This document shows, one piece after another, positions 1 to 64,000 of a DNA stretch of 64,000 bases. The position numbers and the translations under genes were made by a program. Under the pieces are notes generated by a model, which saw nothing but the letters and a program-made list of their open reading frames with translations, was not told where the DNA came from and made no database searches. The stretch is from assembly GCA_963826535.1 (NCBI GenBank), contig CAWGXL010000001.1, positions 78,336 through 142,335 of the forward strand. The letters are read 5' to 3'. How positions within the stretch are numbered: the first letter of the stretch is position 1; the number at the start of each line of letters is the position of its first letter. Origin of the DNA: an uncultured bacterium. GTDB lineage: Bacteria; Patescibacteriota; Microgenomatia; Levybacterales; UBA12049.

Positions 1-505
1 ATCCACCCTCGGCTCTCCCTTCTGAATTTCCATGTCCTCTATAGTCTGAACGAAAAACAATATAACCATTACGAGAAAACGCATCTGTATATGCAATATA
101 CCGTTCCGTAGTTACATATTGAGCCGGTGGGATAAATCCGTGATTAAATATTACGACCGGCCAACCCGTTGCCGGTATGTCGCCGCCAGGGACAGTAAGT
201 AGAGCATAAACCTTCAAGCCTTCTGATTTATATGAAGCAATATATCTTTGATAATTAATACCTGACTCTAGCGTCTGTTCAATTACAATATCACTGCCGG
301 GATACTCCGCGTCTCGTAAAGATTGAATGGACAGGGGATGAACCTCTTGTTCAAGTCCGCCTTCATCTTCTTTTTCTATTGTATCTGTCTCTGTTTCCAC
401 AACTCTCGTTATAGAGATATTATTAAAATTATTGAAATACAAAATACTGCCGCCTATTAAAAAAACGGGAACTATTAAAAAAACTGTTAATTTTATTTTA
501 TTCAT
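1..505 (-). CDS. alpha/beta-hydrolase (S9 peptidase / dienelactone hydrolase-like), 3' end beyond window
   Basis: Minus-strand ORF starting at ATG 505..503 (MNKIKLTVFLIVPVFLIGGS... signal/TM) and running off the window edge; the translation contains ...VVIFNHGFIPPAQYVTTERYIAYTDAFSRNGYIVFRSDYRGHGNSEG..., typical of an alpha/beta-hydrolase core. It is absent from the ORF track because no stop lies in the window. Confidence 0.5.
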   Translation of the reverse strand, partial: MNKIKLTVFLIVPVFLIGGSILYFNNFNNISITRVVETETDTIEKEDEGGLEQEVHPLSIQSLRDAEYPGSDIVIEQTLESGINYQRYIASYKSEGLKVYALLTVPGGDIPATGWPVVIFNHGFIPPAQYVTTERYIAYTDAFSRNGYIVFRSDYRGHGNSEGRAEGG

Positions 506-595
506 AATGTAAAGCCTTAAATAGTTGTAAGTAAGATTTTTCAATTAATTATATCCAGAGTAATCTTAAGGAATGCTTAAGAATAAATTTTCAAT

Positions 596-1231
596 TTATT
601 TTGCAGTTATTATAAAATTATAATTAGCAGTTTTGCCTTCTGCTGTATCTTTTACATTTTGTATAAGCAATGAACTGTCATATATATTATCAGTATCGTT
701 CGCCGCGACTCCCGGAATAAAAAGTTGTGAAGTAATTATAGAACTGTTTGTATTTGCCTGAACTTTTAAATGAATATGCGGTGTCCGGCCTGGATATTCA
801 GCCGGAATAACAGTAGTTAATGTGTATTTACCATCTTCGTCAGTATATTGATGTCCGCGAAGCGAATAACCGGAATTATCGTATTCTCCATTCCCGTTTG
901 CCTGCCAAAAATCCAACCACGCATTGGCAATTGGCCTACAACCAGTGTCTAATACATATCCGCTAAGTATTAACTTAGTACCCGGTTCGGTACCGGTATA
1001 CAAATTGATATTTTCCGGAGACCCGGTAGTATAATATGGCCCTTCGGTGAGTTCAATAGTTGGCTGTCCGCTGCATTTTATATTTGCCTCAGGCACCGTT
1101 TGTTGTGTCAACGACTTTTTTTGCATAATTTTTTGGGGATTATTTCTTACTAATGCAATATAAATCCCGAAAGCTAAAAGTATAAATATAAAAATAATAA
1201 TTTTTTTCATAGAAATTGTGCTAAGTTTCAT
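596..1231 (-). CDS. secreted intradiol ring-cleavage dioxygenase-like protein
   Basis: N-terminal signal/TM; motifs GYVLDTGCRPIANAWLDFWQANGNGEY and PGRTPHIHLKV match the Dioxygenase_C fold of protocatechuate/catechol 1,2-dioxygenases. Confidence 0.6.
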   Translation of the reverse strand: MKLSTISMKKIIIFIFILLAFGIYIALVRNNPQKIMQKKSLTQQTVPEANIKCSGQPTIELTEGPYYTTGSPENINLYTGTEPGTKLILSGYVLDTGCRPIANAWLDFWQANGNGEYDNSGYSLRGHQYTDEDGKYTLTTVIPAEYPGRTPHIHLKVQANTNSSIITSQLFIPGVAANDTDNIYDSSLLIQNVKDTAEGKTANYNFIITAK

Positions 1232-1413
1232 GTCGTAATTTAGTTTAAATTTTTCGGCAGATTAATAAAAGTCACCTCTATTATACTAAAAGCAAGTTTA
1301 TATTATAAGGAAAACAAAAATAAAGCTCCCGGCAGTCGGCTGTATTAAACGCGGAGCTAACCGGGAGCTGTATTAATATTTGCTAAAATCTTTTTATTAG
1401 ACTTTTATATATA

Positions 1414-1833
1414 TTATTTACGTCCAGCCTCTGTTGCAGTAACTTTAAAATTACTATCAAACTTCACTGTCACGCGCGTTCCGTCTGACTTTGTCATATG
1501 CGCCTCATATACTGCGCCTTCGGCATCAGTCTCAACCCTGTCAACTGTTCCACCCGGCACTGCAATCAAAGCTGCAGCCTTAGCCTTTTCTGCTGTGTTA
1601 CCAGTCAGCAGCTCTTCCCTTTTTCCATTTGCCCCCACATGACCGCCTTTAGACGTATCAACCTGCCTGTTTGTAACCTTTGGTGTCACTTGGGTTTTGC
1701 TGGTAGTTGGTGTTGGAGTAGTATTCTGCGCATTAATTTGTATTGCGTTTATAGCTACACCGCCTCCTGCACCTATTATTAGTGCGACAGCTACCACACC
1801 TAAAAATCTGTATTTATTTTTCATAATATCCAC
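1414..1833 (-). CDS. PepSY domain protein (signal-anchored)
   Basis: N-terminal TM, Thr/Pro-rich linker and a C-terminal PepSY-like segment ALIAVPGGTVDRVETDAEGAVYEAHMTKSDGTRVTVKFD; classically found next to two-component systems. Confidence 0.6.
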   Translation of the reverse strand: MDIMKNKYRFLGVVAVALIIGAGGGVAINAIQINAQNTTPTPTTSKTQVTPKVTNRQVDTSKGGHVGANGKREELLTGNTAEKAKAAALIAVPGGTVDRVETDAEGAVYEAHMTKSDGTRVTVKFDSNFKVTATEAGRK

Positions 1834-1941
1834 CCCCTTGCCCGCCGCTTAAGCGCTCCCCGATTTAATCGGGGTAAGCTTAGGCGGGCTTTCACTGTAG
1901 TAAGTTTATAAAAAGTTTCTTAATAATCGCTTAAGAGATTT

Positions 1942-2958
1942 TTATGTGTGTTTGAGAGGAAACTGCAAAACAAAAGTTGTTCCATGATTTTTTTCGCTAC
2001 TTACCGAGATCGTGCCGTTATGAGTCTCAATAATTTTCCTAGCAATTGAAAGACCAAGTCCATAACCGTCTGTAAGAGAGCGCGATTTATCCGCACGGTA
2101 AAACCTATCAAAAATATATGGTAAATCTGTATCAGTTATTCCTACACCCTGATCAGTTATGGATACAGTTACCGAGTGAGGCTTAGCCTCTGACTTCACT
2201 GATATTTTAGTTTTTTCAGAACTATACTTAATTGCATTATCAAATAGAATTACAAAAACCTCGATAAGCCTGCTCTTATCGCCTTTGATTTTTATGTCCT
2301 GAACTTTTGTGCTAATCGATATATTTTTCATTTTAGCCAATGACATTACTTTTTTCCGGGCTGCTTCTATTATTTCCTGAAGAGTAATTTCCTCCATATG
2401 TTTTTTGTTATTTGCATTTGGTATATTTGAAAGTTTTAAAAGATTATTGGTTAGAGTCTGCAGTGACCCCAACTCCTCAAGATTGCTATGTATAAGTTTC
2501 CTCGCTTGTTTTTCTGTTATATGTGTCTCCATTAGACTTCCTTCCATCTCGGCACGCATAGTAGCAATTGGAGTCCTCAGTTCATGTGACGAGCTGGTTA
2601 TGAATTGGTTTTGCTCCTCGATCATGAGCTTAATTGGCCTGAGCGTTCTACCTGCTAAGAAATACCCGGCGCTTCCGGCCACAACAAAAATAAAACCATT
2701 AATCAAAATTAAACTATTTAGTATCTGTTTTTTTGAGTCTTCTAGATCTTCTACTGTTGTTAGACTTGAAACATGTGGAGGTTGTGGTTTATTGGGCATA
2801 GGCTTACCTGGATTTCGCTGACGATATTCAATTCTATTTATAATCCATTCTATTTCACGCGTAGACGCGTGATAAAAAGCCACGCTAAAAAAAATGCTGA
2901 TTAGCATTATTATCAAGAGATACCAGGCAGTTAATTTCAGCCGCGCTGATTCAAACAT
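1942..2958 (-). CDS. sensor histidine kinase (TM + HAMP-like + HisKA + HATPase_c)
   Basis: H-box SHELRTPIA, N-box and G-boxes (DQGVGI, GYGLGLSIA). The longest ORF reaches 3033 and overlaps the response regulator; a start at 2958 (MFESARLK...) with a GAGGAG RBS lies 1 nt after the regulator stop and is preferred. Confidence 0.85.
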   Translation of the reverse strand: MFESARLKLTAWYLLIIMLISIFFSVAFYHASTREIEWIINRIEYRQRNPGKPMPNKPQPPHVSSLTTVEDLEDSKKQILNSLILINGFIFVVAGSAGYFLAGRTLRPIKLMIEEQNQFITSSSHELRTPIATMRAEMEGSLMETHITEKQARKLIHSNLEELGSLQTLTNNLLKLSNIPNANNKKHMEEITLQEIIEAARKKVMSLAKMKNISISTKVQDIKIKGDKSRLIEVFVILFDNAIKYSSEKTKISVKSEAKPHSVTVSITDQGVGITDTDLPYIFDRFYRADKSRSLTDGYGLGLSIARKIIETHNGTISVSSEKNHGTTFVLQFPLKHT

Positions 2959-2959
2959 T

Positions 2960-3634
2960 TTACTCCTCATCCTCAATTGTATATCCTTTTCCGCGAACTG
3001 TTTGAATAAGTTTATTAGGAAAAGGTTTATCAATTTTGTCCCGCAAATGTTTTATATGCACCTCCACTACAGTAGGCATTACATCGGTATCATATACCCA
3101 AACATGAGCAACTAATTGCCCTCGGGACACGACAGTATTTTTTTGCCTTATTAAATACTCAAGAATTGCAAATTCTTTGGTGGATAATTTAATAATTTGG
3201 TTGTCTCTTTTTACTTTAAATCTGATAGTATCCAAAATTAGATCGTGTGCGCTAAGTTCTGATTTACTTGTCTGTTTCGGTCTTCTGATCAATGCTCTGA
3301 CTCGCGCAAAAAGTTCTTCAAACGAGAATGGTTTAACCATATAGTCATCCGCGCCGACGTCAAGTCCTGTCACTTTATCTACTATTTGTCCTTTTGCTGT
3401 GAGCATTAGAACCGGCGTATGTATTCCTTCTTCGCGAATCCTTTTACAAATTTCAATTCCGTCAATACCCGGAAGCATAACATCTAAAACAATCAGATCA
3501 AACACCTCACCAATCGCCAAATCAAGTCCGGCGTCACCAGTATTTGCAACATCAACTGCATACATTTTCAGTTCCATTGCCCGTTTTATCGCGTTTGCTA
3601 ATTTTAATTCATCCTCAACTATCAAAATTCTCAT
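2960..3634 (-). CDS. OmpR/PhoB-family response regulator
   Basis: Receiver domain (MRILIVEDE...DLIVLDVMLPGIDG) plus a winged-helix C-terminus (KGYTIEDEE end). Confidence 0.9.
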   Translation of the reverse strand: MRILIVEDELKLANAIKRAMELKMYAVDVANTGDAGLDLAIGEVFDLIVLDVMLPGIDGIEICKRIREEGIHTPVLMLTAKGQIVDKVTGLDVGADDYMVKPFSFEELFARVRALIRRPKQTSKSELSAHDLILDTIRFKVKRDNQIIKLSTKEFAILEYLIRQKNTVVSRGQLVAHVWVYDTDVMPTVVEVHIKHLRDKIDKPFPNKLIQTVRGKGYTIEDEE

Positions 3635-3748
3635 GGATTGTATTCTAACCCCGCTATCTTAAAGTTTGCTTAAGATTCTATTATATACAATATTTCCGTG
3701 ACTAAAACCTCCGTATTGTACCAAATAAATATCCGTAAGGCTTGATAC

Positions 3749-3777
3749 TTGACAAACACAGCAAAAGCATTTAAATT
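3749..3777 (+). promoter_or_regulatory. candidate sigma70 promoter for the first pilin gene
   Basis: TTGACA (3749-3754), 17-nt spacer, TAAATT (3772-3777), about 19 nt upstream of the 3796 start. Confidence 0.4.
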
Positions 3778-3795
3778 TAAGTAGACACAACTTAT

Positions 3796-4371
3796 ATGAC
3801 TGCTTTACTTATCTTAAAATTAAAACAATGTTTTCAGAACTTTGCCCTCAACGGACAAAAAGCCTTTACCCTTATTGAACTTCTGATAGTTATTGCGATT
3901 CTAGGTATTTTGACAACAGCAGTATTGGTCGCGATTAATCCTTTGGAGCAATTTGCCAGAGGACGGGATTCGGGAAGAAAAAATATGGTTGATCAAGTGG
4001 GGCACGCGATTCAGGCATATTACACTGCCCAAAATGCGACCTACCCCCCTGTAACTGCTGCATGGATGACTGCATTGCAAACTACACAAGATATAAAGAC
4101 TCTTCCGGATAATGGTGTTGCAGGAAGTAATCCGGTAACTATATGTACAGCCCCCGGTCAATTGCAAAACAATGTTTGTTATAACGCAAATGCTATTGAT
4201 GCCGTGGTTTACGCAGTACAAGGGTCACGCTCTGAACAGGTAAAAGCAGGCGGCGGTGCAGTGCCATGTGCTACTAACACATTTACTGTCTGGTCATCTG
4301 CCGCAGGAAGATCAGGATTATATTGCGGAGCGACAGGTCCGGCAATTGGCATAACTAACCTCATTTATTAA
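3796..4371 (+). CDS. type IV prepilin-like protein (candidate major pilin)
   Basis: Class III signal/N-methylation region ...GQKAFTLIELLIVIAILGILTTAVL with E at +5; largest of the pilin set and first in the locus. Confidence 0.7.
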   Translation: MTALLILKLKQCFQNFALNGQKAFTLIELLIVIAILGILTTAVLVAINPLEQFARGRDSGRKNMVDQVGHAIQAYYTAQNATYPPVTAAWMTALQTTQDIKTLPDNGVAGSNPVTICTAPGQLQNNVCYNANAIDAVVYAVQGSRSEQVKAGGGAVPCATNTFTVWSSAAGRSGLYCGATGPAIGITNLIY

Positions 4372-4413
4372 TATTCATTTACTTTCAAAACTATTTTCAT
4401 TATCATTATATAA

Positions 4414-5232
4414 ATGCTGGAAATAATTATTTTTTATTGTCTAATATTTATCATCGGGACATTTTTGGGCAGTTTTTTAAATGTCATTATAGATAGGTCG
4501 CCATTTGATAAATCTATTTTGTTTCCTGCGTCGCACTGTCCTCATTGTAAACATAGACTGGGACTCATTGATCTTATACCAATATTTTCATTTCTTTTTT
4601 TACAAAAGCGGTGTCGTTATTGCAAAGCAAGAATAAGTTGGTATTATCCTCTTATTGAAACTACAACCGGTTTTCTTTTTGTACTAACAGCCTATATAGT
4701 TATCGGCTTGTCTGTATCTGTTTTCCTGCAGCAACTCGGACAGCTTTGGTTTATTATCTATCTATTATTAATTATTTCTTTACTGATAGTTGTATTTTTT
4801 ATAGATTTAAAATACGGCATCATCCCTTTTAAGATCGTCGTATTGGGGTTGGGTATTGTGACTGTCCGCTATATTTTTCTTGAGTTTACAACCCCGGGAA
4901 TTTTCCTTAATTTCCTGGTCACCGCAATTTTGGTTTTCTTAACTTTTCTTTTGTTATTTTTAGTAACTCGTGGTCGCGCAATAGGATTTGGAGATGTTGT
5001 TTTCAGTTTACTGATGGGCTATGTTCTTGGCTTTCCCAAGATTGTACTGGCGGTTTATATAGCTTTCTTGACAGGAGCTGGGATTTCTCTCATACTGGTT
5101 TTAGCTAACAAAAAAAAGCTAAAAGGAGGAACAATTCCTTTCGGACCATTTTTGGTTTTCGCGACAATTGTGAGTCTATTTTGGGGACAAACAATAATTA
5201 GCGAGTTGTTGCTCTACCTACATGTTTACTAA
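4414..5232 (+). CDS. pilD: prepilin peptidase (A24 family)
   Basis: N-terminal CxxC...CxxC Zn motif (CPHCKHRL...CRYCKARI), polytopic membrane protein with DLKYGIIP and GFGDV motifs. Confidence 0.85.
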   Translation: MLEIIIFYCLIFIIGTFLGSFLNVIIDRSPFDKSILFPASHCPHCKHRLGLIDLIPIFSFLFLQKRCRYCKARISWYYPLIETTTGFLFVLTAYIVIGLSVSVFLQQLGQLWFIIYLLLIISLLIVVFFIDLKYGIIPFKIVVLGLGIVTVRYIFLEFTTPGIFLNFLVTAILVFLTFLLLFLVTRGRAIGFGDVVFSLLMGYVLGFPKIVLAVYIAFLTGAGISLILVLANKKKLKGGTIPFGPFLVFATIVSLFWGQTIISELLLYLHVY

Positions 5233-5743
5233 ACATAATTTAAGAAAAGAATCTGGACTAACACTGGTCGAGTTACTTTTAGCTATTGGTATTCTATCAG
5301 TCTTAGTTTCAGGAATATTTGTGTTAGTTAATCCACTTCAAAAAATCGGCCAGGCAAATGACGCGAAAAGAAAATCAGATTTAGCTCAAGTTATTCGTGC
5401 TTTAGAAGTTTACTATCAGGATAATTCACAATATCCAGCGTCCACCGGCACTTATACAATCACCGGTACAACTTGGGGAGGGGCATGGTCAACATACATG
5501 CGAAGATTGCCTCAAGACCCAACAGCCGGACACACTTATGTTTATTATACACCTAATTCAGGTGTATGCTCGAATTACCAGTGTTACTATATTTTTGCCA
5601 ACCTGCAAAGAGGAGGCAGTGATCGTCAGGCATGTTTTCCGGGTAGCGGAAATGCCTGCGCAAGCGCAGTAGGCGCCGGATTGAGCAATAGTTGCGGAGC
5701 AACTTGTAATTACGGAGTATCAAGTCCAAACACAACACCATGA
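5222..5743 (+). CDS. type IV pilin-like protein
   Basis: Leader MFTKHNLRKESG followed by LTLVELLLAIGIL (prepilin cleavage/methylation motif). Confidence 0.7.
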   Translation: MFTKHNLRKESGLTLVELLLAIGILSVLVSGIFVLVNPLQKIGQANDAKRKSDLAQVIRALEVYYQDNSQYPASTGTYTITGTTWGGAWSTYMRRLPQDPTAGHTYVYYTPNSGVCSNYQCYYIFANLQRGGSDRQACFPGSGNACASAVGAGLSNSCGATCNYGVSSPNTTP

Positions 5744-6246
5744 CAAAAATTCAATCCCCCAAAAGGGGAACAAATTTCAAATTTCAAATTTCGGCTAAAG
5801 GATTCACGCTTGTAGAATTGTTGGTTGTTATAGCAATCATCGGTATATTGTCGTCTTTAATGGTAGCCAATTATATAGGTATTCAATCCCGCGGAAGAGA
5901 CGCGCAGCGCAAATCGGATATCCGGCAAATTCAATCGGGGTTTGAGCTCTACAGGTCTGAAAGCGGCGCCTATCCGGCGTCAATGCCCGCCTGCGGAGCT
6001 GCGCTTTCGTTTAGCGGCACAACTTACATTCGGAAAATGCCTTGTGATCCTATTAACACCAACCCCCTCGTTTATAGATACCAAAGCGCCTTTAGTAATT
6101 CTGCCTATACCCTTGCAGTCTGCTTGGAAAACATAAACGACAAGCAAAAAGACGCAACAAATAATCCTCCACGGGTAGATGGTGGTGCTTCAATTACCGG
6201 TTGCAACGGAACCGCTAATTGGTCCTATACTTTATTTAGTCCGTAA
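5740..6246 (+). CDS. type IV pilin-like protein
   Basis: ...SAKGFTLVELLVVIAIIGIL prepilin motif; start overlaps the upstream stop by 4 nt. Confidence 0.7.
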   Translation: MTKIQSPKRGTNFKFQISAKGFTLVELLVVIAIIGILSSLMVANYIGIQSRGRDAQRKSDIRQIQSGFELYRSESGAYPASMPACGAALSFSGTTYIRKMPCDPINTNPLVYRYQSAFSNSAYTLAVCLENINDKQKDATNNPPRVDGGASITGCNGTANWSYTLFSP

Positions 6247-6256
6247 TTAGTTAATC

Positions 6257-6721
6257 ATGAAAAAGATTTCGACAAGTAGGGGATTCACGCTTATAGAGAT
6301 TGTCGTAATATGCGCTATTTTCTTTATTGTTACAACAGTCGGCATGGTTTCCTTCACTCAGTTTACCAGTTCACAAACTCTCCAGTCCTCGTCTCAGGAT
6401 ATAATTTCAATTCTAAACACAGCCAGAATAAACGCTGTTACACAGACTATGCCGGGCGCTTGTACTCAACAACTCCAACGCTATAGCGTTAAGTTTATTC
6501 CCCCAATCACTTATGAAATGTGGGCTTATTGCAATGGAACAGGTTCTGTGTTAAAAAATCAGAAATTGCCCGATGGTGTCACCTTTAATACCGGAACAAG
6601 CGCAGAAATTACATTTCTTGTCGCCAGCGGTTTATCCTCAGGTGGTACAATAAATTTGAAAGACGCCAGTTCAACCAGATCTGTTCAAGTTGATACGGCG
6701 GGAAATATATCAGGAACATGA
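6257..6721 (+). CDS. minor pilin / pseudopilin-like protein
   Basis: MKKISTSRGFTLIEIVVICAIFFIV prepilin motif. Confidence 0.6.
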   Translation: MKKISTSRGFTLIEIVVICAIFFIVTTVGMVSFTQFTSSQTLQSSSQDIISILNTARINAVTQTMPGACTQQLQRYSVKFIPPITYEMWAYCNGTGSVLKNQKLPDGVTFNTGTSAEITFLVASGLSSGGTINLKDASSTRSVQVDTAGNISGT

Positions 6722-7161
6722 AAGGACAATCACTTATTGAAGTATTAGTTGGTCTCGGAATTATTTCCGTTGTAGTCACGGCATTAGCAGCTGTTGTTAT
6801 CACCTCAACAGGCAATGCGCAGTTTAGTAAAAATCAAAATCTCGCCACACATTACTCTACTGAGGGTATGGAGATAATGCGAAAGATACGCGACGGTGAT
6901 TATGCAGTATTCCGGAATATTGCCAGTGGCACATATTGCCTGGACAAAGGATCGAGTAATTTAAGCCCAAATTGCAATTTCGGGAATGTTGATAATTTTC
7001 GTCGTCAGGTCACGATTACTCATTCAGGCTGCGCGGCTAATGTAACACGCGTTATAGTCACTGTCGGATGGCAGGATTCTAAATGTGCGTCAGCTAATTT
7101 CTGTCACAAGTCGGAGTTATCGTCGTGTCTATCTGCGGTTAATCCCGTACCTGCTCTATGA
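6718..7161 (+). CDS. minor pilin-like protein (PilV-like)
   Basis: MKGQSLIEVLVGLGIISVVV N-terminal motif; translationally coupled to its neighbours. Confidence 0.55.
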   Translation: MKGQSLIEVLVGLGIISVVVTALAAVVITSTGNAQFSKNQNLATHYSTEGMEIMRKIRDGDYAVFRNIASGTYCLDKGSSNLSPNCNFGNVDNFRRQVTITHSGCAANVTRVIVTVGWQDSKCASANFCHKSELSSCLSAVNPVPAL

Positions 7162-7700
7162 AAAAAAATAAGGGTTTTACACTAATTGAAGTGCTTGTTG
7201 TTATAGGTATTTTTATTGTACTAACGACAGTTGTGCTTTCTGTTCTAATTACGGTTCTTCGTGGATCTAAACAATCCGACTCAATCATATTAGTAAGACA
7301 AAATGGCGAACACGCTATGAATCAGATGGTAAAAACTATGCGTTTTTCAGGAAGTCTTGATTATCCCCGTCCCCTTGGCGGTACTCCGCCAGTTTGCTCA
7401 GGAAGCGGAATTACTACCCAATCTGTACAGGTAACCTCTCTTACCTTAATACAAGATACTTTTAGTTGTCCATCAAATTTTAATTATCCCAATTTCATCG
7501 CCTTAAATGGCACAAGGTTAACAAACAGCAATACCGTTGTTGTAAAGTCCTGCTCATTTGTCTGCACTCAACCCACTGGAGGACCTCCGACAATTGGCAT
7601 TTCCTTTACACTTTCGAAAGTAAATTCAAGCGGCTTAACAGAAGGTAATTCTTCAAGTTCATTCCAAACCTCAGTTACCCTCAGAAATATTAGCGATTAA
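7158..7700 (+). CDS. minor pilin-like protein
   Basis: MKKNKGFTLIEVLVVIGIFIVL prepilin motif. Confidence 0.6.
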   Translation: MKKNKGFTLIEVLVVIGIFIVLTTVVLSVLITVLRGSKQSDSIILVRQNGEHAMNQMVKTMRFSGSLDYPRPLGGTPPVCSGSGITTQSVQVTSLTLIQDTFSCPSNFNYPNFIALNGTRLTNSNTVVVKSCSFVCTQPTGGPPTIGISFTLSKVNSSGLTEGNSSSSFQTSVTLRNISD

Positions 7701-7756
7701 TAAATGCATGTCTGTTGACAGCCTGAGTGTAGGTTGTTACTATAAATATAGTATAC

Positions 7757-8572
7757 ATGAGACATATTCCGTTAAAGGATCCATACCAAAAGGGTCAGGT
7801 TTTACTTATCTCGCTCCTTGTTTTAGTTGTGGCTGTGACAGTCGGTTTGTCCGTGGCAACAAGAAGTATCTCCACCCTCCGTATGACGTCTGCAGAAGAC
7901 AGTTCACAACGTGCATTTTCAGCTGCGGAAGCAGGCATAGAACAGGCTTTGACAGCAACAGTCAATACCACCCTCACGGGAAATTTAACAAACAATTCTG
8001 CCTTCACTACATCAACAAGCGTACTTTCCGGAGATAATTTTCTAGTCAATAATGGAAGTTTTATTCTAAAAGATGATCCTGTAGACGTCTGGTTATCCAG
8101 TTATCCGGATTATATTAGCCCTTGGACAGGTACATTAAGTATTTATTGGGGAAGCTCAGGCGATGCTTGTGTAGACAAACCGGAAACAAGTAACTCCATG
8201 ACTGCTCTCGAGGTTGTACTCATTAGTGGCACCAAAGTCGCGCCCGTAATTAACCATTTTGCGTTTGATCCCTGTGCAACAAGGAGAAACAGTTATAACA
8301 ATTTTAGCCCGGTATTAGCAGGAGGAGTTATCGGCGGGAAAAGTTTTGCTCACAGCGTAAACATACCGGTATCATCAGGCCTGCTGGCCCGCGTAATTCC
8401 ACTTTATGCAGGCACTCGTATTGGGATTGCCGGAACCGATTTACCTCCGCAAGGTACTATAATTAGTTCAGTTGGCAACTCTGGTGGAACACAAAGAAAA
8501 ATAGTAAGTTTCAGAGGATACCCCACTGCACCAATCGAGCTCTATCCGTTTTTAATTTTTGCGCCTAAGTAA
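7757..8572 (+). CDS. PilX-like pilus assembly / tip-associated protein
   Basis: N-terminal TM followed by ...SAEDSSQRAFSAAEAGIEQAL, resembling the PilX N-terminal domain; sits between the pilins and PilM. Confidence 0.5.
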   Translation: MRHIPLKDPYQKGQVLLISLLVLVVAVTVGLSVATRSISTLRMTSAEDSSQRAFSAAEAGIEQALTATVNTTLTGNLTNNSAFTTSTSVLSGDNFLVNNGSFILKDDPVDVWLSSYPDYISPWTGTLSIYWGSSGDACVDKPETSNSMTALEVVLISGTKVAPVINHFAFDPCATRRNSYNNFSPVLAGGVIGGKSFAHSVNIPVSSGLLARVIPLYAGTRIGIAGTDLPPQGTIISSVGNSGGTQRKIVSFRGYPTAPIELYPFLIFAPK

Positions 8573-8590
8573 ACGCCTTAAATTCAGCTT

Positions 8591-9625
8591 ATGAAAAATA
8601 GTACTTTTGGATTGGATATCGGAATTACTTCTATCAAAGTTACTTGGTTGGATTTCGATAAAAAGAGCATAAAATATTTGTCATCACGCTCAGCACCTTC
8701 CCTGCCGAAGGGCATGTCATCAGAATCTCCCTTTGATCATCAGGAAATGGCGGCAGTTATAAATAAATTAGTCATTGACGCCAAAATTAATACAAATAAC
8801 GTTAGCGTTGCGTTACCGGAAAATCGTGTGTTTACAAAAGTTATTGATATGCCTAACCTTTCAGAAAAAGAGTTATCAAGTGCGATTTACTGGGAAGCGG
8901 AACAATATATTCCGGCTCCTCTTGATACAATGACCTTAGATTGGAGTATTTTAAGGAAACCAAAAAACGCTGATCCTGCAATTAAAATGCAAGTATTGCT
9001 TGTTGCGGCCCCCAATCAACTCATCAAGAGATATCGGACTATCCTCGAATTAGCTGGACTCTCAGTTGTTGGAATTGAAACGGAAGTTTTATCTGTTATC
9101 AGAAGCGTAGTAGGTAACGCGCATTTTCCGACCACCCTGATTATGAATATTGGGGCTTTAAGCACCTCGCTTTCAATTGTTCAAAACGGAATTATTATTT
9201 TTACATATCTCATTCCCTTGGGAGGTATCGCGATAACGCGTGCAATTGCAGCGGATTTCGGATTAGCCCTGCCCCAAGCTGAGGAGTATAAAAAAATATA
9301 TGGACTTTCAGATAAAAATTTTGGAGGGAAAATAGGTAACGCAATACGGCCGGTTTTATCTTCAATAATAGGTGAAGTCAAAAAAGCAATTTCATTTTAT
9401 ACTGAAAGATATAAAAACGAATCTCCAATTTCTCAATTGTTGTTAACCGGAGGAAGTGCCTTGCTTCCGGGAATCAATGCATATTTTGTTCAAAATACAG
9501 GGATTGAGACAGTTATCGCAAATCCATGGAAAAATCTCAATATACAAGGTGTTCCTGCGGATTTACAATCTCGGGGACCTGAATTTGCAGTTCCTATTGG
9601 CCTGGCTTTAAAAGAATATGAGTAA
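8591..9625 (+). CDS. pilM: type IV pilus assembly protein PilM (actin-like ATPase fold)
   Basis: FGLDIGITSIKV start, 344 aa, and position immediately upstream of PilN/PilO. Confidence 0.85.
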   Translation: MKNSTFGLDIGITSIKVTWLDFDKKSIKYLSSRSAPSLPKGMSSESPFDHQEMAAVINKLVIDAKINTNNVSVALPENRVFTKVIDMPNLSEKELSSAIYWEAEQYIPAPLDTMTLDWSILRKPKNADPAIKMQVLLVAAPNQLIKRYRTILELAGLSVVGIETEVLSVIRSVVGNAHFPTTLIMNIGALSTSLSIVQNGIIIFTYLIPLGGIAITRAIAADFGLALPQAEEYKKIYGLSDKNFGGKIGNAIRPVLSSIIGEVKKAISFYTERYKNESPISQLLLTGGSALLPGINAYFVQNTGIETVIANPWKNLNIQGVPADLQSRGPEFAVPIGLALKEYE

Positions 9626-10163
9626 TAAAGGTATTAATCTCGTAGTTGATAATCGTAAAAATAAACAATTAGCACCGCTAAAAGGTAAATTAAAAATAAT
9701 GCGCTTAAGCGCAATGGGTTTATTATTTATCGTTGGGGTTTCTTCAGTGATCCTTTCTATCTTAATTGTATTTTCCCCTTTACCTAGATTGCAGGAGGAT
9801 GAACAAAAAGCAAAGACAAACCTTGCCACTTATAAAATAGAAATAAATAAAATTGCTTTTATAAACGATAGGGGAGATGGCATTCGGCAAATACTTAAAA
9901 AGCGCCCGTATTACGACAAAAAATTAGATGTAATTAAAAATAAATTACCCGTGGATGTAACCCTGGATGGGTTAACTATAGAAAATAAAACTTATACCCT
10001 TAGATTTTCAAGCAATAATTTAGCCTCCCTCGACCAATTTATTGATTCTGTTGTTTCTGCAACCGGTGTAGGTAAAGAGTTTTTACGGGTTTATTTGACA
10101 AGTTTATCCGTAGATGAAGATAAGAACAGATTTGTATTGATCGTTGATTTGCTCACTGTATGA
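9618..10163 (+). CDS. pilN: PilN-like bitopic pilus assembly protein
   Basis: Short cytoplasmic N-terminus, single TM (LLFIVGVSSVILSILIVF), periplasmic domain; overlaps the pilM stop. Confidence 0.65.
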   Translation: MSNKGINLVVDNRKNKQLAPLKGKLKIMRLSAMGLLFIVGVSSVILSILIVFSPLPRLQEDEQKAKTNLATYKIEINKIAFINDRGDGIRQILKKRPYYDKKLDVIKNKLPVDVTLDGLTIENKTYTLRFSSNNLASLDQFIDSVVSATGVGKEFLRVYLTSLSVDEDKNRFVLIVDLLTV

Positions 10164-10208
10164 CCCTCCTTCGTTAAAACTACGGAAGGGTCATGCCGAC
10201 GAAGCATT
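10161..10208. repeat. GC-rich palindromic repeat unit (GTCATnCCGAcGAAGC family)
   Basis: tgaccctccttcg...cggaagggtcatgccgacgaagcatt: an imperfect hairpin plus the motif, also seen at 36153-36270 and 40651-40680. Confidence 0.4.
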
Positions 10209-10283
10209 ATGAAGAAAAATACAAAGCATTTAAAGCTGCTGAATAATTAATTTTATGAGATATAGAAAGGTTGGCGAAGTGGC

Positions 10284-10994
10284 ATGAGATCAGAGACTTG
10301 GCTGCGGCACAATAATGCAAGGTTTATTTATTTTTCCTATAAGGATTCTCCTTACTATTCTTTTTTGATATTAATAATTATTATATCTGTCAGTATTGTG
10401 CTTATTTTTAATATACTGATGCCACAGGCTAATAGTTGGTTTTCTATAAGAGACGAGTCCATAGCCACCCAGCAAAGAATATCAATTATAACCGGCAATA
10501 TTGATTATATGTCCAAGTTAAATAAAACCGCGCTCGAAAATAATCGACAGACAGTAATTCGCGCTTTGCCGGTTGAAAAAGACTTTGCCGATATTATTAA
10601 TGCCGTAGGTGTAAGCGCTGTGAGATCAGGGATATCTGTAAATGATTTCACTTTTGCTTTAGGATCAGTTCCGACTGCCTCATCTGAAACAATAATGCTT
10701 GAACTTTCATTAAATGGAAGCATTGATGGAATTAAAACTTTTATCAAGGAAATAGGAGAAAAGCTGCCTCTTAGTGAAGTTGATGCCGTAGATACTACAA
10801 ATACCACGACTGCTATTTCTCTAAAATTCCATAGTAAATCTTATCGTCCGCTAAAAATTCGCGACGAAGAGCCCATTCGTCCTGTATCCGCCGAGAATGG
10901 TACCATACTTGGCACACTCTCGACCTGGAGTTCTAACACAAGTTCCGATCCGTTAGCACTTCCACCACCTTCCTCATCAATTCCACTTTTTTAA
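10284..10994 (+). CDS. PilO-like bitopic pilus assembly protein
   Basis: Single N-terminal TM (FLILIIIISVSIVLIF), then a coiled/periplasmic domain; position after PilN. The exact start is uncertain. Confidence 0.5.
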   Translation: MRSETWLRHNNARFIYFSYKDSPYYSFLILIIIISVSIVLIFNILMPQANSWFSIRDESIATQQRISIITGNIDYMSKLNKTALENNRQTVIRALPVEKDFADIINAVGVSAVRSGISVNDFTFALGSVPTASSETIMLELSLNGSIDGIKTFIKEIGEKLPLSEVDAVDTTNTTTAISLKFHSKSYRPLKIRDEEPIRPVSAENGTILGTLSTWSSNTSSDPLALPPPSSSIPLF

Positions 10995-11010
10995 TTGCTT
11001 GCGTGTTCAG

Positions 11011-11700
11011 TTATTTTTTAACAAGGTCGGGGCGTACTTTTTTGGTTTTTTCGCGGGCTTGTTGCATTCTCCACTCTTGTATTTTTTTATGATTGCCCGA
11101 AAGAAGAATTTCCGGCACGGAATTTTTATCAAACTCAGCTGGCTTCGTATAGTGTGGATATTCAAGATATTGTTGCCCGCTCGAGTCTATAATAGAAAAA
11201 GATTCATTATTAGTTACTCCATTTTTTAACACACCTGGAATCAAACGAGTCACAGAATCAGTTATCAGCATGGCAGGAATTTCGCCTCCCGTAATAACAA
11301 AATCTCCGACCGTTATTTCTTCATCTATATATTTATTAATTCGCGCGTCAACTCCCTCATAATGTCCGCATACGAGAATGAGATGATCAAAACCGGAAAA
11401 TTCCTGTGCTTTTTGTTGATTAAACCTTTTTCCTGAAGCACTAAGAAGCACCACCCTTTCCCGCCTGCCCGCCGGATTGGTGGGACCCTTGCTTCTTGCT
11501 TCTTGCTCCTTGCTTCTTGCTATCGCCTTGTGCAATACATCCACCCTCATCACCATCCCAATCCCACCGCCATAAGGCGTATCGTCCACGATTTTATGCC
11601 TGCCGATACCGAAATCCCGTATATTTACGATATTTATTTCAACTAATTTTTTATCCCGGGCTTTTTTTACAATTGAAAATTCAAACGGCCCTTGGAACAT
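11011..11700 (-). CDS. trmD: tRNA (guanine37-N1)-methyltransferase
   Basis: Motifs VDDTPYGGGIGMVM, LILVCGHYEGVDARI and ITGGEIPAML align to TrmD; contains a 15-bp tandem duplication (11486-11520). Confidence 0.9.
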   Translation of the reverse strand: MFQGPFEFSIVKKARDKKLVEINIVNIRDFGIGRHKIVDDTPYGGGIGMVMRVDVLHKAIARSKEQEARSKGPTNPAGRRERVVLLSASGKRFNQQKAQEFSGFDHLILVCGHYEGVDARINKYIDEEITVGDFVITGGEIPAMLITDSVTRLIPGVLKNGVTNNESFSIIDSSGQQYLEYPHYTKPAEFDKNSVPEILLSGNHKKIQEWRMQQAREKTKKVRPDLVKK

Positions 11701-11729
11701 TTCAGGAAATAATGTAAGAATAGTTATTT

Positions 11730-11978
11730 TCAGAGGCTTTTTGCTTCACTATCTGCAATTGAAATATTAATTCGAGCGTTCTGCTTCATGGCTTTAATCT
11801 TCATCACATTACGAATACTGCGGATAACTTTTCCTGTCTTACCTATAATTTTACCCATATCTTCCTTATCTACTGTAATTACAAGATTGGTAACGCCGTC
11901 AACTTGCTCCTCTTCAACTTTAACACCATCTTTATTATCAACAATTGCTGAAACAATGAACAGTAAAGTATCTTTCAT
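11730..11978 (-). CDS. KH-domain RNA-binding protein (YlqC/UPF0109 type)
   Basis: GKIIGKTGKVIRSIRNVM KH GxxG motif; conserved position between rpsP and trmD. Confidence 0.8.
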   Translation of the reverse strand: MKDTLLFIVSAIVDNKDGVKVEEEQVDGVTNLVITVDKEDMGKIIGKTGKVIRSIRNVMKIKAMKQNARINISIADSEAKSL

Positions 11979-12008
11979 GATTTATTTCTCCGCCCGGGGC
12001 GGATAAGC

Positions 12009-12245
12009 CTAAGGCTTAACAATCTCGGCAACCGTTGCGCTCGGTCTGGCTCCCTGAGAAACCCAGTAGCCGTATCGCTCCATATTGATCACTTTTTTCT
12101 TGTGATCTTTAGTTTTGTTATACCATCCAAGTAGCTCCAGGAAACCCCCATCGCGCTTACTCCGCTTCTCCTTCACCACCACTCTAAATTTTCTCTCTCC
12201 CTTTTTACCCGTTCTCGTTAATCTGATTACTAGTGACATAACCAC
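12009..12245 (-). CDS. rpsP: 30S ribosomal protein S16
   Basis: SLVIRLTRTGKKGERKFRVVV...GGFLELLGWYNKT matches S16; the true start is probably the Met at 12239. Confidence 0.9.
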   Translation of the reverse strand: MVMSLVIRLTRTGKKGERKFRVVVKEKRSKRDGGFLELLGWYNKTKDHKKKVINMERYGYWVSQGARPSATVAEIVKP

Positions 12246-12296
12246 ATTTTATCATTATTTACCAATCTTCTCAAGGGCCTGATTAATACGTGGCAT

Positions 12297-13772
12297 TTAT
12301 GAAATTGGCTTATTATGTACCAAGCCAACATTGGATTGCGACTGTTGGTTATATTTCTCATTAAATTTATTAAAATCCTCCTGATTAAATACTTTCAGAG
12401 AAAATGTGAAAGTCGTGCCTCTTCCTTTACCTTCAGATGAAGCCCATATTTTACCTCCATGCAACCCCACAAGTGACCGGCAAATATAAAGACCAAGTCC
12501 GGTTCCCATTGCTGATTGGTTTGCAACATAAGAGCCTGGCAATATACCAAATTTTTGGAATAATTTCGACAAATCCTCAGCCGCTATACCTGTTCCTGTA
12601 TCTTTTATCTCAATCTCAACCATATTCTCTTGCTGAGTACAGGAAACTGTAATTTTCCCGCCGCTAGGAGTAAATTTCATAGAATTACCAATAAGATTAT
12701 AGATAACCTCTTTAATCTTATCCGGATCAGCTAGTACTTCGGCAACAGCACTCCGCTGTTCAACTGCAACCGTAATTCCAAGTTCAGTTGCTCTTGCACC
12801 CACATCATCTACAACTTCACGGACCATCTGCTCACAAGAACATGATTTCACCTGCACCGTAAGTCTCCCCGAATCAATACGCGATATATTCAGCATATCA
12901 TTGACAAGCTTTATCAACCGGTCAACCGAATTATATGACCTCTGCACATAATGCCTCTGCTTCTCATTAAGCACCCCTCCCTGCCCATCAAGCGCCATCC
13001 ACAGATACGACTTAATAGCCGTCATCGGCGTCCTGAGCTCATGAGATGCCAACGAAACAAACTCATCCTTCAACCGATCCAACTCCTTCAATCGCGCATT
13101 GGCATCCCGAATTTCCTGATAAAGAAATGCATTATCAATAGCAATACCAATAGTACTAACTAAACGATAAATCAAGTCTTTTTGATATTGAGGCATATCA
13201 TCTTCTTTCACAGTCACACAGAGTACTAATGCCCCCAACGGTTCATTACGCACAATAAGCGGGTATATCAAGGTAGATTTAACTTCATCTATCACATCTA
13301 TTTTACTTAACGCTTCAGATGAATCTAAAGAAATAAATTCAGAACGAATATCATGAACAATTTGTAACTTCTTTTCGTTAACAGACTTAGCTATTACATT
13401 TTTCTCGTCAGATAACTTAATTTCTTCCTGAAACACTTGTGTTTTTAACTGTTGTAACAAGCCAGTTAATTCTGTTTGCGAAAGGGCAACCCTACTCAAT
13501 AATCCATCTTTTTCTATAAGATAAATTACGACAGCCTTAAAACTTGCCTCGGTTGCAACAGTATCTACTACCTGTTGTGCAATTTGATACTCATCAGTAA
13601 CAGCGGTCATGATTATTTCATCTATTTTACGAAGCAGGGAGAGTATTTTATTTTTCTCTGCAAGCTCAAAATTCTTTTTATACATCTCCTCTGTTATATG
13701 AGCTAATTCTTTCGCGGTATCTGTTATTGTCTTAGTATTGGAGTCGTTTACATTTTTCCCTGAATTATCCAT
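12297..13772 (-). CDS. GAF-domain sensor histidine kinase (cytoplasmic)
   Basis: GAF-like N-terminal half, H-box SHELRTPMTAIKSY, HATPase motifs (NLIGNSMKFT, DTGTGIA, GTGLGLYI); no TM segments. Confidence 0.85.
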   Translation of the reverse strand: MDNSGKNVNDSNTKTITDTAKELAHITEEMYKKNFELAEKNKILSLLRKIDEIIMTAVTDEYQIAQQVVDTVATEASFKAVVIYLIEKDGLLSRVALSQTELTGLLQQLKTQVFQEEIKLSDEKNVIAKSVNEKKLQIVHDIRSEFISLDSSEALSKIDVIDEVKSTLIYPLIVRNEPLGALVLCVTVKEDDMPQYQKDLIYRLVSTIGIAIDNAFLYQEIRDANARLKELDRLKDEFVSLASHELRTPMTAIKSYLWMALDGQGGVLNEKQRHYVQRSYNSVDRLIKLVNDMLNISRIDSGRLTVQVKSCSCEQMVREVVDDVGARATELGITVAVEQRSAVAEVLADPDKIKEVIYNLIGNSMKFTPSGGKITVSCTQQENMVEIEIKDTGTGIAAEDLSKLFQKFGILPGSYVANQSAMGTGLGLYICRSLVGLHGGKIWASSEGKGRGTTFTFSLKVFNQEDFNKFNEKYNQQSQSNVGLVHNKPIS

Positions 13773-13797
13773 ATCCTATAAAGTATAATAGTTTTCA

Positions 13798-14076
13798 CTA
13801 CCGGAGTAAATTAGGAACTTGATCACGGGGGACTTGAGAAATAACTCCACTAACAGCTTCCTTACACGCCTCAACCGACGCCTGACCAAAAAGATCCTTA
13901 TATCTCTCTATTAATTTCTCGACTGCATCTGATTTATTGCCTTGAAAACTAATTTCATGGCTTTTTAAGTCAACTTTAAGCCCGGGAACCTTTTGCGCTT
14001 GTTCAATAGCAATAGGACCAATAATTGCTTCCTGTCCCTTAATAATCTTATCTGCTAACTGAGCAAAAATATCCAT
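13798..14076 (-). CDS. hypothetical small protein
   Basis: 92-aa ORF with coding-like composition in a tight minus-strand gene array; no recognisable motif. Confidence 0.35.
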   Translation of the reverse strand: MDIFAQLADKIIKGQEAIIGPIAIEQAQKVPGLKVDLKSHEISFQGNKSDAVEKLIERYKDLFGQASVEACKEAVSGVISQVPRDQVPNLLR

Positions 14077-14100
14077 AAAGTTTCGAATAAATAATTCACA

Positions 14101-14919
14101 TTAACCAATGTGTGATGCTTTTGGCATTTTGCAGAAACCAAGAGTTCCAAACGTAATAAAGAAAAGGCCGAGCGTAAGCATAAGATCACCAAAACTACCG
14201 TTATAGAATGTACCCGCAGTAGTAGTAAAAGAAAAAATTGAATCGGCAATAAACATTACTCCTAAACCCAATAAAATTGCATAAATATCATTCTTATATT
14301 TACCTCCTAGATATTTGAACGACAGCCCGGAAATTACAACAGAAATAGCTAAAGCCAAAAAGTCACCCAAGGGATAAACAATATCCAATACAGTCTTTAG
14401 GGGTGTCTCTCCATCAGGAACCACAACTCCACCTCTAGCAACTTCAACAAGCACATAATATGATATTATCACCAAGAATAGAACAGCAATTACAGTTAAA
14501 ACTTTTGCGTTTTTATGTCTCCATCCGAATTTTGCACCCGTTGCTTTCGATAGGTAAACAGCCCCAAGCCCGTAGAAAAATATACTAGGTGCAAAACCTA
14601 AATCAGCCAAAGATGGATAAGGTGCCGGCTCACTTAGAAAAAAATTATAATATGACCAGATGGTCTCGCCTAGTCCCCAAAGTAAAAGACCAAGTCCAAG
14701 AAAAAATACAGCTTTTCCCACTGCACTTTTAAATCCTCCCCACATTTTCGATTTTAGTAGTGCAAAAAATCCACCAACAAGAGGAATTAATCCGAATAAA
14801 AATGAGTAGAGAAAGTTATAGAAGCCTGTTTTTGTCCCGCTAGAAAAAAGTAAAACCCAAAATATAAACAAAAAAACCAAAAAAGCCAAACACACTTTTT
14901 GGTAAACGTTTATATTCAC
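14101..14919 (-). CDS. polytopic membrane protein, unknown function
   Basis: Roughly 8 hydrophobic helices (e.g. LAFLVFLFIFWVLLF, LLLWGLGETIW); no motif recognised. Confidence 0.5.
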   Translation of the reverse strand: MNINVYQKVCLAFLVFLFIFWVLLFSSGTKTGFYNFLYSFLFGLIPLVGGFFALLKSKMWGGFKSAVGKAVFFLGLGLLLWGLGETIWSYYNFFLSEPAPYPSLADLGFAPSIFFYGLGAVYLSKATGAKFGWRHKNAKVLTVIAVLFLVIISYYVLVEVARGGVVVPDGETPLKTVLDIVYPLGDFLALAISVVISGLSFKYLGGKYKNDIYAILLGLGVMFIADSIFSFTTTAGTFYNGSFGDLMLTLGLFFITFGTLGFCKMPKASHIG

Positions 14920-14951
14920 ATTACTAGTTTATGCATATTTTATTATAAATG

Positions 14952-16127
14952 TCAAATATAATAAACGTTGGGCTTTGGGAAACCATTAAAGCGGCTTGTC
15001 ATCCCGATGCTATATGCTCCAGTGTCATGAATAACAAGCTTATCGCCTACATCAATATCGCTTGGCAAAAGCACTTCCCGAGTTATAACATCAGGACTAT
15101 CTCCCGTTGGGCCTGCTATCGCGAAAGAGGATTCCCCCGAATTTTTGACAGGTCTCATACTAGTTATTAAATATCGGGTAGATCCCTGATATGCCATAGC
15201 TTCAAACAAACCGTTATAACAACCTCCATCTAAAAATAACCAAGTGGAACCACGTCTTTCAACGCGAGCTATAACGCTGGCGACCATTATTCCTGTATCT
15301 GCAATAATTCCCCGGCCAGGCTCCAAAATTAATTTAGGCTCGTAAGGTAGTTTCTTGTATTGCTTTAACGTTAATTTTGCTATTTCTTTGAGAGTAGGCG
15401 CGTTCGCACTTGAGAGATATCTGCATGGATATCCGCCCCCCAGATTTAATACGTCCAATTTTATCCCCATATCTATTAAATCTTGAATTATTGAACGCAA
15501 ACTAACCAATGTATTTGCCCAGGCTTCAGAATCAGAAGCCTGTGACCCCACATGAAAAGAAATGCCATATGGATATAAACCAAGCTCTTTTGCTCTTTGT
15601 AGTAAAGGAATAATACTTGCCGTCTCTGCACCAAATTTTGAAGAAAACTTAAATACTGAACCCGAATCATTAGTTACGCTTCTGATATAAACTTTTGAGC
15701 CTGGTGCGCAAGCTGCAATTTTTTCAAGTTCCGGTAATGAGTCACATGCATACCGTTTTACTCCATATTTAAAACACTCCTTAATATGAATTGTTGATTT
15801 GACAGAAGTTCCATAAATAATTTTTTCAGCAGGCACTTTGATTTTTTTTAGCATATCAAGTTCGGAACTTGATGCCACTTCAAACCCTGAGCCAGCGTCT
15901 GATAGTATTTTCAATATCACCGGTTCAGAATTAGCTTTCATTGCGTAATAAATGGAAGAATTAGGAAAAAGTTTTTTAAACTGATTAAAGTTATTTATAA
16001 TTTTTTTCTCGCTAAAAAGAAAAAATGGAGTTTTATATGTTAGAGTCTCCAAAAACATCGGGTCAAAAGCCTTATTTGGATTTTTCCCTACTATACCCTT
16101 AATTTTATTCACAATTTTATTAACCAT
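14952..16127 (-). CDS. PLP-dependent decarboxylase, alanine-racemase fold (ornithine/diaminopimelate/arginine decarboxylase family)
   Basis: YAMKANSEPVILKIL (Lys-PLP region), FHVGSQASD, GGGYP and a C-terminal beta-barrel region; substrate not assignable from sequence. Confidence 0.75.
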   Translation of the reverse strand: MVNKIVNKIKGIVGKNPNKAFDPMFLETLTYKTPFFLFSEKKIINNFNQFKKLFPNSSIYYAMKANSEPVILKILSDAGSGFEVASSSELDMLKKIKVPAEKIIYGTSVKSTIHIKECFKYGVKRYACDSLPELEKIAACAPGSKVYIRSVTNDSGSVFKFSSKFGAETASIIPLLQRAKELGLYPYGISFHVGSQASDSEAWANTLVSLRSIIQDLIDMGIKLDVLNLGGGYPCRYLSSANAPTLKEIAKLTLKQYKKLPYEPKLILEPGRGIIADTGIMVASVIARVERRGSTWLFLDGGCYNGLFEAMAYQGSTRYLITSMRPVKNSGESSFAIAGPTGDSPDVITREVLLPSDIDVGDKLVIHDTGAYSIGMTSRFNGFPKPNVYYI

Positions 16128-16220
16128 AATATTTGTATTGCTACTAATTTAAAGACAAAATGATAATTCCGGCAACAATTACAAGCCCTCCAAGGGTTTG
16201 AATCATCGCAACCTTCTCTT

Positions 16221-17039
16221 TCAGAAATACGCGTGCGAATATAATGGTTGGCAACAAAAAGCTCCGCTGATCAAGGCTACTACACTGGTAAATGATGTCT
16301 TACTATACCCTAAACTTATTGAGGCATATGCTAAAATTTCACAAAAACCAATGAGAAATAAAAATTTCCAAATATTAGGCTTTGTAACTTTCAATTTTAC
16401 CCTTTGATATTTTGCTATTGCAAGTAAGACCAATGTCATAAATGCGTACATTAACAATGCATAAACTAACCAATCTTTTCCTCCGACAAATTTATCCCAT
16501 GACAAAGTCCATATAGCAGCAAGAACCGTTGCTAACCCTACCTCTTTAATTCCGGGTACATTTCCCAATTTGAGTCTTTTTAAGCGAAATGCTTGTGTAT
16601 CCATGCTGATAAACAAAATGCCTATAAAAATAACACCAAGAGACAAGGGGAGACTACCACTCAATTTTTCCCCTAAGAAGCCAACTGAAATAAGAGCTAC
16701 AATCCCAGAAAAAGAAGCAAATACTGGATTAAGAAGACCAACCTGTCCCTTGCCAAAACCCTTATAAACCAGTAAGTAGACAATTCCCTGTAATGCTCCA
16801 AAAAAGATGAGTAGTCCCCACTCTACTGAATTTTGCGGTAAAGAAAACTTTTGTTCACCTACAATTACTTGGTATAAAAGTATGAGAAAAAAGACAATAG
16901 TACCGAATACATGTGCCCAAACCAAGCTGACAATATCACCTATTTCATCAATTGTTTTCTTGGCAAATAGGTCGGCAAAACCCCAACCCAGCATTGCGCC
17001 AAGTCCAGTCAAAATAGCAATCAATAGTTCACTTTGCAT
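16221..17039 (-). CDS. EamA/DMT-family transporter
   Basis: Two EamA-like halves with roughly 9-10 TM helices (GWGFADLFAKK...). Confidence 0.65.
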   Translation of the reverse strand: MQSELLIAILTGLGAMLGWGFADLFAKKTIDEIGDIVSLVWAHVFGTIVFFLILLYQVIVGEQKFSLPQNSVEWGLLIFFGALQGIVYLLVYKGFGKGQVGLLNPVFASFSGIVALISVGFLGEKLSGSLPLSLGVIFIGILFISMDTQAFRLKRLKLGNVPGIKEVGLATVLAAIWTLSWDKFVGGKDWLVYALLMYAFMTLVLLAIAKYQRVKLKVTKPNIWKFLFLIGFCEILAYASISLGYSKTSFTSVVALISGAFCCQPLYSHAYF

Positions 17040-17301
17040 ACATTCTTAGCCTTACTACTAATAGTGTTAAAAATAACCTAATTATATTAGACTAGCAGGA
17101 AGTATATCAAAAAAAAAGACCTATAGCAAGTAGCAAGATCTATACATGTATATAAACTAATCAAAAAATAGCCTCGAATTTGATTCCTATTACAATTATC
17201 GTCCCCAAAATATACCCATAGTAAATATATCAGATCCCCTTCAAATAAGTTCCTAGTTGATTCATTTATGCATTAATAGATTATTGTATTCTTGCAATAT
17301 A

Positions 17302-18417
17302 TTAATCCAACCACTTCTTTTCAAGTTCAGCTAATACTCCTTTTTTGCGGAGCGATGCCAGAGCTTCATTGACCTGTGTAACAGATGGATCACCTTTAAT
17401 AAAAACAATACCATAATATTCATTATTAAAAGGCTCACTGACAATTTTTAAACTTGAATTTTTAGATATAATTCCCTTAGCATTTGGAAGATCGGTAAAA
17501 AGTGCATCAACAGAACCAGCCACAAGGGCATTTGTTGCCTGTACAAAATCCGAATAGCGCATTACTAATCTATCTGTTGTATATTTAAGTGCTTCTATTT
17601 CATTTGTAGTCCCTGTCTGAGTAGCAATTTTTTTACCTCTTAAATCTGCAGTTCCGTGAATTGTAGTATTTCCTTTTTTTGTGATAATTACTTGTCCGGC
17701 ATTCAAATATTCATCAGAAAAATCATACTTTTGTTGTCTCTCCTCAATAATACTAACTGCTGAAATAATCATATTAATCTGTCTCTGATCAAGTGAATTA
17801 AAGAGATTGTCAAAGATAATATTGCGAAACTCTATACCCGCATCCAATTCTTTTGCTAAATATGTCCCTAAGTCAACGTCAAATCCTACCAAATTCCCGT
17901 TTTCAATAAACTCCATTGGCTCTAGAGTAGCATCAATTCCTATAACCAGAGTCTTAGGTTCTGTAACTGCGGAAGGAACAGTATTAGGAGAATTTATATA
18001 GTTTTTTTGCGATTGAATTTGTATATATGAATAAATTAATACGAAACCAAGCAAGAAAAGTAAAATAAGAAATATACTACCCAGAACACTGAAGCGACTT
18101 GTCGATGATTTAATAGAGCTCTCAATTTTTATATCGAGTTTTTCTCTCTCCTGCTCTGTTAAGTAACCGAGGCCTGTTGTTGCGAGGAATTCGTTACATT
18201 CTCCTTTCGTACTAATCGCCTTCTTGTCTACGAAAATTACGATAATTGTCAACACAAGCTTTCTATCCATCGGAATTCTCGTCCCTTTCTGCCAGTGTGA
18301 AAAAATACTCTCTTCATAAAAATACCCCTTCTCCGAAAGAGCATCTCCAAATGCGGCAAAGGTATCAAATTCCGCCCGCAACCGGTATTTCTTAAAAAGC
18401 TCCGCAAAAGTCTTCAT
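17302..18417 (-). CDS. membrane-anchored fusion protein: N-terminal HTH-like domain + TM + periplasmic amino-acid-binding (SBP_bac_3) domain
   Basis: N-terminal ~100 aa cytoplasmic helical segment, one TM (FSVLGSIFLILLFLLGFVLIY), then an SBP family-3 fold (LVIGIDATLEPMEF..GFDVDL..). Confidence 0.65.
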   Translation of the reverse strand: MKTFAELFKKYRLRAEFDTFAAFGDALSEKGYFYEESIFSHWQKGTRIPMDRKLVLTIIVIFVDKKAISTKGECNEFLATTGLGYLTEQEREKLDIKIESSIKSSTSRFSVLGSIFLILLFLLGFVLIYSYIQIQSQKNYINSPNTVPSAVTEPKTLVIGIDATLEPMEFIENGNLVGFDVDLGTYLAKELDAGIEFRNIIFDNLFNSLDQRQINMIISAVSIIEERQQKYDFSDEYLNAGQVIITKKGNTTIHGTADLRGKKIATQTGTTNEIEALKYTTDRLVMRYSDFVQATNALVAGSVDALFTDLPNAKGIISKNSSLKIVSEPFNNEYYGIVFIKGDPSVTQVNEALASLRKKGVLAELEKKWLD

Positions 18418-18444
18418 AGCTGAGATTAATTATACTAAATACTC

Positions 18445-18461
18445 TGTCAGTTTTCCTGACA
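18445..18461. promoter_or_regulatory. perfect palindrome TGTCAG-N5-CTGACA in the divergent promoter region
   Basis: tgtcagttttcctgaca lies 28 nt upstream of the 18417 start codon; a near-identical copy is at 22243-22258. Confidence 0.45.
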
Positions 18462-18510
18462 GCTATGTCATGGTCAACTTTCCTCGTCTATATTATGATA
18501 TTTTCGAAAT

Positions 18511-21144
18511 ATGAAAAAAATATTATACATCCTGGTAATTTTTTCACTAATAACCTTGGCGGTAACAAAATTCAATAATACTACATTAGCAGCCGGCTCC
18601 CCACTGAAAATCTCTCCATTCCACTCAAACGCAAATTCTCCCTGCGGAGTATTTTACACACCTTCGCCATACTCATTTACCTATAATAGCGAGACTGTCT
18701 GGCTCTCAAGTCTCTCCAATGGAACGGGCAATATTTACACCGATGACAAGATAGATATCGAAGTAACCCGTCCAGATGGAACTAAAGCTACATTCACCAA
18801 AAACTATGGCAATGGCTCCATAATAACTCCCACAGCTCCACAAAATATCACAACACTTTTCAAATCAGGTAACAACAACGTCAAAGTAACCATGACAGAC
18901 ACGACAGCCCCAGTGTGTAATTCCTCTGAGTACTGGCTGGTAGAGACGACTAGCGGTGGAGGGACAACGCCTGCAAAACCACATGTTTTACCAAGAAGTA
19001 CTTGGCATGGAGACAGCAGTGGAGCAACTATATCTCAAACACCGAAACGTATTGCCATCCATCATACAGCAGGCACGAATGATCCTGGGAATATAGGAAC
19101 TTTAAAGAAAGAATTAGAGCTTGCAACGAAATTAAAGCCTTCTATTACACTCAAAAAACTATTTAATCCTTTAAATGTGCTAAGTGCGGGATATGATCCC
19201 AATTATACAGCAATTCGAAATACTTACGAAGGATCAATCTTCCTAGACTGGCTGGATCATAAATATTTGCATCCAGATTACGGCATAGATGATCTTGCCT
19301 ATAGCTACCTTATTGCACCGAATGGGAAAATTTATGAGGGACGCTTTAAAGGTGGTTTAGCCGAAAATGCAGACAACAGAGGGTCATCAACATGGCACGC
19401 GAATACAGGACTCATTGGTATAGCATTTGTCGGAAGATATGGGATTGACACAGCAAGAGGAGAAAGTCAGGCTGTTATTAATCTTCTTCACGGAGTTGCA
19501 CAGCCTACGGATGCGTCAATTCAAAGCGCAAGAAGTCTAATTGATTGGTTGACCGCAAAATATAATATAGATAAAAATGGCCAAACTAAATTACCTCCGA
19601 GCGTTGATGGAGTTCCAAGTTGCATTAGATCCGAAGTCACAAATGAATGCTTTGTCAACAATATTGCAGGACACAAAGATTATGATTTCTCAACAAATAA
19701 TATAAGCAATAGTCCAAATGATACTATTTGCCCTGGAGATAATATATATCAATTTATTCCTACATTTAAATTCCTCGCTAATAACAATGGCACTGGCACT
19801 ATACCTGCTCACACAAACCCATCTGGACTATTGATCGCAGGATTCTCTCCAGTAAACTTGGGCGTAGTTGACCCTACGGGAAAAAGACTTGGCGTAGATC
19901 CGGCAACTGGACAATTTGTTACCAATATAACCAGCGGAGTCCAAGGAAAAATAATAGAAGGTGAAGATCCTACCGATTTCGACTTTGTACTTCATATTCC
20001 CTCACCAGTGAACGGAGTATATAAAGTTGATGTAGTAGGAACTGGGACAGGCGCATTTACTTTGGGTACCGAGGATCTTGCATCCTCAAATGCATCTGCT
20101 TATGCAGGAAATACTACAAGCGGACAAAAGGATAACTATCAAATTATCTATAACTCAACAACACCAACAAAACTTGAGATGTTCCATGACACTGTGCCTC
20201 CAGTAACTACAGGAAAAATGACATGCCCAAGAGACATGCAAGGAATCTGCCGCTCAACAGCAACCGTCAACTTAACAGCAACTGATACTGGCACAAATGG
20301 AGATCCCGCATCAGGTGTAGCAAAAATCGAATGTTCCCATGACAATAAAGTCACATGGCAGCAATGCGGAACAGCAAGCGGTGGCAGTCTTAGCTTCAAC
20401 AAAAATGAAAAAAAATCATTCCACTACAGAGCTATCGATAGAGTTGGGAATGCCGAGGCAGCCAAATTCTCAGGAGTTATCGATGTCCAACAGTTTGTCG
20501 CCCTCGCTGATTCTTCTCTTACCAGCAATTTAGCAACCAATTTGGAAACAAAAGGCATTGCCCAAAGCAATGGGACAATGAGTTTTACGTACAATACAAC
20601 AGTAAAACTTGATATCATAAACCACATCGGCGCTTTCACTCAATCAGGCAACACAACATTCACTTACAATCAAAAAAATCAGATAACAACACCAAATCCA
20701 TTACCAAACTACCCATTAAGCTACTACAAAACAACATGCCCCAATTTCGCGGGCCCGCTCACAATCAACGATACATCTCCTGCATACAACAAATGCATGT
20801 ATGTCACTGGCGATGTCACATTTAATGCAACGACTCCAACTGGAAAATTGACGATCATCAGCGAAGGATTCATCAGGGACAACAGCACAACAGCAAATCT
20901 GACAGCATGGGATACAAAAAATGGGGTACTCTTCTACTCCAACAAAGGGTACACAACATTAGCAAATGGAACCACATACACTGGTATCGTCTATGCTCCG
21001 ACTACAAAAATTGACGGAGCATTCTCAAATACAACACTCAACGGAGGATTATATTCAAAAACAGTAAACTTTGGGGCAGATACATCTTTAAAAGCATTCC
21101 AAGGGGCAGGCTTCCCGGCAACAACATATACGCTCCCATTGTAG
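18511..21144 (+). CDS. large secreted protein with N-acetylmuramoyl-L-alanine amidase (Amidase_2/PGRP) domain and Thr/Asn-rich Ig-like C-terminal region
   Basis: Signal peptide; PRSTWHGDSS..IAIHHTAGTND..NRGSSTWHANTGLIGIAFVG amidase_2 signatures; 877 aa, with a Cys-containing beta-rich C-terminal half. Confidence 0.7.
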   Translation: MKKILYILVIFSLITLAVTKFNNTTLAAGSPLKISPFHSNANSPCGVFYTPSPYSFTYNSETVWLSSLSNGTGNIYTDDKIDIEVTRPDGTKATFTKNYGNGSIITPTAPQNITTLFKSGNNNVKVTMTDTTAPVCNSSEYWLVETTSGGGTTPAKPHVLPRSTWHGDSSGATISQTPKRIAIHHTAGTNDPGNIGTLKKELELATKLKPSITLKKLFNPLNVLSAGYDPNYTAIRNTYEGSIFLDWLDHKYLHPDYGIDDLAYSYLIAPNGKIYEGRFKGGLAENADNRGSSTWHANTGLIGIAFVGRYGIDTARGESQAVINLLHGVAQPTDASIQSARSLIDWLTAKYNIDKNGQTKLPPSVDGVPSCIRSEVTNECFVNNIAGHKDYDFSTNNISNSPNDTICPGDNIYQFIPTFKFLANNNGTGTIPAHTNPSGLLIAGFSPVNLGVVDPTGKRLGVDPATGQFVTNITSGVQGKIIEGEDPTDFDFVLHIPSPVNGVYKVDVVGTGTGAFTLGTEDLASSNASAYAGNTTSGQKDNYQIIYNSTTPTKLEMFHDTVPPVTTGKMTCPRDMQGICRSTATVNLTATDTGTNGDPASGVAKIECSHDNKVTWQQCGTASGGSLSFNKNEKKSFHYRAIDRVGNAEAAKFSGVIDVQQFVALADSSLTSNLATNLETKGIAQSNGTMSFTYNTTVKLDIINHIGAFTQSGNTTFTYNQKNQITTPNPLPNYPLSYYKTTCPNFAGPLTINDTSPAYNKCMYVTGDVTFNATTPTGKLTIISEGFIRDNSTTANLTAWDTKNGVLFYSNKGYTTLANGTTYTGIVYAPTTKIDGAFSNTTLNGGLYSKTVNFGADTSLKAFQGAGFPATTYTLPL

Positions 21145-21159
21145 TATAATTTTATTACT

Positions 21160-22113
21160 ATGACGAAAAAAAGATTGTCCAAAAGTAGAATTATATTCTT
21201 GGGCATTTTGTTTCTTGCTCTTTTATTCATATTATTGCCCTCAAATAAATTAAGCGGCCGCTTTATCACTTTGGTGGAACCAAAAAACATTGTTGTCTCT
21301 CGTCCAATTTATAGAGAACACTACCCAACAGATTTTTTGTGGTGGCTTGGTGGCGAATATACTTGTACCAAAACCAATATTTTTGTAACTAATTTCATAG
21401 GAACTAAAGAACGAATCTTTTCCGATAATAACTATCAAGGAGATAAACTAGACTTATTTATTTTATCTCCAGATAGAACGCGTGCAATTGGCAAATTTAC
21501 TAATCAAACCTGCGGAGGCGCGGATCAGAAATATTCTTATTTTCAGTATATTGATTTATTCAATGATAAAACTATACCGATTATCGGCAAAGATAATAGG
21601 ATATTTGACTACTTGGGGAATATTGCCTTTTCCCCGAATAGTAGGCTAATAGCATATTTTAATAAAGATGCAATGTATGTATTTGATACAAAAGACGGAT
21701 CAAGCAAGAAACTTATCCAGAATTTAGATGTAAAACCCATTACGATATTTGACACAAATGAAGAATGGCAAAGCAGTGAACTTGGTCGTAGTCCTTTTAT
21801 TACATCTTCACTTGACAATGGCAAATATATATATAAACCGAGACGTAATCTTGCCTGGAAAGATGATTCAACAATTTATTATTATTTTAATTTAGCTCAT
21901 GATCCAGACGGCTTTTATTCAGTAAATTTCTCTAATGCTAGAATCAAAAAAATCTCTAATTACACATATGAAAAATTCCAACAACTAAAGAAACAAAATA
22001 CCAAACACCAATTAGGCATAATTGAATATCCCATTGAAGACTCTAAGGCAGACGATAATTATCAGAAGAAGTATTGTAACTATGGCGCGCATTATAGCTT
22101 TTGTCAAATATAA
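21160..22113 (+). CDS. signal-anchored beta-propeller-like protein (PD40/TolB-like repeats)
   Basis: N-terminal TM; repeated segments such as IAFSPNSRLIAYFNKDAMYVFD; directly downstream of the amidase gene. Confidence 0.4.
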   Translation: MTKKRLSKSRIIFLGILFLALLFILLPSNKLSGRFITLVEPKNIVVSRPIYREHYPTDFLWWLGGEYTCTKTNIFVTNFIGTKERIFSDNNYQGDKLDLFILSPDRTRAIGKFTNQTCGGADQKYSYFQYIDLFNDKTIPIIGKDNRIFDYLGNIAFSPNSRLIAYFNKDAMYVFDTKDGSSKKLIQNLDVKPITIFDTNEEWQSSELGRSPFITSSLDNGKYIYKPRRNLAWKDDSTIYYYFNLAHDPDGFYSVNFSNARIKKISNYTYEKFQQLKKQNTKHQLGIIEYPIEDSKADDNYQKKYCNYGAHYSFCQI

Positions 22114-22170
22114 TACCTGGTCCTACCCAAAGTTGGACTATGACAGGTTGTTATAATGATCACAGCCTCT

Positions 22171-22222
22171 CGTATAACCCCTAATTCAACCACTTCGTTT
22201 CAAGCTCAGCTAAATATCTACC
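22171..22222 (-). pseudogene. 3'-terminal remnant of a paralog of the 17302-18417 SBP-fusion gene
   Basis: Minus-strand translation ...GVGRYLAELETKWLN* matches the C-terminus ...KKGVLAELEKKWLD* of the intact gene; it is immediately followed by a copy of that gene's upstream palindrome. Confidence 0.45.
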
Positions 22223-22242
22223 CACTCCACGGTGGCTTAAGT

Positions 22243-22258
22243 TGTCAGATATCCTGAC
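22243..22258. promoter_or_regulatory. second copy of the TGTCAG-N5-CTGAC palindrome
   Basis: tgtcagatatcctgac, embedded in a ~27-nt stretch similar to 18445-18472. Confidence 0.4.
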
Positions 22259-22364
22259 GCTACAGTCATGTTAAATTTATTAGATATGTAATATGATTGT
22301 TCCCAATAAGTGAAGTTTTTATACGCTCATCAAGCAGAAAATATTTAATAGAATATTCAAAATT

Positions 22365-22982
22365 ATGAAAACCCATAAATATACAAAATCAAGAAGAGTA
22401 TTAAACAGCAATATTGAACCGAAATATATTATAACTCATCAAAAAGCAGTCAAATTCATTGATTCTGTTGATCTAAAAAATACAGGGAAGGAGAACAGAA
22501 CAAAAAACTTAACAAAATTTGACTATCTCAAGAGTGAGCACAAGGATATTGTAAATCTCAAATATAACGAGCACTTAATTGCCTTTAAAGGCATAAATTC
22601 TCCAGCAATAGCAACGCTTACAAAAATGCTAAACCAGAATATCTCAACAAAAGAAATTCAAAAAATTATTGACCAACACACTTTGGAATGTATGGAATTT
22701 TTGACAAAAATTGAAAAAGATGGGATTACATATGCTCATACTACAATTATACTTTTGCTAATAGATGAATTAATTAAAAATCTAAAAATTCGTCGTATGA
22801 TTATTACACAAATTATTTATAAACAGGCATATATCTTATTGCCACATTCCTCAAATTTAAGGGGTGAATTGTTAAACTTCGCCGCACGCGATTTAGAATA
22901 TATAAGAGAAAAAAAATTACTACCACATTTATTACATCACCTTATACGATTAACGCAAGATATCATGAAATTGAAAATATGA
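22365..22982 (+). CDS. hypothetical protein
   Basis: 205-aa ORF, Lys/Ile-rich, no recognisable motif. Confidence 0.35.
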   Translation: MKTHKYTKSRRVLNSNIEPKYIITHQKAVKFIDSVDLKNTGKENRTKNLTKFDYLKSEHKDIVNLKYNEHLIAFKGINSPAIATLTKMLNQNISTKEIQKIIDQHTLECMEFLTKIEKDGITYAHTTIILLLIDELIKNLKIRRMIITQIIYKQAYILLPHSSNLRGELLNFAARDLEYIREKKLLPHLLHHLIRLTQDIMKLKI

Positions 22983-23002
22983 TTCAACACTCTTATTAAC
23001 AT

Positions 23003-23314
23003 ATGATATATCGATCGTCAACAACATTCACAGATCAGAGAAACCAACAAACGCGACATATGAAACATGCTAAGGAAACAAAGAATGCCCTGTCTAATAT
23101 TAGAATTTGTAAAAATCATCCCAGTAGCCCATGGGGACAAGATCAATTGGACAACTGGCTTCCTCAATGTTATTACGGGCATACTACTGGTACAACCTGT
23201 GAATTACTAAAAGTAGAAAAAGGTGTAGCACCGGATATTTATTGCGAATGTGGTGAGTATGGAATAAAAAAAAGTAATACTTATTGTACCCCGTTAAATA
23301 TCCGCGCAAGTTAA
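23003..23314 (+). CDS. hypothetical small Cys-containing protein
   Basis: 103-aa ORF with scattered Cys (CKNHP, CYYGH, CECGEYG, YCTP); weak support. Confidence 0.3.
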   Translation: MIYRSSTTFTDQRNQQTRHMKHAKETKNALSNIRICKNHPSSPWGQDQLDNWLPQCYYGHTTGTTCELLKVEKGVAPDIYCECGEYGIKKSNTYCTPLNIRAS

Positions 23315-23369
23315 ATTAAGCTATAAACTCCTCTTGACTTTATCTAATTTAAATAGCTAATATTATCCT

Positions 23370-23744
23370 ATGAATAAAAGAATATTAATTATAGATGACG
23401 ATCGATATATACGAGAGTTATATGAAGAAGTCTTAAAAAACGCAGGTTTTGTGGTTCTAACTGCAGTAGATGGAGAAGAGGGGATTAACAAATTGAAAGA
23501 AGGAGGCTACGATCTTGTCCTCCTTGATATGATGATGCCCAAAGTTGACGGAACGGGAGTAATGAATGAACTCACTCAGCACCCACCAAAATTAAAAAAT
23601 GGCCCAATAATTCTTCTCTCAAACCTCGGTAATGAATTACGCATAGAAAATGCCCTTAAATTGGGAGCATCAACATATATAGTCAAATCAGACATCACCC
23701 CTGACAAATTATTAGAAGTGGTAGAAAAATATCTTGTAAAATAA
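23370..23744 (+). CDS. stand-alone CheY-like response regulator receiver protein
   Basis: ILIIDDD..YDLVLLDMMMPKVDG..LSNLG..K receiver signature; no output domain. Confidence 0.8.
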   Translation: MNKRILIIDDDRYIRELYEEVLKNAGFVVLTAVDGEEGINKLKEGGYDLVLLDMMMPKVDGTGVMNELTQHPPKLKNGPIILLSNLGNELRIENALKLGASTYIVKSDITPDKLLEVVEKYLVK

Positions 23745-23819
23745 ATTACCAACTCCACATTTTCAGTATTCTTACAACATTCTATCTAAATTCACAAAAG
23801 GAAATAGTAGTGTTTAAAT

Positions 23820-24131
23820 ATGACTATTCTGGAAATCTCACAAGCTAATATATTAATATGGGTACTTTTTGGTTTGGTTGTAGGATCACTCGTCCATCTA
23901 CTCGATCCCGGGGAGATCAAAGGTGGCATATTCATGACAATTGGATTGGGCATACTTGGAGCTGTTGCCGGCGGCCTTCTATCTTCAGTCTTATTCAATA
24001 CAGCAATATCAGGCATTAATTTCCAAAATTTTGCCATAGCAGTAATCGGCGGCATAATCCTCGCAGTAATCTCCAGACTAATTTTCCGAAACCGAAATCA
24101 TATCAAAACAATAAACATGAAATTAAGATAA
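23820..24131 (+). CDS. GlsB/YeaQ/YmgE-family (transglycosylase-associated) small membrane protein
   Basis: Three TM helices with the Gly-zipper IGLGILGAVAGGLLSSVLF. Confidence 0.7.
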   Translation: MTILEISQANILIWVLFGLVVGSLVHLLDPGEIKGGIFMTIGLGILGAVAGGLLSSVLFNTAISGINFQNFAIAVIGGIILAVISRLIFRNRNHIKTINMKLR

Positions 24132-24176
24132 CCCGCGTGGGTGGGCCAGCTGAGCTAGACATCACCAAGCTTAGCT

Positions 24177-24252
24177 TGGTGGATCCTGCAAGATTCGAAC
24201 TTGCGACATTTGCAGTGTAAATGCAACGCTCTACCAGCTGAGCTAAGGATCC
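24177..24252 (-). tRNA. tRNA-Val (anticodon TAC), CCA encoded
   Basis: Minus-strand GGATCCTTAGCTCAGCTGGTAGAGCGTTGCATTTACACTGCAAATGTCGCAAGTTCGAATCTTGCAGGATCCACCA: perfect 7-bp acceptor, TTGCA/TGCAA anticodon stem, loop TTTACAC, GTTCGAATC T-loop. Confidence 0.9.
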
Positions 24253-24449
24253 AAATAGCTATTGCACTTCAATCAACTTGAATAATAACAAATAAACACT
24301 TTATTGACAACAAGTTAGTCTCGCCAACACAACCGAGTTAAGCCTAGCTGCTACGACTGGTACCGGATCACTCAAAACGAGAAATAAACCAAAAAACATG
24401 TTCTTACACTACGAAAAATTCAAAAACGATGGGAAAACCAAACTACCTG

Positions 24450-25187
24450 CTAAGCTGCAAATCTCTTTGCAATAAACTGAATAGCCTCAACTAAGACTAT
24501 CCTATTATTATATTTTTGTATTATTAGTTTTAACTTCACTTTGTCACTTTTATAATTTTTGACTATTGAGATTAAAGTGGGCAGTGCCCGTACGATATTG
24601 TCAACAATTGTAATTGTAGCTTTTTGAGCTGTACGCGATAAAGGATTTAAATCAACAGTTATTACCTTTTTCCCGTTTTTGATCAAAGCCTCAGTTCTAT
24701 CCCCATCTTCAAGCGGTACAAATACAACATCAGCTTTCATTATGCCTGTGGGATTAACATATCTTCTATCGGAGTCTAGAAAAGGGATAATGCATCTCTC
24801 ATCAGGAAGCAGAATTTCTTTTGCACCGTTTTTAATTAAATGATTTTTGATTTTTATCAATCTTTCCTGCGACTTATGAAAGAGATTTACCTCAAGTGGA
24901 GCGTTTAATATCTTAGACATTGCTATTAACTCTTTAGATACAAGCGCTGCTGTGTTTCCGTTAACTGAAATTACCGGATGTTTTGCGAGCATAAGCAATG
25001 CTGCAGCCGCCTCCAGAGAACTCACAGCAAATCTATTTGTTTTTTCGCCAATAAGATAATCAAATGCCTCACCTCTACCTTGAGCTATCAAACCATTTAG
25101 AGAGGTAATGCCTTCCCGAACTCCTAATTCAATGCGTGTTCGGATTTTGAGCGAAATATATCGTGGATGAGATTTCGGTACATTCAT
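24450..25187 (-). CDS. putative 4-phosphopantoate--beta-alanine ligase (archaeal-type phosphopantothenate synthetase, PPS/DUF137 family)
   Basis: 245 aa, motif GRGEAFDYLIGEKT and overall architecture recalled from archaeal PPS; translationally coupled to the upstream GHMP kinase (ATGA overlap). Assignment is from memory of the family and needs HMM confirmation. Confidence 0.55.
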   Translation of the reverse strand: MNVPKSHPRYISLKIRTRIELGVREGITSLNGLIAQGRGEAFDYLIGEKTNRFAVSSLEAAAALLMLAKHPVISVNGNTAALVSKELIAMSKILNAPLEVNLFHKSQERLIKIKNHLIKNGAKEILLPDERCIIPFLDSDRRYVNPTGIMKADVVFVPLEDGDRTEALIKNGKKVITVDLNPLSRTAQKATITIVDNIVRALPTLISIVKNYKSDKVKLKLIIQKYNNRIVLVEAIQFIAKRFAA

Positions 25188-26023
25188 AAGATATGTGCTC
25201 CTTTATCTGAAACAGACAACCTTCTAGCCCCTTTAAATGGTTTATTACTAAACACAGCATTTCCCAACATAATCATTGAAGCATAACCATTATTCTTTTC
25301 AATATTCTTTATGGTTTCTATAACTTTTTTATCTGTCAATAATCCACTGTTTCTAGCAAATCCTTTCGATAGTCTAATTAAATCTTCAAATAACAACTTT
25401 TTCTCTGCCCTAATTAATATTCGTAATTTGTTCATAGCGCTTGTAGCTGATTTATTTATTTCGTCAACTACTTCCTTATTATTAATGATTGATTTAGTAG
25501 AGATCTTACTAAAATATACACAATAAACCGGAGTTTTATCAAACGAAAGCTTCTCAACTATAAAATGCGAACTTGGCTTAAATTTTACAATCATTCCTCC
25601 AAAATATTGACTCGCAACATCTCCAAGACCGGTTTTACTTATCACATCTGCAGTATGAGCAATAACTGCCAATTCTTTATTAGATTTTTTCAAATCCAAT
25701 AGTTTATTTAATGCATATGCGCTCGCCAATGCACTAGCCCCACTTATACCGAACCCACAACCCAATGGCAGAGAAGTATTTATATTTAATTTTATCTTCT
25801 GCTTTGTTAATAGTTGTATAACTTTTCTAACTGTTGGCAAGTTGATGGCTTTATCGTTAAAGAAAATTTTATTAGAATCTGATTTAACAACCTCAACTAT
25901 TACACCTTCCCGTATAGTAAATCCTAATCCATAAGAACCCATCCAACGCGGATCTTTATGCCCATAAATCTTAAAAATACAACTTATATTTCCCGGAGCA
26001 AACGCTCGTGCTTTGTGCATCAT
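25184..26023 (-). CDS. GHMP-family kinase, putative pantoate kinase (archaeal-type)
   Basis: GHMP motif 2 (PLGCGFGISGASALASAYAL) and N-terminal APGNISCIFKI; pairing with the PPS-like gene suggests pantoate kinase. Confidence 0.55.
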   Translation of the reverse strand: MMHKARAFAPGNISCIFKIYGHKDPRWMGSYGLGFTIREGVIVEVVKSDSNKIFFNDKAINLPTVRKVIQLLTKQKIKLNINTSLPLGCGFGISGASALASAYALNKLLDLKKSNKELAVIAHTADVISKTGLGDVASQYFGGMIVKFKPSSHFIVEKLSFDKTPVYCVYFSKISTKSIINNKEVVDEINKSATSAMNKLRILIRAEKKLLFEDLIRLSKGFARNSGLLTDKKVIETIKNIEKNNGYASMIMLGNAVFSNKPFKGARRLSVSDKGAHIL

Positions 26024-26090
26024 TTTTAAAGAGGAATTTTTGACAGCAAAGTGATTCTAATTTATCTGATCCATTTATTATATTTCATAT

Positions 26091-26378
26091 TTATTTTTTC
26101 GCCTTAACCCCCACGATCATCCTCCCCGCATTAACTCCACCCTTTGCCTTATGCTTTGTTTCCGCCGGAAACTCAACCCGGTCACCCTGACGAAAAGTCT
26201 TTGAACCCTCAAGGTTTGATATAGTTAATTCACCATTCAAAATCACATGCACCGTATGCTCATCGTGCGTATGCTCTCCCGAATCAAACCCCGCTTCAAT
26301 CGGACAAACCCGAATATTCTCAAATCCCTCCTGTTCCAATTTTTTAATCCACTCCTGTTCATTCATAGTTTTATTCAT
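26091..26378 (-). CDS. cupin-domain protein
   Basis: G(x)5HxH...E / ..H pattern (DSGEHTHDEHTVHVILNGEL ... GDRVEFPAETKHKA), 95 aa. Confidence 0.65.
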   Translation of the reverse strand: MNKTMNEQEWIKKLEQEGFENIRVCPIEAGFDSGEHTHDEHTVHVILNGELTISNLEGSKTFRQGDRVEFPAETKHKAKGGVNAGRMIVGVKAKK

Positions 26379-26382
26379 CTAG

Positions 26383-26464
26383 TGCGGACGAGAGGACTTG
26401 AACCTCCAAGCCTTGCGGCACAGCCACCTCAAGGCTGCGCGTCTGCCAATTTCGCCACGTCCGC
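26383..26464 (-). tRNA. tRNA-Leu (anticodon GAG)
   Basis: Minus-strand GCGGACGTGGCGAAATTGGCAGACGCGCAGCCTTGAGGTGGCTG + long variable arm + GGAGGTTCAAGTCCTCTCGTCCGCA; anticodon loop TTGAGGT. Confidence 0.85.
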
Positions 26465-26595
26465 ATTTTACATCGATTACACTTGCTAATTTTAACAGTT
26501 TAACATACGCGTATCAAGCTGATATTAAGGCTATAATCATAAGCTTAAACTAGCAGTATTGTGAACAATACTATTGATTGCTATAATCTCACCAA

Positions 26596-27405
26596 ATGCA
26601 AACACTGGAACAAAGACCACATGCCATTGCTGACATTCTAACAACTGATAGTCTCCCACTGAGAGAAAGTCGATTAGTTAAAAAAAGAGAAAATATTGTA
26701 TACAATAACCAGGATGAAAAAAATAGAAAAAAATTTCAACCACAGATAGATGCTTTAAATCAGTTGGGATACTCCAAAAATGATGCGATAGATTTAATAC
26801 TCTTCAGCCTCCGATTGTTCGATAATACAACCACTAAACGAGAAAAGGGAAGCAGGATTTATCACGAAGGAGATCCAGCCGAGTCAGTAGTTTTACTAAA
26901 GAGTGGACATGCGCTTGTCTACAATAGTGAAAGATACGGAAAACGAAATATAATTGAAATAGCCGACAGCCCTATGTTCTTAGGAGATGAAATTCTTCAT
27001 GAAATTCAGCGAAGGGAATACACAATAGAAGCACTTACAAACTGTAGTTTTCAAACTGTACAAAAAGAAAAATTTGCGGAACAACTCAAACAAGAACCAA
27101 AACTAGCAACCCTTCTATTTGTTACACAAAGCATAAAAAAACACCGCCTAGAAAATCGAATGCTCGACTTAATGTCCAAAAAAGCTCTCTTACGCGTAGC
27201 ATCTGCTTTTTCAGAATTTATAAAAATTCCAGGAATTTCGCCGCAGCAAATAACATATCAATTAATCGCGGATTATTCAGGTTGTTCCAGAGAAACGGTA
27301 ACTCGTGAAATGGCAAGACTTAAAGATGCTCAAATTTTACAATGGGTAAGTGGGATAGGACCTCAAATCAATGATGAAAGCGCATTAAAAGCGCTTACCG
27401 ATTGA
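26596..27405 (+). CDS. Crp/Fnr-family transcriptional regulator
   Basis: cNMP-binding-like beta-roll (GDPAESVVLLKSGHALVY) and C-terminal HTH (SRETVTREMARLKDAQILQ). Confidence 0.7.
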   Translation: MQTLEQRPHAIADILTTDSLPLRESRLVKKRENIVYNNQDEKNRKKFQPQIDALNQLGYSKNDAIDLILFSLRLFDNTTTKREKGSRIYHEGDPAESVVLLKSGHALVYNSERYGKRNIIEIADSPMFLGDEILHEIQRREYTIEALTNCSFQTVQKEKFAEQLKQEPKLATLLFVTQSIKKHRLENRMLDLMSKKALLRVASAFSEFIKIPGISPQQITYQLIADYSGCSRETVTREMARLKDAQILQWVSGIGPQINDESALKALTD

Positions 27406-27418
27406 AGGGTTACTTCTG

Positions 27419-27502
27419 TGCCCAAGAGAGGACTTGAACCTCCACGCCTTTTCAGGCACAGCGTCCTGAACGCTGCGTGTCTGCCAGTTTCACCACCTGG
27501 GC
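27419..27502 (-). tRNA. tRNA-Leu (anticodon CAG)
   Basis: Minus-strand GCCCAGGTGGTGAAACTGGCAGACACGCAGCGTTCAGGACGCTG...GGAGGTTCAAGTCCTCTCTTGGGCA; anticodon loop TTCAGGA. Confidence 0.85.
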
Positions 27503-27576
27503 AATTAATTAACCAATTCTATCAAAAGGCACGAAACTTGACAACTAAAAAGCGATTTGCCATTATACAATTATAG

Positions 27577-28152
27577 ATGAAAAGGGTAATACTTGGCGTC
27601 GCATTTGTCGCAATTACTCCAATTGCGTTCCTTTTTGCACTCATTTTAACCCTGGCCTCATATCACAAAAACTATATTTCCCAGGCATTCATCCTAAGCC
27701 GCACGAATACAGTCGCGTATGCTGCCCTTCCAACTTCTCAAAATACTTTTTCCGCAAATATCAGTGAACTAGACGGACGTGCTGAAAAAATTAGACAATT
27801 TTTACAAAGATATAACTCGCCACTTGAACCTTACGCACAAGACATTGTAGACGCGGCAGATACATATGGACTCGACCATCGCCTTATTCCGGCAATAGCA
27901 ATGCAGGAATCCAATCTCTGCCTCAAAATTCCTACTGACTCATATAACTGTTGGGGATTCGGAATATATGGTGGCAAAGTCCACAGATTTAGTGATTACA
28001 AAGAAGGAATTTATGCGGTTTCAAAAACTCTGGCAACAAAATATCATAATAAAGGGCTTATAACTCCCGAGCAAATAATGACTAAGTGGACTCCGTCAAG
28101 CAATGGAAGCTGGGCTTTTAGCGTTAATCATTTCATGAACCAACTTAATTAA
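27577..28152 (+). CDS. membrane-anchored glucosaminidase-domain (FlgJ-like) peptidoglycan hydrolase, putative
   Basis: N-terminal TM; AIAMQESNL and YNCWGFGIYG resemble Glucosaminidase-family motifs; low certainty. Confidence 0.45.
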   Translation: MKRVILGVAFVAITPIAFLFALILTLASYHKNYISQAFILSRTNTVAYAALPTSQNTFSANISELDGRAEKIRQFLQRYNSPLEPYAQDIVDAADTYGLDHRLIPAIAMQESNLCLKIPTDSYNCWGFGIYGGKVHRFSDYKEGIYAVSKTLATKYHNKGLITPEQIMTKWTPSSNGSWAFSVNHFMNQLN

Positions 28153-28160
28153 AATACACC

Positions 28161-28189
28161 TTGACAAACCTATAGTTAAGTGATAATAT
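28161..28189 (+). promoter_or_regulatory. candidate sigma70 promoter upstream of tRNA-Leu(TAG)/tig
   Basis: TTGACA (28161-66), 17-nt spacer, TAATAT (28184-89) preceded by TG. Confidence 0.35.
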
Positions 28190-28398
28190 ACCAGGCAGAT
28201 CCTCAGGTGCTTGACCAAAACAAACACGTGGGGATTTATTTTGTTTATACCCCTTTTTAATTGTAAATAAATAGGCTATAATAAATCAGCTTTAATAACT
28301 AATTTCTGCCTTATAATTTTAAATTTGAACTATAAAAAGCAAAATTTTTAAACGTCTGTTCGGCTAATGACTAATAGCAAAAAGCTGAGAGTTAACTT

Positions 28399-28483
28399 GG
28401 GCCTGTGGCGGAACTGGCAGACGCGTACGGTTTAGGACCGTATCCCGAAAGGGGTGGAGGTTCAAGTCCTCTCTGGCCCACCA
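28399..28483 (+). tRNA. tRNA-Leu (anticodon TAG), CCA encoded
   Basis: GGGCCTGTGGCGGAACTGGCAGACGCGTACGGTTTAGGACCGTA + variable arm + GGAGGTTCAAGTCCTCTCTGGCCCACCA; one T-T mismatch in the acceptor stem. Confidence 0.8.
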
Positions 28484-28513
28484 AATCCTTATTTCGTAAG
28501 TCTTAATCTAATT

Positions 28514-29344
28514 ATGAATAAATCAATAGTAGATAAACAACCGGATGGAACTATTAAATTAACAATAACTCTCTCCCAGGAAGATATTAAAAAAACACGT
28601 CAGGAAGTAATCGCTGAAATTTCCAAAAATACCAAAGTAGCCGGTTTCCGTCAAGGTAAAGCACCTACCTCGTTAGTTGAAGAAAAAATTGACTTAGAAA
28701 AAGTAAACGAAGAAATTCTCAAAAAATTGCTTCCGCTTGCATATTCACAAGCTGTACAAACCAACAATATTAAACCAATAATGAACCCCAAAATACATCT
28801 GGAAAAATTAGAACTCGAAAAAGAGTGGGTATTCACAGCATTAACCTGTGAACTGCCGGTTATAGATTTAGGCGCATACAAACAAAATGTACAAAAAATA
28901 ACGGCAAAAAGCAAAATAATAATTCCTGGAAAAGAAGAAAAAAAACCAAGCAGTGAAGAAGTTATGAAAGCTATAGTAGAGAGCACCAAAGCAAAAATTC
29001 CCACAGTTCTCATAGAACAGGAAACTGATAGACTGCTTTCACAGCTCTTAAATGATATTAAAAAACTAGGGCTTAATCTGGATCAGTATTTAGCTTCAAC
29101 AAATAGAACACCCGAAATATTAAGACAGGAAAATTCAAAACGTGCTGAAGAAGATATAAGACTAGAATTTGCTCTGCAGAAAATAGCGGAAACAGAAAAA
29201 ATTACAATTGAACCAAAAGAGATAGAAGAAGCAATCCAAAAATCCACGAACGAAACAGAAAGAGCCAGGCTTGAAAGTAACCGGTATATGCTTGCTGCTA
29301 TTCTCAGACAGCAAAAGACCATTGATTTTTTGCTGAATTTATGA
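28514..29344 (+). CDS. tig: trigger factor, short form (ribosome-binding N-domain + C-terminal arm domain, apparently no PPIase domain)
   Basis: MNKSIVDKQPDGTIKLTITL...AGFRQGKAPTSLVEEK matches the Tig N-terminal domain (GFRxGxxP signature). The track's longer ORF from 28454 overlaps the tRNA, so the start at 28514 is preferred. Confidence 0.7.
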   Translation: MNKSIVDKQPDGTIKLTITLSQEDIKKTRQEVIAEISKNTKVAGFRQGKAPTSLVEEKIDLEKVNEEILKKLLPLAYSQAVQTNNIKPIMNPKIHLEKLELEKEWVFTALTCELPVIDLGAYKQNVQKITAKSKIIIPGKEEKKPSSEEVMKAIVESTKAKIPTVLIEQETDRLLSQLLNDIKKLGLNLDQYLASTNRTPEILRQENSKRAEEDIRLEFALQKIAETEKITIEPKEIEEAIQKSTNETERARLESNRYMLAAILRQQKTIDFLLNL

Positions 29345-29348
29345 TACA

Positions 29349-30071
29349 GTGCGGCTAGACATGAAAGCCTATAAGCAAAAAACACGGCCTGAAATATCGT
29401 CTTACGAACAAGACGATATTAATCTACCCAAAAATATTGCACAGGAATTGGGGAATCAAGGAAAATTAGCCACAGATGACTTTTTTAAGCAACTCCTGGG
29501 TAATGCTGCCAATGATAGTCAATATAATGAAAACGCACAGTCTCATAATGCAAAAGAATCACCAAAGAATGAAAAAGATCCTTCTTCCCTCGGAGGCATA
29601 GTTTTTGAATTAAGAAGCCAAATACTCGGCAATCTATTACCCACTTCTAGTGAGAAAATGTCCAAAAGGGATCGCGAGCCTGGTATAAACTACCACAGTG
29701 AATACTACCAATCCATAACCAGATCCGGTGAAAGACACTCCCAGCGTGAAGTAAACGAGCACAGCAAACAAATCCAATCGATCATGCAAGAACTTAAAAA
29801 ATTAGCTTCTTCAACAAAAGCATTGCAAGTAGAATTTGGATCTCTTGTAGTGGAGCCCCCACCGGCAGATCCCGGCAAATATTATATAAATTTCTTTGAA
29901 TGGATGCTCATTATGATACGCCAATCAAGACAAAAAGTTGAAGACTCAAAGGCTTGGATGGATACTGTACAAGGTAAAAGCAAAAAAATGGGCTACTGGG
30001 GAAAAGCCAAAAAAATGGGCACCACATTCACTCAAGCCAACGAAAGAAATGTCGCAACTTCTACCGGATAA
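29349..30071 (+). CDS. hypothetical charged/low-complexity protein
   Basis: 240-aa ORF rich in K/E/Q/S with no TM; an alternative start at 29361 is possible. Confidence 0.35.
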   Translation: MRLDMKAYKQKTRPEISSYEQDDINLPKNIAQELGNQGKLATDDFFKQLLGNAANDSQYNENAQSHNAKESPKNEKDPSSLGGIVFELRSQILGNLLPTSSEKMSKRDREPGINYHSEYYQSITRSGERHSQREVNEHSKQIQSIMQELKKLASSTKALQVEFGSLVVEPPPADPGKYYINFFEWMLIMIRQSRQKVEDSKAWMDTVQGKSKKMGYWGKAKKMGTTFTQANERNVATSTG

Positions 30072-30198
30072 GTTTATCTGTGCTAATTCACTCCCCGCAC
30101 ATTGTTTTCAAGCCTTCCATTTGTTAAAATTAGTTTTGCTTTAATAGATAGGTATAAATTCTCATTCTAGATACTTAGTTCGCGCCCTTAACGCAATT

Positions 30199-30270
30199 GG
30201 ACTCGTAGCTCAGTGGTAGAGCGCTTCGTTGACATCGAAGAGGTCAGAGGTTCGATACCTCTCGGGTCCA
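30199..30270 (+). tRNA. tRNA-Val (anticodon GAC)
   Basis: GGACTCGTAGCTCAGTGGTAGAGCGCTTCGTTGACATCGAAGAGGTCAGAGGTTCGATACCTCTCGGGTCCA; anticodon loop TTGACAT; no CCA encoded. Confidence 0.85.
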
Positions 30271-30332
30271 CTATAGATTTCTAAAGCACGATTAACATCC
30301 CTCTTTATTTTTTGCTATACTAACTTCAACCT

Positions 30333-30572
30333 ATGTCTGAACATATACAGCCCTTTGAAAAATCCAGCCATAAACTATCTTTTAAAGCAATAATTTTCAA
30401 TAACTTTATCGGCGGCATCGCCTGGGGACTTGGCGCGACCCTCGGAATTTCACTCTTCTTCTATATCCTGAGTCTAATAACGCAAAACATAAATTTAGTC
30501 CCGCTTGTCGGAACTTTCGTCTCAGACATTCTAAACTTCATCCTCGCCACCAACCCAAACCTCAGAAAATAA
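30333..30572 (+). CDS. small membrane protein (2 TM)
   Basis: 79 aa with two hydrophobic helices (IGGIAWGLGATLGISLFFYILSLI; LVPLVGTFVSDILNFILA). Confidence 0.4.
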   Translation: MSEHIQPFEKSSHKLSFKAIIFNNFIGGIAWGLGATLGISLFFYILSLITQNINLVPLVGTFVSDILNFILATNPNLRK

Positions 30573-30623
30573 AAAGCTGCAAGCGTCTTTAATTCTAAAC
30601 CTAGTTCTGCTATAGTAAGCTTT

Positions 30624-32390
30624 ATGACAAATCAAAATCACCTTCAAAATCTCCGCCATTCCTGCGCACATCTTTTAGCAGCAGCAGTATTGGAACTCTA
30701 TCCAAATACATTGATCACCATTGGCCCTGCTATTGAAAACGGTTTCTACTATGACTTTGATTTTTCTGAAGCTATTTCGGATATTGACCTACCAAAAATA
30801 GAAAAAAAAATGACTGAAATTATCAAATCTTGGGACAAATTTTCTTATCGCGAAGTAACTGAAAAAGAAGCAAAATCTTTTTATAAAAATAACCCGTTTA
30901 AATTAGAATTAATTGAAGAAATTGTAAAAAAAAGCCTGCCTGCCGGCAGGCAGGGCGAAAAAATTACATTTTATAAAGCCGGTAATTTCGAAGATCTGTG
31001 CCGTGGAGGACATAGCGAAAACCCCCAAAAAGACATAGGCGCTTTTAAACTTCTATCTATTGCCGGCGCGTACTGGCGGGGCGACGAAAAAAACAAAATG
31101 CTCACCCGCATCTACGGCACTGCCTTCCCAACCCAAAAAGAACTGGCCGATCACCTCACTTTGCTCGAAGAAACCAAAAAACGCGATCATAGAAAAATAG
31201 GTAAAAATCAAGAACTCTTTTTTATTGATGACATGGTAGGAAAAGGATTAGTAATGTGGCTTCCCAAAGGAAATATTGTTAAAGAACAAATTGAAAATCT
31301 TGCTAAGGAATTAGAAGCCAAACAAGGTTACCAACGCGTAACAACACCACATATTGCCAAAGAGGAACTATTCCAGACATCAGGACATTTACCATATTAT
31401 CAAGACAGTATGTATCCGCCAATGAAAATGGATGATGGGACGTATTATTTAAAAGCAATGAACTGCCCTCATCACCATAGAATTTACCAACATTCAAATA
31501 GAAGTTATAAAGAATTACCGCTAAAAATAGCCGAGTACGGAACAGTTTACCGCAATGAACTTTCAGGAACACTAGCCGGTTTGCTACGCGTAAGAGCATT
31601 AGATATGAATGACGCTCATATTTATGCGCGGAAAGACCAAATCAAAGATGAATTTAAGGCTGTTTTAAAACTGACTATCGATTATTTTGAAATTTTCGGC
31701 TTAAAAGACTATTGGTTTCGACTATCAAAATGGGACCCTAAGTACACCGATAAATATATTAATGAACCTAAAAACTGGGATTATACAGAGAAAGTAATTC
31801 GTGAAGTATTAGAAGAAATGAAGGTAAAATTTATTGAAGCAGATAATGAAGCTGCGTTCTACGGACCTAAAGTCGATATACAATTTAAATCAATTATCGG
31901 ACGCGAAGAATCAATGTCTACTATCCAATTGGATTTCATGGCCAAAAGTAGATTTGGTTTATCTTACATAGATGAAACTGGACAAGAGAATAATGAAGTT
32001 TTTGTTATTCATCGTGCACCTCTATCAACCCATGAAAGATTCATGGCATTTCTTATTGAACATACTGCCGGAGCTTTCCCTCTCTGGTTAGCTCCGGTTC
32101 AAGTTATCCTACTACCAATCGCCGATAGACACAATGATTTCGCCGAAAAACTAAACAATGAACTTTTAGAAAATAATATCCGCTCCCAGGTTGATACACG
32201 TCCGGAGCGACTCCAAGCCAAAATCCGAGACGCTACTTTACAAAAAGTACCCTTTATGGGTATAATAGGGGACAAAGAGATTGCTGACGAAGTGATTTCA
32301 GTGAGAGCAAGAACAGGAGAAGACTTGGGACTTAACAAGCTTCCTAAGTTTTTGCAAAAATTAAAAGAAGACATTGATAAGAAGAGGTAG
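30624..32390 (+). CDS. thrS: threonyl-tRNA synthetase (lacks N-terminal TGS domain)
   Basis: Starts in the N2/editing domain (HSCAHLLAAAV...GFYYDFDF); class II motifs and anticodon-binding C-terminus; 588 aa. Confidence 0.95.
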   Translation: MTNQNHLQNLRHSCAHLLAAAVLELYPNTLITIGPAIENGFYYDFDFSEAISDIDLPKIEKKMTEIIKSWDKFSYREVTEKEAKSFYKNNPFKLELIEEIVKKSLPAGRQGEKITFYKAGNFEDLCRGGHSENPQKDIGAFKLLSIAGAYWRGDEKNKMLTRIYGTAFPTQKELADHLTLLEETKKRDHRKIGKNQELFFIDDMVGKGLVMWLPKGNIVKEQIENLAKELEAKQGYQRVTTPHIAKEELFQTSGHLPYYQDSMYPPMKMDDGTYYLKAMNCPHHHRIYQHSNRSYKELPLKIAEYGTVYRNELSGTLAGLLRVRALDMNDAHIYARKDQIKDEFKAVLKLTIDYFEIFGLKDYWFRLSKWDPKYTDKYINEPKNWDYTEKVIREVLEEMKVKFIEADNEAAFYGPKVDIQFKSIIGREESMSTIQLDFMAKSRFGLSYIDETGQENNEVFVIHRAPLSTHERFMAFLIEHTAGAFPLWLAPVQVILLPIADRHNDFAEKLNNELLENNIRSQVDTRPERLQAKIRDATLQKVPFMGIIGDKEIADEVISVRARTGEDLGLNKLPKFLQKLKEDIDKKR

Positions 32391-33018
32391 ACAGGAACAA
32401 CAAAGACAGAGGTATTACAGAATTAACCATCGTATCAACGCTCCGCAAATAAGAGTGCTTGATGCGAAAGGGCAGCAAATCGGACTTTTAACAAAACAGG
32501 AAGCTTTGAACCTTGCCCAATCACAAGAACTTGATTTGGTGGAAGTAGCTCCAATGGCTAATCCGCCTGTTGCCAAAATTATAAATTTTAAGAAGTTCTT
32601 ATACCAGCAGGAAAAAAAGAAAAAGGAAGAAAAAAGAAAAGCAAAAGTATCCCAAACTAAAGAAATAAGACTTGGTCCGTTTATGTCAGAAAACGATCTC
32701 CAAGTCAGGATTAAAAGGGGCCGGGAGTTTATTGAAGACGGTAATAAATTACGCCTTGTAGTAAAATTTAAAGGCAGACAAATCACACACCCTGAATTTG
32801 GTCGTAAAATTATTAGTAATGTTATTGAGGCGCTTTCTGAAATATCAAAAGTTGATCGAGAACCTCGCTTTGAAGGAAGACAGATGATCGCAGTATTATC
32901 AGTTGAAAAAGGAAAAAAACATGCCGAAGACCCTGCTCGTCAACCTGAACGCAGCGAAGGATCTCCAAAAGATCCTAAATTAATTGAGAAAAACAAAAAA
33001 TTAGGAATTAAAATATGA
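32374..33018 (+). CDS. infC: translation initiation factor IF-3
   Basis: INAPQIRVLDAKGQQIGLL...ELDLVEVAPMANPPVAKIINFKKF IF-3 N- and C-domains plus a Lys-rich C-terminal tail. The true start is probably the non-canonical ATT at 32422, with GAGG 9 nt upstream; the 32374 ATG overlaps thrS. Confidence 0.85.
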   Translation: MIRRGRQEQQRQRYYRINHRINAPQIRVLDAKGQQIGLLTKQEALNLAQSQELDLVEVAPMANPPVAKIINFKKFLYQQEKKKKEEKRKAKVSQTKEIRLGPFMSENDLQVRIKRGREFIEDGNKLRLVVKFKGRQITHPEFGRKIISNVIEALSEISKVDREPRFEGRQMIAVLSVEKGKKHAEDPARQPERSEGSPKDPKLIEKNKKLGIKI

Positions 33019-33218
33019 AAAAAGTTAAGAAAAAAATTAAGGGCAGTTTAACCAGAAGATTCAAAATAACTAAAACCGGAAAAGTAATGTTCCGACATCA
33101 ATACGGCCGTCATCATAAACTCAAAAAATCCGGCAGCCGGATCAGAAGACAAAACGAACCTGGCGTCTTAGCAGAGCCGCTAGCAAGAAAAGTGAGAAAA
33201 ATGCTAGGCTACGCCTAG
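33015..33218 (+). CDS. rpmI: 50S ribosomal protein L35
   Basis: MKKVKKKIKGSLTRRFKITKTGKVMFRHQYGRHHKLKK is a typical L35. Confidence 0.9.
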   Translation: MKKVKKKIKGSLTRRFKITKTGKVMFRHQYGRHHKLKKSGSRIRRQNEPGVLAEPLARKVRKMLGYA

Positions 33219-33338
33219 AATCAGTTAAAAGTGCAAAATTAAAAATTGAAGAGGGAAAAAATAATAAGTTATTCTTCCTTATATAACTTTGAACTTTGCA
33301 TTTTGAATTTTGAATTTGAGTGACTGAAAGGAACGATT

Positions 33339-33689
33339 ATGGCCAGAGTAAAACGAGGAACAGTATCCAGAAGAAAACACAATAAGCTCTTGGATCGCAC
33401 CAAAGGCTATCGTGGTACCAAAAACAGGCTTATCAGGGTAGCCAAAGAAGCCTCGCTGCATGCCGATCAATACGCCTATCATGGCCGCAAACTTCGCAAA
33501 AGAAACTTCCGTACACTATGGATCACCCGCATTGGTGAAGCTGTTAAACAACAAGACATTTCCTACAGTGTATTTATAAACAAACTCAAAAAAGCCAATA
33601 TCACCATAGACCGCAAAATTCTAAGTAAACTACTACTAGAAGACCCCCAAACCTTCAAACAAATCGTCGAAACCGCCAAAAACTCCTAA
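33339..33689 (+). CDS. rplT: 50S ribosomal protein L20
   Basis: MARVKRGTVSRRKHNKLLDRTKGYRGTKNRLIRVAKEA... is a canonical L20. Confidence 0.95.
   Translation: MARVKRGTVSRRKHNKLLDRTKGYRGTKNRLIRVAKEASLHADQYAYHGRKLRKRNFRTLWITRIGEAVKQQDISYSVFINKLKKANITIDRKILSKLLLEDPQTFKQIVETAKNS
33611..33689 (+). repeat. direct repeat copy 1 (rplT 3' end)
   Basis: About 79 bp with roughly 88% identity to 34390-34468; the two copies flank the vapBC cassette. Confidence 0.7.
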
Positions 33690-33703
33690 TACAAAAATTA
33701 CAA

Positions 33704-34105
33704 TCACAAAGACTGTACAAAAGGAAATTTAACTTTATTTACAAATTTACGATCAGCAGTAACAAGCTTAATATTTTTCTTTTTCGCAATTACCGCATAT
33801 ATCATATCGTAGACAGTAGTTTTATATTTATTAGCAAGTATCGATGCTTCTTGTATCTCAGATTCCTGAATTTCATAAACCTTAAAACTAGCAGCATATA
33901 AAAGCTCTAAGCCCTCAACAATACGAACCTCCTTAATTTTTGATTTTGTAACTAATGCATTTGCTACTTCAATAAAAAGCAGAGACGGTACAATAATTTC
34001 ATCTGTCCCTGCAATATGGTTTCTTAGAATTTCCGCTGCATTACCACTTCCTTCTTCTTGGGTATTTATAAATTTTAAAACAATAGAGGCATCTATAACT
34101 ATCAT
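33704..34105 (-). CDS. vapC: PIN-domain ribonuclease toxin
   Basis: MIVIDASIVLKF...; acidic residues at PIN positions (D5, E/D mid, D near C-terminus: VTADRKF); 4-nt overlap with the upstream antitoxin. Confidence 0.8.
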   Translation of the reverse strand: MIVIDASIVLKFINTQEEGSGNAAEILRNHIAGTDEIIVPSLLFIEVANALVTKSKIKEVRIVEGLELLYAASFKVYEIQESEIQEASILANKYKTTVYDMIYAVIAKKKNIKLVTADRKFVNKVKFPFVQSL

Positions 34106-34347
34106 TGCTCGTACCGCATCTCAATGACTCTCTTACTTAAATTGAGACCAGGGTTTTCTTTAGCTAACTTCCTACCGAATTTTTTCATACGCTCAAGTAA
34201 TCTATTCTTATCGTTTTTTATTGTTTTTTTTTCTGCTAATTGCTCACGAATAACTGCTGCGACACTCTTCCGCTCCTTCGCTGCTTTAAGCTTCAATTCC
34301 ATATAAAGATCTTCAGGTATTCTCAAATTTGTAGTTATCCAATTCAT
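34102..34347 (-). CDS. vapB: ribbon-helix-helix-type antitoxin
   Basis: N-terminal ...LRIPEDLYMELKLKAAKERKSVAAVIREQLAE (RHH-like), 81 aa, overlaps vapC. Confidence 0.6.
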   Translation of the reverse strand: MNWITTNLRIPEDLYMELKLKAAKERKSVAAVIREQLAEKKTIKNDKNRLLERMKKFGRKLAKENPGLNLSKRVIEMRYEQ

Positions 34348-34389
34348 AGCACAATTGTACTAATATACTGCTAATTCGTCAAGCAAATT

Positions 34390-34468
34390 CCGCAAAATTC
34401 TGAGCATTCTACTTCTTGAAGACCCCCAAACCTTCAATCAAGTCGTCGAAACCGCCAAAAACGCATAA
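34390..34468 (+). repeat. direct repeat copy 2 (non-coding relic of rplT 3' end)
   Basis: Encodes ...LLLEDPQTFNQVVETAKNA* against the authentic rplT end ...LLLEDPQTFKQIVETAKNS*; not attached to an ORF. Confidence 0.7.
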
Positions 34469-34527
34469 TAAACTATTTCTATCTGTCAATTAATTATTTA
34501 GTATAAATTTTTGCTATAATTCCAATT

Positions 34528-35016
34528 ATGAGCATTGTCATCAAAGAGTTATCAGAAAAAGATAAGATGCCCCTAGAAAAAATATACCGAGAAACAGTAC
34601 TGAAAGAGTTTTTTGAATATACCCTTAATATACGAAAATATCTCACCAGTTCACCCGAGAAAGATGCTGCCTTAAAATTACCTATTAAAATCGGTGCATT
34701 TTATAATCAAAAATTAATAGGGTACTTAATGGCTGAAAAACCGTATGGAGGGATATTGTTTATCCCTTGGCTTGCAATCCTCAAAGAGCACCAACACAAG
34801 GGTGTAGGGAAAAAACTCTTGAAATCAATCGAAAAAAAAGCATCCATATTAGGAGTGCATAGTATTCATTTACAGTCGGATAAACTGAACGTTCCATTTT
34901 ACGAAAAATGTGGCTACACTGTTTTCGGATTTGATGAAAAAGGCTACTGGGGTACAGATAATTACCTTTTGAAAAAACCTATCATGGAACCGCATGAAGA
35001 AGCGTTTCTAAAATAA
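34528..35016 (+). CDS. GNAT-family N-acetyltransferase
   Basis: Acetyl-CoA-binding motif Q/HxxGVGKKLL (HQHKGVGKKLLKSIEKKA) and the GNAT beta-bulge region. Confidence 0.75.
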   Translation: MSIVIKELSEKDKMPLEKIYRETVLKEFFEYTLNIRKYLTSSPEKDAALKLPIKIGAFYNQKLIGYLMAEKPYGGILFIPWLAILKEHQHKGVGKKLLKSIEKKASILGVHSIHLQSDKLNVPFYEKCGYTVFGFDEKGYWGTDNYLLKKPIMEPHEEAFLK

Positions 35017-35072
35017 ATAAAAGACGCATCTATTCTGACAAGTCCATAAGTATTTGCTATAATCAATCTTAA

Positions 35073-36152
35073 ATGAAAGACAAGCTCCATAATATCAAAA
35101 ACGAAGCCATCTCATTAATCCTCTCTGCGCAAGACAAAAAAGAACTCGAAGAAATCCGCATTCAATTCTTGGGCCGCAATGGATCATTAACTCTGGCAAT
35201 GAAAGAAATCACAAATTTATCAAACGAAGAAAAACCCAGAATGGGCAAACTCATCAATGAAATAAAAACCATAATAGAAAATACAATTTACGAAAAATTA
35301 CAACAACTGACTCAACGCTCTCAACCCATAACTCATAACTTGGATGTCACCGAGCCGGGTATCCGTCCACCACTTGGACACCTTCACTTAGTAACTCAAG
35401 CGATCGAAGAAGTAACCACGATCTTTGAACGCATCGGATTCTCACGCGTTAAATATCCTGAAGTTGAATGGGATTATTATGCCTTCACTGCACTAAACTT
35501 TCCTGAAAATCACCCAGCCCGTGACGACTGGGAAACTTTCTTCACCACAGAAAAAAACCATTCCGAAAAAGGCTCAATTATCCTCACCCCACACACTTCC
35601 TCCGGACAGGTAAGGGAAATGGAAAAAGCAGTTGCCCAAAGTAAAAAAAACGGAAACCCTATAGACATTAAAATGCTAAATATTGCCAAGTGCTATAGGA
35701 GGCAATCAGATATCTCCCACACACAAATGTTTCACCAATTTGAAGGCCTTGTTGTCGGCAGCAATATCGCAATTACTCATTTGAAAGGTGTACTGGACTA
35801 TTTTGTCAAATCATATTTCGGCGAAAAGCGAATCTCAAGAATCCGACCATACCACTTCCAATTTACAGAACCATCGTTTGAAGTTGATGTAAGTTGCGGC
35901 ATTTGCAATGGTTCAGGGTTCATTAATAATCACGTCCCTTGCCGTCTATGTAAAGAAGGATGGCTCGAACTTGGAGGAGCCGGAATGGTTCATCCTAATG
36001 TTTTAAAATATGGAGGAATTAATCCAGAAAAATATACCGGCTTTGCCTTCGGCTGGGGAATAGAGCGGGTATTAATGATGAAAGAAGACCTGATTATTGA
36101 CGACTTAAGATTACTTTATTCCAATAAATTAGATTTCCTGGAGCAATTTTAA
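35073..36152 (+). CDS. pheS: phenylalanyl-tRNA synthetase alpha subunit
   Basis: Class II motifs (FRxE-like, GLELGGAGMVHPNVL, GFAFGWGIERV) plus a Bacillus-type CxxC..CxxC zinc-ribbon insertion. Confidence 0.95.
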   Translation: MKDKLHNIKNEAISLILSAQDKKELEEIRIQFLGRNGSLTLAMKEITNLSNEEKPRMGKLINEIKTIIENTIYEKLQQLTQRSQPITHNLDVTEPGIRPPLGHLHLVTQAIEEVTTIFERIGFSRVKYPEVEWDYYAFTALNFPENHPARDDWETFFTTEKNHSEKGSIILTPHTSSGQVREMEKAVAQSKKNGNPIDIKMLNIAKCYRRQSDISHTQMFHQFEGLVVGSNIAITHLKGVLDYFVKSYFGEKRISRIRPYHFQFTEPSFEVDVSCGICNGSGFINNHVPCRLCKEGWLELGGAGMVHPNVLKYGGINPEKYTGFAFGWGIERVLMMKEDLIIDDLRLLYSNKLDFLEQF

Positions 36153-36270
36153 AATGTCATCCCGACCGAAGCGATAGCGAAGCGGAGGGATCTCATACCA
36201 CTTATTTACTAAAAAAGACTGTGGCGTGAGATTCCTCGACTCCTTTCAGTCGCTCGGAATGACAAATGAA
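36153..36270. repeat. ~115-bp GC-rich imperfect palindrome (inverted pair of GTCATYCCGA(C)CGAAGCG units) between pheS and pheT
   Basis: tgtcatcccgaccgaagcg...gagggatctca // tgagattcctc...cgctcggaatgaca, a MITE/REP-like inverted repeat. Confidence 0.5.
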
Positions 36271-38233
36271 TATGGACATAAAAATTCTTGACTCTGCCTT
36301 ACGTGAACATTTAGAGACAAAAGCGAAGCCATTTGACATAGCAAGAGCTCTATCTCTAACAAGCGCTTCCGTAGAAAAAATTGAAAAATTTAAAAAAGAC
36401 TATTTGTATCACATTGAAGTCACCACAAATCGAATTGACATGGCCTCAATCATAGGCATTGCCAGAGAAGCAGCCGCAATATTGCCGCAATTCGGCTTTC
36501 CCGCCCATGTCATTGCGAGAAGCGAAACGACGCGGCAATCTCTTCCAAAAATAAAACCTTCAGAAAAACAAACTATAGAAATCCAAAGTAACGACAAACT
36601 CGTCAACCGTATTTGCGCTGTAATCATGGAGGTAACCCAAAAAGAATCTCCTGATTACATAAAAGACTTGCTTGAAGCAGCAGGAATACGTTGCCTCAAC
36701 AATCTTATCGATGTAACCAATTATGTCATACTTGAAATTGGCCACCCCACTCACGTATTTGATTATGACCGGCTACTTTCAAAAAAACTTATAATCCGTG
36801 AATCAAAAAAAGGGGAAAAAATTATTACTCTTGATAATAAAGAGCAAACACTTTTAGGCGGAGATATCGTTGCCGACAACGGAAAAGGAGAAATCATCGA
36901 TCTCTTAGGCATTATGGGGACCTTAAATTCAGTAGTAACAGATGAAACAAAACGCATATTATTCTTCATCAACAACAATGATCCCGTACGAATAAGAAAA
37001 ACGTCAATGTCTCTTGGAATTAGGACTGATGCCGCATCTCTCAATGAAAAAAATGTTGATCCTGAACTCGCCATTCAGGCACTGTATCGGGGAATTGAAT
37101 TATATCAAAAAACAGCTGATGCAAAAATCGTCAGCGAAATTATCAATATCTATCCAAAAAAATGGCGCCCAAAAACAATCACAGTGTCCGTTGAAAAAAT
37201 AAACCAAGTAATAGGTGTAAACATCTCTTTAAAAGTGGCAGCATTGATGCTCGAGCGATTGGACTTCAAAGTGAAACTGAATACAAATACCATAGCAGTA
37301 ACAATTCCATCTTACCGTGACTCAGATATGAATATTGCCGAAGACGTTATCGAAGAAATTGCCCGAATGTATGGATACCACAATATTAAAGGCAAACTAC
37401 CCCCTCTCAATTCAATCACGTCTCACCGGTATATAAATAAATTTTTCTGGGAAAATCGTGCCAAAGAAGCATTAAAGTATTGGGGATTTACTGAAGTCTA
37501 CACTTATTCAATGGTTTCAAAAAATATAATTACTGGACCAATTGAAAACGCACTAACTTTAAAAAATCCTTTTGATGAAGAACATATCTACATGAGAAAT
37601 ACGCTGATAAATAGTCACTTAGAAATTGTCAATGAAAACAAAAGCAGAGAAAAAATAAAAATTTTTGAAATGGCAAATGTCTATCATAAAAAGAATAAAG
37701 ACTTGCCTGATGAAATACAAACTCTGGCAGGAGTTGTTAAAGATAAAAATGTTAACTTTTACACAGTTAAAGGCTATGTTGAACAACTAACTATAAATTT
37801 AGGAATCGATAATCTACGATTTGAAACTTATAAAGGAACGGGTGCAGATATGTATCTCGGCAAAAAATATCTTGGAAGAATATCTGTATTAACTGAAAAT
37901 TTAATAGTGTTTGAGCTAAACTTCGCAATACTGGTGGAAAATGCCACCCTCAAAAAAACTTACTCACCTCTTAGTAAATTTCCGCAAGTCAATGAAGACC
38001 TGGCAATCATTGCCCCAACAAACATCTCAACAGGCGCGATTATTGACACAATAAAAAATCAAAACCCCCTAATTAAAGAAGTATCCCTGCTCGACAAATA
38101 TCAAGACACACGCACATATCACGTCATATATCAAAGTTACAAAAAAAATCTGACAAGCGAAGAAGTAGGGGACATCCGTCAAAAAATCCTCAAAACCCTA
38201 AAAGAAAAATTCAACGCGAGATTAAAGGAATAA
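36266..38233 (+). CDS. pheT: phenylalanyl-tRNA synthetase beta subunit (short form lacking N-terminal OB-fold tRNA-binding domain)
   Basis: B3/B4, B5, catalytic-like and C-terminal FDX-ACB-like regions; 655 aa against ~800 in E. coli. Confidence 0.9.
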   Translation: MNMDIKILDSALREHLETKAKPFDIARALSLTSASVEKIEKFKKDYLYHIEVTTNRIDMASIIGIAREAAAILPQFGFPAHVIARSETTRQSLPKIKPSEKQTIEIQSNDKLVNRICAVIMEVTQKESPDYIKDLLEAAGIRCLNNLIDVTNYVILEIGHPTHVFDYDRLLSKKLIIRESKKGEKIITLDNKEQTLLGGDIVADNGKGEIIDLLGIMGTLNSVVTDETKRILFFINNNDPVRIRKTSMSLGIRTDAASLNEKNVDPELAIQALYRGIELYQKTADAKIVSEIINIYPKKWRPKTITVSVEKINQVIGVNISLKVAALMLERLDFKVKLNTNTIAVTIPSYRDSDMNIAEDVIEEIARMYGYHNIKGKLPPLNSITSHRYINKFFWENRAKEALKYWGFTEVYTYSMVSKNIITGPIENALTLKNPFDEEHIYMRNTLINSHLEIVNENKSREKIKIFEMANVYHKKNKDLPDEIQTLAGVVKDKNVNFYTVKGYVEQLTINLGIDNLRFETYKGTGADMYLGKKYLGRISVLTENLIVFELNFAILVENATLKKTYSPLSKFPQVNEDLAIIAPTNISTGAIIDTIKNQNPLIKEVSLLDKYQDTRTYHVIYQSYKKNLTSEEVGDIRQKILKTLKEKFNARLKE

Positions 38234-38243
38234 CTACTCAAAG

Positions 38244-40592
38244 TTAAAGATTTATCTCTCCTAAATTAAGAACCGACGTTGGAGTCGGACCCTCCGTTAC
38301 TTCAGGTACCGGAGTATTTGTAGCAGCTGGGACCTGTGCAGCTCCCGGAGTGGGAGTAGGCGTAGGCGCACTTCCGCTAGTATTTTTATTTTCATTCCTT
38401 ACCTCATCCGGTGGATGATACATCTTATCATCCCTATGCTCAGTATTGAGCCACTCATCAATCGCTTTCTGCCAACGATTCTCGCCATCGGTTGAAGCTG
38501 GATCTGTCTCTTTGAATACCAAATAATTCTGCCCGTCCTTACTTCGATAAATTGAAGATTCTGATGTCGGTTCAGTGCCTTTTATAAAATACTCTGACCG
38601 GGTCCCTTGCCCCCCATGAGGCAAACCGCCCGCAAAAGCATCTACTTGCAATGCCACAACTTTGTCCGGCTTATTTGGCTGCTCATCTGATTTATTCTTC
38701 AAAACATGACTCATAATTTTATTCCAAATTGGCGAAGCGCCGGTAATACCCGACGCTATAGCAGGATCCATCGGAGAATTGTCACTATTCCCCACCCAAA
38801 CACCCGCTACAAATGAAGGAGTATAGCCGACAGTCCAGTTATCTCTTTTCTCATCGGTTGTTCCGGTCTTAACAGACACCGTCTTGCCCGACACTCCCAG
38901 CCAGGACTGTGTCCCGAATGCTGTCGCTCGCGCATTACTATCTAACAAAATATGTGAAATTATAAATGCGATTTCTTCAGAAAGTACCCTCTTCCCTTCC
39001 TTCTTTTTATATTCAAAAAGCTCACGTCCATTACTGTCTTTTACCTTCAATATCGAAACCGGATCTTGCCGGACTCCTTTATTCGCAAACACACTATATG
39101 CGGTAATCTCATCCATAAGCGATGCACCGCGCCCGCCTAACGCCAGCGACAATCCTACTTGTGACTTATTTTCAGCTGTCGGCTCCCAATTTCTGATCCC
39201 CATGTCATACGCCTTCTTCATCCCCGCATCGATACCAACAAGCGCCATCACTTTCACTGCCGGAATATTGAATGAATTACCCAATGCAAAACGCAGTTGT
39301 GTTGGTCCATGAAATTTCCCGTCATAATTTACCGGAACATATGGCTTCCCCGGGTCATTACTTGGGAATTCAGTCCGGGTATCTATCAACATAGTTGCTG
39401 CAGTATATCCTTTCTCAAATGCAGCCGCATAAATAATAGGCTTAAGCGATGAACCTGGATTTCTATTATTTGAAGTCGCGACATTGAAATTACCGTCAAT
39501 ATCTTCATTGAAATAGTCTTTACTTCCGACCATCGCCAAAATCTCACCCGTCTTTGGATCCACCACCACTGCGGCAGCGTTATTAACATCATAATTCTTC
39601 AATTTATCAATCTCCTCTTTCACGATTTCCTCTGCTTTTTTCTCTAGTTCATAGTCAAGTGTCGTTGTAACCTGCAACCCGCCGCCCAAAACAGTTTGAG
39701 CGCCAAACTGTTCCTCCAATTTATCTTTTACATACATCACAAAATGAGGTGCTTTTATTGACGAATATTTCTGTGAAAACTTAAATCGCCCAACCTGCTT
39801 ATATGCCTCGTCAGATTCAGCTTGACTAATATACCCATTTTCGACCATCTGTTTTAAAACTGCCTTTGTCCTTCCCAAATAATATCTATTACCGCTAAAC
39901 GGCGAATAAAGACTCGGACTCTGCGGCAAACCTGCCATAAAAACAGACTCTGCCAAAGTCAGCTTATTTGCCGGTTTTCCGAAATACATTTCACTTGCAG
40001 CTTCAGCCCCAATAGCTGTACCACCATAAGGAATATTATTCAAATACATCTCCAGGATCTCGTCCTTACTGTATTTCTGATTAACCTGTATTGAAAGTAT
40101 AAGTTCTTTAATTTTTCTAGGCAGACTACGTTCTGGAGAAAGAAGCACATTTTTAACAAGTTGCTGGCTGATTGTTGAACCTCCTGCCAACCCTTTACCC
40201 TCTAAATAATTCTTAACGACACGAAGATACGCGACAGGAGAAAACCCTTTATTTTCATAAAAATCTTCGTCCTCTATTGCAATAGTAGACTCCCGAAGCG
40301 ACTGTGGAATGTCCGTTAGCTTTACATAAGTCCTGTTCTCGTCTTGATAAACAGAGTAAAGCAGTACACCTTTTTTATCATAGATTCTTGTTGCGTCTTT
40401 ATACTTCGAAGCAATTAGTTTTCCCGGAGTAGGCAGATCACGGCTGTACCAAACAAAAAGAACCGGCACTGCAATAATGCATGCGACAATTCCCAAAAAA
40501 AATATTATGAGTGCTTTATTAAACACCTTCAACCAAGGTACCCGAACACCATCTCTCCCACGCCTGCGTCGTCTGGAAGTTCTATAGTCCAT
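38244..40592 (-). CDS. class A penicillin-binding protein (PBP1A: glycosyltransferase + transpeptidase)
   Basis: N-terminal TM, GT51 motifs (EDxxFYxHxG, GGSTISQQLVKN), transpeptidase SxxK/SxN/KTG (..SGKTVSVKTGTT..), and a Pro/Thr-rich C-terminal tail. Confidence 0.9.
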   Translation of the reverse strand: MDYRTSRRRRRGRDGVRVPWLKVFNKALIIFFLGIVACIIAVPVLFVWYSRDLPTPGKLIASKYKDATRIYDKKGVLLYSVYQDENRTYVKLTDIPQSLRESTIAIEDEDFYENKGFSPVAYLRVVKNYLEGKGLAGGSTISQQLVKNVLLSPERSLPRKIKELILSIQVNQKYSKDEILEMYLNNIPYGGTAIGAEAASEMYFGKPANKLTLAESVFMAGLPQSPSLYSPFSGNRYYLGRTKAVLKQMVENGYISQAESDEAYKQVGRFKFSQKYSSIKAPHFVMYVKDKLEEQFGAQTVLGGGLQVTTTLDYELEKKAEEIVKEEIDKLKNYDVNNAAAVVVDPKTGEILAMVGSKDYFNEDIDGNFNVATSNNRNPGSSLKPIIYAAAFEKGYTAATMLIDTRTEFPSNDPGKPYVPVNYDGKFHGPTQLRFALGNSFNIPAVKVMALVGIDAGMKKAYDMGIRNWEPTAENKSQVGLSLALGGRGASLMDEITAYSVFANKGVRQDPVSILKVKDSNGRELFEYKKKEGKRVLSEEIAFIISHILLDSNARATAFGTQSWLGVSGKTVSVKTGTTDEKRDNWTVGYTPSFVAGVWVGNSDNSPMDPAIASGITGASPIWNKIMSHVLKNKSDEQPNKPDKVVALQVDAFAGGLPHGGQGTRSEYFIKGTEPTSESSIYRSKDGQNYLVFKETDPASTDGENRWQKAIDEWLNTEHRDDKMYHPPDEVRNENKNTSGSAPTPTPTPGAAQVPAATNTPVPEVTEGPTPTSVLNLGEINL

Positions 40593-40650
40593 AAGAAGTC
40601 TAAGTATTATACCAAACCCGAGATTACTTATGCTATACTTGCGCTAATAC

Positions 40651-40680
40651 CCTGTCATTCCCGCGAAGGCGGGAATCCAG
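40651..40680. repeat. GC-rich hairpin repeat unit (ctgtcattcccgcgaaggcgggaatcc)
   Basis: Perfect 7-bp stem ttcccgc/gcgggaa with a GAAG loop; shares the GTCATnCCG..CGAAG motif with 10161-10208 and 36153-36270. Confidence 0.45.
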
Positions 40681-40695
40681 TAGGCTATAAACATT

Positions 40696-41907
40696 ATGGA
40701 CAAGATCGAAGAAATACTAACCCGCGGAGTAGCCAATATCATTCCGAACAAACAAGAACTGGGAAAGCTTCTCCGCTCAGAAAAAAAAATAAACGTATAC
40801 TTAGGCATAGATCCAACATCGCCCCATATCCACCTTGGCCATGCCCTTCCTCTCAGGAAATTACAAGCCTTAGCAGAGCTTGGACATAACGCCACTTTAC
40901 TTATTGGTGATTTTACCGCACTAGTAGGCGATACTTCAGACAAAGAATCCGAAAGGCCCATGCTTACAAAAGAAGAGATCAATAAAAATTTTCAAACATA
41001 CAAAAACCAAGCGGAAAAAATCGTTAATTTATCAAAAGTAAAAATCAGATATAACAGCGAATGGTTAAGTAAACTGAGCTTTGAGGATGGTATAAAACTT
41101 CAGAAAAAATTTTCCCTGAACGATTTTAGCAGTCGGGAATTGATTAAAAAAAGATTAATTGAAGGAAAACACGTTCGACTGGATGAAACATCATATCCAC
41201 TAATGCAGGGTTATGACAGCTACATCTTAGATACTGATATTCAGTTGGGAGCAGCAGATCAAACATTTAATATGCAAGCAGGCCGTACCTTACAGAAAAT
41301 ATTACGAAATAAAGAATCCTTCATTATCGCCAATGACTATCTGGAAGGCACAGATGGGCGGAAAATGAGCAAATCCTGGGGTAATGCGATTTGGCTCGAC
41401 GATTCAGCTGAAGATATGTACGTCAAAGTCATGGCAATCAAGGATGATTTAATTATTCAATACTTCACCCTTGCAACAAATCTCCCCCTTCAAGAAATAG
41501 ATGATATAAAAAAATCACTCGAAAAAAACAAGAATCCCATGGCTCTTAAAAAACAATTAGCCTTTGAAATTACTTCCGAATTACATGACAACATCACAGC
41601 CCAAAAAGCAGCTGAAAACTTTGAAAAAACTGTACAAAAAGACGAAATGCCTACAATTATTCCAACACTAGAAATTTCCATAAATGATACTATTACTACT
41701 TCAGATGTTGTGGTGGAATTAAATCTTGCAACTAGCAAATCTGAAGCTAAAAGATTATTTGATCAAGGTGGCGTAAAAATAAATGGAGCATCAATTAGTA
41801 ACTCTCAAGCTTTGTTCAAACCATTTCTAAAAAATAGTGAGGCAATTATCCAAGTTGGCAAACGAAATTTCAAAAAAGTTAAACACAAAATGTCCCTTAA
41901 TTCTTGA
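40696..41907 (+). CDS. tyrS: tyrosyl-tRNA synthetase
   Basis: HIGH-like (PHIHLGH), KMSKS (KMSKSWGN) and a C-terminal S4-like domain. Confidence 0.95.
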   Translation: MDKIEEILTRGVANIIPNKQELGKLLRSEKKINVYLGIDPTSPHIHLGHALPLRKLQALAELGHNATLLIGDFTALVGDTSDKESERPMLTKEEINKNFQTYKNQAEKIVNLSKVKIRYNSEWLSKLSFEDGIKLQKKFSLNDFSSRELIKKRLIEGKHVRLDETSYPLMQGYDSYILDTDIQLGAADQTFNMQAGRTLQKILRNKESFIIANDYLEGTDGRKMSKSWGNAIWLDDSAEDMYVKVMAIKDDLIIQYFTLATNLPLQEIDDIKKSLEKNKNPMALKKQLAFEITSELHDNITAQKAAENFEKTVQKDEMPTIIPTLEISINDTITTSDVVVELNLATSKSEAKRLFDQGGVKINGASISNSQALFKPFLKNSEAIIQVGKRNFKKVKHKMSLNS

Positions 41908-41908
41908 G

Positions 41909-41935
41909 ACGTTCATGAATCTGAACGTGCCTTGA
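41909..41935 (+). terminator. possible weak intrinsic terminator after tyrS
   Basis: Hairpin acgttca-tgaatc-tgaacgt followed by a short T-containing tract; weak. Confidence 0.3.
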
Positions 41936-42094
41936 TTCGTATTTATTAATTCTATATAATAACCCTGTTATGGAATTTTTTCGCAAACATCCAATAATAG
42001 GAAGAGTCATAATCATTATCGCCGGCCTGGCTCTAATTGCCACCTCCTTCCTCCCATTCTTCATGTTGTAGTGAAAAAGCATTACCCACAATTA

Positions 42095-42123
42095 TTGACA
42101 TGCAGATTCATAAAAGGTAATAT
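42095..42123 (+). promoter_or_regulatory. candidate sigma70 promoter for the DUF433/PIN-like pair
   Basis: TTGACA (42095-42100), 17-nt spacer, TAATAT (42118-42123), 12 nt before the 42136 start. Confidence 0.45.
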
Positions 42124-42135
42124 AACACTAAATTT

Positions 42136-42357
42136 ATGAAATATTTAAATTCTGATCCAAAAATTATGGGCGGCGATCTGGTAATAAAGGGCACCAGGAT
42201 TCCTATTGATGTAATTCTTTACAGGCTCAAGGACGGTTATTCCATTCAGGAAATCCATCGTATGTACCCCACGCCTACTCTGGAAACCTTAAAGGGAGCA
42301 ATAGGAGAGGCAATCGACCTTCTTACAACCAAAATTCATGGTAAAGAGATTTTATAA
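42136..42357 (+). CDS. DUF433-family small protein (putative antitoxin-like partner)
   Basis: 73 aa; ...IMGGDLVIKGTRIPIDVILYRLKDGYSIQEI... matches recalled DUF433 conservation; overlaps the downstream gene. Confidence 0.6.
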   Translation: MKYLNSDPKIMGGDLVIKGTRIPIDVILYRLKDGYSIQEIHRMYPTPTLETLKGAIGEAIDLLTTKIHGKEIL

Positions 42358-42697
42358 ACATAAACTTTTATTGGACGAAAACATGCCGCTACGCTCAGAC
42401 CTCCCTCAGCTAAATAAACATTTTGACGTAAAGCATGTTGATCATGATCTTAAACAAGGCGGAATATCAGATCAAAAAGTATATAACCTTGCTGTTACTC
42501 AGAAACGAATCATAATCACTCGTAATACAAAACACTTTCTTCCTCTCGCCGGCACTAAGGCTGATGTTGGCATTATTGGTATACCTCCACATTGGTTCAC
42601 CACTCAAGTAGATAATAAATTAATCTCATTTCTCAAAACCAAAACTCCCAAAACCTTACGAAAAAAACTAATCCCATTGAGTAAAGTACAAAAATAA
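42338..42697 (+). CDS. DUF5615/Mut7-C-like PIN-fold protein (putative toxin partner)
   Basis: 119 aa, LLLDENMP...DQKVYNLAVTQKRIIITRNTKHF; DUF433-DUF5615 gene pairs recur in bacteria. Confidence 0.5.
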   Translation: MVKRFYKHKLLLDENMPLRSDLPQLNKHFDVKHVDHDLKQGGISDQKVYNLAVTQKRIIITRNTKHFLPLAGTKADVGIIGIPPHWFTTQVDNKLISFLKTKTPKTLRKKLIPLSKVQK

Positions 42698-42708
42698 TCT
42701 AACTACTT

Positions 42709-44952
42709 ATGTGTGGCATAGCAGCTATAATTGGAAAAAACAAACAAGAAGCCACAGATCTAAAAAAGATGCTTTTGCCAATTTTGCACAGAGGCGAAAA
42801 GAAGTATTTCAATGAAAGCTTAGATTTGGGCAAATGCGTGCTAGGAATGAATCGCCTCGCTATTGTTGATAGGGAAAAAGCAATACAACCAATTAAATCC
42901 AATAATGGCAAATTTTATATTGTTTATAACGGCGAAATCTATAACTATAAAGACTTGCAAAAAGAATTAATATATAAAGGATACAAGTTCTCAACAAATT
43001 CAGACACAGAAGTTTTGGTTAATGGCTACCAGGAATGGGGCGAAAAATTATTAGATAAAATCAGCGGCATGTTTGCTTTCTTCATTTATGATAAACAAAC
43101 AAATAGCTTTTTTGCCGCAAGAGACCCAATTGGGGTTAAACCGCTCTACTGGGCTAAGGACGACCAAGACAATTACTATTTTGCCTCCGAAATTAAATCA
43201 TTGGTAATTCTAAAACAGATCGAAAAAGTTAATCTATTCCCACCCGCTCATTTCATGAAAAATGGAAACATAATGCGTTACTGGAATATGCCGCAAGTAG
43301 CTGAAGAATATCCAAGCGAAGCAGAAGCAGCACGGACAATAAAAGAATTATTTGAGCGGGCAGTGCAAATTAGAGTTCAAACAGATTTACCCATCGGCGT
43401 ATACCTGAGTGGAGGCATAGATAGCACCTCTGTTATTGCCATGGCAAGAAAATTTCATCCTGACGTGACTGCGATCATTATGGGCAACGATAGTTCGGAA
43501 GATAAGGAAATCGCCCTGCGTTACTGTAAAGAGTTTGGAGTTAACTATTCCTTAGTTACCCCGCCAAAGGAGACAGCAATAATTGAGAAAGATATTCCCC
43601 GCACAATTGAGGTTACGGAAAGCTTTGAGCCAAACATGATACGGCCTTCAACACTTTCACGGTATTTAGCTAAAGGCGCAAAAGATGCGGGATTAAAAAT
43701 AATATTATGCGGCGAGGGTTCAGATGAACTTTTTGCCGGTTATCCGGAATTTTCTACTCTGCCAGGTCCCCAAGAAGTAGATGATGCATGTCGCGCATTT
43801 CTCAATGACCTTCATCGCACCCAACTCCAGCGTGTTGACAGAACATCCATGGAAGTTACAACCGAAGTCAGAGAACCTTTCCTTGATAAAGAATTGGTTG
43901 AATATGTCATGAAATTACCGGCACATTTTAAAATAAAAAAGGACGGGAACGAAACCATTACAAAATATATTTTGCGAATTGCCACGACTTCCGAGCTGCC
44001 TGACTACATAGTTAATAGAAAAAAAGTTGTCTTAAACGAGGGCGCAGGCTACAGCGGCAACCAAAAAACAAGCTTTTTTGCCGACAAAATAGCAGAACGG
44101 GTTTCAGATAAAGAATTCAATCAGTATCTCAATGATTATAAAGACTGGAGCCTTGAAACAAAAGAAGAAGTCTATTATTTTAAATTGTTTAAATCATTCG
44201 GCTATGATAAAGCGGTTTTCAATAAAGTCCGAACCGTCGTTAATAAAACAGCTACATTACAAAACGATATTAAATTCGCTCAGAAAATTTTAGAAAGTTT
44301 CGATACATGGAAATTCAAGAGAGAACAACCAAAAACAGAAGGAAAGATGCGGGAAGCCATATTACACGCAGTCCGGTCAAAAAACCCAATACAGTTTGTC
44401 ATGTACTGGGGGAAAGATGAAAGATCTGTTGCCGGAGAGAAAGAGAGGAGGGCTATTTCATACCTAAAACAAATGCTCGACACAATACACAAGAAATACC
44501 CACCCGGCGCAATTTTAACTTTTATTTTAAACGATACACACGCCGAATTGAACGGTTATACCAAATCGCAAATCGACCACTATTTCGATTCAATCGTTAA
44601 ACAGGCAAAACAAGGAGATTTTGAAACTACTCGCTTAAGCACGCTGGCAGCTTTCAACGAACAAATCCTTATGAAAAAGAAAGACGATGTTAAGATACCT
44701 GACGCGCTGCTAAAACTTTTAGTCGTGACGTCTAAAAAGCATTGCAAACGATACGATCCCGATACAGGAGCGAAACTCTACTATCTACAAAATCAGATTG
44801 AGAAAAAAGAAATTGAACAAAATTACCCCAACTCTATTTTTCTAACCTACAACGGCAGTGAACTGGATAAAATTTTACCGCTCAAATTGCCAATTTTTTA
44901 TATGTACTCTATTAAAGAAGGAAGAAGCATAAAGCCTTGGTTTGATGATTAA
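42709..44952 (+). CDS. asnB: asparagine synthetase B (glutamine-hydrolysing) with ~220-aa C-terminal extension of unknown function
   Basis: MCGIAAIIGK N-terminal nucleophile Cys2, GATase-2 domain, PP-loop SGGIDSTSV; 747 aa against ~550 typical. Confidence 0.85.
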   Translation: MCGIAAIIGKNKQEATDLKKMLLPILHRGEKKYFNESLDLGKCVLGMNRLAIVDREKAIQPIKSNNGKFYIVYNGEIYNYKDLQKELIYKGYKFSTNSDTEVLVNGYQEWGEKLLDKISGMFAFFIYDKQTNSFFAARDPIGVKPLYWAKDDQDNYYFASEIKSLVILKQIEKVNLFPPAHFMKNGNIMRYWNMPQVAEEYPSEAEAARTIKELFERAVQIRVQTDLPIGVYLSGGIDSTSVIAMARKFHPDVTAIIMGNDSSEDKEIALRYCKEFGVNYSLVTPPKETAIIEKDIPRTIEVTESFEPNMIRPSTLSRYLAKGAKDAGLKIILCGEGSDELFAGYPEFSTLPGPQEVDDACRAFLNDLHRTQLQRVDRTSMEVTTEVREPFLDKELVEYVMKLPAHFKIKKDGNETITKYILRIATTSELPDYIVNRKKVVLNEGAGYSGNQKTSFFADKIAERVSDKEFNQYLNDYKDWSLETKEEVYYFKLFKSFGYDKAVFNKVRTVVNKTATLQNDIKFAQKILESFDTWKFKREQPKTEGKMREAILHAVRSKNPIQFVMYWGKDERSVAGEKERRAISYLKQMLDTIHKKYPPGAILTFILNDTHAELNGYTKSQIDHYFDSIVKQAKQGDFETTRLSTLAAFNEQILMKKKDDVKIPDALLKLLVVTSKKHCKRYDPDTGAKLYYLQNQIEKKEIEQNYPNSIFLTYNGSELDKILPLKLPIFYMYSIKEGRSIKPWFDD

Positions 44953-45024
44953 AACTCTATATATTTTTAGAATTACAACAAATATAGACACTTAAAGACA
45001 AAAATTGTATAATCACTTAAAATT

Positions 45025-45456
45025 ATGAACAAAACAGACAATAAACTAAAGAAAGAGATAACATCCTGGCTTCAACGATTTGCAGAAATGGTCAGAAGCA
45101 AAAAATATACCGATGCTGAAGAATTCTTTGATAAAAATACATTTGGTTTTGGCACTATTGCTGCCCTATATTCAAACCTTGCCGAATACGAAACCAAACA
45201 ATGGAAAGAGTGCTGGGGTACGACGAAAGACTTTGAATTCGATTATTCGACTCTGCAATTTATAACAAGTGACGACAAGAGCCTCATAGTCATAGGCATT
45301 ATGTGGAAAAGCATTGGCGTCAAACCCGATGGTTCGGAATTTCCCCGAGAAGGAAGAACTACAACAGTTCTGAAACGTGACAAAAAAACCGGATCACTTA
45401 TAAGTGTTCATAATCATTATTCCCGTGTGCCGAAAAATTTCCCAGATGATTTTTGA
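45025..45456 (+). CDS. NTF2/SnoaL-like fold protein, putative
   Basis: 143 aa, alpha+beta cone-like pattern; weak assignment. Confidence 0.35.
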   Translation: MNKTDNKLKKEITSWLQRFAEMVRSKKYTDAEEFFDKNTFGFGTIAALYSNLAEYETKQWKECWGTTKDFEFDYSTLQFITSDDKSLIVIGIMWKSIGVKPDGSEFPREGRTTTVLKRDKKTGSLISVHNHYSRVPKNFPDDF

Positions 45457-45589
45457 ACAGAATACCTGAAGCCCCTTTTATATGTCGATCCGAGATATTA
45501 AATAACAAACTAATCCCGCTCAATCAAGAAAAATAAGTTTTAGCCAAATAAATGACAAACAAGAGTTACCTGATATAATATATACCTGA

Positions 45590-46810
45590 ATGGAACCTAC
45601 CAGCGAAATAGAACATGGACGTAATGAGAAAGATAAAAAAATAGAAAGACCTAAGCCCCTTGAAAAACCATGCATAGAAAACATTCCTCCTAACGAAAAC
45701 CTTCAAACCATAGAAGAGTTAGAAGCAACAAGACGGGAACTAGCCGAAACATCTTCTAGAAAAGAAACCCAAAGTGCTGATAATCCAAATCCTAATATTA
45801 TTCCCTCCGACAACGAAACTCTAATACAAATTGCAAATGGCCGGTGGATTGACTATAATTCACAGCGTGATATTTACAACAATCAAAAAAGAAAAGCTTA
45901 TTTTGGAGAACCAAAACCGGAAACATGGTTAACCTCATTTGCCTCAAAAATAAAACCGCTAAGAAACATCACTCGTATGGTAGGTGACTTTGTCCTATCA
46001 TTTCAAAGCCGTTCTGAAAAAGAATCTCTGAAACTTGCCGTAGTCAACGCAACAATTCTCAGTCGCAGAGAAATACTTGACAACCCCAAATTCCAAAATC
46101 TTTTACAAATTGAGGAGAATAATGAACATCTAATGAATTTACTGGATCAGGAGATTTTTCGTGAAGTAAACTGCCGTACTATTTTGATGTTGGAGGGACT
46201 ATCTCCGGCACAATTTCATTTATTAGCCAAACAAATGGGAGATAACCCGCGTGCATTTCTTTCTGATGATAGAAGAGAAAATGCCGGAAGGTTTGCAGCT
46301 GACAACAAACTCCCCCCGGATGGAAAACATCCATTCGTCCCGGACGACGACCCTGACTCTGAAGCCGAAAAAGTCCTTTGGGGGCCTGTCTTTCCAGAAC
46401 TAAAGTGGATACCAATAATAAAGGACTGGAGAATGTCCAGAACACACGCAGTAATTTACGCTGTTAAAGACTCCGAAGGCAACGATATTCTGTTACTTCC
46501 GGTTCATGTTGACCCGAAAACCCCCGTTGCTGCACTCAAATTTGGTAAGGATGCACTCAAATATCATCAATCTACCGACATTGGACAATTAGGAAATGCA
46601 AAATACGTCGGCACAGGATTATATGATCTTGGAATTAAATATTTCTTAAAAAAATTAAATGGTGCAAAAAATCAAGGCTTATTTGCGGATCTAAATGTCA
46701 CAGGAGTGGAAAAACTTACTACAACAAATAAAATAACCCGGGATGATAAAATAACCGATTATATCAATGGAATTGTTTTACAGGAAAAGCAAGCAGATAA
46801 ACCAACATAG
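45590..46810 (+). CDS. hypothetical protein (406 aa)
   Basis: Long ORF with coding composition and an acidic N-terminal region; no motif recognised. Confidence 0.4.
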   Translation: MEPTSEIEHGRNEKDKKIERPKPLEKPCIENIPPNENLQTIEELEATRRELAETSSRKETQSADNPNPNIIPSDNETLIQIANGRWIDYNSQRDIYNNQKRKAYFGEPKPETWLTSFASKIKPLRNITRMVGDFVLSFQSRSEKESLKLAVVNATILSRREILDNPKFQNLLQIEENNEHLMNLLDQEIFREVNCRTILMLEGLSPAQFHLLAKQMGDNPRAFLSDDRRENAGRFAADNKLPPDGKHPFVPDDDPDSEAEKVLWGPVFPELKWIPIIKDWRMSRTHAVIYAVKDSEGNDILLLPVHVDPKTPVAALKFGKDALKYHQSTDIGQLGNAKYVGTGLYDLGIKYFLKKLNGAKNQGLFADLNVTGVEKLTTTNKITRDDKITDYINGIVLQEKQADKPT

Positions 46811-46851
46811 GTATTGCAATTTAATAGCGGATCATCCAATAATATAGATAC

Positions 46852-47730
46852 ATGCTAATCTATATCCTGTTTGGTTTATTAGGAGGAATACATAGAGCTT
46901 TATGGGGAGCATACAAAGATTCGCCACATGAGCCATATAAAATATCCAAGTCTATTCGAAGTATTGTCATAGCTACGCTTTGGGGAATTATCCTCTTTAT
47001 AATTTTCCCAATCATTGGCATTAAAAGCGAAACTGTATCGCCGGTATACATATTCCTGATGGTAATTGCGCTAGACACTATAACTACAGAATTTTATAAA
47101 CTATTTATAAGAACGGAGCCTCAGGGAAAGTACGCTATCCCATCAATGTTCCACGCGTGGAGTACTCATATTCCAAATTATCAAAGGCTAATCATGTGCA
47201 TAGTATTAACTCTTTTCCTGGGAACCCTTTTTTATATACTATCTCAAATTAATACATCTTTAATACAAGTACCGCAAATAGCAACCGGTACTCTTACGGG
47301 CATATATGGAGGCGTTGCAATAGCATATCTCGAGCTAGTTGGAATTATCCTTTTACAGAGTGCTATACGCGGCGGATCCGTGGGTCTTGTGGGTGGAGTT
47401 ATGGAAGCAACAGGAGGAATGTGGAAAGATGCTCCATTTGAAGGCCTCGAACCACTAAAATTTTTCCGCAGTCCATTGGTAGGTCTTTTTTGGGGAACAG
47501 TTTTAGCTCTTAATCAAACGAATCTTGCAATACTCTTTATTTCAGTATTAGGAGCCGACCGGATGACTATTGAACTATATAAAACTTTCATAATTAAAAA
47601 AAGGATAGGTAAATTCAAAGCTAATACGCCTATTTTTCCAACATGGATTAAAAAAAGAAACATTTTTGTATTACCTTACTTCACAACATGGGTAATATTC
47701 CTTATTTTTTTAATTTTAGCCTTCAGATAA
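46852..47730 (+). CDS. polytopic membrane protein, family A copy 1 (internal 2-fold repeat)
   Basis: GAYKDSPHEPYK ... TEFYKLFIRTEPQGKY ... GMWKDAPFEGLEPLKFFRSPLVG ... ELYKTFIIKK; paralogous to 47788-48570. Confidence 0.5.
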   Translation: MLIYILFGLLGGIHRALWGAYKDSPHEPYKISKSIRSIVIATLWGIILFIIFPIIGIKSETVSPVYIFLMVIALDTITTEFYKLFIRTEPQGKYAIPSMFHAWSTHIPNYQRLIMCIVLTLFLGTLFYILSQINTSLIQVPQIATGTLTGIYGGVAIAYLELVGIILLQSAIRGGSVGLVGGVMEATGGMWKDAPFEGLEPLKFFRSPLVGLFWGTVLALNQTNLAILFISVLGADRMTIELYKTFIIKKRIGKFKANTPIFPTWIKKRNIFVLPYFTTWVIFLIFLILAFR

Positions 47731-47787
47731 ATCCGCTTACTCAACAAAATGTTTAAAGTCTGATAGCTCCCAATTTCGTCCATAACT

Positions 47788-48570
47788 CTAGACTAGAAAT
47801 CTAAATAAATATAAGAGAAAAAACAATGATGCAAAATAAAACGGTACAAATAACATTCTTTTTTCTAACCAATCTTTATGATGAACTTTACTCGATCCGA
47901 ATTTCCCCGGCCAATATCCTTTTTTAATAAAAGTTTTATACAACTCAACAATCACTCTCTCAATTCCCACGGCGCTCAGAATTATAAAAAATACATTATC
48001 AGTAAGTCGTGAAGCAAACAACCCACCCAATATACCAAGAAGTGGACTGCGTAAAAATTTAAGCGTATCAAACCCCTCAAAAAACCCGTCTTTATAAGAT
48101 CCTGCAATTGCTGTACCTAAACCTATCAAAAATCCCAATATAAGACCTTTAATTAGAATAGGAAAACCTGCAAGGCCATACTCTCCAAGAATATAAATTC
48201 CTAAAATACCCAATATTGGTATAACGCCAATAAAAAGTCTTTCTAATCTGCTATTAATAATTTTTCCAAATAAATGTATCTGCGTGGGTATCTTGTATAA
48301 ACTCTGGTTTTCGGTTCTGATAAATAATTTGTAAAATTCGGTGATACATCTTGATAATGCAAAAATAACAAGAAACACAATGACATATTCTTCATTTCCT
48401 GCCCATTGATATACTGAAAACAATAAACCGATTGCGCTGGCTATTAATAATTCGCGGACAACGCGCGCGGGCTTAAACCCCTCATATGGTGAATCTTTAT
48501 ACGCCCCGTAACTAGCTGCATGAATACCCGCCATAATTCCGATCAACAATGGATAAAAATTTTCTAACAT
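47788..48570 (-). CDS. polytopic membrane protein, family A copy 2
   Basis: GAYKDSPYEGFK ... TEFYKLFIRTENQSLY ... SYKDGFFEGFDTLKFLRSPLLG ... ELYKTFIKKG; convergent with copy 1. Confidence 0.5.
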   Translation of the reverse strand: MLENFYPLLIGIMAGIHAASYGAYKDSPYEGFKPARVVRELLIASAIGLLFSVYQWAGNEEYVIVFLVIFALSRCITEFYKLFIRTENQSLYKIPTQIHLFGKIINSRLERLFIGVIPILGILGIYILGEYGLAGFPILIKGLILGFLIGLGTAIAGSYKDGFFEGFDTLKFLRSPLLGILGGLFASRLTDNVFFIILSAVGIERVIVELYKTFIKKGYWPGKFGSSKVHHKDWLEKRMLFVPFYFASLFFLLYLFRFLV

Positions 48571-48638
48571 ACTAATTAACCAACTAAAAATAGTGTAGCA
48601 TAATTCATACGCTTATTTGCTATAATCCAAATAATATT

Positions 48639-50732
48639 ATGACACTACAAACTCCTCTGACGCAAGCAGACAGACTCCACAAAATGTACGCCAAACGACT
48701 CGAAAAATTAGGGATCACAACACTTGAAGACTTTTTATATCATTTGCCTAGTCGCTATGAAGACTATTCGGTAATTTCAAAAATCAGCCAGGTCCAGCAG
48801 GGGGAAACAGTCACAATTCAGGGTAAAGTGCTCGTTGCCAAAAATCAATATCTCCGCAACGCTAGAATAAGAACTATTCAAAAAGCAACTATTATTGATG
48901 AAACAGGAAATATAGAACTTACCTGGTTTAACCAACCATTCCTTATAAATTCGCTCCAAAAAAACAGCAGAATATCCGTGTCCGGTAGAGTTGAGAAATC
49001 AAAAAATAAATTATACATGCAGTCTCCGGAATTCGAAATTCTTTTAAATGACCGGACAAATCCCATACACACCGGTCGCTTAATTCCGGTTTATCCTGAA
49101 ACCAAAGGTGTTACGTCTAAATGGCTCCGCCGCCAAATCCACAAAATCCTACAGGATTATAAAATTGAACTCCAGGAATATCTTCCTCCGGAAATCATCC
49201 GGAAATTCCGCTTTTTGAGCTTTGCGCAGGCAATTCAGGAAATCCATTTCCCCAAAGACTTTGAGCTTGCATCACTTGCCAGAGACCGTTTGAGTTTTGA
49301 CGAATTATTCCTTCTCCAACTGGCAAGTATCAAAAGACGCGATGAATGGCAGCATATCAAAACAGGAAACCCATTAGAAATAGAAAAATATCAAAACGAA
49401 CTTAATAAATTTATTGCATCTCTCCCTTTTATATTAACCAACGCCCAACAACGAGCGGTTAAAGAAATACTTAATAACCTTAAGCAAAATAAACAAATGA
49501 ATAGACTACTTCAAGGAGACGTGGGAAGCGGAAAAACAGTCGTCGCCGCAATCGCGATGTACGCTGCATACCTGAATAACTACCAGTCAATATTTTTAGC
49601 ACCAACAGAGATTTTAGCGCAGCAGCATTTTGCAACAATCACCAAACTCTTATCACCGTTAGGAGTAAAAGTTGACTTAGTAACCGGAAGCAAAAAAAGT
49701 ATAAAGAATCAAGAAGTAACTATTAAGCCAAAAAATGCTAAAAAAATACTTAATACTAAATACTTAATACATAATACCAATGTCTTAGTTGGCACTCATG
49801 CTCTATTAAATGAAAAAATAAAACTTGATAATCTTGCCCTGGTTGTCATAGATGAACAGCAACGTTTTGGAGTTGAGCAAAGAGGCCTTATACGCAAAAA
49901 AGGAGAAAACACCCATTTATTGACCATGACCGCGACCCCGATTCCGCGAACTGTTGCGCTAACTATGTACGGCGACTTAGACTTGTCTTACCTCAACGAA
50001 ATGCCAATTGGTAGGAAAAAAGTAAAAACCTGGCTTGTACCGGTAGAAAAAAGAGAAGGAGCATATAACTGGATCAGGAAACAAATCAAAGAAACCAATT
50101 CCCAAACGTTTATAATTTGCCCTTTCATCGAAGAATCCGAAAGCATGCAGACAGTCAAAGCCGCAGCCATTGAATACGAATACTTAAAAAAAGAGGTCTT
50201 TCCGGATCTCAAACTCGGCTTACTCCACGGAAAATTGAAGCCCATTGAAAAAGAACAAACCATGCATGATTTCAAAAATAAAAAGACCGACATTCTGGTC
50301 GCTACTCCTGTTGTTGAAGTAGGTATCGATATTCCGAATGCTACTATAATTCTGATTGAAGCATCAGAGCGCTTCGGACTTGCTCAACTGCACCAACTCA
50401 GAGGGAGAGTGGGCAGGGGAGAGAAACAATCATTCTGCTTACTTTTTTCCGGGTCGCAAAACGATCAAACTACCAAACGCCTCAAAGCTTTAGAATCAAT
50501 CTATTCAGGTGCTGAACTTGCCGAATTAGACCTAAAGCTTCGCGGACCGGGGGATTTATACGGCACGGCACAACATGGAATACCCAAATTAAAAGTTGCT
50601 TCTTTTTCTGACACACAACTTATCCAACAAGCCAAAAATGTTGCTGATGAAATTTTCCCTAATTTATCAACCTATCCGCGTCTTGAACAAAAAATAAACA
50701 CCCTGACTCGAAAAAAAGTTTCCCCTGATTAA
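48639..50732 (+). CDS. recG: ATP-dependent DNA helicase RecG
   Basis: Wedge/OB N-terminal domain, Walker A GDVGSGKT, DEQQRFG (DEAH-like), QLRGRVGRG motif VI, C-terminal TRG-like region. Confidence 0.9.
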   Translation: MTLQTPLTQADRLHKMYAKRLEKLGITTLEDFLYHLPSRYEDYSVISKISQVQQGETVTIQGKVLVAKNQYLRNARIRTIQKATIIDETGNIELTWFNQPFLINSLQKNSRISVSGRVEKSKNKLYMQSPEFEILLNDRTNPIHTGRLIPVYPETKGVTSKWLRRQIHKILQDYKIELQEYLPPEIIRKFRFLSFAQAIQEIHFPKDFELASLARDRLSFDELFLLQLASIKRRDEWQHIKTGNPLEIEKYQNELNKFIASLPFILTNAQQRAVKEILNNLKQNKQMNRLLQGDVGSGKTVVAAIAMYAAYLNNYQSIFLAPTEILAQQHFATITKLLSPLGVKVDLVTGSKKSIKNQEVTIKPKNAKKILNTKYLIHNTNVLVGTHALLNEKIKLDNLALVVIDEQQRFGVEQRGLIRKKGENTHLLTMTATPIPRTVALTMYGDLDLSYLNEMPIGRKKVKTWLVPVEKREGAYNWIRKQIKETNSQTFIICPFIEESESMQTVKAAAIEYEYLKKEVFPDLKLGLLHGKLKPIEKEQTMHDFKNKKTDILVATPVVEVGIDIPNATIILIEASERFGLAQLHQLRGRVGRGEKQSFCLLFSGSQNDQTTKRLKALESIYSGAELAELDLKLRGPGDLYGTAQHGIPKLKVASFSDTQLIQQAKNVADEIFPNLSTYPRLEQKINTLTRKKVSPD

Positions 50733-51009
50733 AGTCAGTTTTGTTTCCATCTCGTCCAATAAAAAGTATAATCCCTGTCAAGCATGATAGTAAAAACTAA
50801 TGTATTCTCTTTAATTAATTAGAAGGAAGGTGATCAGTATTACACTCAACAAATTGCGTTTAAGACACTTAAAAATATATATGAACTTTTACTATCAGTA
50901 TCTTCCAAGAATCATAAAATATCAAAAACCAAAAACTGCTCTACTAAAAAATGGGGTAAAAGAAATAGTAATTAAAGGAGGTAGGTCAATACGAAATTAA
51001 ATTTATTAA

Positions 51010-51699
51010 TTATTTTAAAACCAATATCACGGCTTCTGCGATTTCTTTCATTGTTTTTCGCTTCGCCATTGCTTCCTTCCGCAGATAATGATAAGCCTCG
51101 CTCTCGCTAATATTCCGTACATTCATTAGTATTCCCTTTGCTTCCTCTATAATTTGTCGGGCTTGCAATTTATCTTCCAGCTGACCAACTCTCCTCTCTA
51201 AAATAATATTCGCGAATGCTGAAGCGATAATCTTAACAATTGCCTCGATGCTCTGAATTTGCTGATTAGAAAATGAGTAGGGGAGTTTACTTTGAAAATT
51301 TATAACGCCTACAACACCATTCTCATCAAAAATTGGTACAGACAAAAAACCTTCAAACTTATCTTCAGGTAATTCTTTAAAAAATTTAAACCGGGGATCC
51401 TTATATGCTTCTTTCGCGAGAACTACAGTTTTTCCATGCACAACAACCCATCCGGTAATACCCTCACCTTTTTTCATAGTAATATGACCCAACAGTTCAT
51501 CATGCCGCCTTTTAGAGCCAACTAAAATTAATTCTTTTCGCTCCCGGTCATAAAAATAAATCAAACACGCATCAACGGGAATAACTTGATTAACCACCTT
51601 AATAAGCTTCTGTAAAAACTCATTAAAATCATAATGATTGAATACAACCAAATCTGATAAAAGACCAATAATAGTAAACCAGGGAACCGGCTTTTCCAT
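51010..51699 (-). CDS. GAF-ANTAR RNA-binding antitermination-type regulator
   Basis: GAF-like N-terminal domain; C-terminal ANTAR-like helix set (IIEEAKGILMNVRNISESEAYHYLRKEAMAKRKTMKEIAEAVI). Confidence 0.7.
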   Translation of the reverse strand: MEKPVPWFTIIGLLSDLVVFNHYDFNEFLQKLIKVVNQVIPVDACLIYFYDRERKELILVGSKRRHDELLGHITMKKGEGITGWVVVHGKTVVLAKEAYKDPRFKFFKELPEDKFEGFLSVPIFDENGVVGVINFQSKLPYSFSNQQIQSIEAIVKIIASAFANIILERRVGQLEDKLQARQIIEEAKGILMNVRNISESEAYHYLRKEAMAKRKTMKEIAEAVILVLK

Positions 51700-51948
51700 A
51701 CAAGAAGTCGATTATAATACATGAGGCTTTGATTGACAATGTAAAATATTAAAAGCACTAATTATTTCCAATATATCATACAAAGCGGGGAGTGTGCTTT
51801 TTCGTAGGAATGAATAATAAATTAAAATCTACTTAAATGTGTAGATATACTAATTCTTAGGCACCAATATTTCAAATAGTAAAAGGTACGATGACGAGAA
51901 AAAGCGCATTCCTCGCGACAGAATCAAGAAGCTTTCAAAGCTTGGGAA

Positions 51949-53283
51949 TTATCTCTCCATTACTCTAACTAAACCTTTAATAGCATCTACCTCAACAAAG
52001 TCTCCATCATGCAATATTTGAGTTATATGCATAACACCAACTATACAAGGAATTTTAAACTCACGGCTAAGTATCGAAACATGCGCAGTCACACCGCCCT
52101 CTTCCGCCACTATTGCAGCTGCCTTATGGATTATTAACAGATAATCAGGAGTGGTATTACAAACAACCAATATATCACCTTCCTGAAATTTAGCAAAATC
52201 AGACTGACCTAGAACAATTTTAACTTTTCCATAAGCTTTCCCCTTTGCAGTTACCCGGCCCTTTAACTCCGTTATTCCCTTTAGCTTTAGATACGTTGAC
52301 CGAAATTCTTCAGCAGAATCTCCTCTTTTAATAACAAATCCCTCAGGCCTGCCAATAAATAATAACTGCTTTCTATCTCTAATTTGATTAAAATCTACCT
52401 TCCTATCTTCAAATACATCTACTATTTCCATCGGCAGGAAATACCTTAATAGCTCACTTTCAATTCCATGCTCGACAGACCACTTATCCCACAACTGATT
52501 AAAATTACCAAGCAACCTATTGATCAAAAATTTAGCCGAATCTTTAAGATATGCTGACTCCTGTGCTAATCGGATGAGAGATTGTTCATCCTTATTATAT
52601 GAATCGAATTTAATTTCTTTGTGATCTACATTTAAATCTTTTATATGTGTATTCTGATCCAACGACTTTAATCGCTTTAACTCGGCTATGTACCAGCTTT
52701 GTTCTTTAGGTTTTTCATTATAATACCCTCCATATAGCCAGCGGTAGCGGTCATAAATCTGCTCTAATATTCGGTCCTCAACTTTATTTGCAGTATGATT
52801 ATTAGCTAAACCAATTAATTCTCGCTCCTCGGCAATCGCAGCAGCCGGCTTAGTTGGTTGGGCAAATAATCCGATCTCCTCATCGCTTAAAAAACTCTTG
52901 AGTTGGGGTAATAACCCATGATCAATACCTCGAAGAATAGTTGGCAGCCGGAATGCTCTTATTACACATTCTATATAATCACGGGCATCAAAATTTTTAT
53001 TTGAATTAAAAAGTTCAGGAATAAAACTTTCAATAGCTAAAATTTCCCCTTCAATGAGATTAATTTTGTCCCGGTAATATTCAACATACTGCTCAAATTC
53101 ATTTTTTTTATAAATCCAATAAAAAGATACTAGATTATTCTTAAGGTCAATTACTTGGCCAACAAAGTGGGGGAGTCTTTTATCAATTAGAGAAAACTGC
53201 TGAGCAAAAATATAGATGGTATATGCATAGCACCATCTCTGACCAATAAGGTCATATCTATATTGACTATAATTAAGACTCAT
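51949..53283 (-). CDS. stand-alone PEP-utilizing-enzyme mobile (phosphohistidine swivel) domain protein with ~340-aa helical N-domain
   Basis: C-terminal GRVTAKGKAYGKVKIV...DYLLIIHKAAAIVAEEGGVTAHVSILSREFKIPCIVGV...DGDFVEVDAIKGLVRV (PEP-utilizers, catalytic His in TAHVSI); N-domain shares a (K/R)YxWL..Y motif with modules of the giant protein. Confidence 0.7.
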   Translation of the reverse strand: MSLNYSQYRYDLIGQRWCYAYTIYIFAQQFSLIDKRLPHFVGQVIDLKNNLVSFYWIYKKNEFEQYVEYYRDKINLIEGEILAIESFIPELFNSNKNFDARDYIECVIRAFRLPTILRGIDHGLLPQLKSFLSDEEIGLFAQPTKPAAAIAEERELIGLANNHTANKVEDRILEQIYDRYRWLYGGYYNEKPKEQSWYIAELKRLKSLDQNTHIKDLNVDHKEIKFDSYNKDEQSLIRLAQESAYLKDSAKFLINRLLGNFNQLWDKWSVEHGIESELLRYFLPMEIVDVFEDRKVDFNQIRDRKQLLFIGRPEGFVIKRGDSAEEFRSTYLKLKGITELKGRVTAKGKAYGKVKIVLGQSDFAKFQEGDILVVCNTTPDYLLIIHKAAAIVAEEGGVTAHVSILSREFKIPCIVGVMHITQILHDGDFVEVDAIKGLVRVMER

Positions 53284-53459
53284 ACACTCTCCTGAACATT
53301 ACGACACCCGCCGCTGCATTTATCTTGACGAAATCACTGTCATTAAGTATATCATTAGTTTCACGCGACACACCTGTCTCCACTTTACTTTTATCACCGA
53401 AAAAGATATTATATTTCTCACTATTTGCCTTCCAATAGAGTGATTAAGGAAAAACAAAT

Positions 53460-54368
53460 ATGACCTTTCTCGAAAAATACAATCTTCTAAAAAAATCTGT
53501 CCCCGTTTCAGCGATAACAATTGACACCGCTACAATTGATTGTGAATATGTCGATTATGCTAATAGAAGTAAAAATTGTTATTACTGTTTTAACGCAAAT
53601 AAACTTGAAAATAGTGTGTATACGATCATGGGATGGGGCAATAAATTAGATGATTGCATTTCAGTAACAGAATCTGAAAAATGTTACCAGTGTGTTGACT
53701 GCACTAAGTGTTTCGATTCTACATATCTAATAGATTGTAATAATTCAACTGAGTGCCATTTTTCAGCGTTTCTAAATTCCTGCACTGATTGTTTCGGCTG
53801 TGTCGCCATAACACACAAAAAGTATTGTATCTTTAATAAACAATATACGAAAGAAGAATATTTTAAAAAGGTTGAGAAGTTAATAAATGAAAAGCCGGAA
53901 AAGATTCTAGCCCAAATGTTTGAATTAAAAAAACAAATACCACATCCGGCAAGCCAACAATTCAACAGCGAAAACTGTCCTTATGGTGACTATGTATATG
54001 ATTCAAAGAATTGTTATTTGAGTTTTAACATATATTATGTTGAAAATTCGGGGTATATTTTTACAAGCGGTACTATTAAAAATTCATGGGATTTATATTT
54101 TTCCGGAGGATATAGGGCAAGAGGAACAATTTCCGACCGGTGTTATGAACAGGTAAATTCCGCAGAATGCTACGACTCTGCATTTCTTGATTCATGCCAA
54201 GGCTGCACAAATTGCTATTACAGCGCAAGTCTCATTAACTGCTCAGACTGCCTCGGGTGTGTTGGATTAAAAAATAAAAAGTATTGCATTTTAAATAATC
54301 AGCTAACCAAACTGTCGTATGAAAAAGCAGTAAAAGAAATTAAAAAAGAGCTTGGATGGAAAGGTTAA
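53460..54368 (+). CDS. cytoplasmic Cys-rich protein with internal tandem duplication (2 x ~140 aa)
   Basis: More than 40 Cys in CxxC/CxxxC spacing; each half ends C(F/L)GCV(A/G).(T/K).KKYCI(F/L)N(K/N)Q(Y/L)TK..Y(F/E)K; no signal peptide. Confidence 0.45.
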   Translation: MTFLEKYNLLKKSVPVSAITIDTATIDCEYVDYANRSKNCYYCFNANKLENSVYTIMGWGNKLDDCISVTESEKCYQCVDCTKCFDSTYLIDCNNSTECHFSAFLNSCTDCFGCVAITHKKYCIFNKQYTKEEYFKKVEKLINEKPEKILAQMFELKKQIPHPASQQFNSENCPYGDYVYDSKNCYLSFNIYYVENSGYIFTSGTIKNSWDLYFSGGYRARGTISDRCYEQVNSAECYDSAFLDSCQGCTNCYYSASLINCSDCLGCVGLKNKKYCILNNQLTKLSYEKAVKEIKKELGWKG

Positions 54369-54641
54369 AGTCTAACCAATGCCCGCCTTAGTATACATTC
54401 CTGATGTAAAAGCCCCCGCCCCGTTTTCCCTCTGCTATAAAAAGGGGTGCGCGAAAATCAACATCATAGTATCTAGAAATAAACGGCGGGAAACAACCCG
54501 GAGCAAAAAATGAACAAAAAAATGGAGAGAAATGCCCTTCCTGCTTGATGATATTCTCCGGCCGCACTTGCCGGATAAACCTATCCTCAGCTCTTATTTT
54601 TATTGCCATTTGAACACTATAATTTCACCGCATTCCCATTA

Positions 54642-56345
54642 TTAACGAGGATTCTGAATCCTTGAATAAACCTGTGTTCCGCCTTTGTAGACTCTTTCTA
54701 TTGTACCTTCTAGCTCTGCTATCTTATCCGCATTATATGTAACATCAGATTCTCCCTCAGCAAGCTTTCTAAGAAGTGAAGGATTGGCAACAATAATATC
54801 CGCCTTATGTCCTGCCTTCATCAAACCTCTTTCATCCCCCTCAAATTGCGCAGTAGTAACCGTGGATGCCAACAGTGCTTGTGTTAAAGATAAACGCTGT
54901 TGCTCCTCAGGGGCATGAGTCGCAAGATATATAGCATAAAGCATGCTATCACTCATTCCTGCTTCACCGTCAGTCCCAAACATCATGGGAATTCCCGCAT
55001 TCACAATCTCCTGATGCGGACAAATCCAGCGTGTCCTATCGCCCAACCGGTCTTTATAAACATAATCCAATAAGAAATTGGGCTGGGGTACCACCCAGAT
55101 ACCCAAATCTTTAACTCTTCTTAATGTTTTCTCAATTGGCAACGGTAATTCAAAATGTTCAATTCTAAATCTTATAGGATCAATTTCACCGCTACGCCCC
55201 TTTTCAATCCATTTCTGCGCAACATTTAGAGACCGTTGAATACCTGCATCGCCAATTGCATGAATTGCCACATTAGACAGTCCATGTTCACGGGCAAGCT
55301 TTATGCCCTCATTCATTTGCCTGACTGTATCATAAAAAATTCCATGACCGCTTTTACCCCCATGTTGATGATCTTCGTATTCCTCGCTCATCTTAGCTGT
55401 ATGAGAACCAAAACTGCCATCAGCAAGAAGTTTAATTCCCGCTATCTGGGGAAATTCTGTTTGATCTAATAATCCCGCCCTCTCTAGTGAAGGCATTAAC
55501 TTTCCTATTTCTACTAACTGTTCCGGCCGCAAATGAAATCGGGTTACAGGAAATTCTAATCCTTTTTCTCCCCATCTTTTTCTACTTCTAAGTGCTGCGA
55601 TAAACTGATTATTTGTTAAAGCTAGTAAGTCATGCATTGACGTAATGCCTTGTGTTAGATACCCCTCGACTTGTGTATCAATTGCCTGCTCAATATTTTC
55701 TATAGAGTATGCAGCCTCGGCAACCTCTATCGCTTTTATGGCATATCCTTCAGAAAAAGTCCCGTCTCTCTTAAAACTACCGGCTGGCTTTTGACTCGAT
55801 TGTTTGGCAAGAATACGCAATTTTTCGCCCATTCTATTAGATATAACCCCTGCATGAAATGAATTGTCAAAAACCAACACATCTCTATTAGGAGCAATCC
55901 TCTCCAAATCAACATTAGTAAGGTCTTTCACCTTGGTTGTATCAAGCCCTATCAAAACTAGAGGTTTTGTTGGGTCTTCTTTCTCTTTAGCCATTCGCCC
56001 AAGTTTTCTAAGCACATCGGCTTTTTCCATACGCGAAACATCACCTGTTCCGACCAACTTTAGGAATGCGAAATCTAACGGATGTTGGTGAGCATCAGTT
56101 AGTCCTGCAAGTACAGCACCGCCTTCGACTCGCTCTCCAACCATATTTCCTTTCTCTTTCCTTTCCGCGTCAAGCCAATCCCGTACATCATCCGGAGGAC
56201 CTACCTTTACAATCCTTCTAATTCTGGGGTCAACCACAACCTGCGTTTCCCGAAGCATCTCACCACCCGAAACAACCGTTTCAGGTGCAAGAAGGGTGAA
56301 ACCTCTATCTCTGCTGGAAATTCCTTGGGATTCTTCTGCACTCAT
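54642..56345 (-). CDS. metal-dependent amidohydrolase (Amidohydro_3-type TIM-barrel hydrolase)
   Basis: GLTDAHQHP metal-binding start, HAIGD and C-terminal FGTDGEAG motifs; 567 aa. Confidence 0.75.
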   Translation of the reverse strand: MSAEESQGISSRDRGFTLLAPETVVSGGEMLRETQVVVDPRIRRIVKVGPPDDVRDWLDAERKEKGNMVGERVEGGAVLAGLTDAHQHPLDFAFLKLVGTGDVSRMEKADVLRKLGRMAKEKEDPTKPLVLIGLDTTKVKDLTNVDLERIAPNRDVLVFDNSFHAGVISNRMGEKLRILAKQSSQKPAGSFKRDGTFSEGYAIKAIEVAEAAYSIENIEQAIDTQVEGYLTQGITSMHDLLALTNNQFIAALRSRKRWGEKGLEFPVTRFHLRPEQLVEIGKLMPSLERAGLLDQTEFPQIAGIKLLADGSFGSHTAKMSEEYEDHQHGGKSGHGIFYDTVRQMNEGIKLAREHGLSNVAIHAIGDAGIQRSLNVAQKWIEKGRSGEIDPIRFRIEHFELPLPIEKTLRRVKDLGIWVVPQPNFLLDYVYKDRLGDRTRWICPHQEIVNAGIPMMFGTDGEAGMSDSMLYAIYLATHAPEEQQRLSLTQALLASTVTTAQFEGDERGLMKAGHKADIIVANPSLLRKLAEGESDVTYNADKIAELEGTIERVYKGGTQVYSRIQNPR

Positions 56346-56350
56346 AATAT

Positions 56351-57310
56351 TTATTTCACATCTATTTTAAGAAGATAGGTGATTAGTGCCATATTGCAAT
56401 ATACCATATCCTCCATAATAGCTTTACCAATCATTCTTGAGTCACTATCTGTCTCTTTAAGAGCAACTAACCGGCCATCAGTTGTCGCGCGCGGTTCACC
56501 GACCAATATCATCGCGTCTTTCCGGACACGAGCCAGTTTTTTATTTGAGAAAGGAACGAATTTTTTATTGAAAGCGTCGACCAGCTTAGGATCTTCTCCT
56601 GATTGCGGAAGCCCTTCTATAATCCACAAGAGGTCAACTTTATCAATGAAATTCTCCAATTTTTCCTGCTTGTAAGTTGAACCGTTTGCCACGACCGTTT
56701 TTCGGATATGATCGGGAAGTTTGAATTCCGGAATTACCGAATCCTCAAAGAATTCTACACCAAACCGGCTCATAACTTTCACGCCGGCTTTTGCCGGGCG
56801 GGATGACTTGCTCATACCAAATAATCCTACCTTGAGACCCTTTAGAGTTCCGCGCTTTTTTATAACTATATTACTGAAAACAATGCCTCCTATAGAGTGC
56901 TCTTCGCCCCCGCACATCGCGTTGATCAAGGGAACCCGGAAACCTTTTTTTGCGAAATCGGTAAGATCCAATTCTTTATGCCGCACCGCCATGACATCGC
57001 ATAAAGGCGCGACTCCATGCAGGGTATCAGATAGATCTTCCTCCCCGGTTTCCAAATACGTTCCTTTAATTCCCGCGATTCCAAACCATCCTCCGCCCAA
57101 CCGTATTATCGCAGCTTGCAAACTTGTGGAAGTACGAGTGCTTTCTTGAAAAAACATCGTCGCGATAACTCTTCCAGGACATAAGTGGGTAAAATTCTTC
57201 CCTGCTTTTATTCCCTTCTCAAATATCGACGCCCTACGAAAAACCTCTTTATATTCCTTAGTGGTCAAATCCTCTGTTCTTGTAAAATGCTTCATATACT
57301 CAACTCTCAA
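56351..57310 (-). CDS. aspartate/ornithine carbamoyltransferase-family protein, divergent
   Basis: Carbamoyl-phosphate-binding STRT motif (FFQESTRTSTSLQAA), the R-H region (MAVRHKE) and an ATCase-like fold order; the HPxQ and HCLP motifs are degenerate. Confidence 0.6.
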   Translation of the reverse strand: MRVEYMKHFTRTEDLTTKEYKEVFRRASIFEKGIKAGKNFTHLCPGRVIATMFFQESTRTSTSLQAAIIRLGGGWFGIAGIKGTYLETGEEDLSDTLHGVAPLCDVMAVRHKELDLTDFAKKGFRVPLINAMCGGEEHSIGGIVFSNIVIKKRGTLKGLKVGLFGMSKSSRPAKAGVKVMSRFGVEFFEDSVIPEFKLPDHIRKTVVANGSTYKQEKLENFIDKVDLLWIIEGLPQSGEDPKLVDAFNKKFVPFSNKKLARVRKDAMILVGEPRATTDGRLVALKETDSDSRMIGKAIMEDMVYCNMALITYLLKIDVK

Positions 57311-57314
57311 TTAA

Positions 57315-58796
57315 TTAGTTTTTATTATACATCTCTTTAATAATTTTTACCACACCTTCATTCGCATCCACCTCCACCAAATCCCCATCCCTCAAAACTT
57401 TAGTAGCAATTTTCGTGCCCACTATGCAAGGTTTTCTTAACTCGCGGCTGACAATAGCCGCATGGGAAGTCAATCCTCCCGTGTCTGTAATCACCGCCAT
57501 TGATCTTTTCATAATAAATACATACTCGGGAGTGGTCATTGGAGCTACCAAAATACTATTCTCTCGGAAATGATCCGCGTCTTTTGGATCTAAGATTACC
57601 TGAACAAAACCGGTCAGCTTGGACACACTACCGCGACTTGCGACTACCCCTCTCAATTCAGTGATATTTTGACCGGCCTTTTCCTCCGAATAAAGACTCC
57701 AGTAATTTTCTGCTTGATCCAGCATAATTTCTGTCACAGCTCCATCAGCGCACAGGAAACCAAAAGCTCTTCTTCTGCGATCAAGAAGAGAAGTTACGTC
57801 TTGTTTCTTATTGATTATTCGTTCAATCTCTAATTCTCGAAGATTTAAAAGATCATCTTTCTTGTACTTATAGCGGCGGCAAACTTCGTTCAGCATCAGA
57901 TTCTTATAATGAAGATATATCCAAACTTCTCTCTTGCGTGCGTCTTGCCATTCAATTCCGGCCACAATCGCTGCGGCCATTGCCGTAATTCTTTGGGGAA
58001 GCTTATATTTCTCTGTCAGGGCAATTTTCCTCTCCTTTGTATGTGCTCGCTTCTCTTCAAATTCTGCTCTCGGAGATGCCCCTTGCTCTCTCTTTTTCCT
58101 GGAAAAGTAATCAACATCAACTATTTCCACTCCGTCGTAACTATTTTTCAACCAAAAATATTTTTTTTGGTGCCCTAGAATATCATTGGTTTCAGCCAAA
58201 TCTATTTCCTCCTCCTGATAAAAAGAAGGCTTTTCAGGTGCGGTCAACACTTCCATCATATGCTGCCGCTCCTTATCATTGGAAGTGAAAGCTTTCAATT
58301 CTTCCTCCAGAATAGGCAAAGAGCCATAATTTCCGAGCTCCGGCACTGTCACATATATCCAGAAGTTAATAGTCAGTACATGAAAACTATGCCAGAGACG
58401 TGCGAATTCCGTTTGAGTTAGTTGGGGTAAATGTAATCGTTCAATCTTCTGTTCGGCCCTATGTAATTTCTTCAGATGTTGAATATAATTTCTATACAAT
58501 CCTCTGCGTTTCTTGGTTGGAAGCATATATTTCAGGAACACGCTCCCGCCGTATCGATGCATATCCCGCCATTCGTTCACAAAGACCATACGCTTATCCC
58601 GATAAAGCGCCAGACCTTTCGGCCATTTCTCACCCTTAAATGCCTTCTGGAAATAATTTCGGTTGAAAATCCCCTCAAGAAAGTCGGCCGTAAAAAATAT
58701 CCGTATCGGGGCAGGCCCCCAACGAAAGAGTTCGGCATTAGGGTCGAGTGGAAAATTCTGTTGTTTCATCTTCATATTTTTATGTACATTATTCAT
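57315..58796 (-). CDS. stand-alone PEP-utilizing-enzyme mobile-domain protein (module paralog)
   Basis: C-terminal ...GVVASRGSVSKLTGFVQVIL...VAPMTTPEYVFIMKRSMAVITDTGGLTSHAAIVSRELRKPCIVGTKIATKVLRDGDLVEVDANEGVVKII; N-domain KKYFWLKNSY motif as in the giant protein modules. Confidence 0.75.
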   Translation of the reverse strand: MNNVHKNMKMKQQNFPLDPNAELFRWGPAPIRIFFTADFLEGIFNRNYFQKAFKGEKWPKGLALYRDKRMVFVNEWRDMHRYGGSVFLKYMLPTKKRRGLYRNYIQHLKKLHRAEQKIERLHLPQLTQTEFARLWHSFHVLTINFWIYVTVPELGNYGSLPILEEELKAFTSNDKERQHMMEVLTAPEKPSFYQEEEIDLAETNDILGHQKKYFWLKNSYDGVEIVDVDYFSRKKREQGASPRAEFEEKRAHTKERKIALTEKYKLPQRITAMAAAIVAGIEWQDARKREVWIYLHYKNLMLNEVCRRYKYKKDDLLNLRELEIERIINKKQDVTSLLDRRRRAFGFLCADGAVTEIMLDQAENYWSLYSEEKAGQNITELRGVVASRGSVSKLTGFVQVILDPKDADHFRENSILVAPMTTPEYVFIMKRSMAVITDTGGLTSHAAIVSRELRKPCIVGTKIATKVLRDGDLVEVDANEGVVKIIKEMYNKN

Positions 58797-58800
58797 CTTG

Positions 58801-61800
58801 CTACAGTATTTTCACCACCCCATGATTCCCTTTTACCTCAACCAAATCCCCATCCTTCAAAACTTTTGTTGCATTTCGTGTCCCTATCACGCAAGGCTTG
58901 CCCATCTCCCGGGCGATAATAGCTGCATGACATGTAATGCCGCCCTCATCAGTCACAAACGCAGCCGCCTTTTTCATAGCCGGCATATACTCTGGCCGCG
59001 TCATCGAAGTAACAAGAATATCTCCTTCTTCGACTTTTGCAAGCGAATTTACAGAGAGACATACTTTCACTCTCCCCACCACATTTCCTAGCGAAGCTGC
59101 CTCTCCATGAAGATCCCCCTGTGTTTTCACTTGCTTTTGTGCAAACATTGGCGCTAGCTGCTCATACAACGCCCCGCTAGCCACATCAACCCGTCCCTTA
59201 GTTTTAAGGTAAAGCCCGCCCTTTCTTCTCTCCGCGAGTATTGGCGCAAGCGCTTTGATCGCAGCCATATTTTGATTTAATTCAAATGGTGTAAGATATC
59301 GTAGTAAATTTATAGAAATATTAACCCTCCTGGAAAGCTCTTCCAATAACAGGTCTAGCCACTCTATAGCCATCAGAATATTCTTTTTCCGCTCGTCCTG
59401 CCAGAGGGTCAAAAACTCAAGCGCCTCAAGCTGCACACCCAGTTCTTTTGGTAGTCCAAGTTTTTTAAGCAGCAAACCTTTCTGCTTCAGCAGATTAGTA
59501 TTGATAGATTTTTCATGTTTAATTTCATTTGCTTCTTTTAAAACATCATCGTATGTAAGAGGTTTTCTTCCCAAATATGAATTACGAAGCCAATAATAAT
59601 TTTTCAAATAATTTTTAATTAGAATATCAGGATCTTTGGCAGATGCAATCCTAACCAAATCATCATATGCCTCTTGCGCGAATGATTTTGCTAGGGGAGT
59701 AGTGAGAAGTACAAATGCCGCGTTTAGTTTCTTGGAATCTTCAATGTATTTCCTAAGCTCTGCTTTAATTTTTTTATCCGCGACAAGTACAAAAGGCTCA
59801 ATTATGTGGCTTATACAAACGCTATCACTCATTGCCCTCGAGCTTTCTCGCAAGAGGCTTAGAAACTCGCCATCACTCAAGGGAATTAATGCTGTTTTTT
59901 GAATTTTTGTAAATAATCGCTGCGATTTTTGCATAATGAGCTCATGCTTTTTCTTTATGCCCACAAAATAATTAGGGTTTTGTTTAAGTTTCGCCAAAAG
60001 TTCATTAGCCATTCGTTTCAGATCTGCCATTCTATATAACATATACCCGTAATCGTCTTTTATATCAAACACGAAACACGTATACGCTATTCCTGCAAAA
60101 TCAGCTGCTGAGAGAATAAGAAGTGGAGTCACGTTCAACCCCTGCGGATACCACCGTTCGGCAGACAACACTTTCATAGTCCGAACTATTTCTTCATTAC
60201 CCGAACCTTTCTTGCGCGCGTCACTCGCCCTCTCCAAAACCCTCACAGCCCCCGCATCCGCATCCACTTCCACCAAATCCCCATCTTTCAAAACCTGAGT
60301 CGCGATCTTCGTGCCAATAATACAAGGCTTTCTCATTTCGCGGGCAATAATGGCTGCGTGACTTATCACACCCCCTTCGTCAGTTACAAAAGCAGCCGCT
60401 TTTTCCATAGCTGCTGTAAAATTGGGCGTCGTCATAGTCGCAACAAGAATATCACCCTTTCCAACCCGCATACTGTCCTCATTTGTCAAAACGATTTTTG
60501 CCAGACCGCGCACAACCCCTTTGCATGCCACCAAACCGGTAATCTCATTGACAGATTTTTTGCTCCTGTTAAAAACACTCCGTTTTTGTACATACCTACG
60601 CGCATCTTCTCCCGCCACCAAGATTACTTTTTCACCAAAATAAATTAGTGACTCTTTTTTTCTATCTCCGAGCTTGCTCTGAATATCAAACTTACCGTGC
60701 AGTGCATCCCTAACCTCAAGCGGCGAAAAGTAGAGCAAATCATGGTATGATACCCCAAGATGTCTTGCCGCAGATACTAGAAATGGTTTGAAGATTGCCG
60801 ATGCATGATTGAAAAAATCTGCCCGTTCAGTTCGAAGAAAAACAATAGTTCGGATCTGCTTGGCCAACATTCTTTCTTCATTCGTAAATCGTTTTATAAG
60901 TTGGCCTATTCTCCTTTCTCTTTCATGTCGTCTTTTACTTCTTTCAGTAAACGCTTGTAGGGCTTTATCTCGTGCCTGGCTTTCAAGCCGCTGGAGCACA
61001 TCTTCCTTACTCCACCAATCTCCTATAAAAAAACGGATTGCCAACCAACCGTATTTATCTGCATGTTTCGCTGCAAGCCTCTGCTTTTCCTTCTCGGTTT
61101 TAAATTTGTGAATCGCCAGTTTCAAAAAATCTTCTTGTTCTTTGTCTGTAGCCGTTAATTGATTCGGATTTGTAAGTAATTCCAAAACGATATTTTTTTC
61201 TTCCTCGCTCTTAGAATATTTTTCAGCTAATTCTCTTGTAATTTCCATTTCCGGTTTCTCAAAAAACGCGATAGAATAATAAACGCAGTAATCTTTCGCC
61301 TGTTCATAAAATTTTGCGATTACTTCACCTGAAACCCTTTTTTCTAAATCCCCTGAGAAACTTTTTCTCAAATCCCCTGCGAACTTAACCAAGTTATTGC
61401 CGGAAATTATACAGTCCGTTAGAATAGTATTAATATAATCAATATTCTCGCGCTTAATTTTTTCTTTTACGCGTGCGGTAAAATCATCAATATCCGATTT
61501 AACATTGAAAAAATCGTAATTATGTTTTTCAGAATCAGAGGTACGTACAAACCACCTGACAGGCTTATTCAGCTTGAATTTCTTTATAAGACCCGCTTCA
61601 TCAATTAATCCGCCTACAACAATAGCCGAAGCAAAATAAGGCTCAATTCTCTGACCGAAATAAACAATATCTTCATTTTTCACATCTGGAATCTCATTCA
61701 ATACCTTTGCGCCAGCCTCACCACCGTCAGCCCTCTCCAGTAACCTCACCACACCTTCGTCAGCATCCACTTCCACCAAATCACCGTCATGCAAAACCTT

Positions 61801-64000
61801 TGTAGCAATCTTTGTGCCGAGGATACATGGAATACCAAGCTCTCTCGAAACAATGGCTGCATGGGAAGTAAGCCCTCCTTCATCTGTCACAAAAGCCCCC
61901 GCTATCTTCATAGCCGGAGTCATTTCCGGACGCGTCATTGATGAAACGAGAACATCCCCGGAGGATACTTTACCTATGTCATTACTTTTCAAGACAATCT
62001 TCACTCTTCCTTGCATCTTTCCTGTTTGCGCTACAATTCCACTAAATGTTTCCACTACTTTCACATCTTCCTGGAGATGATTATAGAAAAAATATGCTCC
62101 GTCGCCGGAAAGAATAACCTTTTCCTCTTTACTTTCCACCGCGACTATCATCTTTTTGCGCTTTTCAATTTCTTGCTCTGACAAAAAAGTATGAGTCTTT
62201 ATTGCTTTAGATATTTCTCCCCAAGAGTAGAACCAAAGATGCGATAATGGCTCCCTAAACTTTTGACTCACCTTTTCTAAGAAAAGCTTATGATAATGAT
62301 TTGCGCGAAGAACAAATGCTTTTCGCACGTCCTGCATTTCTGCAAACTTCTCTACAATTCCTATATATTCTTTCAGTAATAACGACGGATGATATTTTTT
62401 AAACAAATCTTCTTTTTTTCGCTTAGTGTTCTCTGGGGCAGTTTCAAGTTCATATACTTTTACTTTTATTTCAGCTTCCGGCAACCTTGCGGTTTTAAAC
62501 ACTTTCTCCCTGAAGAAATCTTCGTCAAGCACTTGAATGTCAGCATAGTTATTCTGTATCCAAAACCACTTTTGTTGATGCTTCAGAAGTAGTTTATCAA
62601 AATGAGATGTTTTAGATTGAATCGCTAGATCCAAGCGATCAATTTCCTCTTGAGTAATAAATGAATGCACAACCGGCGAAGTAAGCAGCGCTGCTGTTGC
62701 ATTATAATCCAGGCCATATTTTTTCACATACGCTTCAAGCTCAGGTGTGATCCACTGTTCCGGCTGAAAGCCGCATGCTTCCTGTATGGCACAAGCCAGC
62801 GCATACTCAAAAATATATTCTTCCACAAAATCCTGATAAGCGCTCAAAATGACTGGGAAATTATCCGCCGCAAGCGCAGACTCAAGTACGCTTATCTTTC
62901 CATTGAGCCGCTGACACGAATCCCGCCAGTCATGATAGTGTTTTTGAAGATAATTTTTATTTTTCTTGAGATTTGCAAAATAATGATTACGTAGCTTAGT
63001 AAATTCATCGGGCAGGTAGTAAATATCCCAATAATCATTTTGCAGAGCAGAAATGTGCAGTTTATAATAAAAACCGGAATAATCTCCCCACTTGTTCCAT
63101 AACAATTGAACAAAATCAGCTGGATAAAATGTTGCATGAAGACCCTTGTGAATTAATGGCGGATGAATATCATATTTTGCAATTAGATATCTTTCTATTT
63201 TTTGAGACGTAGTATCTGCATTCTCATGCGTATCCTTTTTAAGCGTCGTAATCGGCCTGCTCTGTGTGATATAAAACTTCCCTTTTTCAAAAGCCCACTC
63301 AATATCACAGGGAAATCCATAATGCTTTTCAATCTTCAAGATAAGCTCAGTCAGTTCAAGAATTTGCCCATCTGTGAGTTTTTGCTGGCTTCCTTTTTCA
63401 GGAAGAATAGATTGCCATTGGTTATTTGATTGTTTAGAGTTCTGGATTCCCGCCTCCGCGGGAATTACGGAAGAGGAACGATAAAGTCCTCGCTCTTGTG
63501 TCACAACATGTCTTTCAATAACTCTTCGAGGGTTTTTCTCGACCACATATGAGTCAGGTGTGATCTGTCCGGATACAATTGCCTCACCCAATCCGTACCC
63601 TGCCTCAATGATAAGCTGGTTTCGGTCTTCCGTAACCGGGTGAACTGAAAATGCAATGCCTGACTTTTCGCTTTGTATCATCTTTTGTACCACAACTGCA
63701 ACAGATATTTTCTGCGAGTGGAGTTGTTTTTCAAATCTATAAAAAATTGCCCGGGGTGTAAAAAGTGAAGCCCAGCATTTTTGTACATTGATAAGTAGAG
63801 TTTTATCTGTCGTGTTAAGAAAACTATCCAGTTGTCCGGCCCATGCCGCAGAACTTGAGTCTTCCGCTGTTGCAGAAGAACGAACAGCCACATATTCAGC
63901 TCCCAGTTTTCTAAATTCTTGTACTATCTCCCTTGCAATCTGATCCGGCATCTTTGCGCTTTGTATTAAAGCCTGGATTTTCTCAGATGCATATTCAACC
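58801..64000 (-). CDS. giant PEP-synthase/rifampin-phosphotransferase-like protein: ATP-grasp (PPDK_N) domain + three tandem [helical domain + phosphohistidine swivel domain] modules; 5' end beyond window
   Basis: N-terminal ...VAVRSSATAEDS...GFPCDIEWAFEKGKFYITQSRPIT (PPDK_N C-terminal signature). Three PEP-utilizers domains: DEGGLTSHAAIVSRELGIPCILGT, DEGGVISHAAIIAREMRKPCIIGT and DEGGITCHAAIIAREMGKPCVIGT, each followed by DGDLVEV. The frame stays open from the Met at 63951 to the window edge (…VEYASEKIQALIQSAK-M…). Confidence 0.8.
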   Translation of the reverse strand, partial: VEYASEKIQALIQSAKMPDQIAREIVQEFRKLGAEYVAVRSSATAEDSSSAAWAGQLDSFLNTTDKTLLINVQKCWASLFTPRAIFYRFEKQLHSQKISVAVVVQKMIQSEKSGIAFSVHPVTEDRNQLIIEAGYGLGEAIVSGQITPDSYVVEKNPRRVIERHVVTQERGLYRSSSVIPAEAGIQNSKQSNNQWQSILPEKGSQQKLTDGQILELTELILKIEKHYGFPCDIEWAFEKGKFYITQSRPITTLKKDTHENADTTSQKIERYLIAKYDIHPPLIHKGLHATFYPADFVQLLWNKWGDYSGFYYKLHISALQNDYWDIYYLPDEFTKLRNHYFANLKKNKNYLQKHYHDWRDSCQRLNGKISVLESALAADNFPVILSAYQDFVEEYIFEYALACAIQEACGFQPEQWITPELEAYVKKYGLDYNATAALLTSPVVHSFITQEEIDRLDLAIQSKTSHFDKLLLKHQQKWFWIQNNYADIQVLDEDFFREKVFKTARLPEAEIKVKVYELETAPENTKRKKEDLFKKYHPSLLLKEYIGIVEKFAEMQDVRKAFVLRANHYHKLFLEKVSQKFREPLSHLWFYSWGEISKAIKTHTFLSEQEIEKRKKMIVAVESKEEKVILSGDGAYFFYNHLQEDVKVVETFSGIVAQTGKMQGRVKIVLKSNDIGKVSSGDVLVSSMTRPEMTPAMKIAGAFVTDEGGLTSHAAIVSRELGIPCILGTKIATKVLHDGDLVEVDADEGVVRLLERADGGEAGAKVLNEIPDVKNEDIVYFGQRIEPYFASAIVVGGLIDEAGLIKKFKLNKPVRWFVRTSDSEKHNYDFFNVKSDIDDFTARVKEKIKRENIDYINTILTDCIISGNNLVKFAGDLRKSFSGDLEKRVSGEVIAKFYEQAKDYCVYYSIAFFEKPEMEITRELAEKYSKSEEEKNIVLELLTNPNQLTATDKEQEDFLKLAIHKFKTEKEKQRLAAKHADKYGWLAIRFFIGDWWSKEDVLQRLESQARDKALQAFTERSKRRHERERRIGQLIKRFTNEERMLAKQIRTIVFLRTERADFFNHASAIFKPFLVSAARHLGVSYHDLLYFSPLEVRDALHGKFDIQSKLGDRKKESLIYFGEKVILVAGEDARRYVQKRSVFNRSKKSVNEITGLVACKGVVRGLAKIVLTNEDSMRVGKGDILVATMTTPNFTAAMEKAAAFVTDEGGVISHAAIIAREMRKPCIIGTKIATQVLKDGDLVEVDADAGAVRVLERASDARKKGSGNEEIVRTMKVLSAERWYPQGLNVTPLLILSAADFAGIAYTCFVFDIKDDYGYMLYRMADLKRMANELLAKLKQNPNYFVGIKKKHELIMQKSQRLFTKIQKTALIPLSDGEFLSLLRESSRAMSDSVCISHIIEPFVLVADKKIKAELRKYIEDSKKLNAAFVLLTTPLAKSFAQEAYDDLVRIASAKDPDILIKNYLKNYYWLRNSYLGRKPLTYDDVLKEANEIKHEKSINTNLLKQKGLLLKKLGLPKELGVQLEALEFLTLWQDERKKNILMAIEWLDLLLEELSRRVNISINLLRYLTPFELNQNMAAIKALAPILAERRKGGLYLKTKGRVDVASGALYEQLAPMFAQKQVKTQGDLHGEAASLGNVVGRVKVCLSVNSLAKVEEGDILVTSMTRPEYMPAMKKAAAFVTDEGGITCHAAIIAREMGKPCVIGTRNATKVLKDGDLVEVKGNHGVVKIL

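Follow-up and report, generated by a model that had tools for sequence, protein, structure and literature searches.

The characterized PoK-PPS route is that of T. kodakarensis, in which it consists of the pantoate kinase (PoK; TK2141, PDB entry 6JBC) and the phosphopantothenate synthetase (PPS; TK1686, PDB entries 3WDK, 3WDL, and 3WDM), encoded by genes that are presumably unlinked in that organism. Bacterial PanC and CoaA or CoaX bring about the same net conversion, from pantoate, beta-alanine, and ATP to 4'-phosphopantothenate. They belong to families unrelated to PPS and PoK and act in the reverse order (PMC6650551, PMC7883664). The archaeal enzymes have been called "unique to the archaea" (Shimosaka et al. 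2019, PMC6650551), and the choice between the two phosphopantothenate routes has been put forward as a domain marker (PMC7883664). In the Entoporibacteria, archaeal PoK and PPS replace PanC and PanK, which has been read as horizontal transfer (Thomes & Lescure 2020, Genome Biol Evol, PMC7883664). CPR bacteria are unmentioned in that study, and our literature search found no report of PoK or PPS in CPR, the bacterial case known being that of the Poribacteria.

The window, that is, the whole 64,000-nucleotide (64-kb) stretch of DNA analyzed here, carries a pair of genes of the same two families as those of T. kodakarensis, presumably with the same chemistry (Table 1). The preliminary description of this DNA had reported a GHMP-family kinase gene coupled by an ATGA overlap to the gene for a 245-residue protein, surrounded by tRNA genes for Val-TAC, Leu-GAG, and Leu-CAG; the open reading frames and the sequence itself bore out the former, and ARAGORN and Rfam the latter. 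The junction of the two genes reads ...CAT ATC TTA TGA, overlapped by ATG AAT GTA CCG. Their adjacency, common strand, and 4-nt overlap suggest that PoK and PPS form a translationally coupled, co-expressed pair. With its start at the second methionine, as in database entry P0121, PoK would comprise 278 residues. A gene for a cupin-domain protein fills the slot where relatives have coaBC; a scan of this protein against NCBIfam gave zero matches, and its gene has the highest GC content of the window ORFs analyzed (GC, 0.438; GC3, 0.448). A permissive Rfam scan around PoK-PPS detected tRNAs only, without further RNA elements. Promoter-like and terminator-like matches around the pair were at chance level, and therefore the transcription unit cannot be delimited.

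Table 1. Features of the PoK-PPS locus and its surroundings, with positions in the window
Feature	Position	Strand	Length	Remarks and source
tRNA-Val(TAC)	24177-24252	(-)		Downstream boundary; ARAGORN; Rfam RF00005, 73.5 bits
PPS gene	24450..25187	(-)	245 aa	Carries GRGEAFDYLIGEKT; ORF listing
ATGA stop/start overlap of PoK and PPS	25184..25187	(-)	4 nt	Direct sequence reading
PoK gene	25184..26023	(-)	279 aa	Carries PLGCGFGISGASALA; ORF listing
Cupin-domain protein gene	26091..26378	(-)	95 aa	Directly upstream of PoK; PF07883 Cupin_2, 27.9 bits
tRNA-Leu(GAG)	26382-26464	(-)		Upstream boundary of cupin-PoK-PPS; ARAGORN; Rfam RF00005, 50.8 bits
tRNA-Leu(CAG)	27418-27502	(-)		ARAGORN, Rfam
tRNA-Leu(TAG)	28399-28483	(+)		ARAGORN, Rfam
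tRNA-Val(GAC)	30199-30271	(+)		ARAGORN, Rfam

Judged by its sequence, the product of the downstream gene is a phosphopantothenate synthetase at the level of family identity. It scored 231.5 bits (E 6e-69) against PF02006 in Pfam (cut-off, 26.4) and, among NCBIfam models, 304.4 bits against the 4-phosphopantoate--beta-alanine ligase equivalog NF041123 (cut-off, 300) and 340.2 bits against NF010324 (cut-off, 227). Sequences in the PDB that matched it were 3WDK from T. kodakarensis (235.5 bits, E 5.1e-69, residues 1 to 242) and 4MB0 (E 2.7e-66). At the near-invariant columns, defined as those with at least 90% conservation among 46 PPS proteins from archaea other than DPANN, 77 of 79 residues were identical in the window protein, and the two departures are conservative (A to S57 and L to M90). 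The earlier assignment of the 245-residue protein to the PPS family therefore holds, since the protein passes the cut-offs of both PF02006 and the NCBIfam equivalog.

The upstream protein scored 49.9 bits against PF00288, the GHMP kinase N-terminal family of Pfam (cut-off, 22.3), and contains the phosphate-binding motif Pro-x-Gly-x-Gly-x-x-Ser-Ser/Gly-Ala (PLGCGFGISGASALA, residues 86 to 100). Its two best NCBIfam models were both for pantoate kinase, namely, NF040725 (164.5 bits, E 2.5e-48) and NF041122 (92.5 bits), models derived from methanogen and Thermoplasma types; the respective equivalog cut-offs of 380 and 500 were missed. Models of other GHMP kinases scored far lower (homoserine kinase, 42.7 bits; mevalonate kinase, 37.1 bits). 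The best PDB sequence match was again a pantoate kinase, 6JBC (63.7 bits over residues 5 to 259; next match, 36.3 bits). When an AF2 model (pLDDT 94.5) was compared with known structures by Foldseek, 6JBC was the top match (TM 0.84, E 1.5e-21), indicating the same predicted fold at about 25% sequence identity, and other GHMP members reached a TM of at most 0.72, with E values of at least 1.2e-14. Homoserine, mevalonate, and shikimate kinases were thus ruled out by score and fold. The proposal that this protein is a pantoate kinase agrees with the best HMMs, the PDB sequence match, and the predicted fold, and the objection that it might be a different GHMP kinase does not apply.

Forty-three positions are at least 90% conserved in other archaeal PoKs. 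The window protein keeps 34 of these, which equals the DPANN average (0.78), and is changed at nine, including H12N, G15C, R147K, and a replacement of T43. The nine changes are clade-wide signatures. S104, H131, E134, D143, T186, and R155 of T. kodakarensis PoK presumably have a catalytic role; the first five align with S94, H123, D126, D135, and T176 of the window protein, and R155 aligns with a lysine. Because its scores lie below both equivalog cut-offs, we filed the protein as a putative divergent DPANN-type PoK-like GHMP kinase and not as a strict equivalog, and because of the nine changed positions, its substrate is uncertain.

The enzymatic activities proposed for the pair are those predicted from its sequences. 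PoK would convert D-pantoate and ATP to 4-phosphopantoate, to which PPS would ligate beta-alanine, giving 4'-phosphopantothenate. This order would constitute the "archaeal" route, in place of bacterial PanC and CoaA or CoaX. Of the window ORFs covered by the Pfam scan, none encodes PanC or CoaA/CoaX, and there were zero matches to coaBC, coaD, coaE, panB, panE, or panD; tblastn with coaBC, panB, and panE queries from relatives likewise gave zero matches in the 64-kb window, which is part of a 148.5-kb contig. The ORFs of at least 110 aa outside the Pfam scan look like pilins, PheS/PheT, TyrRS, and L20. The module, which lies between tRNA genes, would here have been split from coaBC, with the remaining CoA pathway genes presumably located elsewhere in the genome.

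The host was described from the outset as a bacterium, and this was corroborated by bacterial genes on both sides of the pair. These encode trigger factor, IF3, ThrRS, a class A PBP, MurNAc-L-Ala amidase (amidase_2), Crp, RecG, TrmD, PilM, and OmpR-type regulators with HisKA kinases; with the exception of PoK and PPS, every identifiable gene of the window is bacterial. The named relatives of the window RecG are Levybacteria (64% identity), a lineage of the Microgenomates group within the Patescibacteria. On the basis of this one marker, RecG, together with synteny, we placed the host among CPR bacteria, as a member of the Microgenomates close to Levybacteria. Bacterial neighbors, among them OmpR regulators and a class A PBP, accompany the closest PPS relatives (71%, 67%, and 69% identity) on their contigs. 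On the 1,142,061-bp contig of one relative, PoK (58% identity) and RecG (67% identity) are 216 kb apart, and this contig shares PBP-TyrRS-RecG synteny with the window. The PoK-PPS pair is therefore chromosomal in related bacteria and is neither an artefact nor unique. The claim of such a pair in a bacterium stands as to the host, but the pair is no one-off, as there is a clade of bacterial copies and the Poribacteria have been published.

The GC contents of PoK (0.324) and PPS (0.362), against a window mean of 0.375 (standard deviation, 0.032), and the codon usage of the pair lie within the range of the window, and a compositional anomaly was accordingly rejected. Normal composition is weakly informative on transfer, as DPANN donors appear to be likewise AT rich; MAG names such as "..._38_11" suggest a donor GC content of about 36 to 40%. 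Insertion of a mobile element at the flanking tRNAs was also rejected, as no att-like direct repeats surround the pair. A Pfam scan of nearby ORFs revealed no integrase or transposase, and the only long repeats around the pair reflect similarity between paralogous tRNA-Leu genes.

Among the best 80 of at least 302 loci, the nearest named sequences were those of Woesearchaeota/Nanoarchaeia (PPS, 63 to 68% identity; PoK, 55 to 61% identity), on contigs whose archaeal nature is evident from Orc1/Cdc6, deoxyhypusine synthase, and a helicase domain of archaeal type. The gene order there is panB-coaBC-PoK-PPS, and in the closest bacterial relatives it is usually coaBC-PoK-PPS. The archaeal loci on JACPMS010000022.1 and CAZRRL010000012.1 resemble the window in PoK-PPS order, in the ATGA junction, and in PoK residues S151 and H153; in contrast to the window, which has the cupin gene and a tRNA gene at this place, these archaeal genomes have panB and coaBC upstream. 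The ATGA junction occurs in seven Woesearchaeota/Nanoarchaeia loci, these two included, and in two bacterial loci, with GTGA in a third. In two related genomes, coaBC-PoK was found without PPS nearby.

Trees were constructed by neighbor joining (NJ) from Kimura-corrected distances between tblastn segments, with the best 80 of at least 302 loci as taxa. In these 80-locus trees, the DPANN, CPR, and poribacterial sequences formed one superclade (bootstrap support of 188/200 for PPS, 100/100 for PoK, and 100/100 for CoaBC), and the bacterial clade of the window was recovered with 187/200 in the PPS tree. In the PoK tree of the same 80 loci, the window's clade (61/100) was sister to core Woesearchaeota (75/100), and the two together sat inside other Woesearchaeota. 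Among the sampled sequences, only Woesearchaeota and the bacterial clade of the window had PoK S151 with H or Y at position 153; N12, C15, and K147 were common to the whole superclade, and all other sampled archaea have H, G, and R there. Transfer between the domains, as suggested earlier, is therefore supported by the nesting of the bacterial clade within Woesearchaeota/Nanoarchaeia in the NJ trees, and phylogeny and synteny indicate a DPANN source, in line with the suggested CPR/DPANN exchange. We consider it likely that a DPANN (Woesearchaeota-like) coaBC-PoK-PPS operon, which would have been acquired as a block by horizontal transfer, gave rise to the bacterial clade, and that the pair works in its Microgenomates CPR host. 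The direction from DPANN to CPR appears to follow from the branching order, with moderate support at the decisive nodes (61 to 75%, NJ).

Further PoK/PPS carriers were Roizmanbacteria/Gottesmanbacteria, Poribacteria, and Cloacimonadota. The Roizmanbacteria locus MFZK01000010.1 (panE-panB-PoK-PPS-coaBC) and two Gottesmanbacteria loci come from the same superphylum as the window and have the same pair, but they form a separate clade (187/200 in the 80-locus NJ tree), with 59 to 60% identity to the window in PPS and 39 to 42% in PoK; unlike the window, they have coaBC downstream and are without S151/H153. These differences probably go back to an independent acquisition or an early divergence. A single clade of all CPR copies was not supported (51/200 in the 80-locus NJ tree). 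In the 80-locus trees, the poribacterial PoK and PPS share the DPANN-type superclade with the window, with PPS 57 to 59% identical to that of the window; they belong to another phylum, however, and form a clade of their own with one further locus, L025 (169/200). In the sampled poribacterial loci, coaBC was absent within 10 kb of PoK-PPS.

Several other explanations were weighed against descent from a DPANN operon. It is scarcely credible that the pair is an archaeal fragment wrongly inserted between the tRNA genes of a bacterial contig during assembly or binning, even though such genes, which bracket the pair, are conserved sequences prone to assembler misjoins and the nearest named homologues are archaeal. 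The nearest homologues overall lie on four other contigs of bacterial context, including the chromosome-scale 1.14-Mb contig, and form the well-supported PPS clade with the window sequence; moreover, the archaeal insert would measure only about 1.6 kb, its GC content and codon usage are host-like, and the flanking tRNA-Leu genes are paralogous to other tRNA-Leu genes of the same window. Both ORFs are intact and of full length, with an intact overlap junction, PPS keeps nearly all of its invariant positions, and PoK is conserved like functional-looking DPANN copies; hence, we regard it as very improbable that the pair is a decaying remnant that lost the neighboring coaBC, has no working pathway, and is heading for loss. 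What speaks for decay is that coaBC adjoins the pair in most relatives and is missing from the entire window, and that the two genomes with coaBC-PoK but no nearby PPS would represent a module breaking up in this lineage. The kinase might also act on another small hydroxy acid, or the pair might serve salvage or another pathway and not de novo synthesis. The missed equivalog cut-offs, the replacement of nine conserved positions, with H12, G15, T43, and R147 among the invariant residues replaced, and the lack of pantoate-supplying genes in the window fit such a role. We nevertheless judge it improbable, as HMMs, sequence, and fold all match PoK best by far, its translational coupling to PPS, here a canonical enzyme that uses 4-phosphopantoate, is tight and conserved, panB, panE, and coaBC lie in clusters with other members of this superclade, and the residues aligned with the five presumed catalytic positions are S94, H123, D126, D135, and T176.

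The history of the module could also differ from transfer out of DPANN, in that it arose or diversified in CPR and passed to Woesearchaeota/Nanoarchaeia, or in that an archaeal lineage outside the sample passed it to each of them independently. The superclade is sharply set apart from all other archaea in PoK, PPS, and CoaBC, there are at least two clades of CPR copies, and the internal nodes have the moderate values given above. In addition, Nanoarchaeota have been listed as without PoK/PPS (PMC6650551), so DPANN copies need not be ancestral. Against this, nearly all archaea but few bacteria have PoK and PPS, the window's PoK is nested in successive Woesearchaeota branches that all have the derived S151, and the DPANN loci keep the fuller operon, including panB. 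These observations make an origin outside DPANN unlikely, and descent of the window's clade from a DPANN operon remains our preferred reading. More tentatively, we propose as a possibility that the DPANN-type panB/coaBC-PoK-PPS module moved between DPANN and bacteria several times, with at least two entries into Microgenomates, and that the poribacterial genes came from the same DPANN-type pool and not from Euryarchaeota. The two Microgenomates entries would correspond to the Levybacteria-like clade of the window and to the Roizmanbacteria/Gottesmanbacteria clade. If multiple transfer took place, de novo synthesis of phosphopantothenate in part of CPR would normally follow the "archaeal" route, and ultra-small bacteria would make this CoA precursor with genes traded with co-resident ultra-small archaea.

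The cross-domain transfer is real, yet it extends a type of exception already known from sponge-associated Poribacteria, and it reveals neither new chemistry nor a new type of system. It provides an example, at the level of an operon, of the exchange of metabolic genes between CPR and DPANN, ultra-small radiations of shared groundwater habitats, and bears on the cofactor dependence of organisms with reduced genomes on their hosts. The DPANN-type PoK subfamily escapes the current curated equivalog models, and many database entries label its members "hypothetical protein" or "GHMP kinase."

In the preliminary description, a GHMP kinase gene overlapped, through ATGA, a downstream gene for a 245-aa protein of the DUF137/PPS family, and both open reading frames were present exactly as described in the ORF list and the DNA. 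Read directly, the pantoate kinase (PoK) gene ends in ...ATC TTA TGA and the phosphopantothenate synthetase (PPS) gene begins with ATG AAT GTA, giving a 4-nt overlap. The downstream protein is a PPS by every available sequence test, in agreement with the family first assigned. It scored 231.5 bits against Pfam PF02006 (cut-off, 26.4), 304.4 bits against the NCBIfam equivalog 4-phosphopantoate--beta-alanine ligase (cut-off, 300), and 340.2 bits against subfamily NF010324 (cut-off, 227), and its whole length could be aligned with 3WDK, a crystal structure from T. kodakarensis (E, 5e-69). Among columns at least 90% conserved in 46 non-DPANN archaeal PPS sequences, 77 of 79 were identical in the window protein.

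Coordinates of the features discussed (window positions unless another locus is named)
Locus	Position	Strand	Feature
Window	25184..26023	-	PoK (GHMP kinase), 279 aa, contains PLGCGFGISGASALA
Window	24450..25187	-	PPS, 245 aa, contains GRGEAFDYLIGEKT
Window	26091-26378	-	Cupin gene, 95 aa
Window	24177-30271		Five tRNA genes alternating with single protein genes, ~6 kb
Window	24129-24165	-	tRNA-like fragment
Window	24146-24157; also 24234-24245		12-nt D-arm copy CCAGCTGAGCTA
Window	14952-16127	-	PLP-dependent decarboxylase, Orn/DAP/Arg family
Window	38244-50732		PBP-TyrRS-RecG
Window	42338-48570		~6.2 kb between TyrRS and RecG
Window	46852-47730	+	Membrane protein
Window	47788-48570	-	Paralogous membrane protein, convergent
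Window	51949-63951	-	Cluster including 1716-aa protein
L028 (Roizmanbacteria MFZK01000010.1)	7547-15409		panE-panB-PoK-PPS-coaBC
L085 (related CPR genome)	11093-12601		Archaeal-type PEP carboxylase (PF14010 PEPcase_2)
L091 (related CPR genome)	13132-14640		Archaeal-type PEP carboxylase (PF14010 PEPcase_2)
L090 (DPANN archaeon, CAZRRL010000012.1)	3757-5799		680-aa PanB (Pantoate_transf)-CoaBC (Flavoprotein + DFP) fusion

The upstream protein belongs to the GHMP kinases (PF00288), and its top profile matches were two pantoate kinase models (164.5 and 92.5 bits). Homoserine kinase and mevalonate kinase, the alternative identities, followed at 42.7 and 37.1 bits. The closest solved structure by sequence was the T. 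kodakarensis pantoate kinase 6JBC (residues 5-259), and a search with the AlphaFold2 model (pLDDT, 94.5) returned the same structure as the nearest fold (TM, 0.84; E, 1.5e-21), the remaining GHMP structures reaching a TM of at most 0.72 with E values of at least 1e-14. These comparisons favor the proposed pantoate kinase over either alternative, but the scores lie below the curated equivalog cut-offs (164.5 against 380 and 92.5 against 500). The window protein keeps 34 of 43 positions conserved in other archaeal PoKs, a level equal to the mean retention in DPANN PoKs (0.78), and has N12, C15, and K147 where every other sampled archaeon has H, G, and R; the sequence pattern of these substitutions is that of clade signatures, not random decay. 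Because pantoate kinase is the best match, yet the scores are sub-cut-off and the substitutions clade-wide, we call the protein a divergent, DPANN-type pantoate kinase on sequence and model grounds. Pantoate is its probable substrate, since the gene is coupled to PPS and its relatives sit in coaBC-PoK-PPS, panB-coaBC-PoK-PPS, and panE-panB-PoK-PPS-coaBC clusters.

The claim that the pair resides in a bacterial genome was borne out by Pfam scans of the surrounding window ORFs, in which bacterial genes flank it on both sides: a type IV pilus cluster (PilM), TrmD, OmpR-type regulators with HisKA kinases, MurNAc-L-Ala amidase, a Crp-family regulator, trigger factor, ThrRS, IF3, a class A penicillin-binding protein (PBP), asparagine synthase, and RecG. 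The host is thus, by gene content, a bacterium. Its placement from sequence used one marker, RecG, together with synteny; the named RecG relatives (~64% identity) are Levybacteria, a phylum that belongs to the Microgenomates within Patescibacteria/CPR. The closest PPS relatives (71%, 67%, and 69% identity) lie on contigs with bacterial neighbors (class A PBP, OmpR-type regulators, RND adaptor, NadD, and NadE); coaBC-PoK-PPS occurs on two of these contigs. A 1,142,061-bp contig carries relatives of the window's PoK (58% identity) and RecG (67%) and has the window's PBP-TyrRS-RecG order. The GC content and codon usage of PoK and PPS fall inside the window's range, and no direct repeats indicating recent insertion were found flanking the pair. 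From these comparisons, the pair is neither an artefact nor unique.

A scan of GTDB species representatives yielded at least 302 PPS loci. Among the best 80, the nearest were from Woesearchaeota/Nanoarchaeia (63-68% identity), followed by Poribacteria (57-59%), Roizmanbacteria and Gottesmanbacteria (59-60%), and Cloacimonadota (53-55%), with all remaining archaea behind them. Two DPANN contigs examined are truly archaeal (Orc1/Cdc6, deoxyhypusine synthase, and an archaeal helicase domain), and both have panB-coaBC-PoK-PPS. Neighbor-joining trees were bootstrapped on Kimura-corrected distances from tblastn segments. Among the sampled loci, they set a superclade of DPANN, CPR, and Poribacteria apart from all other archaea (PPS, 188/200; PoK, 100/100; CoaBC, 100/100). 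The window and other bacterial-context copies formed a clade (PPS, 187/200; PoK, 61/100 with the 1.14-Mb genome added), which in the PoK tree was sister to core Woesearchaeota (75/100) inside further Woesearchaeota branches. Among sampled PoKs, S151 with H or Y at 153 occurred only in Woesearchaeota and this bacterial clade, and G and P occupied these positions in all non-DPANN archaea and most other sequences; the ATGA junction of PoK and PPS likewise occurred in both groups. These two discrete sequence characters agree with the trees. Together, they support the suggested inter-domain transfer with CPR/DPANN affinity, the nodes deciding its direction having moderate support.

Roizmanbacteria/Gottesmanbacteria copies formed a separate clade (187/200) that differs in gene order and lacks the S151/H153 signature. 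Because all-CPR monophyly was weak (51/200), the module may have entered Microgenomates on more than one occasion. The Cloacimonadota set (PoK, PPS, and CoaBC; L029-L031, L040) groups with TACK or Thermococci sequences and represents an unrelated acquisition. Several public MAG labels look wrong (L002, L004, L008, L009, L012, L026, L027, and L091, and protein entry P0290): "Uncultured Methanosarcinales archaeon (binchicken)" records cluster with Woesearchaeota and Nanoarchaeia, and a RecG labeled Methylomirabilota and a PoK labeled Saccharimonadales sit among Levybacteria-like sequences.

Both enzymes and their pathway are well characterized in T. kodakarensis and described as unique to archaea (PMC6650551). 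The one published bacterial exception that we found is Entoporibacteria, read as horizontal transfer (Thomes & Lescure 2020, PMC7883664). That paper suggested a euryarchaeal affinity, whereas in our neighbor-joining trees poribacterial PPS and PoK (L010-L025) belong to the DPANN-type superclade, with Nanoarchaeota L020/L023 close by. A full-text literature search found no report of pantoate kinase or phosphopantoate in CPR, Patescibacteria, Microgenomates, or Cloacimonadota. NCBI labels some related PPS proteins correctly, and many related kinases are "hypothetical protein" or "GHMP kinase." The pair therefore adds a new host lineage to an exception of a known kind and resolves the donor better, but it is not a novel type of system.

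The predicted PoK would phosphorylate D-pantoate, and PPS would then condense 4-phosphopantoate with beta-alanine to 4'-phosphopantothenate, which would be converted to CoA via CoaBC, CoaD, and CoaE (PMC6650551). The pair has become detached from coaBC in this genome. By tblastn, coaBC, panB, and panE had no match anywhere in the 64-kb window, and these genes, coaD, coaE, and panD had no Pfam match among the window ORFs scanned. The window's PLP-dependent decarboxylase (best match LysA, 215 bits; cut-off, 298) adjoins an EamA transporter and a family-3 solute-binding protein. In Roizmanbacteria L028, a complete cluster in a CPR bacterium is followed by phosphoribosyltransferase, RmuC, and NiFe-hydrogenase small- and large-subunit genes, and in L090 the fusion gene lies directly upstream of PoK-PPS. 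L085 and L091 have PEPcase_2, a further gene of archaeal type in this lineage, immediately downstream of coaBC-PoK; PPS was not found within 10 kb, and the L085 PoK has N for conserved T176. These features are a sign of the CoA module being rearranged or eroded.

ARAGORN and Rfam confirmed all three tRNA genes noted around the pair, tRNA-Val(TAC) downstream and tRNA-Leu(GAG) and tRNA-Leu(CAG), and added tRNA-Leu(TAG) and tRNA-Val(GAC) further on. All three tRNA-Leu genes are clearly paralogous (73-88% identity over aligned stretches). Upstream of the pair, between tRNA-Leu(GAG) and PoK and in the slot held by coaBC in relatives, lies the cupin gene, which has the top GC (0.438), top GC3 (0.448), and most deviant codon usage among the window ORFs analyzed. 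Just downstream of tRNA-Val(TAC), the tRNA-like fragment, called by neither ARAGORN nor Rfam, comprises the D-arm copy and then a short GC-rich hairpin, and could represent either a terminator or what is left of a tRNA.

In the related 1.14-Mb genome (L087), TyrRS directly neighbors RecG, and the window's intervening segment has no counterpart there. This segment holds a 119-aa ORF (outside the Pfam scan), a 747-aa asparagine synthase, several family-less ORFs, and the two membrane proteins, which have common motifs (GAYKDSP.E and TEFYKLFIRTE) and no Pfam match; one of the two was also compared with NCBIfam and had no match there. In an unusual cluster, the 1716-aa protein combines a PEP-synthase-like ATP-binding N-domain (PPDK_N) with three phosphohistidine "swivel" (PEP-utilizers) domains, which are separate and follow it; the N-terminus of this large ORF aligns from profile position 77 and lies ~50 nt from the window edge. 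A single swivel domain also closes two other proteins, of 493 and 444 aa, and the cluster includes an Amidohydro_3 protein and an aspartate/ornithine carbamoyltransferase-like protein that scores below every equivalog cut-off.

Follow-up and report, generated by a model that had tools for sequence, protein, structure and literature searches.

In an uncultured bacterium of the Patescibacteriota (Levybacterales) the 3' end of rplT, the gene for ribosomal protein L20, is present twice, and a vapBC toxin-antitoxin operon is located between the two copies. The whole stretch of DNA analysed, 64,000 nucleotides in length, is referred to as the window. An ordinary recombination scar at a hypervariable site is the most likely explanation of the locus, rather than the footprint of a transposon-style insertion. 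More specifically, we regard it as probable, if with some reserve, that one-sided homologous plus illegitimate recombination placed two already diverged alleles of the hypervariable rplT-pheS spacer in tandem. This is favoured by the hotspot character of the site, a homologous cassette in the sister lineage, the close relationship of the two rplT ends to each other, an undegraded orphan, a window-specific block which starts in the junction zone, the lack of mobile-element machinery and a precedent from T6SS and Rhs loci. The features of the locus are:

33339-33689, plus strand: rplT, the live gene (ribosomal protein L20, 116 aa; Pfam PF00453, E = 1.2e-38)
33611-33691, plus strand: copy A, the last 26 rplT codons, stop codon and 2 nt; live arm of the repeat (repeat alignment, blastn)
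33692-33703, no strand: short spacer between the stop codons of the convergent genes rplT and vapC, homologous to the vapC-distal cassette flank of the sister lineage
33704-34105, minus strand: vapC, PIN-domain toxin, 133 aa (Pfam PF01850, E = 9.4e-15, 55.7 bits with a cut-off of 23.6)
34102-34347, minus strand: vapB, ribbon-helix-helix (RHH) antitoxin, 81 aa (RHH_1 PF01402, marginal with 22.3 bits and a cut-off of 20.5)
34349-34382, minus strand: vapBC promoter TTGACG-17-TACAAT (promoter scan, 10/12 match)
34383-34389, no strand: junction bases GCAAATT between cassette and orphan; homology to the sister cassette stops at 34384, the repeat begins at 34390
34390-34470, plus strand: copy B, orphan rplT 3' fragment of 26 codons, stop codon and 2 nt (repeat alignment, blastn, nhmmer)
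34471-34527, plus strand: flank after the orphan with a TTGCTATAAT-type promoter ahead of the GNAT gene (blastn and alignments, weak)
34528-35016, plus strand: GNAT acetyltransferase, 162 aa (Pfam PF00583, E = 5e-13)
35035-36152, plus strand: pheS promoter (CTGACA-17-TGnTATAAT; promoter scan, 11/12 match) and pheS

Copy A and copy B align without gaps and are identical in 71 of 81 positions (88%); the distance from start to start is 779 nt. The initial annotation had reported that the rplT end recurs downstream at about 88% identity, that the upstream copy is the functional end and that the second copy is an orphan contained in no ORF. All of this is borne out: over its exact span (33611-33689) the identity is 69/79 (87%), copy A completes the live gene, and copy B is outside every listed ORF because there is a stop upstream in frame and no ATG, GTG or TTG start. 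The in-frame translation of copy B ends with FRKILSILLLEDPQTFNQVVETAKNA and the stop codon. The homology of the copies is limited on the left at 33611/34390 and on the right 2 nt past the stop codon, and the longest perfect run which they have in common amounts to 20 nt. When copy A was compared with the whole window by blastn, copy B was found with E = 1.5e-24 and the next best match had E = 0.03; the pair is the sole high-identity direct repeat in 64 kb. A nhmmer profile built from 110 rplT 3' ends detected copy B with E = 1.1e-9 as the only orphan match in the window and 164 loci. The possibility of an RNA element in copy B was considered and rejected, as Rfam gave no match and folding z-scores were near 0.

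The vapBC genes had been placed exactly between the two rplT ends, and this is where they are, with vapC at 33704-34105 and vapB at 34102-34347 on the minus strand. The repeats bound one complete minimal toxin-antitoxin operon; the enclosed segment begins 7 nt ahead of the -35 box, ends 14 nt beyond the stop codon of vapC and codes for vapB and vapC only. vapB is directly upstream of vapC on the same strand with an overlap of 4 nt. The acidic residues of PIN RNases are present in VapC, i.e., D5 (IDAS), E46 (IEVANAL), D99 (VYDM) and D117 (TAD), and, judged by eye, the motifs IDAS, EVANAL, VYDM and TAD occur in all VapC homologues shown in the alignment; 70 homologues were found. VapC further matches the PIN proteins PAE0151 (E = 4e-5) and PAE2754 in the PDB, and the acidic residues align to those of PAE0151. 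The NCBIfam VapC equivalog model yields E = 2.3e-5 and 24.5 bits, under its cut-off of 80, which makes the protein a divergent member of the family; the Pfam domain score exceeds its own threshold. VapB shares 64-77% identity with the VapB proteins of homologous cassettes.

A near-palindrome, GCACAATTGTAC (34349-34360), overlaps the -10 box of the vapBC promoter and is a putative operator for autoregulation. With 6 nt between the end of the -10 box and the ATG, a leaderless transcript is possible. Cassettes from five different genomic contexts have kept the sequence between the -35 box and the ATG, and conservation begins at the -35 box. Taken as a module, vapBC looks like a working type II toxin-antitoxin system in which the PIN RNase VapC would be held by the RHH antitoxin VapB. 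It shares with known VapBC systems two small overlapping genes with the antitoxin first, the PIN domain with four acidic residues, the RHH antitoxin, a strong promoter with an overlapping palindrome, and many paralogous or xenologous copies in related genomes and in varied contexts. Toxicity, neutralisation by VapB and autoregulation are predicted activities, with the promoter and the palindrome as the observed regulatory elements. The module itself is ordinary and differs only in its divergence by the NCBIfam equivalog score.

The genomic setting was initially described as universally conserved. This does not hold. In a survey of 115 distinct Levybacteria-type loci the rplT-pheS spacer varies from -4 to 2,813 nt with a median of 358 (range from 65 loci), and 19 loci have no pheS within 3 kb. 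A comparison with relatives lacking the insertion had been proposed, and empty sites do exist: in L080 rplT overlaps pheS, in L071 and L079 the gaps are 25 nt and 60 nt, respectively. Where the spacer is filled the genes differ, i.e., GNAT in the window, orf205 and orf225 in the sister lineage L072/L163, orf60 and orf363 in L076. The position of GNAT is occupied in the sister lineage by a non-homologous ORF of 225 aa, and a GNAT gene was found in no rplT locus of the relatives. The search for homologues of the GNAT protein gave only two, with 54% and 47% identity, and neither is encoded in this context. The gene thus fills the space from the orphan to pheS in a lineage-specific manner.

The mosaic extends into pheST. 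PheS 1-50 (80-84% identity) and PheT 577-655 (70-73%) track close relatives, whereas the block in between shares just 32-35% with the same relatives; the adjacent PBP has 78%. The orphan was considered as the left end of an imported pheST block. This simple version is not supported, because the breakpoint of the divergent block is inside pheS at about codon 50 and not at copy B. A larger import from a very close relative is possible. The rplT-pheS site is a hotspot of recombination and gene flux. Chromosomal hotspots are known as sites of accessory-gene turnover bracketed by core genes. Here, rplT and pheS bracket a spacer the content of which differs in almost every lineage; what sets the present case apart is the reduced CPR genome and the position within a cluster of translation genes that is mostly taken to be fixed.

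The closest lineage, L072/L163, is sister to the window in an L20 tree (bootstrap 88%), and the rplT product shares 86% identity with its L20. A homologous cassette, placed and oriented as in the window, is present in this lineage, yet no orphan rplT end was detectable there. The two cassettes are 75% identical over 712 nt of DNA including the non-coding ends; the similarity sets in just outside the -35 box and reaches about 22 nt beyond the vapC stop. The blastn alignment runs through the 33692-33703 spacer (window 33680-34384, L163rc 1082-1786). The claim of a clean footprint left by the insertion of the toxin-antitoxin module is not sustained by a sister lineage with the cassette in place and without the orphan. 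The identity between copies A and B is 88%, that of either copy to the sister lineage 75-79% and that to any of more than 160 rplT ends at most 79%; in addition, A and B share two derived sites. Since the copies are closer to each other than to the cassette-bearing sister and have these two derived sites in common, the duplication looks younger than the residence of the cassette; the cassette is probably the older of the two. Being mutual nearest relatives, A and B would be joined alleles from close relatives, brought together after the split from the sister lineage.

According to the initial annotation the downstream copy is decaying, and the dN/dS of the two copies was suggested as a check. 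Copy B has no frameshift, indel or stop, and it is as far removed from the five outgroups as is copy A (identities out of 78: A 61/60/55/53/53; B 60/60/56/56/51). Changes polarised against these outgroups amount to three in the live copy A (33629, 33684 and 33686, two of the three nonsynonymous) and two in the orphan (positions equivalent to 33628 and 33663). The dN/dS of A versus B is 0.21, with no sign of a faster decay of the orphan. Amino acids differ in 4 of 25 codons, whereas 10 substitutions at random should alter about 7 (P = 0.03), and a model in which all A-B differences are neutral is rejected (P = 0.015). If copy A were constrained and copy B neutral, about 64% of the changes should be nonsynonymous, against about 45% observed; with P roughly 0.1-0.3 by our own estimate this model is not rejected, nor is it by the 3:2 split of polarised changes (P about 0.09, likewise estimated). 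The GC content of the orphan is 45%, that of the live copy 41% and that of the whole window 38%. With only 10 differences in total these data lean against decay. The pattern is expected if both copies diverged as live gene ends and were recently juxtaposed.

The joining of alleles which we favour may be depicted as follows. One allele would have consisted of rplT-vapC-vapB, with vapBC convergent to rplT and directly after its stop codon; the other of rplT with its native flank, the GNAT gene and pheS. The two alleles would have been joined when DNA of two close relatives recombined in a single event. One end would have been resolved by homologous pairing in conserved sequence, either in rplT on the left or in pheS/pheT on the right, and the other joined illegitimately at 34385-34390. 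The product would be rplT-vapCB followed by the last 81 nt of the other allele's rplT, GNAT and pheS. The orphan could then be the resident gene's own 3' end, pushed aside, or else the truncated end of an incoming fragment, and copy B would be a non-coding relic of the joining.

The boundaries agree with such a course of events. Compared with the sister lineage, the window-specific block begins in the junction zone at 34385-34393 and ends at the pheS promoter; sister-lineage homology resumes at this promoter and the 5' end of pheS (blastn, 35055-35209, 82% identity with L163). On the far side of the orphan, the first 16 nt or so after copy B show a weak similarity to the native sequence that follows rplT in L163 and L076, and the blastn match of copy B to the L163 rplT end runs on to 34484, which is weak evidence. 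At the presumed illegitimate junction, 34385-34390, no clear microhomology could be made out; GCAAATT (34383-34389) adjoins GCAAAATT (34392-34399). No parental allele, i.e., rplT-vapCB without orphan or rplT-GNAT-pheS without vapBC, was recovered above 86% L20 identity; for this reason donor, recipient and direction, like the mechanism itself, are what we infer. The structure is known from a single metagenome assembly.

A precedent is available. For T6SS and Rhs loci, Kirchberger et al. (2017, PMC5361080) invoked homology-facilitated illegitimate recombination to account for the arrangement of a conserved upstream anchor, a new module and an orphaned 3' fragment; their paper cites de Vries and Wackernagel (2002) and Prudhomme et al. 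(2002) for this process. The similarities to 3'-end displacement in Rhs, CDI and T6SS loci are a conserved upstream homologous anchor, a new module directly after it, the absence of a dedicated recombinase, a former 3' end pushed downstream as an orphan with part of the conserved sequence, and alternative alleles in related strains. The order anchor, module, orphan is found here, as are alternative alleles in the form of empty sites, other fillers and an orphan-free cassette. The differences are that the anchor is an essential ribosomal-protein gene, that the module is a toxin-antitoxin and not an effector-immunity pair, that there is one orphan and no array, and that a displaced resident end and a truncated incoming end are both possible. 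It counts against the joining of alleles that classical homology-facilitated illegitimate recombination usually deletes recipient DNA and does not duplicate it.

The initial annotation had proposed that vapBC inserted de novo and duplicated a target of about 81 bp, the two copies being identical at the start, the upstream one under selection and the downstream one decaying neutrally. We consider this unlikely. It is true that the repeats bound exactly one complete minimal operon, that empty sites exist in L080, L071 and L079, and that the cassette does move, as is evident from homologues beside recA, mreB and tRNA-Trp; the substitution data do not formally reject it either. However, the sister lineage already has the cassette at this locus and the divergence of A and B postdates the split. 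The orphan shows no acceleration of rate, no indel or stop and a GC content above that of the live copy and the window, and derived changes are no fewer in the live copy, where two are nonsynonymous, than in the orphan. Further, no known mechanism generates an 81-bp target duplication without a recombinase. Target duplications made by transposases usually comprise 2-14 bp, a range which 81 bp exceeds by far. No transposase or integrase is encoded within about 8 kb, no tyrosine or serine recombinase in or beside the insert (both by Pfam, ORFs of at least 100 aa, 25 to 45 kb), and the cassette ends lack inverted repeats. The resemblance to transposon and IS target-site duplications is thus confined to direct repeats flanking an insert. 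A further and quite improbable explanation is a 779-bp circle, consisting of vapCB and an rplT end as its attachment site, which would have integrated by a single crossover in rplT, either RecA-dependently (Campbell type) or by a recombinase acting in trans, restoring the gene, displacing the resident end and leaving repeats that would permit precise excision. The layout does fit att-flanked islands at gene 3' ends, including the right homology limit 2 nt past the stop, and two of the three closest VapC homologues are also convergent and just downstream of rplT, one in the sister and one in a non-sister clade. In L163 a 10-mer, CGCCTAAATA, identical to its own rplT end, is located beside the vapC-distal cassette flank (P about 0.03), a weak hint of an rplT-end remnant. 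As in integrative elements at the 3' ends of tRNA and protein genes, gene-end repeats flank the insert and one of them keeps the gene intact; here, though, integrase and excisionase are missing, no more than about 700 nt are inserted, the repeats differ at 12% of their positions and exceed typical att cores in length, and the same bounded element is present in no other genome searched (nhmmer, 164 loci). Against a circle stand the absence of a recombinase in the cassette or within about 8 kb, the failure to find a further orphan rplT end in 164 loci, among them those of the two other cassettes beside rplT (tblastn, self-repeat search, nhmmer), the absence of flanking gene-end duplications at the cassettes next to recA, mreB and tRNA-Trp, and a longest perfect match of the arms of just 20 nt, which is a poor substrate for RecA.

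Two further explanations concern the orphan itself. An assembly artefact, in which the rplT-downstream alleles of two coexisting strains were stitched into one contig, would also account for an undecayed orphan, and the VapC and GNAT proteins are each found on one 148.5-kb metagenome-assembled contig only. Yet the 34389/34390 junction is not at shared sequence: exact runs between A and B are at most 20 nt and the cassette end is unlike rplT. Without shared sequence at the junction, a k-mer graph should offer no path to this join unless real reads span it, and we regard an artefact as very improbable. Equally remote is the idea that copy B is kept as functional non-coding DNA, e.g., as the upstream part of the native pheS promoter region now driving GNAT. 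The pheS promoter of relatives is no more than 10-60 nt away from the rplT stop, copy B directly adjoins the promoter-like TTGCTATAAT before GNAT, and the orphan displays no accelerated change; however, its codon-like pattern with a third-position excess (dN/dS 0.21) points to past coding constraint rather than to a signal at the DNA or RNA level, Rfam and folding gave no indication of an RNA element, and 81 nt upstream of a -35 region exceed what a promoter needs.

The tandem joining of alleles would not represent a new mechanism; both the presence of toxin-antitoxin modules in variable spacers and the orphaning of gene ends by illegitimate recombination are already known. The value of the locus is that it records, in a readable and dated form, how recombination drives gene flux in an uncultivated CPR lineage with a reduced genome, where a toxin-antitoxin pair, a GNAT gene and even the pheST core are swapped within a translation-gene cluster normally treated as fixed. 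The orphan rplT end is a molecular fossil. No genome or metagenome match was found above 86% L20 identity, and neither an un-inserted nor an identically duplicated allele of a close relative was recovered; genomes of closer relatives would identify the donor and recipient alleles and reveal whether such bacteria gain DNA by one-sided homologous recombination. A more far-reaching notion, for which we see only a slim chance, is that the rplT 3' end serves as a recombinase-free attachment site and that vapBC units with a surrogate rplT end travel between Levybacteria. It would account for the convergent orientation towards rplT of three among the four closest relatives of the cassette, which belong to sister and non-sister lineages. 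If so, units would enter an essential, conserved gene by homologous crossover, precise excision would be possible via the 81-nt repeats, and the end of an essential gene would be both landing pad and insurance against loss.

Two minor observations pertain to the GNAT gene. A role as a TacT-like toxin with a lost antitoxin was considered, but NCBIfam yielded only weak, generic acetyltransferase matches well under the cut-offs. A second duplication, flanking GNAT (34457-34527 versus 35020-35072), was dismissed: a AAAAACGCATAA-like match is at chance level and the similarity is mostly the promoter consensus TTGCTATAAT, a recurrent promoter motif which occurs four times in the window.

The rplT locus of the window has the following order of features.

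30624-32390, thrS
32374-33018, infC
33015-33218, rpmI
33339-33689, rplT, followed by the two minus-strand genes vapC and vapB
33611-33691, copy A of the repeat: the final 26 codons of rplT, the stop and 2 nt
33704-34105, minus strand, vapC (PIN domain PF01850, E = 9.4e-15)
34102-34347, minus strand, vapB (RHH_1, barely over the cut-off)
34382 to 34354, minus strand, strong vapBC promoter, TTGACG-17-TACAAT
34390-34470, copy B, the second occurrence of the 81 nt of copy A
34528-35016, GNAT gene, between copy B and pheS
35073-36152, pheS, 3' of the GNAT gene
36266-38233, pheT, 3' of pheS
38244-40592, class A PBP, convergent

Copies A and B are identical at 71 of 81 positions without a gap, are spaced by 779 nt and lose their homology abruptly at both sides. 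Within the window the match has a blastn E of 1.5e-24, no other falls under 0.03, and the pair is the sole high-identity direct repeat of the 64 kb. Copy B keeps its frame (ending in RKILSILLLEDPQTFNQVVETAKNA and the stop), has an in-frame stop upstream and lacks a start codon. The initial annotation, a repeat of the rplT end with vapC and vapB between the copies, was accurate as a description. The spacer between rpmI and rplT (33219-33338) is unusually long, 120 nt against about 10-90 nt in most relatives; it holds the repeat TTTGAATTTTGAATTTGA and has no match in Rfam.

Judged by its sequence, the cassette is an ordinary but divergent VapBC module. Among PIN proteins of known structure, PAE0151 and PAE2754 are relatives of VapC, in which D5, E46, D99 and D117 are all found; vapB and vapC overlap by 4 nt. 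A near-palindrome overlaps the -10 box. From the end of this box to the ATG of vapB there are 6 nt, too short for a Shine-Dalgarno sequence. The block from promoter to ATG (34345-34382, minus strand) is kept across different genomic contexts (relatives' loci L072, L076, L077 and L161), and in cassettes from five contexts sequence conservation starts at the -35 box. The mRNA of the operon is probably leaderless.

The L20 relatives are nearly all Candidatus Levybacteria/Levyibacteriota MAGs within the CPR (Patescibacteria); no close relative of the window was found among the L20 matches. The window's nearest match is a groundwater lineage (L072-L075, L078, L162-L164) with identities of 86% in L20, 84% in IF3, 81% in L35, 67% in ThrS and 78% in the PBP; in an L20 nucleotide NJ tree it is sister to the window (88% bootstrap).

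The nearest VapC homologues, P0002 (63%) and P0003 (62%), are both convergent to rplT and just downstream of it. P0002 belongs to the sister lineage, P0003 to L076, the L20 of which groups with that of L001 (99% bootstrap), a locus without the cassette. Other homologues (54-61%) adjoin recA, mreB/PEGA or tRNA-Trp/DUF2207, and a family HMM found no more rplT-adjacent copies. The window cassette (33680-34384) aligns with sister-lineage DNA over 712 nt, 75% of the positions being identical; the match starts 2 nt beyond the -35 box and extends about 22 nt past the vapC stop. For comparison, rplT has 83%, the pheS 5' end 82% and the PBP gene 74% DNA identity. The sister lineage has an additional 205-aa ORF between rplT and vapC, and a non-homologous 225-aa ORF in place of copy B and the GNAT gene. 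An orphan rplT end was not found there, and tblastn, a repeat search and an nhmmer profile of rplT 3' ends (to which copy B scores E = 1.1e-9) yielded a second rplT 3' end in 0 of 164 loci. Most parsimoniously, the cassette would be older than the split between window and sister lineage.

Copies A and B are mutual nearest relatives (88%, vs at most 79% to any other rplT end) and share two states, at 33636 and 33669, unlike all five outgroups. Thus the copies separated after that split. A toxin-antitoxin insertion as the cause of the duplication, as initially proposed, is disfavored because the sister lineage already has the cassette.

Polarity can be assigned to five of the ten differences between the copies. 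Copy A, the live end, has three of the derived changes (33629 N→K; 33684/33686 A→S) and the orphan the other two (33628; 33663 I→V). Against the five outgroups the two copies have essentially equal numbers of identities out of 78 (A, 61/60/55/53/53; B, 60/60/56/56/51). By NG86, Sd is 5.5, Nd 4.5 and dN/dS 0.21, and wholly neutral divergence is rejected (P = 0.015, 10 differences). Copy B shows no indel, stop or AT enrichment. These data lean against a decaying downstream copy, yet the mixed model of the initial annotation, copy A constrained and copy B neutral, which expects about 64% nonsynonymous changes, does not differ significantly (P about 0.1-0.3). We lean towards both ends having diverged while functional and having been juxtaposed recently, in a small sample of differences.

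The rplT-pheS arrangement, called universally conserved in the initial annotation, is variable. Among 115 distinct loci pheS is 3' of rplT in 65, with spacers from -4 to 2,813 nt (median 358), and is not within 3 kb in 19. At empty sites, rplT and pheS either overlap in ATGA (L080) or are 25 nt (L071) and 60 nt (L079) apart. Many Levybacteria loci carry, 10-80 nt 3' of rplT, a conserved short ORF or hairpin, TA(C/T)AAT…ATG…TTTTGGTTTTACTTTACTTCCC…CGGGAGG (L004, L005, L006, L009, L012, L088, L092, L100, L101, L105, L115, L123 and others); it is missing from the window and might encode a small conserved peptide or act as a leader or structured RNA.

Duplications made by transposases are not known to reach 81 bp. 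Neither a transposase nor an integrase lies within about 8 kb, and the cassette ends carry no inverted repeats; a target duplication by insertion is thereby disfavored. The architecture is that of the displacement scars of T6SS, Rhs and CDI loci: a conserved gene, a new module and an orphaned 3' piece of the gene. The explanation given for such scars is homology-facilitated illegitimate recombination: incoming DNA pairs homologously at one end and is joined illegitimately at the other (PMC5361080). In version (a), incoming rplT…copy A-vapCB would anchor in rplT and push out the resident end as copy B, consistent with the minimal extent of the cassette. In version (b), incoming copy B-flank-GNAT-pheS… would anchor in pheS or pheT and be joined beside the resident rplT-vapCB, consistent with the cassette in the sister lineage and with a window-specific block that begins in the junction zone 34385-34393, at the start of copy B. 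The two are mirror images and each fits the data.

A 779-bp circle integrated Campbell-type or in an att-like manner is of lower probability. We consider an assembly artefact unlikely, as the copies match exactly over no more than 20 nt in a row and the junction does not fall in shared sequence. That a recombinase-free cassette targets rplT and uses the gene end as attachment site appears quite improbable. We would class the duplication as a recombination scar within a hotspot of accessory genes; scar and VapBC are both of known kinds and the mechanism is not new.

Homologous cassettes are repeatedly convergent to 3' ends of housekeeping genes (L158 4408-4490; L077 5180-5325; L161 2784-2808), at 9 nt from tRNA-Trp, 145 nt from recA and 24 nt from a PEGA-domain gene, as to rplT in the window; no gene-end duplication accompanies the tRNA-Trp, recA and PEGA-gene cassettes. 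In the sister lineage the 10-mer CGCCTAAATA at the rplT stop recurs by the vapC-distal flank (reverse complement of L163, 438-447 and 1085-1094; P about 0.03), as seen from rplT beyond the inserted 205-aa ORF. A separate event may have left this as an orphan rplT end, either very short or decayed.

The recombination reading is strengthened by a mosaic pheST (35073-38233, compared with L163, L071 and about 45 other loci). PheS residues 1-50 and PheT residues 577-655 are 80-84% and 70-73% identical to L163 and L071, whereas the PheS core has 35% and the main part of PheT 32%; the best matches of the latter two (77% and 58%) are in lineages further off by L20. Relative to the nearest relatives pheST is mosaic, and its two ends track species relationships. 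Two pheST types, about 65-79% vs about 40% identical to the window, are intermixed on the L20 tree, which points to repeated replacement of the synthetase core in situ through homologous recombination at conserved gene ends. TyrS (40696-41907; L163 2376-3584) is 43% identical to the sister lineage, the adjacent PBP 78%; tyrS may be a further xenologously replaced aminoacyl-tRNA synthetase.

Elsewhere in the window, 57347-61968 holds four diverged direct copies (64-70% over 223 nt, about 1.45 kb apart), which appear to be paralogous genes arranged in tandem. A 119-aa DUF5615 protein (42338-42697), a domain we take to be PIN-like and usually partnered by a DUF433 antitoxin, may be another toxin 8 kb from vapBC.

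Follow-up and report, generated by a model that had tools for sequence, protein, structure and literature searches.

Stand-alone RPH-like acceptor modules beside a single ATP-grasp domain: a probable one-to-many dikinase locus in an uncultured patescibacterium

Introduction

How might proteins that carry a phosphohistidine swivel domain, but no ATP-grasp domain of their own, be charged with phosphate, and to what acceptor would they pass it on? This question is raised by a 64,000-nucleotide stretch of DNA from an uncultured bacterium of the Levybacterales (hereafter the window), in which two such proteins, A493 and B444, flank genes for a carbamoyltransferase-family protein and a metal-dependent hydrolase, close to a giant multidomain protein. 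The original prediction, made from the DNA letters, held that a partner supplied in trans would be needed to phosphorylate them, most simply the ATP-grasp domain of the giant protein, and that the genes serve a dedicated small-molecule transformation.

Organization of the locus

The lengths and coordinates first proposed for A493 and B444 are exact (Table 1), and the carbamoyltransferase-family (OTC-like) and Amidohydro_3 genes do lie between them on the same strand (Pfam). The giant open reading frame runs from 58801 to beyond 64000, with its frame open to base 63999; because it exceeds the window end, approximately 76 N-terminal residues of the ATP-grasp domain, and anything upstream of them, are outside view. 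Only 4 nt separate the giant gene from A493, about 19 nt A493 from the OTC-like gene (the likely start of which is the ATG at 57295, the same as in P0126), and 5 nt the latter from the Amidohydro_3 gene. B444 is a separate transcription unit, since a Cys-rich reading frame on the opposite strand intervenes between it and this run of genes; a candidate promoter upstream of B444 scores no better than chance. Directly downstream of B444, Pfam recognizes a GAF-ANTAR regulator. No riboflavin genes are found within the window.

Table 1. Features of the locus and their positions in the window
Feature	Position	Strand	Evidence
ATP-grasp (PPDK_N) domain of the giant protein	63202..63999	-	Pfam PPDK_N, E 3.5e-69, profile positions 77-325/328
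Giant module 1, helical + swivel His, GGLTSHAAI	61720..63201	-	PEP-utilizers match; swivel residues 654-755
Giant module 2, helical + swivel, GGVISHAAI	60214..61719	-	BLASTP; swivel residues 1154-1257
Giant module 3, helical + swivel, GGITCHAAI, with stop codon	58801..60213	-	BLASTP; swivel residues 1635-1732
Stand-alone module A493 (493 aa), RPH-type helical + swivel	57315..58796	-	
OTC-like, divergent ATCase-fold protein, 319 aa	56351..57310	-	Pfam OTCace_N only
Amidohydro_3 metal-dependent hydrolase, 567 aa	54642..56345	-	Pfam Amidohydro_3, E 2.7e-41
Cys-rich ORF, 302 aa	53460-54368	+	
Stand-alone module B444 (444 aa), more divergent helical + swivel	51949..53283	-	

The stand-alone modules as acceptor half-enzymes

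The sole Pfam match above cut-off in A493 is a PEP-utilizers swivel domain at residues 411-481 (E 2.2e-25), and B444 carries the same domain at residues 366-437 (E 2.8e-23). Neither protein contains PPDK_N; PEP-utilizers_C (PF02896) is absent from A493, B444 and the giant protein, and PF05524 gave no Pfam match. The giant reading frame combines one PPDK_N with three PEP-utilizers stretches, and a phmmer search of all window ORFs returned five swivel domains, no more and no fewer, together with a single ATP-grasp domain, the only one in the locus that binds nucleotide. The original description of A493 and B444 as swivel-His modules with neither an ATP-grasp nor a PEP/pyruvate domain, in a locus of five homologous modules and a single ATP-grasp, is thereby confirmed.

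The motifs TDTGGLTSHAAI and AEEGGVTAHVSI are found in the stand-alone module sequences, and the catalytic histidines of both proteins are intact, as had been claimed. The swivel motif of A493 reads T437-D-T-G-G-L-T-S-H445, with the codon of His445 at 57462-57464, and that of B444 reads A-E-E-G-G-V-T-A-H401 (His401 codon at 52081-52083), with Ala in place of the first Thr/Ser.

BLASTP aligns A493 and B444 to the modules of the giant protein at 28-35% identity over 320-484 residues (E 1e-35 to 4e-45), and, as judged from these alignments, the homology reaches well past the swivel domain, which bears out the view that they are the same helical-plus-swivel module. Giant module 1 matches A493 at 35% over 322 aa (E 4e-45), module 2 matches A493 at 29% over 356 aa and B444 at 29% over 322 aa, and module 3 matches A493 at 28% over 484 aa; the closest relative of module 3, at 43% identity, is a stand-alone module of another locus (L077). 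In A493 the helical domain occupies approximately residues 1-375 and is followed by the swivel phosphohistidine domain. Structure models are confident to the C-terminus, from residue 11 in A493 and throughout in B444. By sequence, the swivel domain of the modules comes nearest to archaeal PEP synthases (E 1e-21). The fold of the helical domain is that of the substrate-binding (RIF-binding) domain of rifampin phosphotransferase (RPH), so that every module amounts to a complete acceptor half-enzyme. A493 and B444 are thus intact, stand-alone substrate-binding and phosphohistidine halves of RPH-like kinases. The term phospho-carrier, by which they were first described, undersells a module that also holds an RPH-fold domain.

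A large module family in CPR bacteria and DPANN archaea

CPR bacteria and DPANN archaea together hold over 3,000 homologues of approximately 470 aa; those of full length (448-490 aa) are plentiful, cover 92-100% of the module and come from many phyla. The family is therefore large, spans ultra-small bacteria and archaea and has apparently not been described in the literature so far. Modules exist in split form, fused one-to-one with an ATP-grasp domain, or joined into giant polyproteins, some of which exceed 3,000 aa. With the A493 helical domain alone as query, 457 clusters were recovered, most of them of 470-490 aa; other clusters comprise proteins of 720-790 aa in which the helical domain begins at residue 260-318, behind an ATP-grasp domain, or proteins with several modules and a length above 1,000 aa.

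Eighty related loci contain 308 modules and 29 PPDK_N units, with a maximum of one ATP-grasp per locus, and in 76 of the 80 the module and ATP-grasp genes are all arranged on one strand. Up to eleven modules accompany a single ATP-grasp in other genomes, compared with five here. At least 306 of the 308 modules retain the catalytic His, and one exception has Tyr at this position. The original prediction would have been in difficulty had such modules never been found with an ATP-grasp partner; scored within 10 kb of modules, PPDK_N is present in 29 of the 80 loci, in 22 as a stand-alone ORF of about 286-390 aa that adjoins modules and in seven as a fusion.

For 261 of 269 modules the best BLAST match falls in another genome. 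Mean identity between modules is 18.5% for helical domains and 52-54% for swivel domains, a disparity that fits one donor serving many acceptors, and swivel identity is only marginally higher within a locus (0.536) than between loci (0.524). The most conserved helical residues of the 269 modules include D285, R287 (90%), K288, R308 and R341; according to the family alignment, B444 has Ala for R287 and Glu for R308. Genes for flavokinase, riboflavin synthase and lumazine synthase are embedded in the arrays of several other lineages, and array genes often include phosphatase-type (HAD, HD) and phosphotransacetylase (PTA_PTB) members.

Partner genes

The OTC-like protein scores 109.6 bits against the NCBIfam ATCase model (cut-off 237) and has its closest solved structure in the archaeal ATCase 1ml4 (150 bits), to which it is similar over its full length. 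It retains the phosphate-binding S-T-R-T motif and equivalents of E. coli R105, H134 and R167 (Arg110, His138 and Arg171), but has lost the fifth Arg of S-T-R-T-R. In addition, H-P-x-Q is changed to E-H-[ST]-[IL]-[AG], with loss of the Gln, a near-invariant E-G-L-P-Q stands where ATCases have the aspartate-binding R-x-Q, and a T-D-G-R insert is new. The second-substrate domain PF00185 finds no Pfam match in this family, which forms a small, discrete, CPR-only clade separated from true ATCases by a large score gap. The OTC-like genes consistently neighbour dikinase modules rather than pyrimidine genes: wherever a locus offers more than 3 kb of flank, they adjoin modules, an ATP-grasp or the amidohydrolase, and in most related loci the amidohydrolase gene follows. 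The Amidohydro_3 protein reaches 143 bits (cut-off 29.7) and has its N-terminal H-x-H metal motif as AHQHP; its sole PDB relatives are the uncharacterised hydrolases 3icj and 3igh, and no characterised close relative was found among NCBIfam models and the PDB. A CPR-specific, module-linked OTC-like family speaks for the dedicated small-molecule pathway originally proposed, for which carbamoylation and ring hydrolysis would be the putative chemistry.

A probable system of one ATP-grasp domain and many acceptors

On balance, we consider it probable that these genes form a one-to-many system of small-molecule dikinases of the RPH/HpeHI type. The N-terminal ATP-grasp of the giant protein would bind ATP and transfer the beta-phosphate to a swivel His, releasing AMP and Pi; charging would take place in cis for the three modules of the giant protein and in trans for His445 of A493 and His401 of B444. 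Each charged swivel domain would then dock back onto its own helical domain, which would bind the acceptor, and the phosphate would pass to a hydroxyl of this small molecule. The OTC-like and Amidohydro_3 proteins may be dedicated partners that make, or further convert, one acceptor or phosphorylated product. Given how far the helical domains have diverged, each of the five modules most likely recognizes an acceptor of its own. The idea of a partner in trans gains support from the 22 stand-alone PPDK_N proteins, the fused forms of 720-790 aa and the precedent of the HpeHI, CreHI and PpsAB systems; we infer charging in trans by the giant's ATP-grasp, as well as the direction of the reaction and the identity of the substrates. 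Against this reading weigh the near-equal swivel identity within and between loci, the position of B444 outside the operon, its departures at R287 and R308 and the scarcity of ATP-grasp genes within 10 kb of solitary modules.

Modules without an ATP-grasp might instead be transphosphorylases, which move phosphate between small molecules via the swivel His. HpeH alone performs such a transfer, from 4-phosphoacetophenone to acetovanillone (PMC12167813), and modules outnumber ATP-grasp units approximately 10:1. Furthermore, 23 of 27 solitary-module loci have no PPDK_N within 10 kb, and with an ATP-grasp at this distance in the other 4, a neighbouring partner is not universal; HAD, HD and phosphotransacetylase genes and, here, the carbamoyl-phosphate-type site could supply or consume phospho-donors. 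However, the helical domain is repeatedly fused straight behind an ATP-grasp, 13 of the 22 loci that are flanked in full and hold an array of at least three modules also hold one ATP-grasp, the ATP-grasp of the window is encoded in the same operon, 4 nt upstream of A493, and the swivel domain is conserved (52%) to a degree consistent with a shared docking partner. We therefore hold this alternative to be unlikely.

Dikinase reactions are reversible, as exemplified by PPDK, which runs in reverse in some anaerobes. In such a mainly reverse mode, each module could take phosphate from a different energy-rich phospho-metabolite while the ATP-grasp remakes ATP from AMP and Pi or PPi, and the locus would then be an energy-scavenging device for organisms of minimal metabolism. 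The CPR and DPANN hosts are compatible with this, as are the acyl-phosphate genes in the arrays (PTA_PTB; the ATCase-like protein with S-T-R-T and Arg110). Yet the characterised RPH-type relatives all consume ATP and act on hydroxyl acceptors (PMC12167813, PMC4844700), and the phosphate esters that alcohols and phenols form are in general too energy-poor, which makes reverse operation rather improbable.

Still more doubtful is a role as phospho-relay or regulatory carriers of the Enzyme I/NPr type, with the helical domain as a protein-interaction scaffold. A swivel domain is common to the modules and to PTS Enzyme I, and a GAF-ANTAR gene does stand next to B444; however, such a regulator occurs in none of the 80 related loci, the embedded partner genes encode enzymes rather than regulators, and the helical domain has the RPH fold, not that of the Enzyme I HPr-binding domain, with both PF05524 and PF02896 absent. 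Finally, A493 and B444 might be remnants of full-length PpsA/RPH-like genes, either as 5'-truncated pseudogenes, a possibility named at the outset, or as fragments left by assembly. Nothing but the missing ATP-grasp speaks for this notion, which is effectively refuted by thousands of equal-length homologues, uninterrupted ORFs with the catalytic His in place, confident structure models and the position of the giant's stop codon 4 nt upstream of A493, which leaves no room for a lost domain.

Returning to the dikinase reading, the riboflavin-type genes in the arrays of other lineages make cofactor or metabolite salvage the best lead to the substrates. More tentatively, and as a possibility to which we give less than even weight, CPR bacteria and DPANN archaea may share a hub-and-spoke mode of phosphorylation, in which one ATP-grasp serves up to a dozen anciently diversified modules acting on many scavenged metabolites or cofactor precursors. 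If so, phosphorylation would trap or activate these compounds, and the system, with its own ATCase-derived enzyme and amidohydrolase and its recurrence near flavokinase and riboflavin/lumazine synthase genes, would represent a major, so far uncharacterised part of what these ultra-small symbionts do metabolically, as well as a new, previously unrecognised dikinase architecture.

Comparison with known dikinases

With PEP synthase and PPDK the locus shares the PPDK_N and PEP-utilizers domains. It differs in lacking the PEP/pyruvate TIM-barrel (PF02896), in a swivel domain that is C-terminal instead of central and, for A493 and B444, in the absence of an ATP-grasp from the same polypeptide. PEP-synthase NCBIfam models score 97-107 bits, over the swivel region only, against cut-offs of 740 (TIGR01418) and 598 (NF005057). 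The usual database label, 'phosphoenolpyruvate synthase', is wrong for these proteins, given the missing PF02896 and scores so far below the cut-offs.

A wider RPH superfamily of small-molecule dikinases was reportedly outlined by Stogios et al. in 2016. The modules resemble RPH (PDB 5HV1/5FBS) in the fold of the helical binding domain and in the C-terminal swivel His that follows. RPH, however, is a single chain of approximately 865 aa with one acceptor domain and 15% identity to the modules, whereas three binding-plus-swivel units share one ATP-grasp in the giant protein, and A493 and B444 have no ATP-grasp; nothing points to rifampin as a substrate of the modules. The RPH equivalog NF041857 (cut-off 999) gives 62.3 bits for A493 and 48.9 bits for B444; positions 653-863 of the model align to residues 273-485 of A493, a segment that contains D285-x-R287-K288. 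The roles of the RPH domains, His825 and a block of Arg666, Glu667 and Lys670 have been described (PMC4844700), and this block falls in the part of the RPH model that aligns with the A493 segment holding D285-x-R287-K288, a candidate counterpart in which the order of charged residues differs.

PpsA/HpeH-type proteins are presumably those assigned to the PRK08296-type NCBIfam models (approximately 570-630 aa), the best of which, NF006153, reaches 89.5 bits here (cut-off 578) and matches the swivel region only. HpeHI of Rhodococcus, CreHI of Corynebacterium and PpsAB of Thauera/Aromatoleum have been proven by experiment to be two-component dikinases: an ATP-grasp protein loads the phosphate onto a second protein that combines substrate-binding and swivel domains. 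PpsAB is phenylphosphate synthase, and HpeHI-type systems act on phenolics in aromatic catabolism (PMC12167813). A493 and B444 are likewise separate acceptor proteins with a binding domain and a swivel His but no ATP-grasp, the T/S-x-x-G-G-x-x-x-H motif recurs in A493, and both groups are homologues of RPH. In those systems, however, one separate ATP-grasp protein of approximately 340-360 aa serves one acceptor of approximately 70 kDa, whereas the modules described here measure 444-493 aa, the sole ATP-grasp of the window is fused to the giant protein while related loci have 22 stand-alone PPDK_N ORFs of about 286-390 aa next to modules, and the family as a whole is characterized by many modules per ATP-grasp, by possible polyproteins, by CPR and DPANN hosts and by other accessory genes.

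A predicted split dikinase with stand-alone acceptor modules

The core interpretation of the original prediction stands: judged from their sequences, the two stand-alone modules of this locus, A493 (493 amino acids, catalytic His445) and B444 (444 amino acids, catalytic His401), are predicted to be intact acceptor half-enzymes of a dikinase of the rifampin phosphotransferase (RPH)/HpeHI type, most probably charged in trans by the single ATP-grasp domain of the adjacent giant protein. A module is here a helical domain followed by a C-terminal swivel (PEP-utilizers) phosphohistidine domain. That both lack an ATP-grasp domain was borne out by Pfam and by phmmer searches of every open reading frame (ORF) in the window: each carries one C-terminal PEP-utilizers domain (E 2.2e-25 in A493 and 2.8e-23 in B444) and no other Pfam domain, and the histidine motifs quoted earlier, GGLTSHAAI and GGVTAHVSI, are present in the sequence. 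The giant protein contains one PPDK_N (ATP-grasp) domain (E 3.5e-69; its N-terminus lies beyond the window end) and three PEP-utilizers swivel domains. Over the whole window phmmer found exactly five swivel domains and one ATP-grasp domain, and A493 and B444 align to the giant's three modules with 28-35% identity over 320-484 residues (E down to 4e-45), far past the swivel domain, in agreement with the proposed five homologous modules. The sole Pfam match of the 319-aa protein (hereafter OTC-like) is OTCace_N; the 567-aa protein matches Amidohydro_3.

Genes of the dikinase locus and its immediate neighbours (window positions)
Feature	Position	Strand	Remark
Giant ORF	beyond base 64000 down to 58801	minus	extends past window end
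A493, 493-aa ORF	58796-57315	minus	start 4 nt past the giant's stop
OTC-like, 319-aa ORF	57310-56351	minus	probable ATG at 57295
Amidohydrolase, 567-aa ORF	56345-54642	minus	start 5 nt past OTC-like gene
Cys-rich 302-aa ORF	53460-54368	plus	convergent with amidohydrolase gene
B444, 444-aa ORF	53283-51949	minus	
GAF-ANTAR (RNA-binding antiterminator) regulator	51699-51010	minus	249 nt downstream of B444 gene

The Cys-rich ORF consists of two similar halves of ~150 aa, each rich in C-x-x-C and C-x-D-C spacings, and has no Pfam, NCBIfam or PADLOC match. Neither this ORF nor the GAF-ANTAR regulator was found in 80 related loci; they are therefore not counted within the system, of which the regulator is probably not a part. 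A promoter and terminator scan around the B444 gene performed no better than chance, and PADLOC gave no match to defence systems. The other window genes are bacterial and CPR-typical (RecG, a class A PBP, bacterial PheST, trigger factor, IF3 and type IV pilus genes). At 24450-26023 on the minus strand, an archaeal-type phosphopantothenate synthetase (PF02006, E 6e-69) lies directly beside a GHMP-kinase-family gene, a pair that resembles the pathway by which archaea make 4'-phosphopantothenate, here in a bacterial (CPR) genome. A loose group of five tRNA genes (Val-TAC, Leu-GAG, Leu-CAG, Leu-TAG and Val-GAC) is scattered among protein-coding genes at 24177-30271.

A large family in CPR bacteria and DPANN archaea

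Scored homologues of A493 number 3,229. Nearly all of the top 120 measure 455-496 aa, with a query coverage of 92-99%, and these 120 are distributed over Patescibacteria (Magasanikbacteria, Paceibacterota, Gracilibacteria and others) and DPANN archaea (Woesearchaeota, Nanoarchaeota). B444 belongs to a rarer and more divergent branch, with full-length relatives of 448-484 aa at 29-39% identity; its match to the A493 family profile spans 301 columns and has a probability of 99.8%. The helical domain of A493 alone (378 aa) retrieved 457 clusters at 50% identity among 1.84 billion representatives, with lengths of mostly 470-490 aa; the others include multi-module proteins longer than 1,000 aa, and proteins of 720-790 aa in which the domain starts at residue 260-318, which places it behind an ATP-grasp domain.

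Homologues of A493 that bear any name are called 'PEP-utilizing enzyme' or 'phosphoenolpyruvate synthase'. The identification of A493 and B444 as PEP synthases was rejected, as was a reading of the modules as PTS Enzyme I. The possibility raised at the outset that they are truncated pseudogenes was likewise discarded, given a large family of full-length homologues of both.

Whether from CPR bacteria or from DPANN archaea, orthologues of the 493-aa module show 42-48% identity (e.g. loci L005, L007 and L009 versus L001 and L002), which suggests that the dikinase-module system has moved between the two domains of life.

Module arrays and a shared ATP-grasp domain

A genome scan with one genome per species yielded 576 confirmed loci, of which the best 80 (L001-L080) were analysed with flanks of up to 10 kb on each side, using ORF calling and phmmer for the census. 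They contain 308 modules (median 3 and maximum 11 per locus) alongside 29 PPDK_N domains, at most one in any locus; stand-alone modules thus do co-occur with ATP-grasp partners, and a complete lack of such co-occurrence was what the original prediction had named as its refutation. Twenty-two of these PPDK_N domains form stand-alone ORFs of ~286-390 aa and seven are fused to modules. Where a module is solitary, an ATP-grasp domain lies within 10 kb in only 4 of 27 loci, a figure that refers to the flanks searched. In 76 of the 80 loci one strand carries all system genes, and the stop codon of one gene often overlaps the start codon of the next. The modules may also be joined into polyproteins: a dikinase of 3,376 aa with one ATP-grasp and seven swivel domains (L027, 1613-11740), another of 2,396 aa with one ATP-grasp and four (L031, 2747-9934), and one of at least 2,937 aa with eight swivel domains that runs into the contig end (L017, 1-8811).

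In four near-identical contigs from different samples (L081, L082, L100 and L101), the stand-alone PPDK_N is split, two overlapping ORFs of ~172 and ~148 aa taking the place of one (e.g. L081, 14290-15239); this reflects a conserved frameshift or split, or else decay of the gene. The PPDK_N of L083 is a single 317-aa ORF.

Of 269 modules, 261 have their top BLAST match in another genome and not in their own array, indicating that the paralogues are ancient. Mean identity is 18.5% in the helical domain and 52-54% in the swivel domain, essentially equal within and between loci; for the window modules the corresponding ranges are 13-21% and 42-61%. Such a conserved swivel and divergent helical domain are expected if all modules dock the same kind of charging unit and bind different acceptors. 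Co-adaptation to a shared ATP-grasp domain received no support, the difference between swivel identity within a locus (0.536) and between loci (0.524) being negligible.

A carbamoyltransferase-like gene and an amidohydrolase accompany the arrays

The OTC-like protein, of divergent ATCase fold, belongs to a family of ~98 clusters (36-75% identity) in which every named member is from Patescibacteria, and which is set apart from a true ATCase by a sharp score gap, from 209 to 94 bits. Among solved structures, archaeal ATCases are closest to the OTC-like protein. In E. coli ATCase numbering, the alignment shows that S-T-R-T, Arg105, His134 and Arg167 are kept, whereas S-T-R-T-R has lost its fifth Arg and H-P-x-Q its Gln; the aspartate-binding R-x-Q segment is altered to a near-invariant E-G-L-P-Q, and a T-D-G-R insert has been added. 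The chemistry could be carbamoyl transfer, or the retained phosphate-binding site could be used for another phospho-ligand. The amidohydrolase has the H-x-H motif, and its only PDB relatives are uncharacterised.

Contexts of the OTC-like gene were collected from the genome set (L002, L061, L080), by exact look-ups (L081-L085) and by a metagenome scan (L086-L102). Wherever the flank exceeds ~3 kb, this gene adjoins swivel modules, PPDK_N or an Amidohydro_3 gene. Modules are present in 19 of the 22 loci found through this gene (L081-L102), the three exceptions being contigs of 2-3 kb, and in most of these loci the amidohydrolase comes after the OTC-like gene. From this constant linkage we conclude that the pair is a dedicated accessory of the dikinase arrays, which supports the earlier idea of a dedicated small-molecule pathway. 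Two variants were seen: an amidohydrolase flanked by two OTC-like genes (L098, 8553-12199) and two tandem amidohydrolases (L093, 10988-14418). The module beside the OTC-like gene was considered as a conserved A493 orthologue and rejected, at 27-35% identity.

Embedded genes as substrate leads

Several unrelated CPR lineages have genes for flavokinase, riboflavin synthase (Lum_binding) and lumazine synthase within or abutting their arrays, and the gene boundaries often overlap; none of these genes occurs in the window itself. In L083, four modules are followed by the OTC-like gene, flavokinase, RibE, RibH (riboflavin genes at 10956-12417) and then the ATP-grasp gene, with overlapping junctions; the four contigs with a split PPDK_N have the same order plus an amidohydrolase after the OTC-like gene. 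The three riboflavin genes lie between two module blocks in L046 (Moranbacteria, 11377-13294), accompany the OTC-amidohydrolase pair in L061 (19044-20470), and are in or abut the array in L020 (1797-3015). Directly after the last module of L045 (a Woesearchaeota MAG, 19548-20840) and L057 (9274-10572; a MAG labelled Gammaproteobacteria) lies an EamA-transporter-flavokinase fusion of ~424 aa, whose coupling of transport to phosphorylation suggests metabolite trapping.

Other recurrent array genes in L001-L080 (e.g. in L055, L058, L065, L056, L053 and L078) encode a HAD hydrolase, an HD domain, Fic/DOC and a phosphate acetyl/butyryl transferase (phosphotransacetylase). At least four further array-embedded families have no Pfam match; several carry an initial 'R-H' motif that recalls histidine phosphatases, an identity that Pfam did not confirm at E up to 10. 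Taken as a lead and not as a result, the riboflavin and other embedded genes point to phosphorylation of scavenged metabolites or cofactor precursors by the modules.

Significance

A large part of microbial diversity falls within the CPR bacteria and DPANN archaea, whose genomes are tiny and contain many genes without an assigned function. Up to eleven ~1.5-kb paralogues side by side, or polyproteins of more than 3,000 aa, for one chemistry are striking in such genomes, and this investment implies an important function. The current labels mislead metabolic reconstructions, for example by suggesting gluconeogenesis; the predicted acceptor-module identity offers a concrete and testable mechanism instead, and the substrates can be approached through the ATCase-derived family, with its strict linkage, and through the recurrent riboflavin genes. 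One shared ATP-grasp domain suggests modular coupling of a single ATP-activating unit to many substrates, which is relevant to enzymology and biocatalysis.

No description of CPR/DPANN module arrays was found in the literature searched, whose coverage was incomplete; the sole mention of CPR there was a resistome survey listing 'rph' matches. Nor was any account found in the searchable literature of an organisation that combines one ATP-grasp with many modules, of the polyprotein versions, of the system's restriction to CPR and DPANN organisms or of the dedicated ATCase-derived partner. The split small-molecule dikinase is itself an already known kind of system.

Comparison with known dikinases

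In RPH, the antibiotic is bound by the helical domain, the swivel His825 takes up the β-phosphate of ATP at the ATP-grasp site and delivers it to the drug, and Arg666, Glu667 and Lys670 of the binding domain assist phosphate transfer (PMC4844700). By analogy, the helical domain of the modules is predicted to be the substrate-binding domain and not a passive scaffold. Its best-conserved residues across 269 modules include D285, R287 (90%), K288 (80%), R308 and R341. Positions 653-863 of the NCBIfam RPH model align to A493 residues 273-485, a span that holds the D-x-R-K motif of A493 and the catalytic block of RPH, residue equivalence being putative; beyond the swivel domain, no NCBIfam or Pfam model reaches its cut-off in A493 or B444. 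The catalytic His is kept in at least 306 of 308 modules, the only clear loss being its replacement by Tyr in L037 (2-1510; GSVTSYAAE).

Experimentally characterised two-component dikinases are HpeHI, CreHI and phenylphosphate synthase PpsAB, in which an ATP-grasp protein of ~40 kDa and a substrate-binding-plus-swivel protein of ~70 kDa are both required; HpeI shows homology to RPH's ATP-grasp domain, and HpeH to its rifampin-binding and swivel domains (PMC12167813). Mutation of the conserved His abolishes activity, and HpeH without its partner still shifts phosphate between two substrates (PMC12167813). A493 and B444 share this HpeH-type architecture, but are shorter than HpeH.
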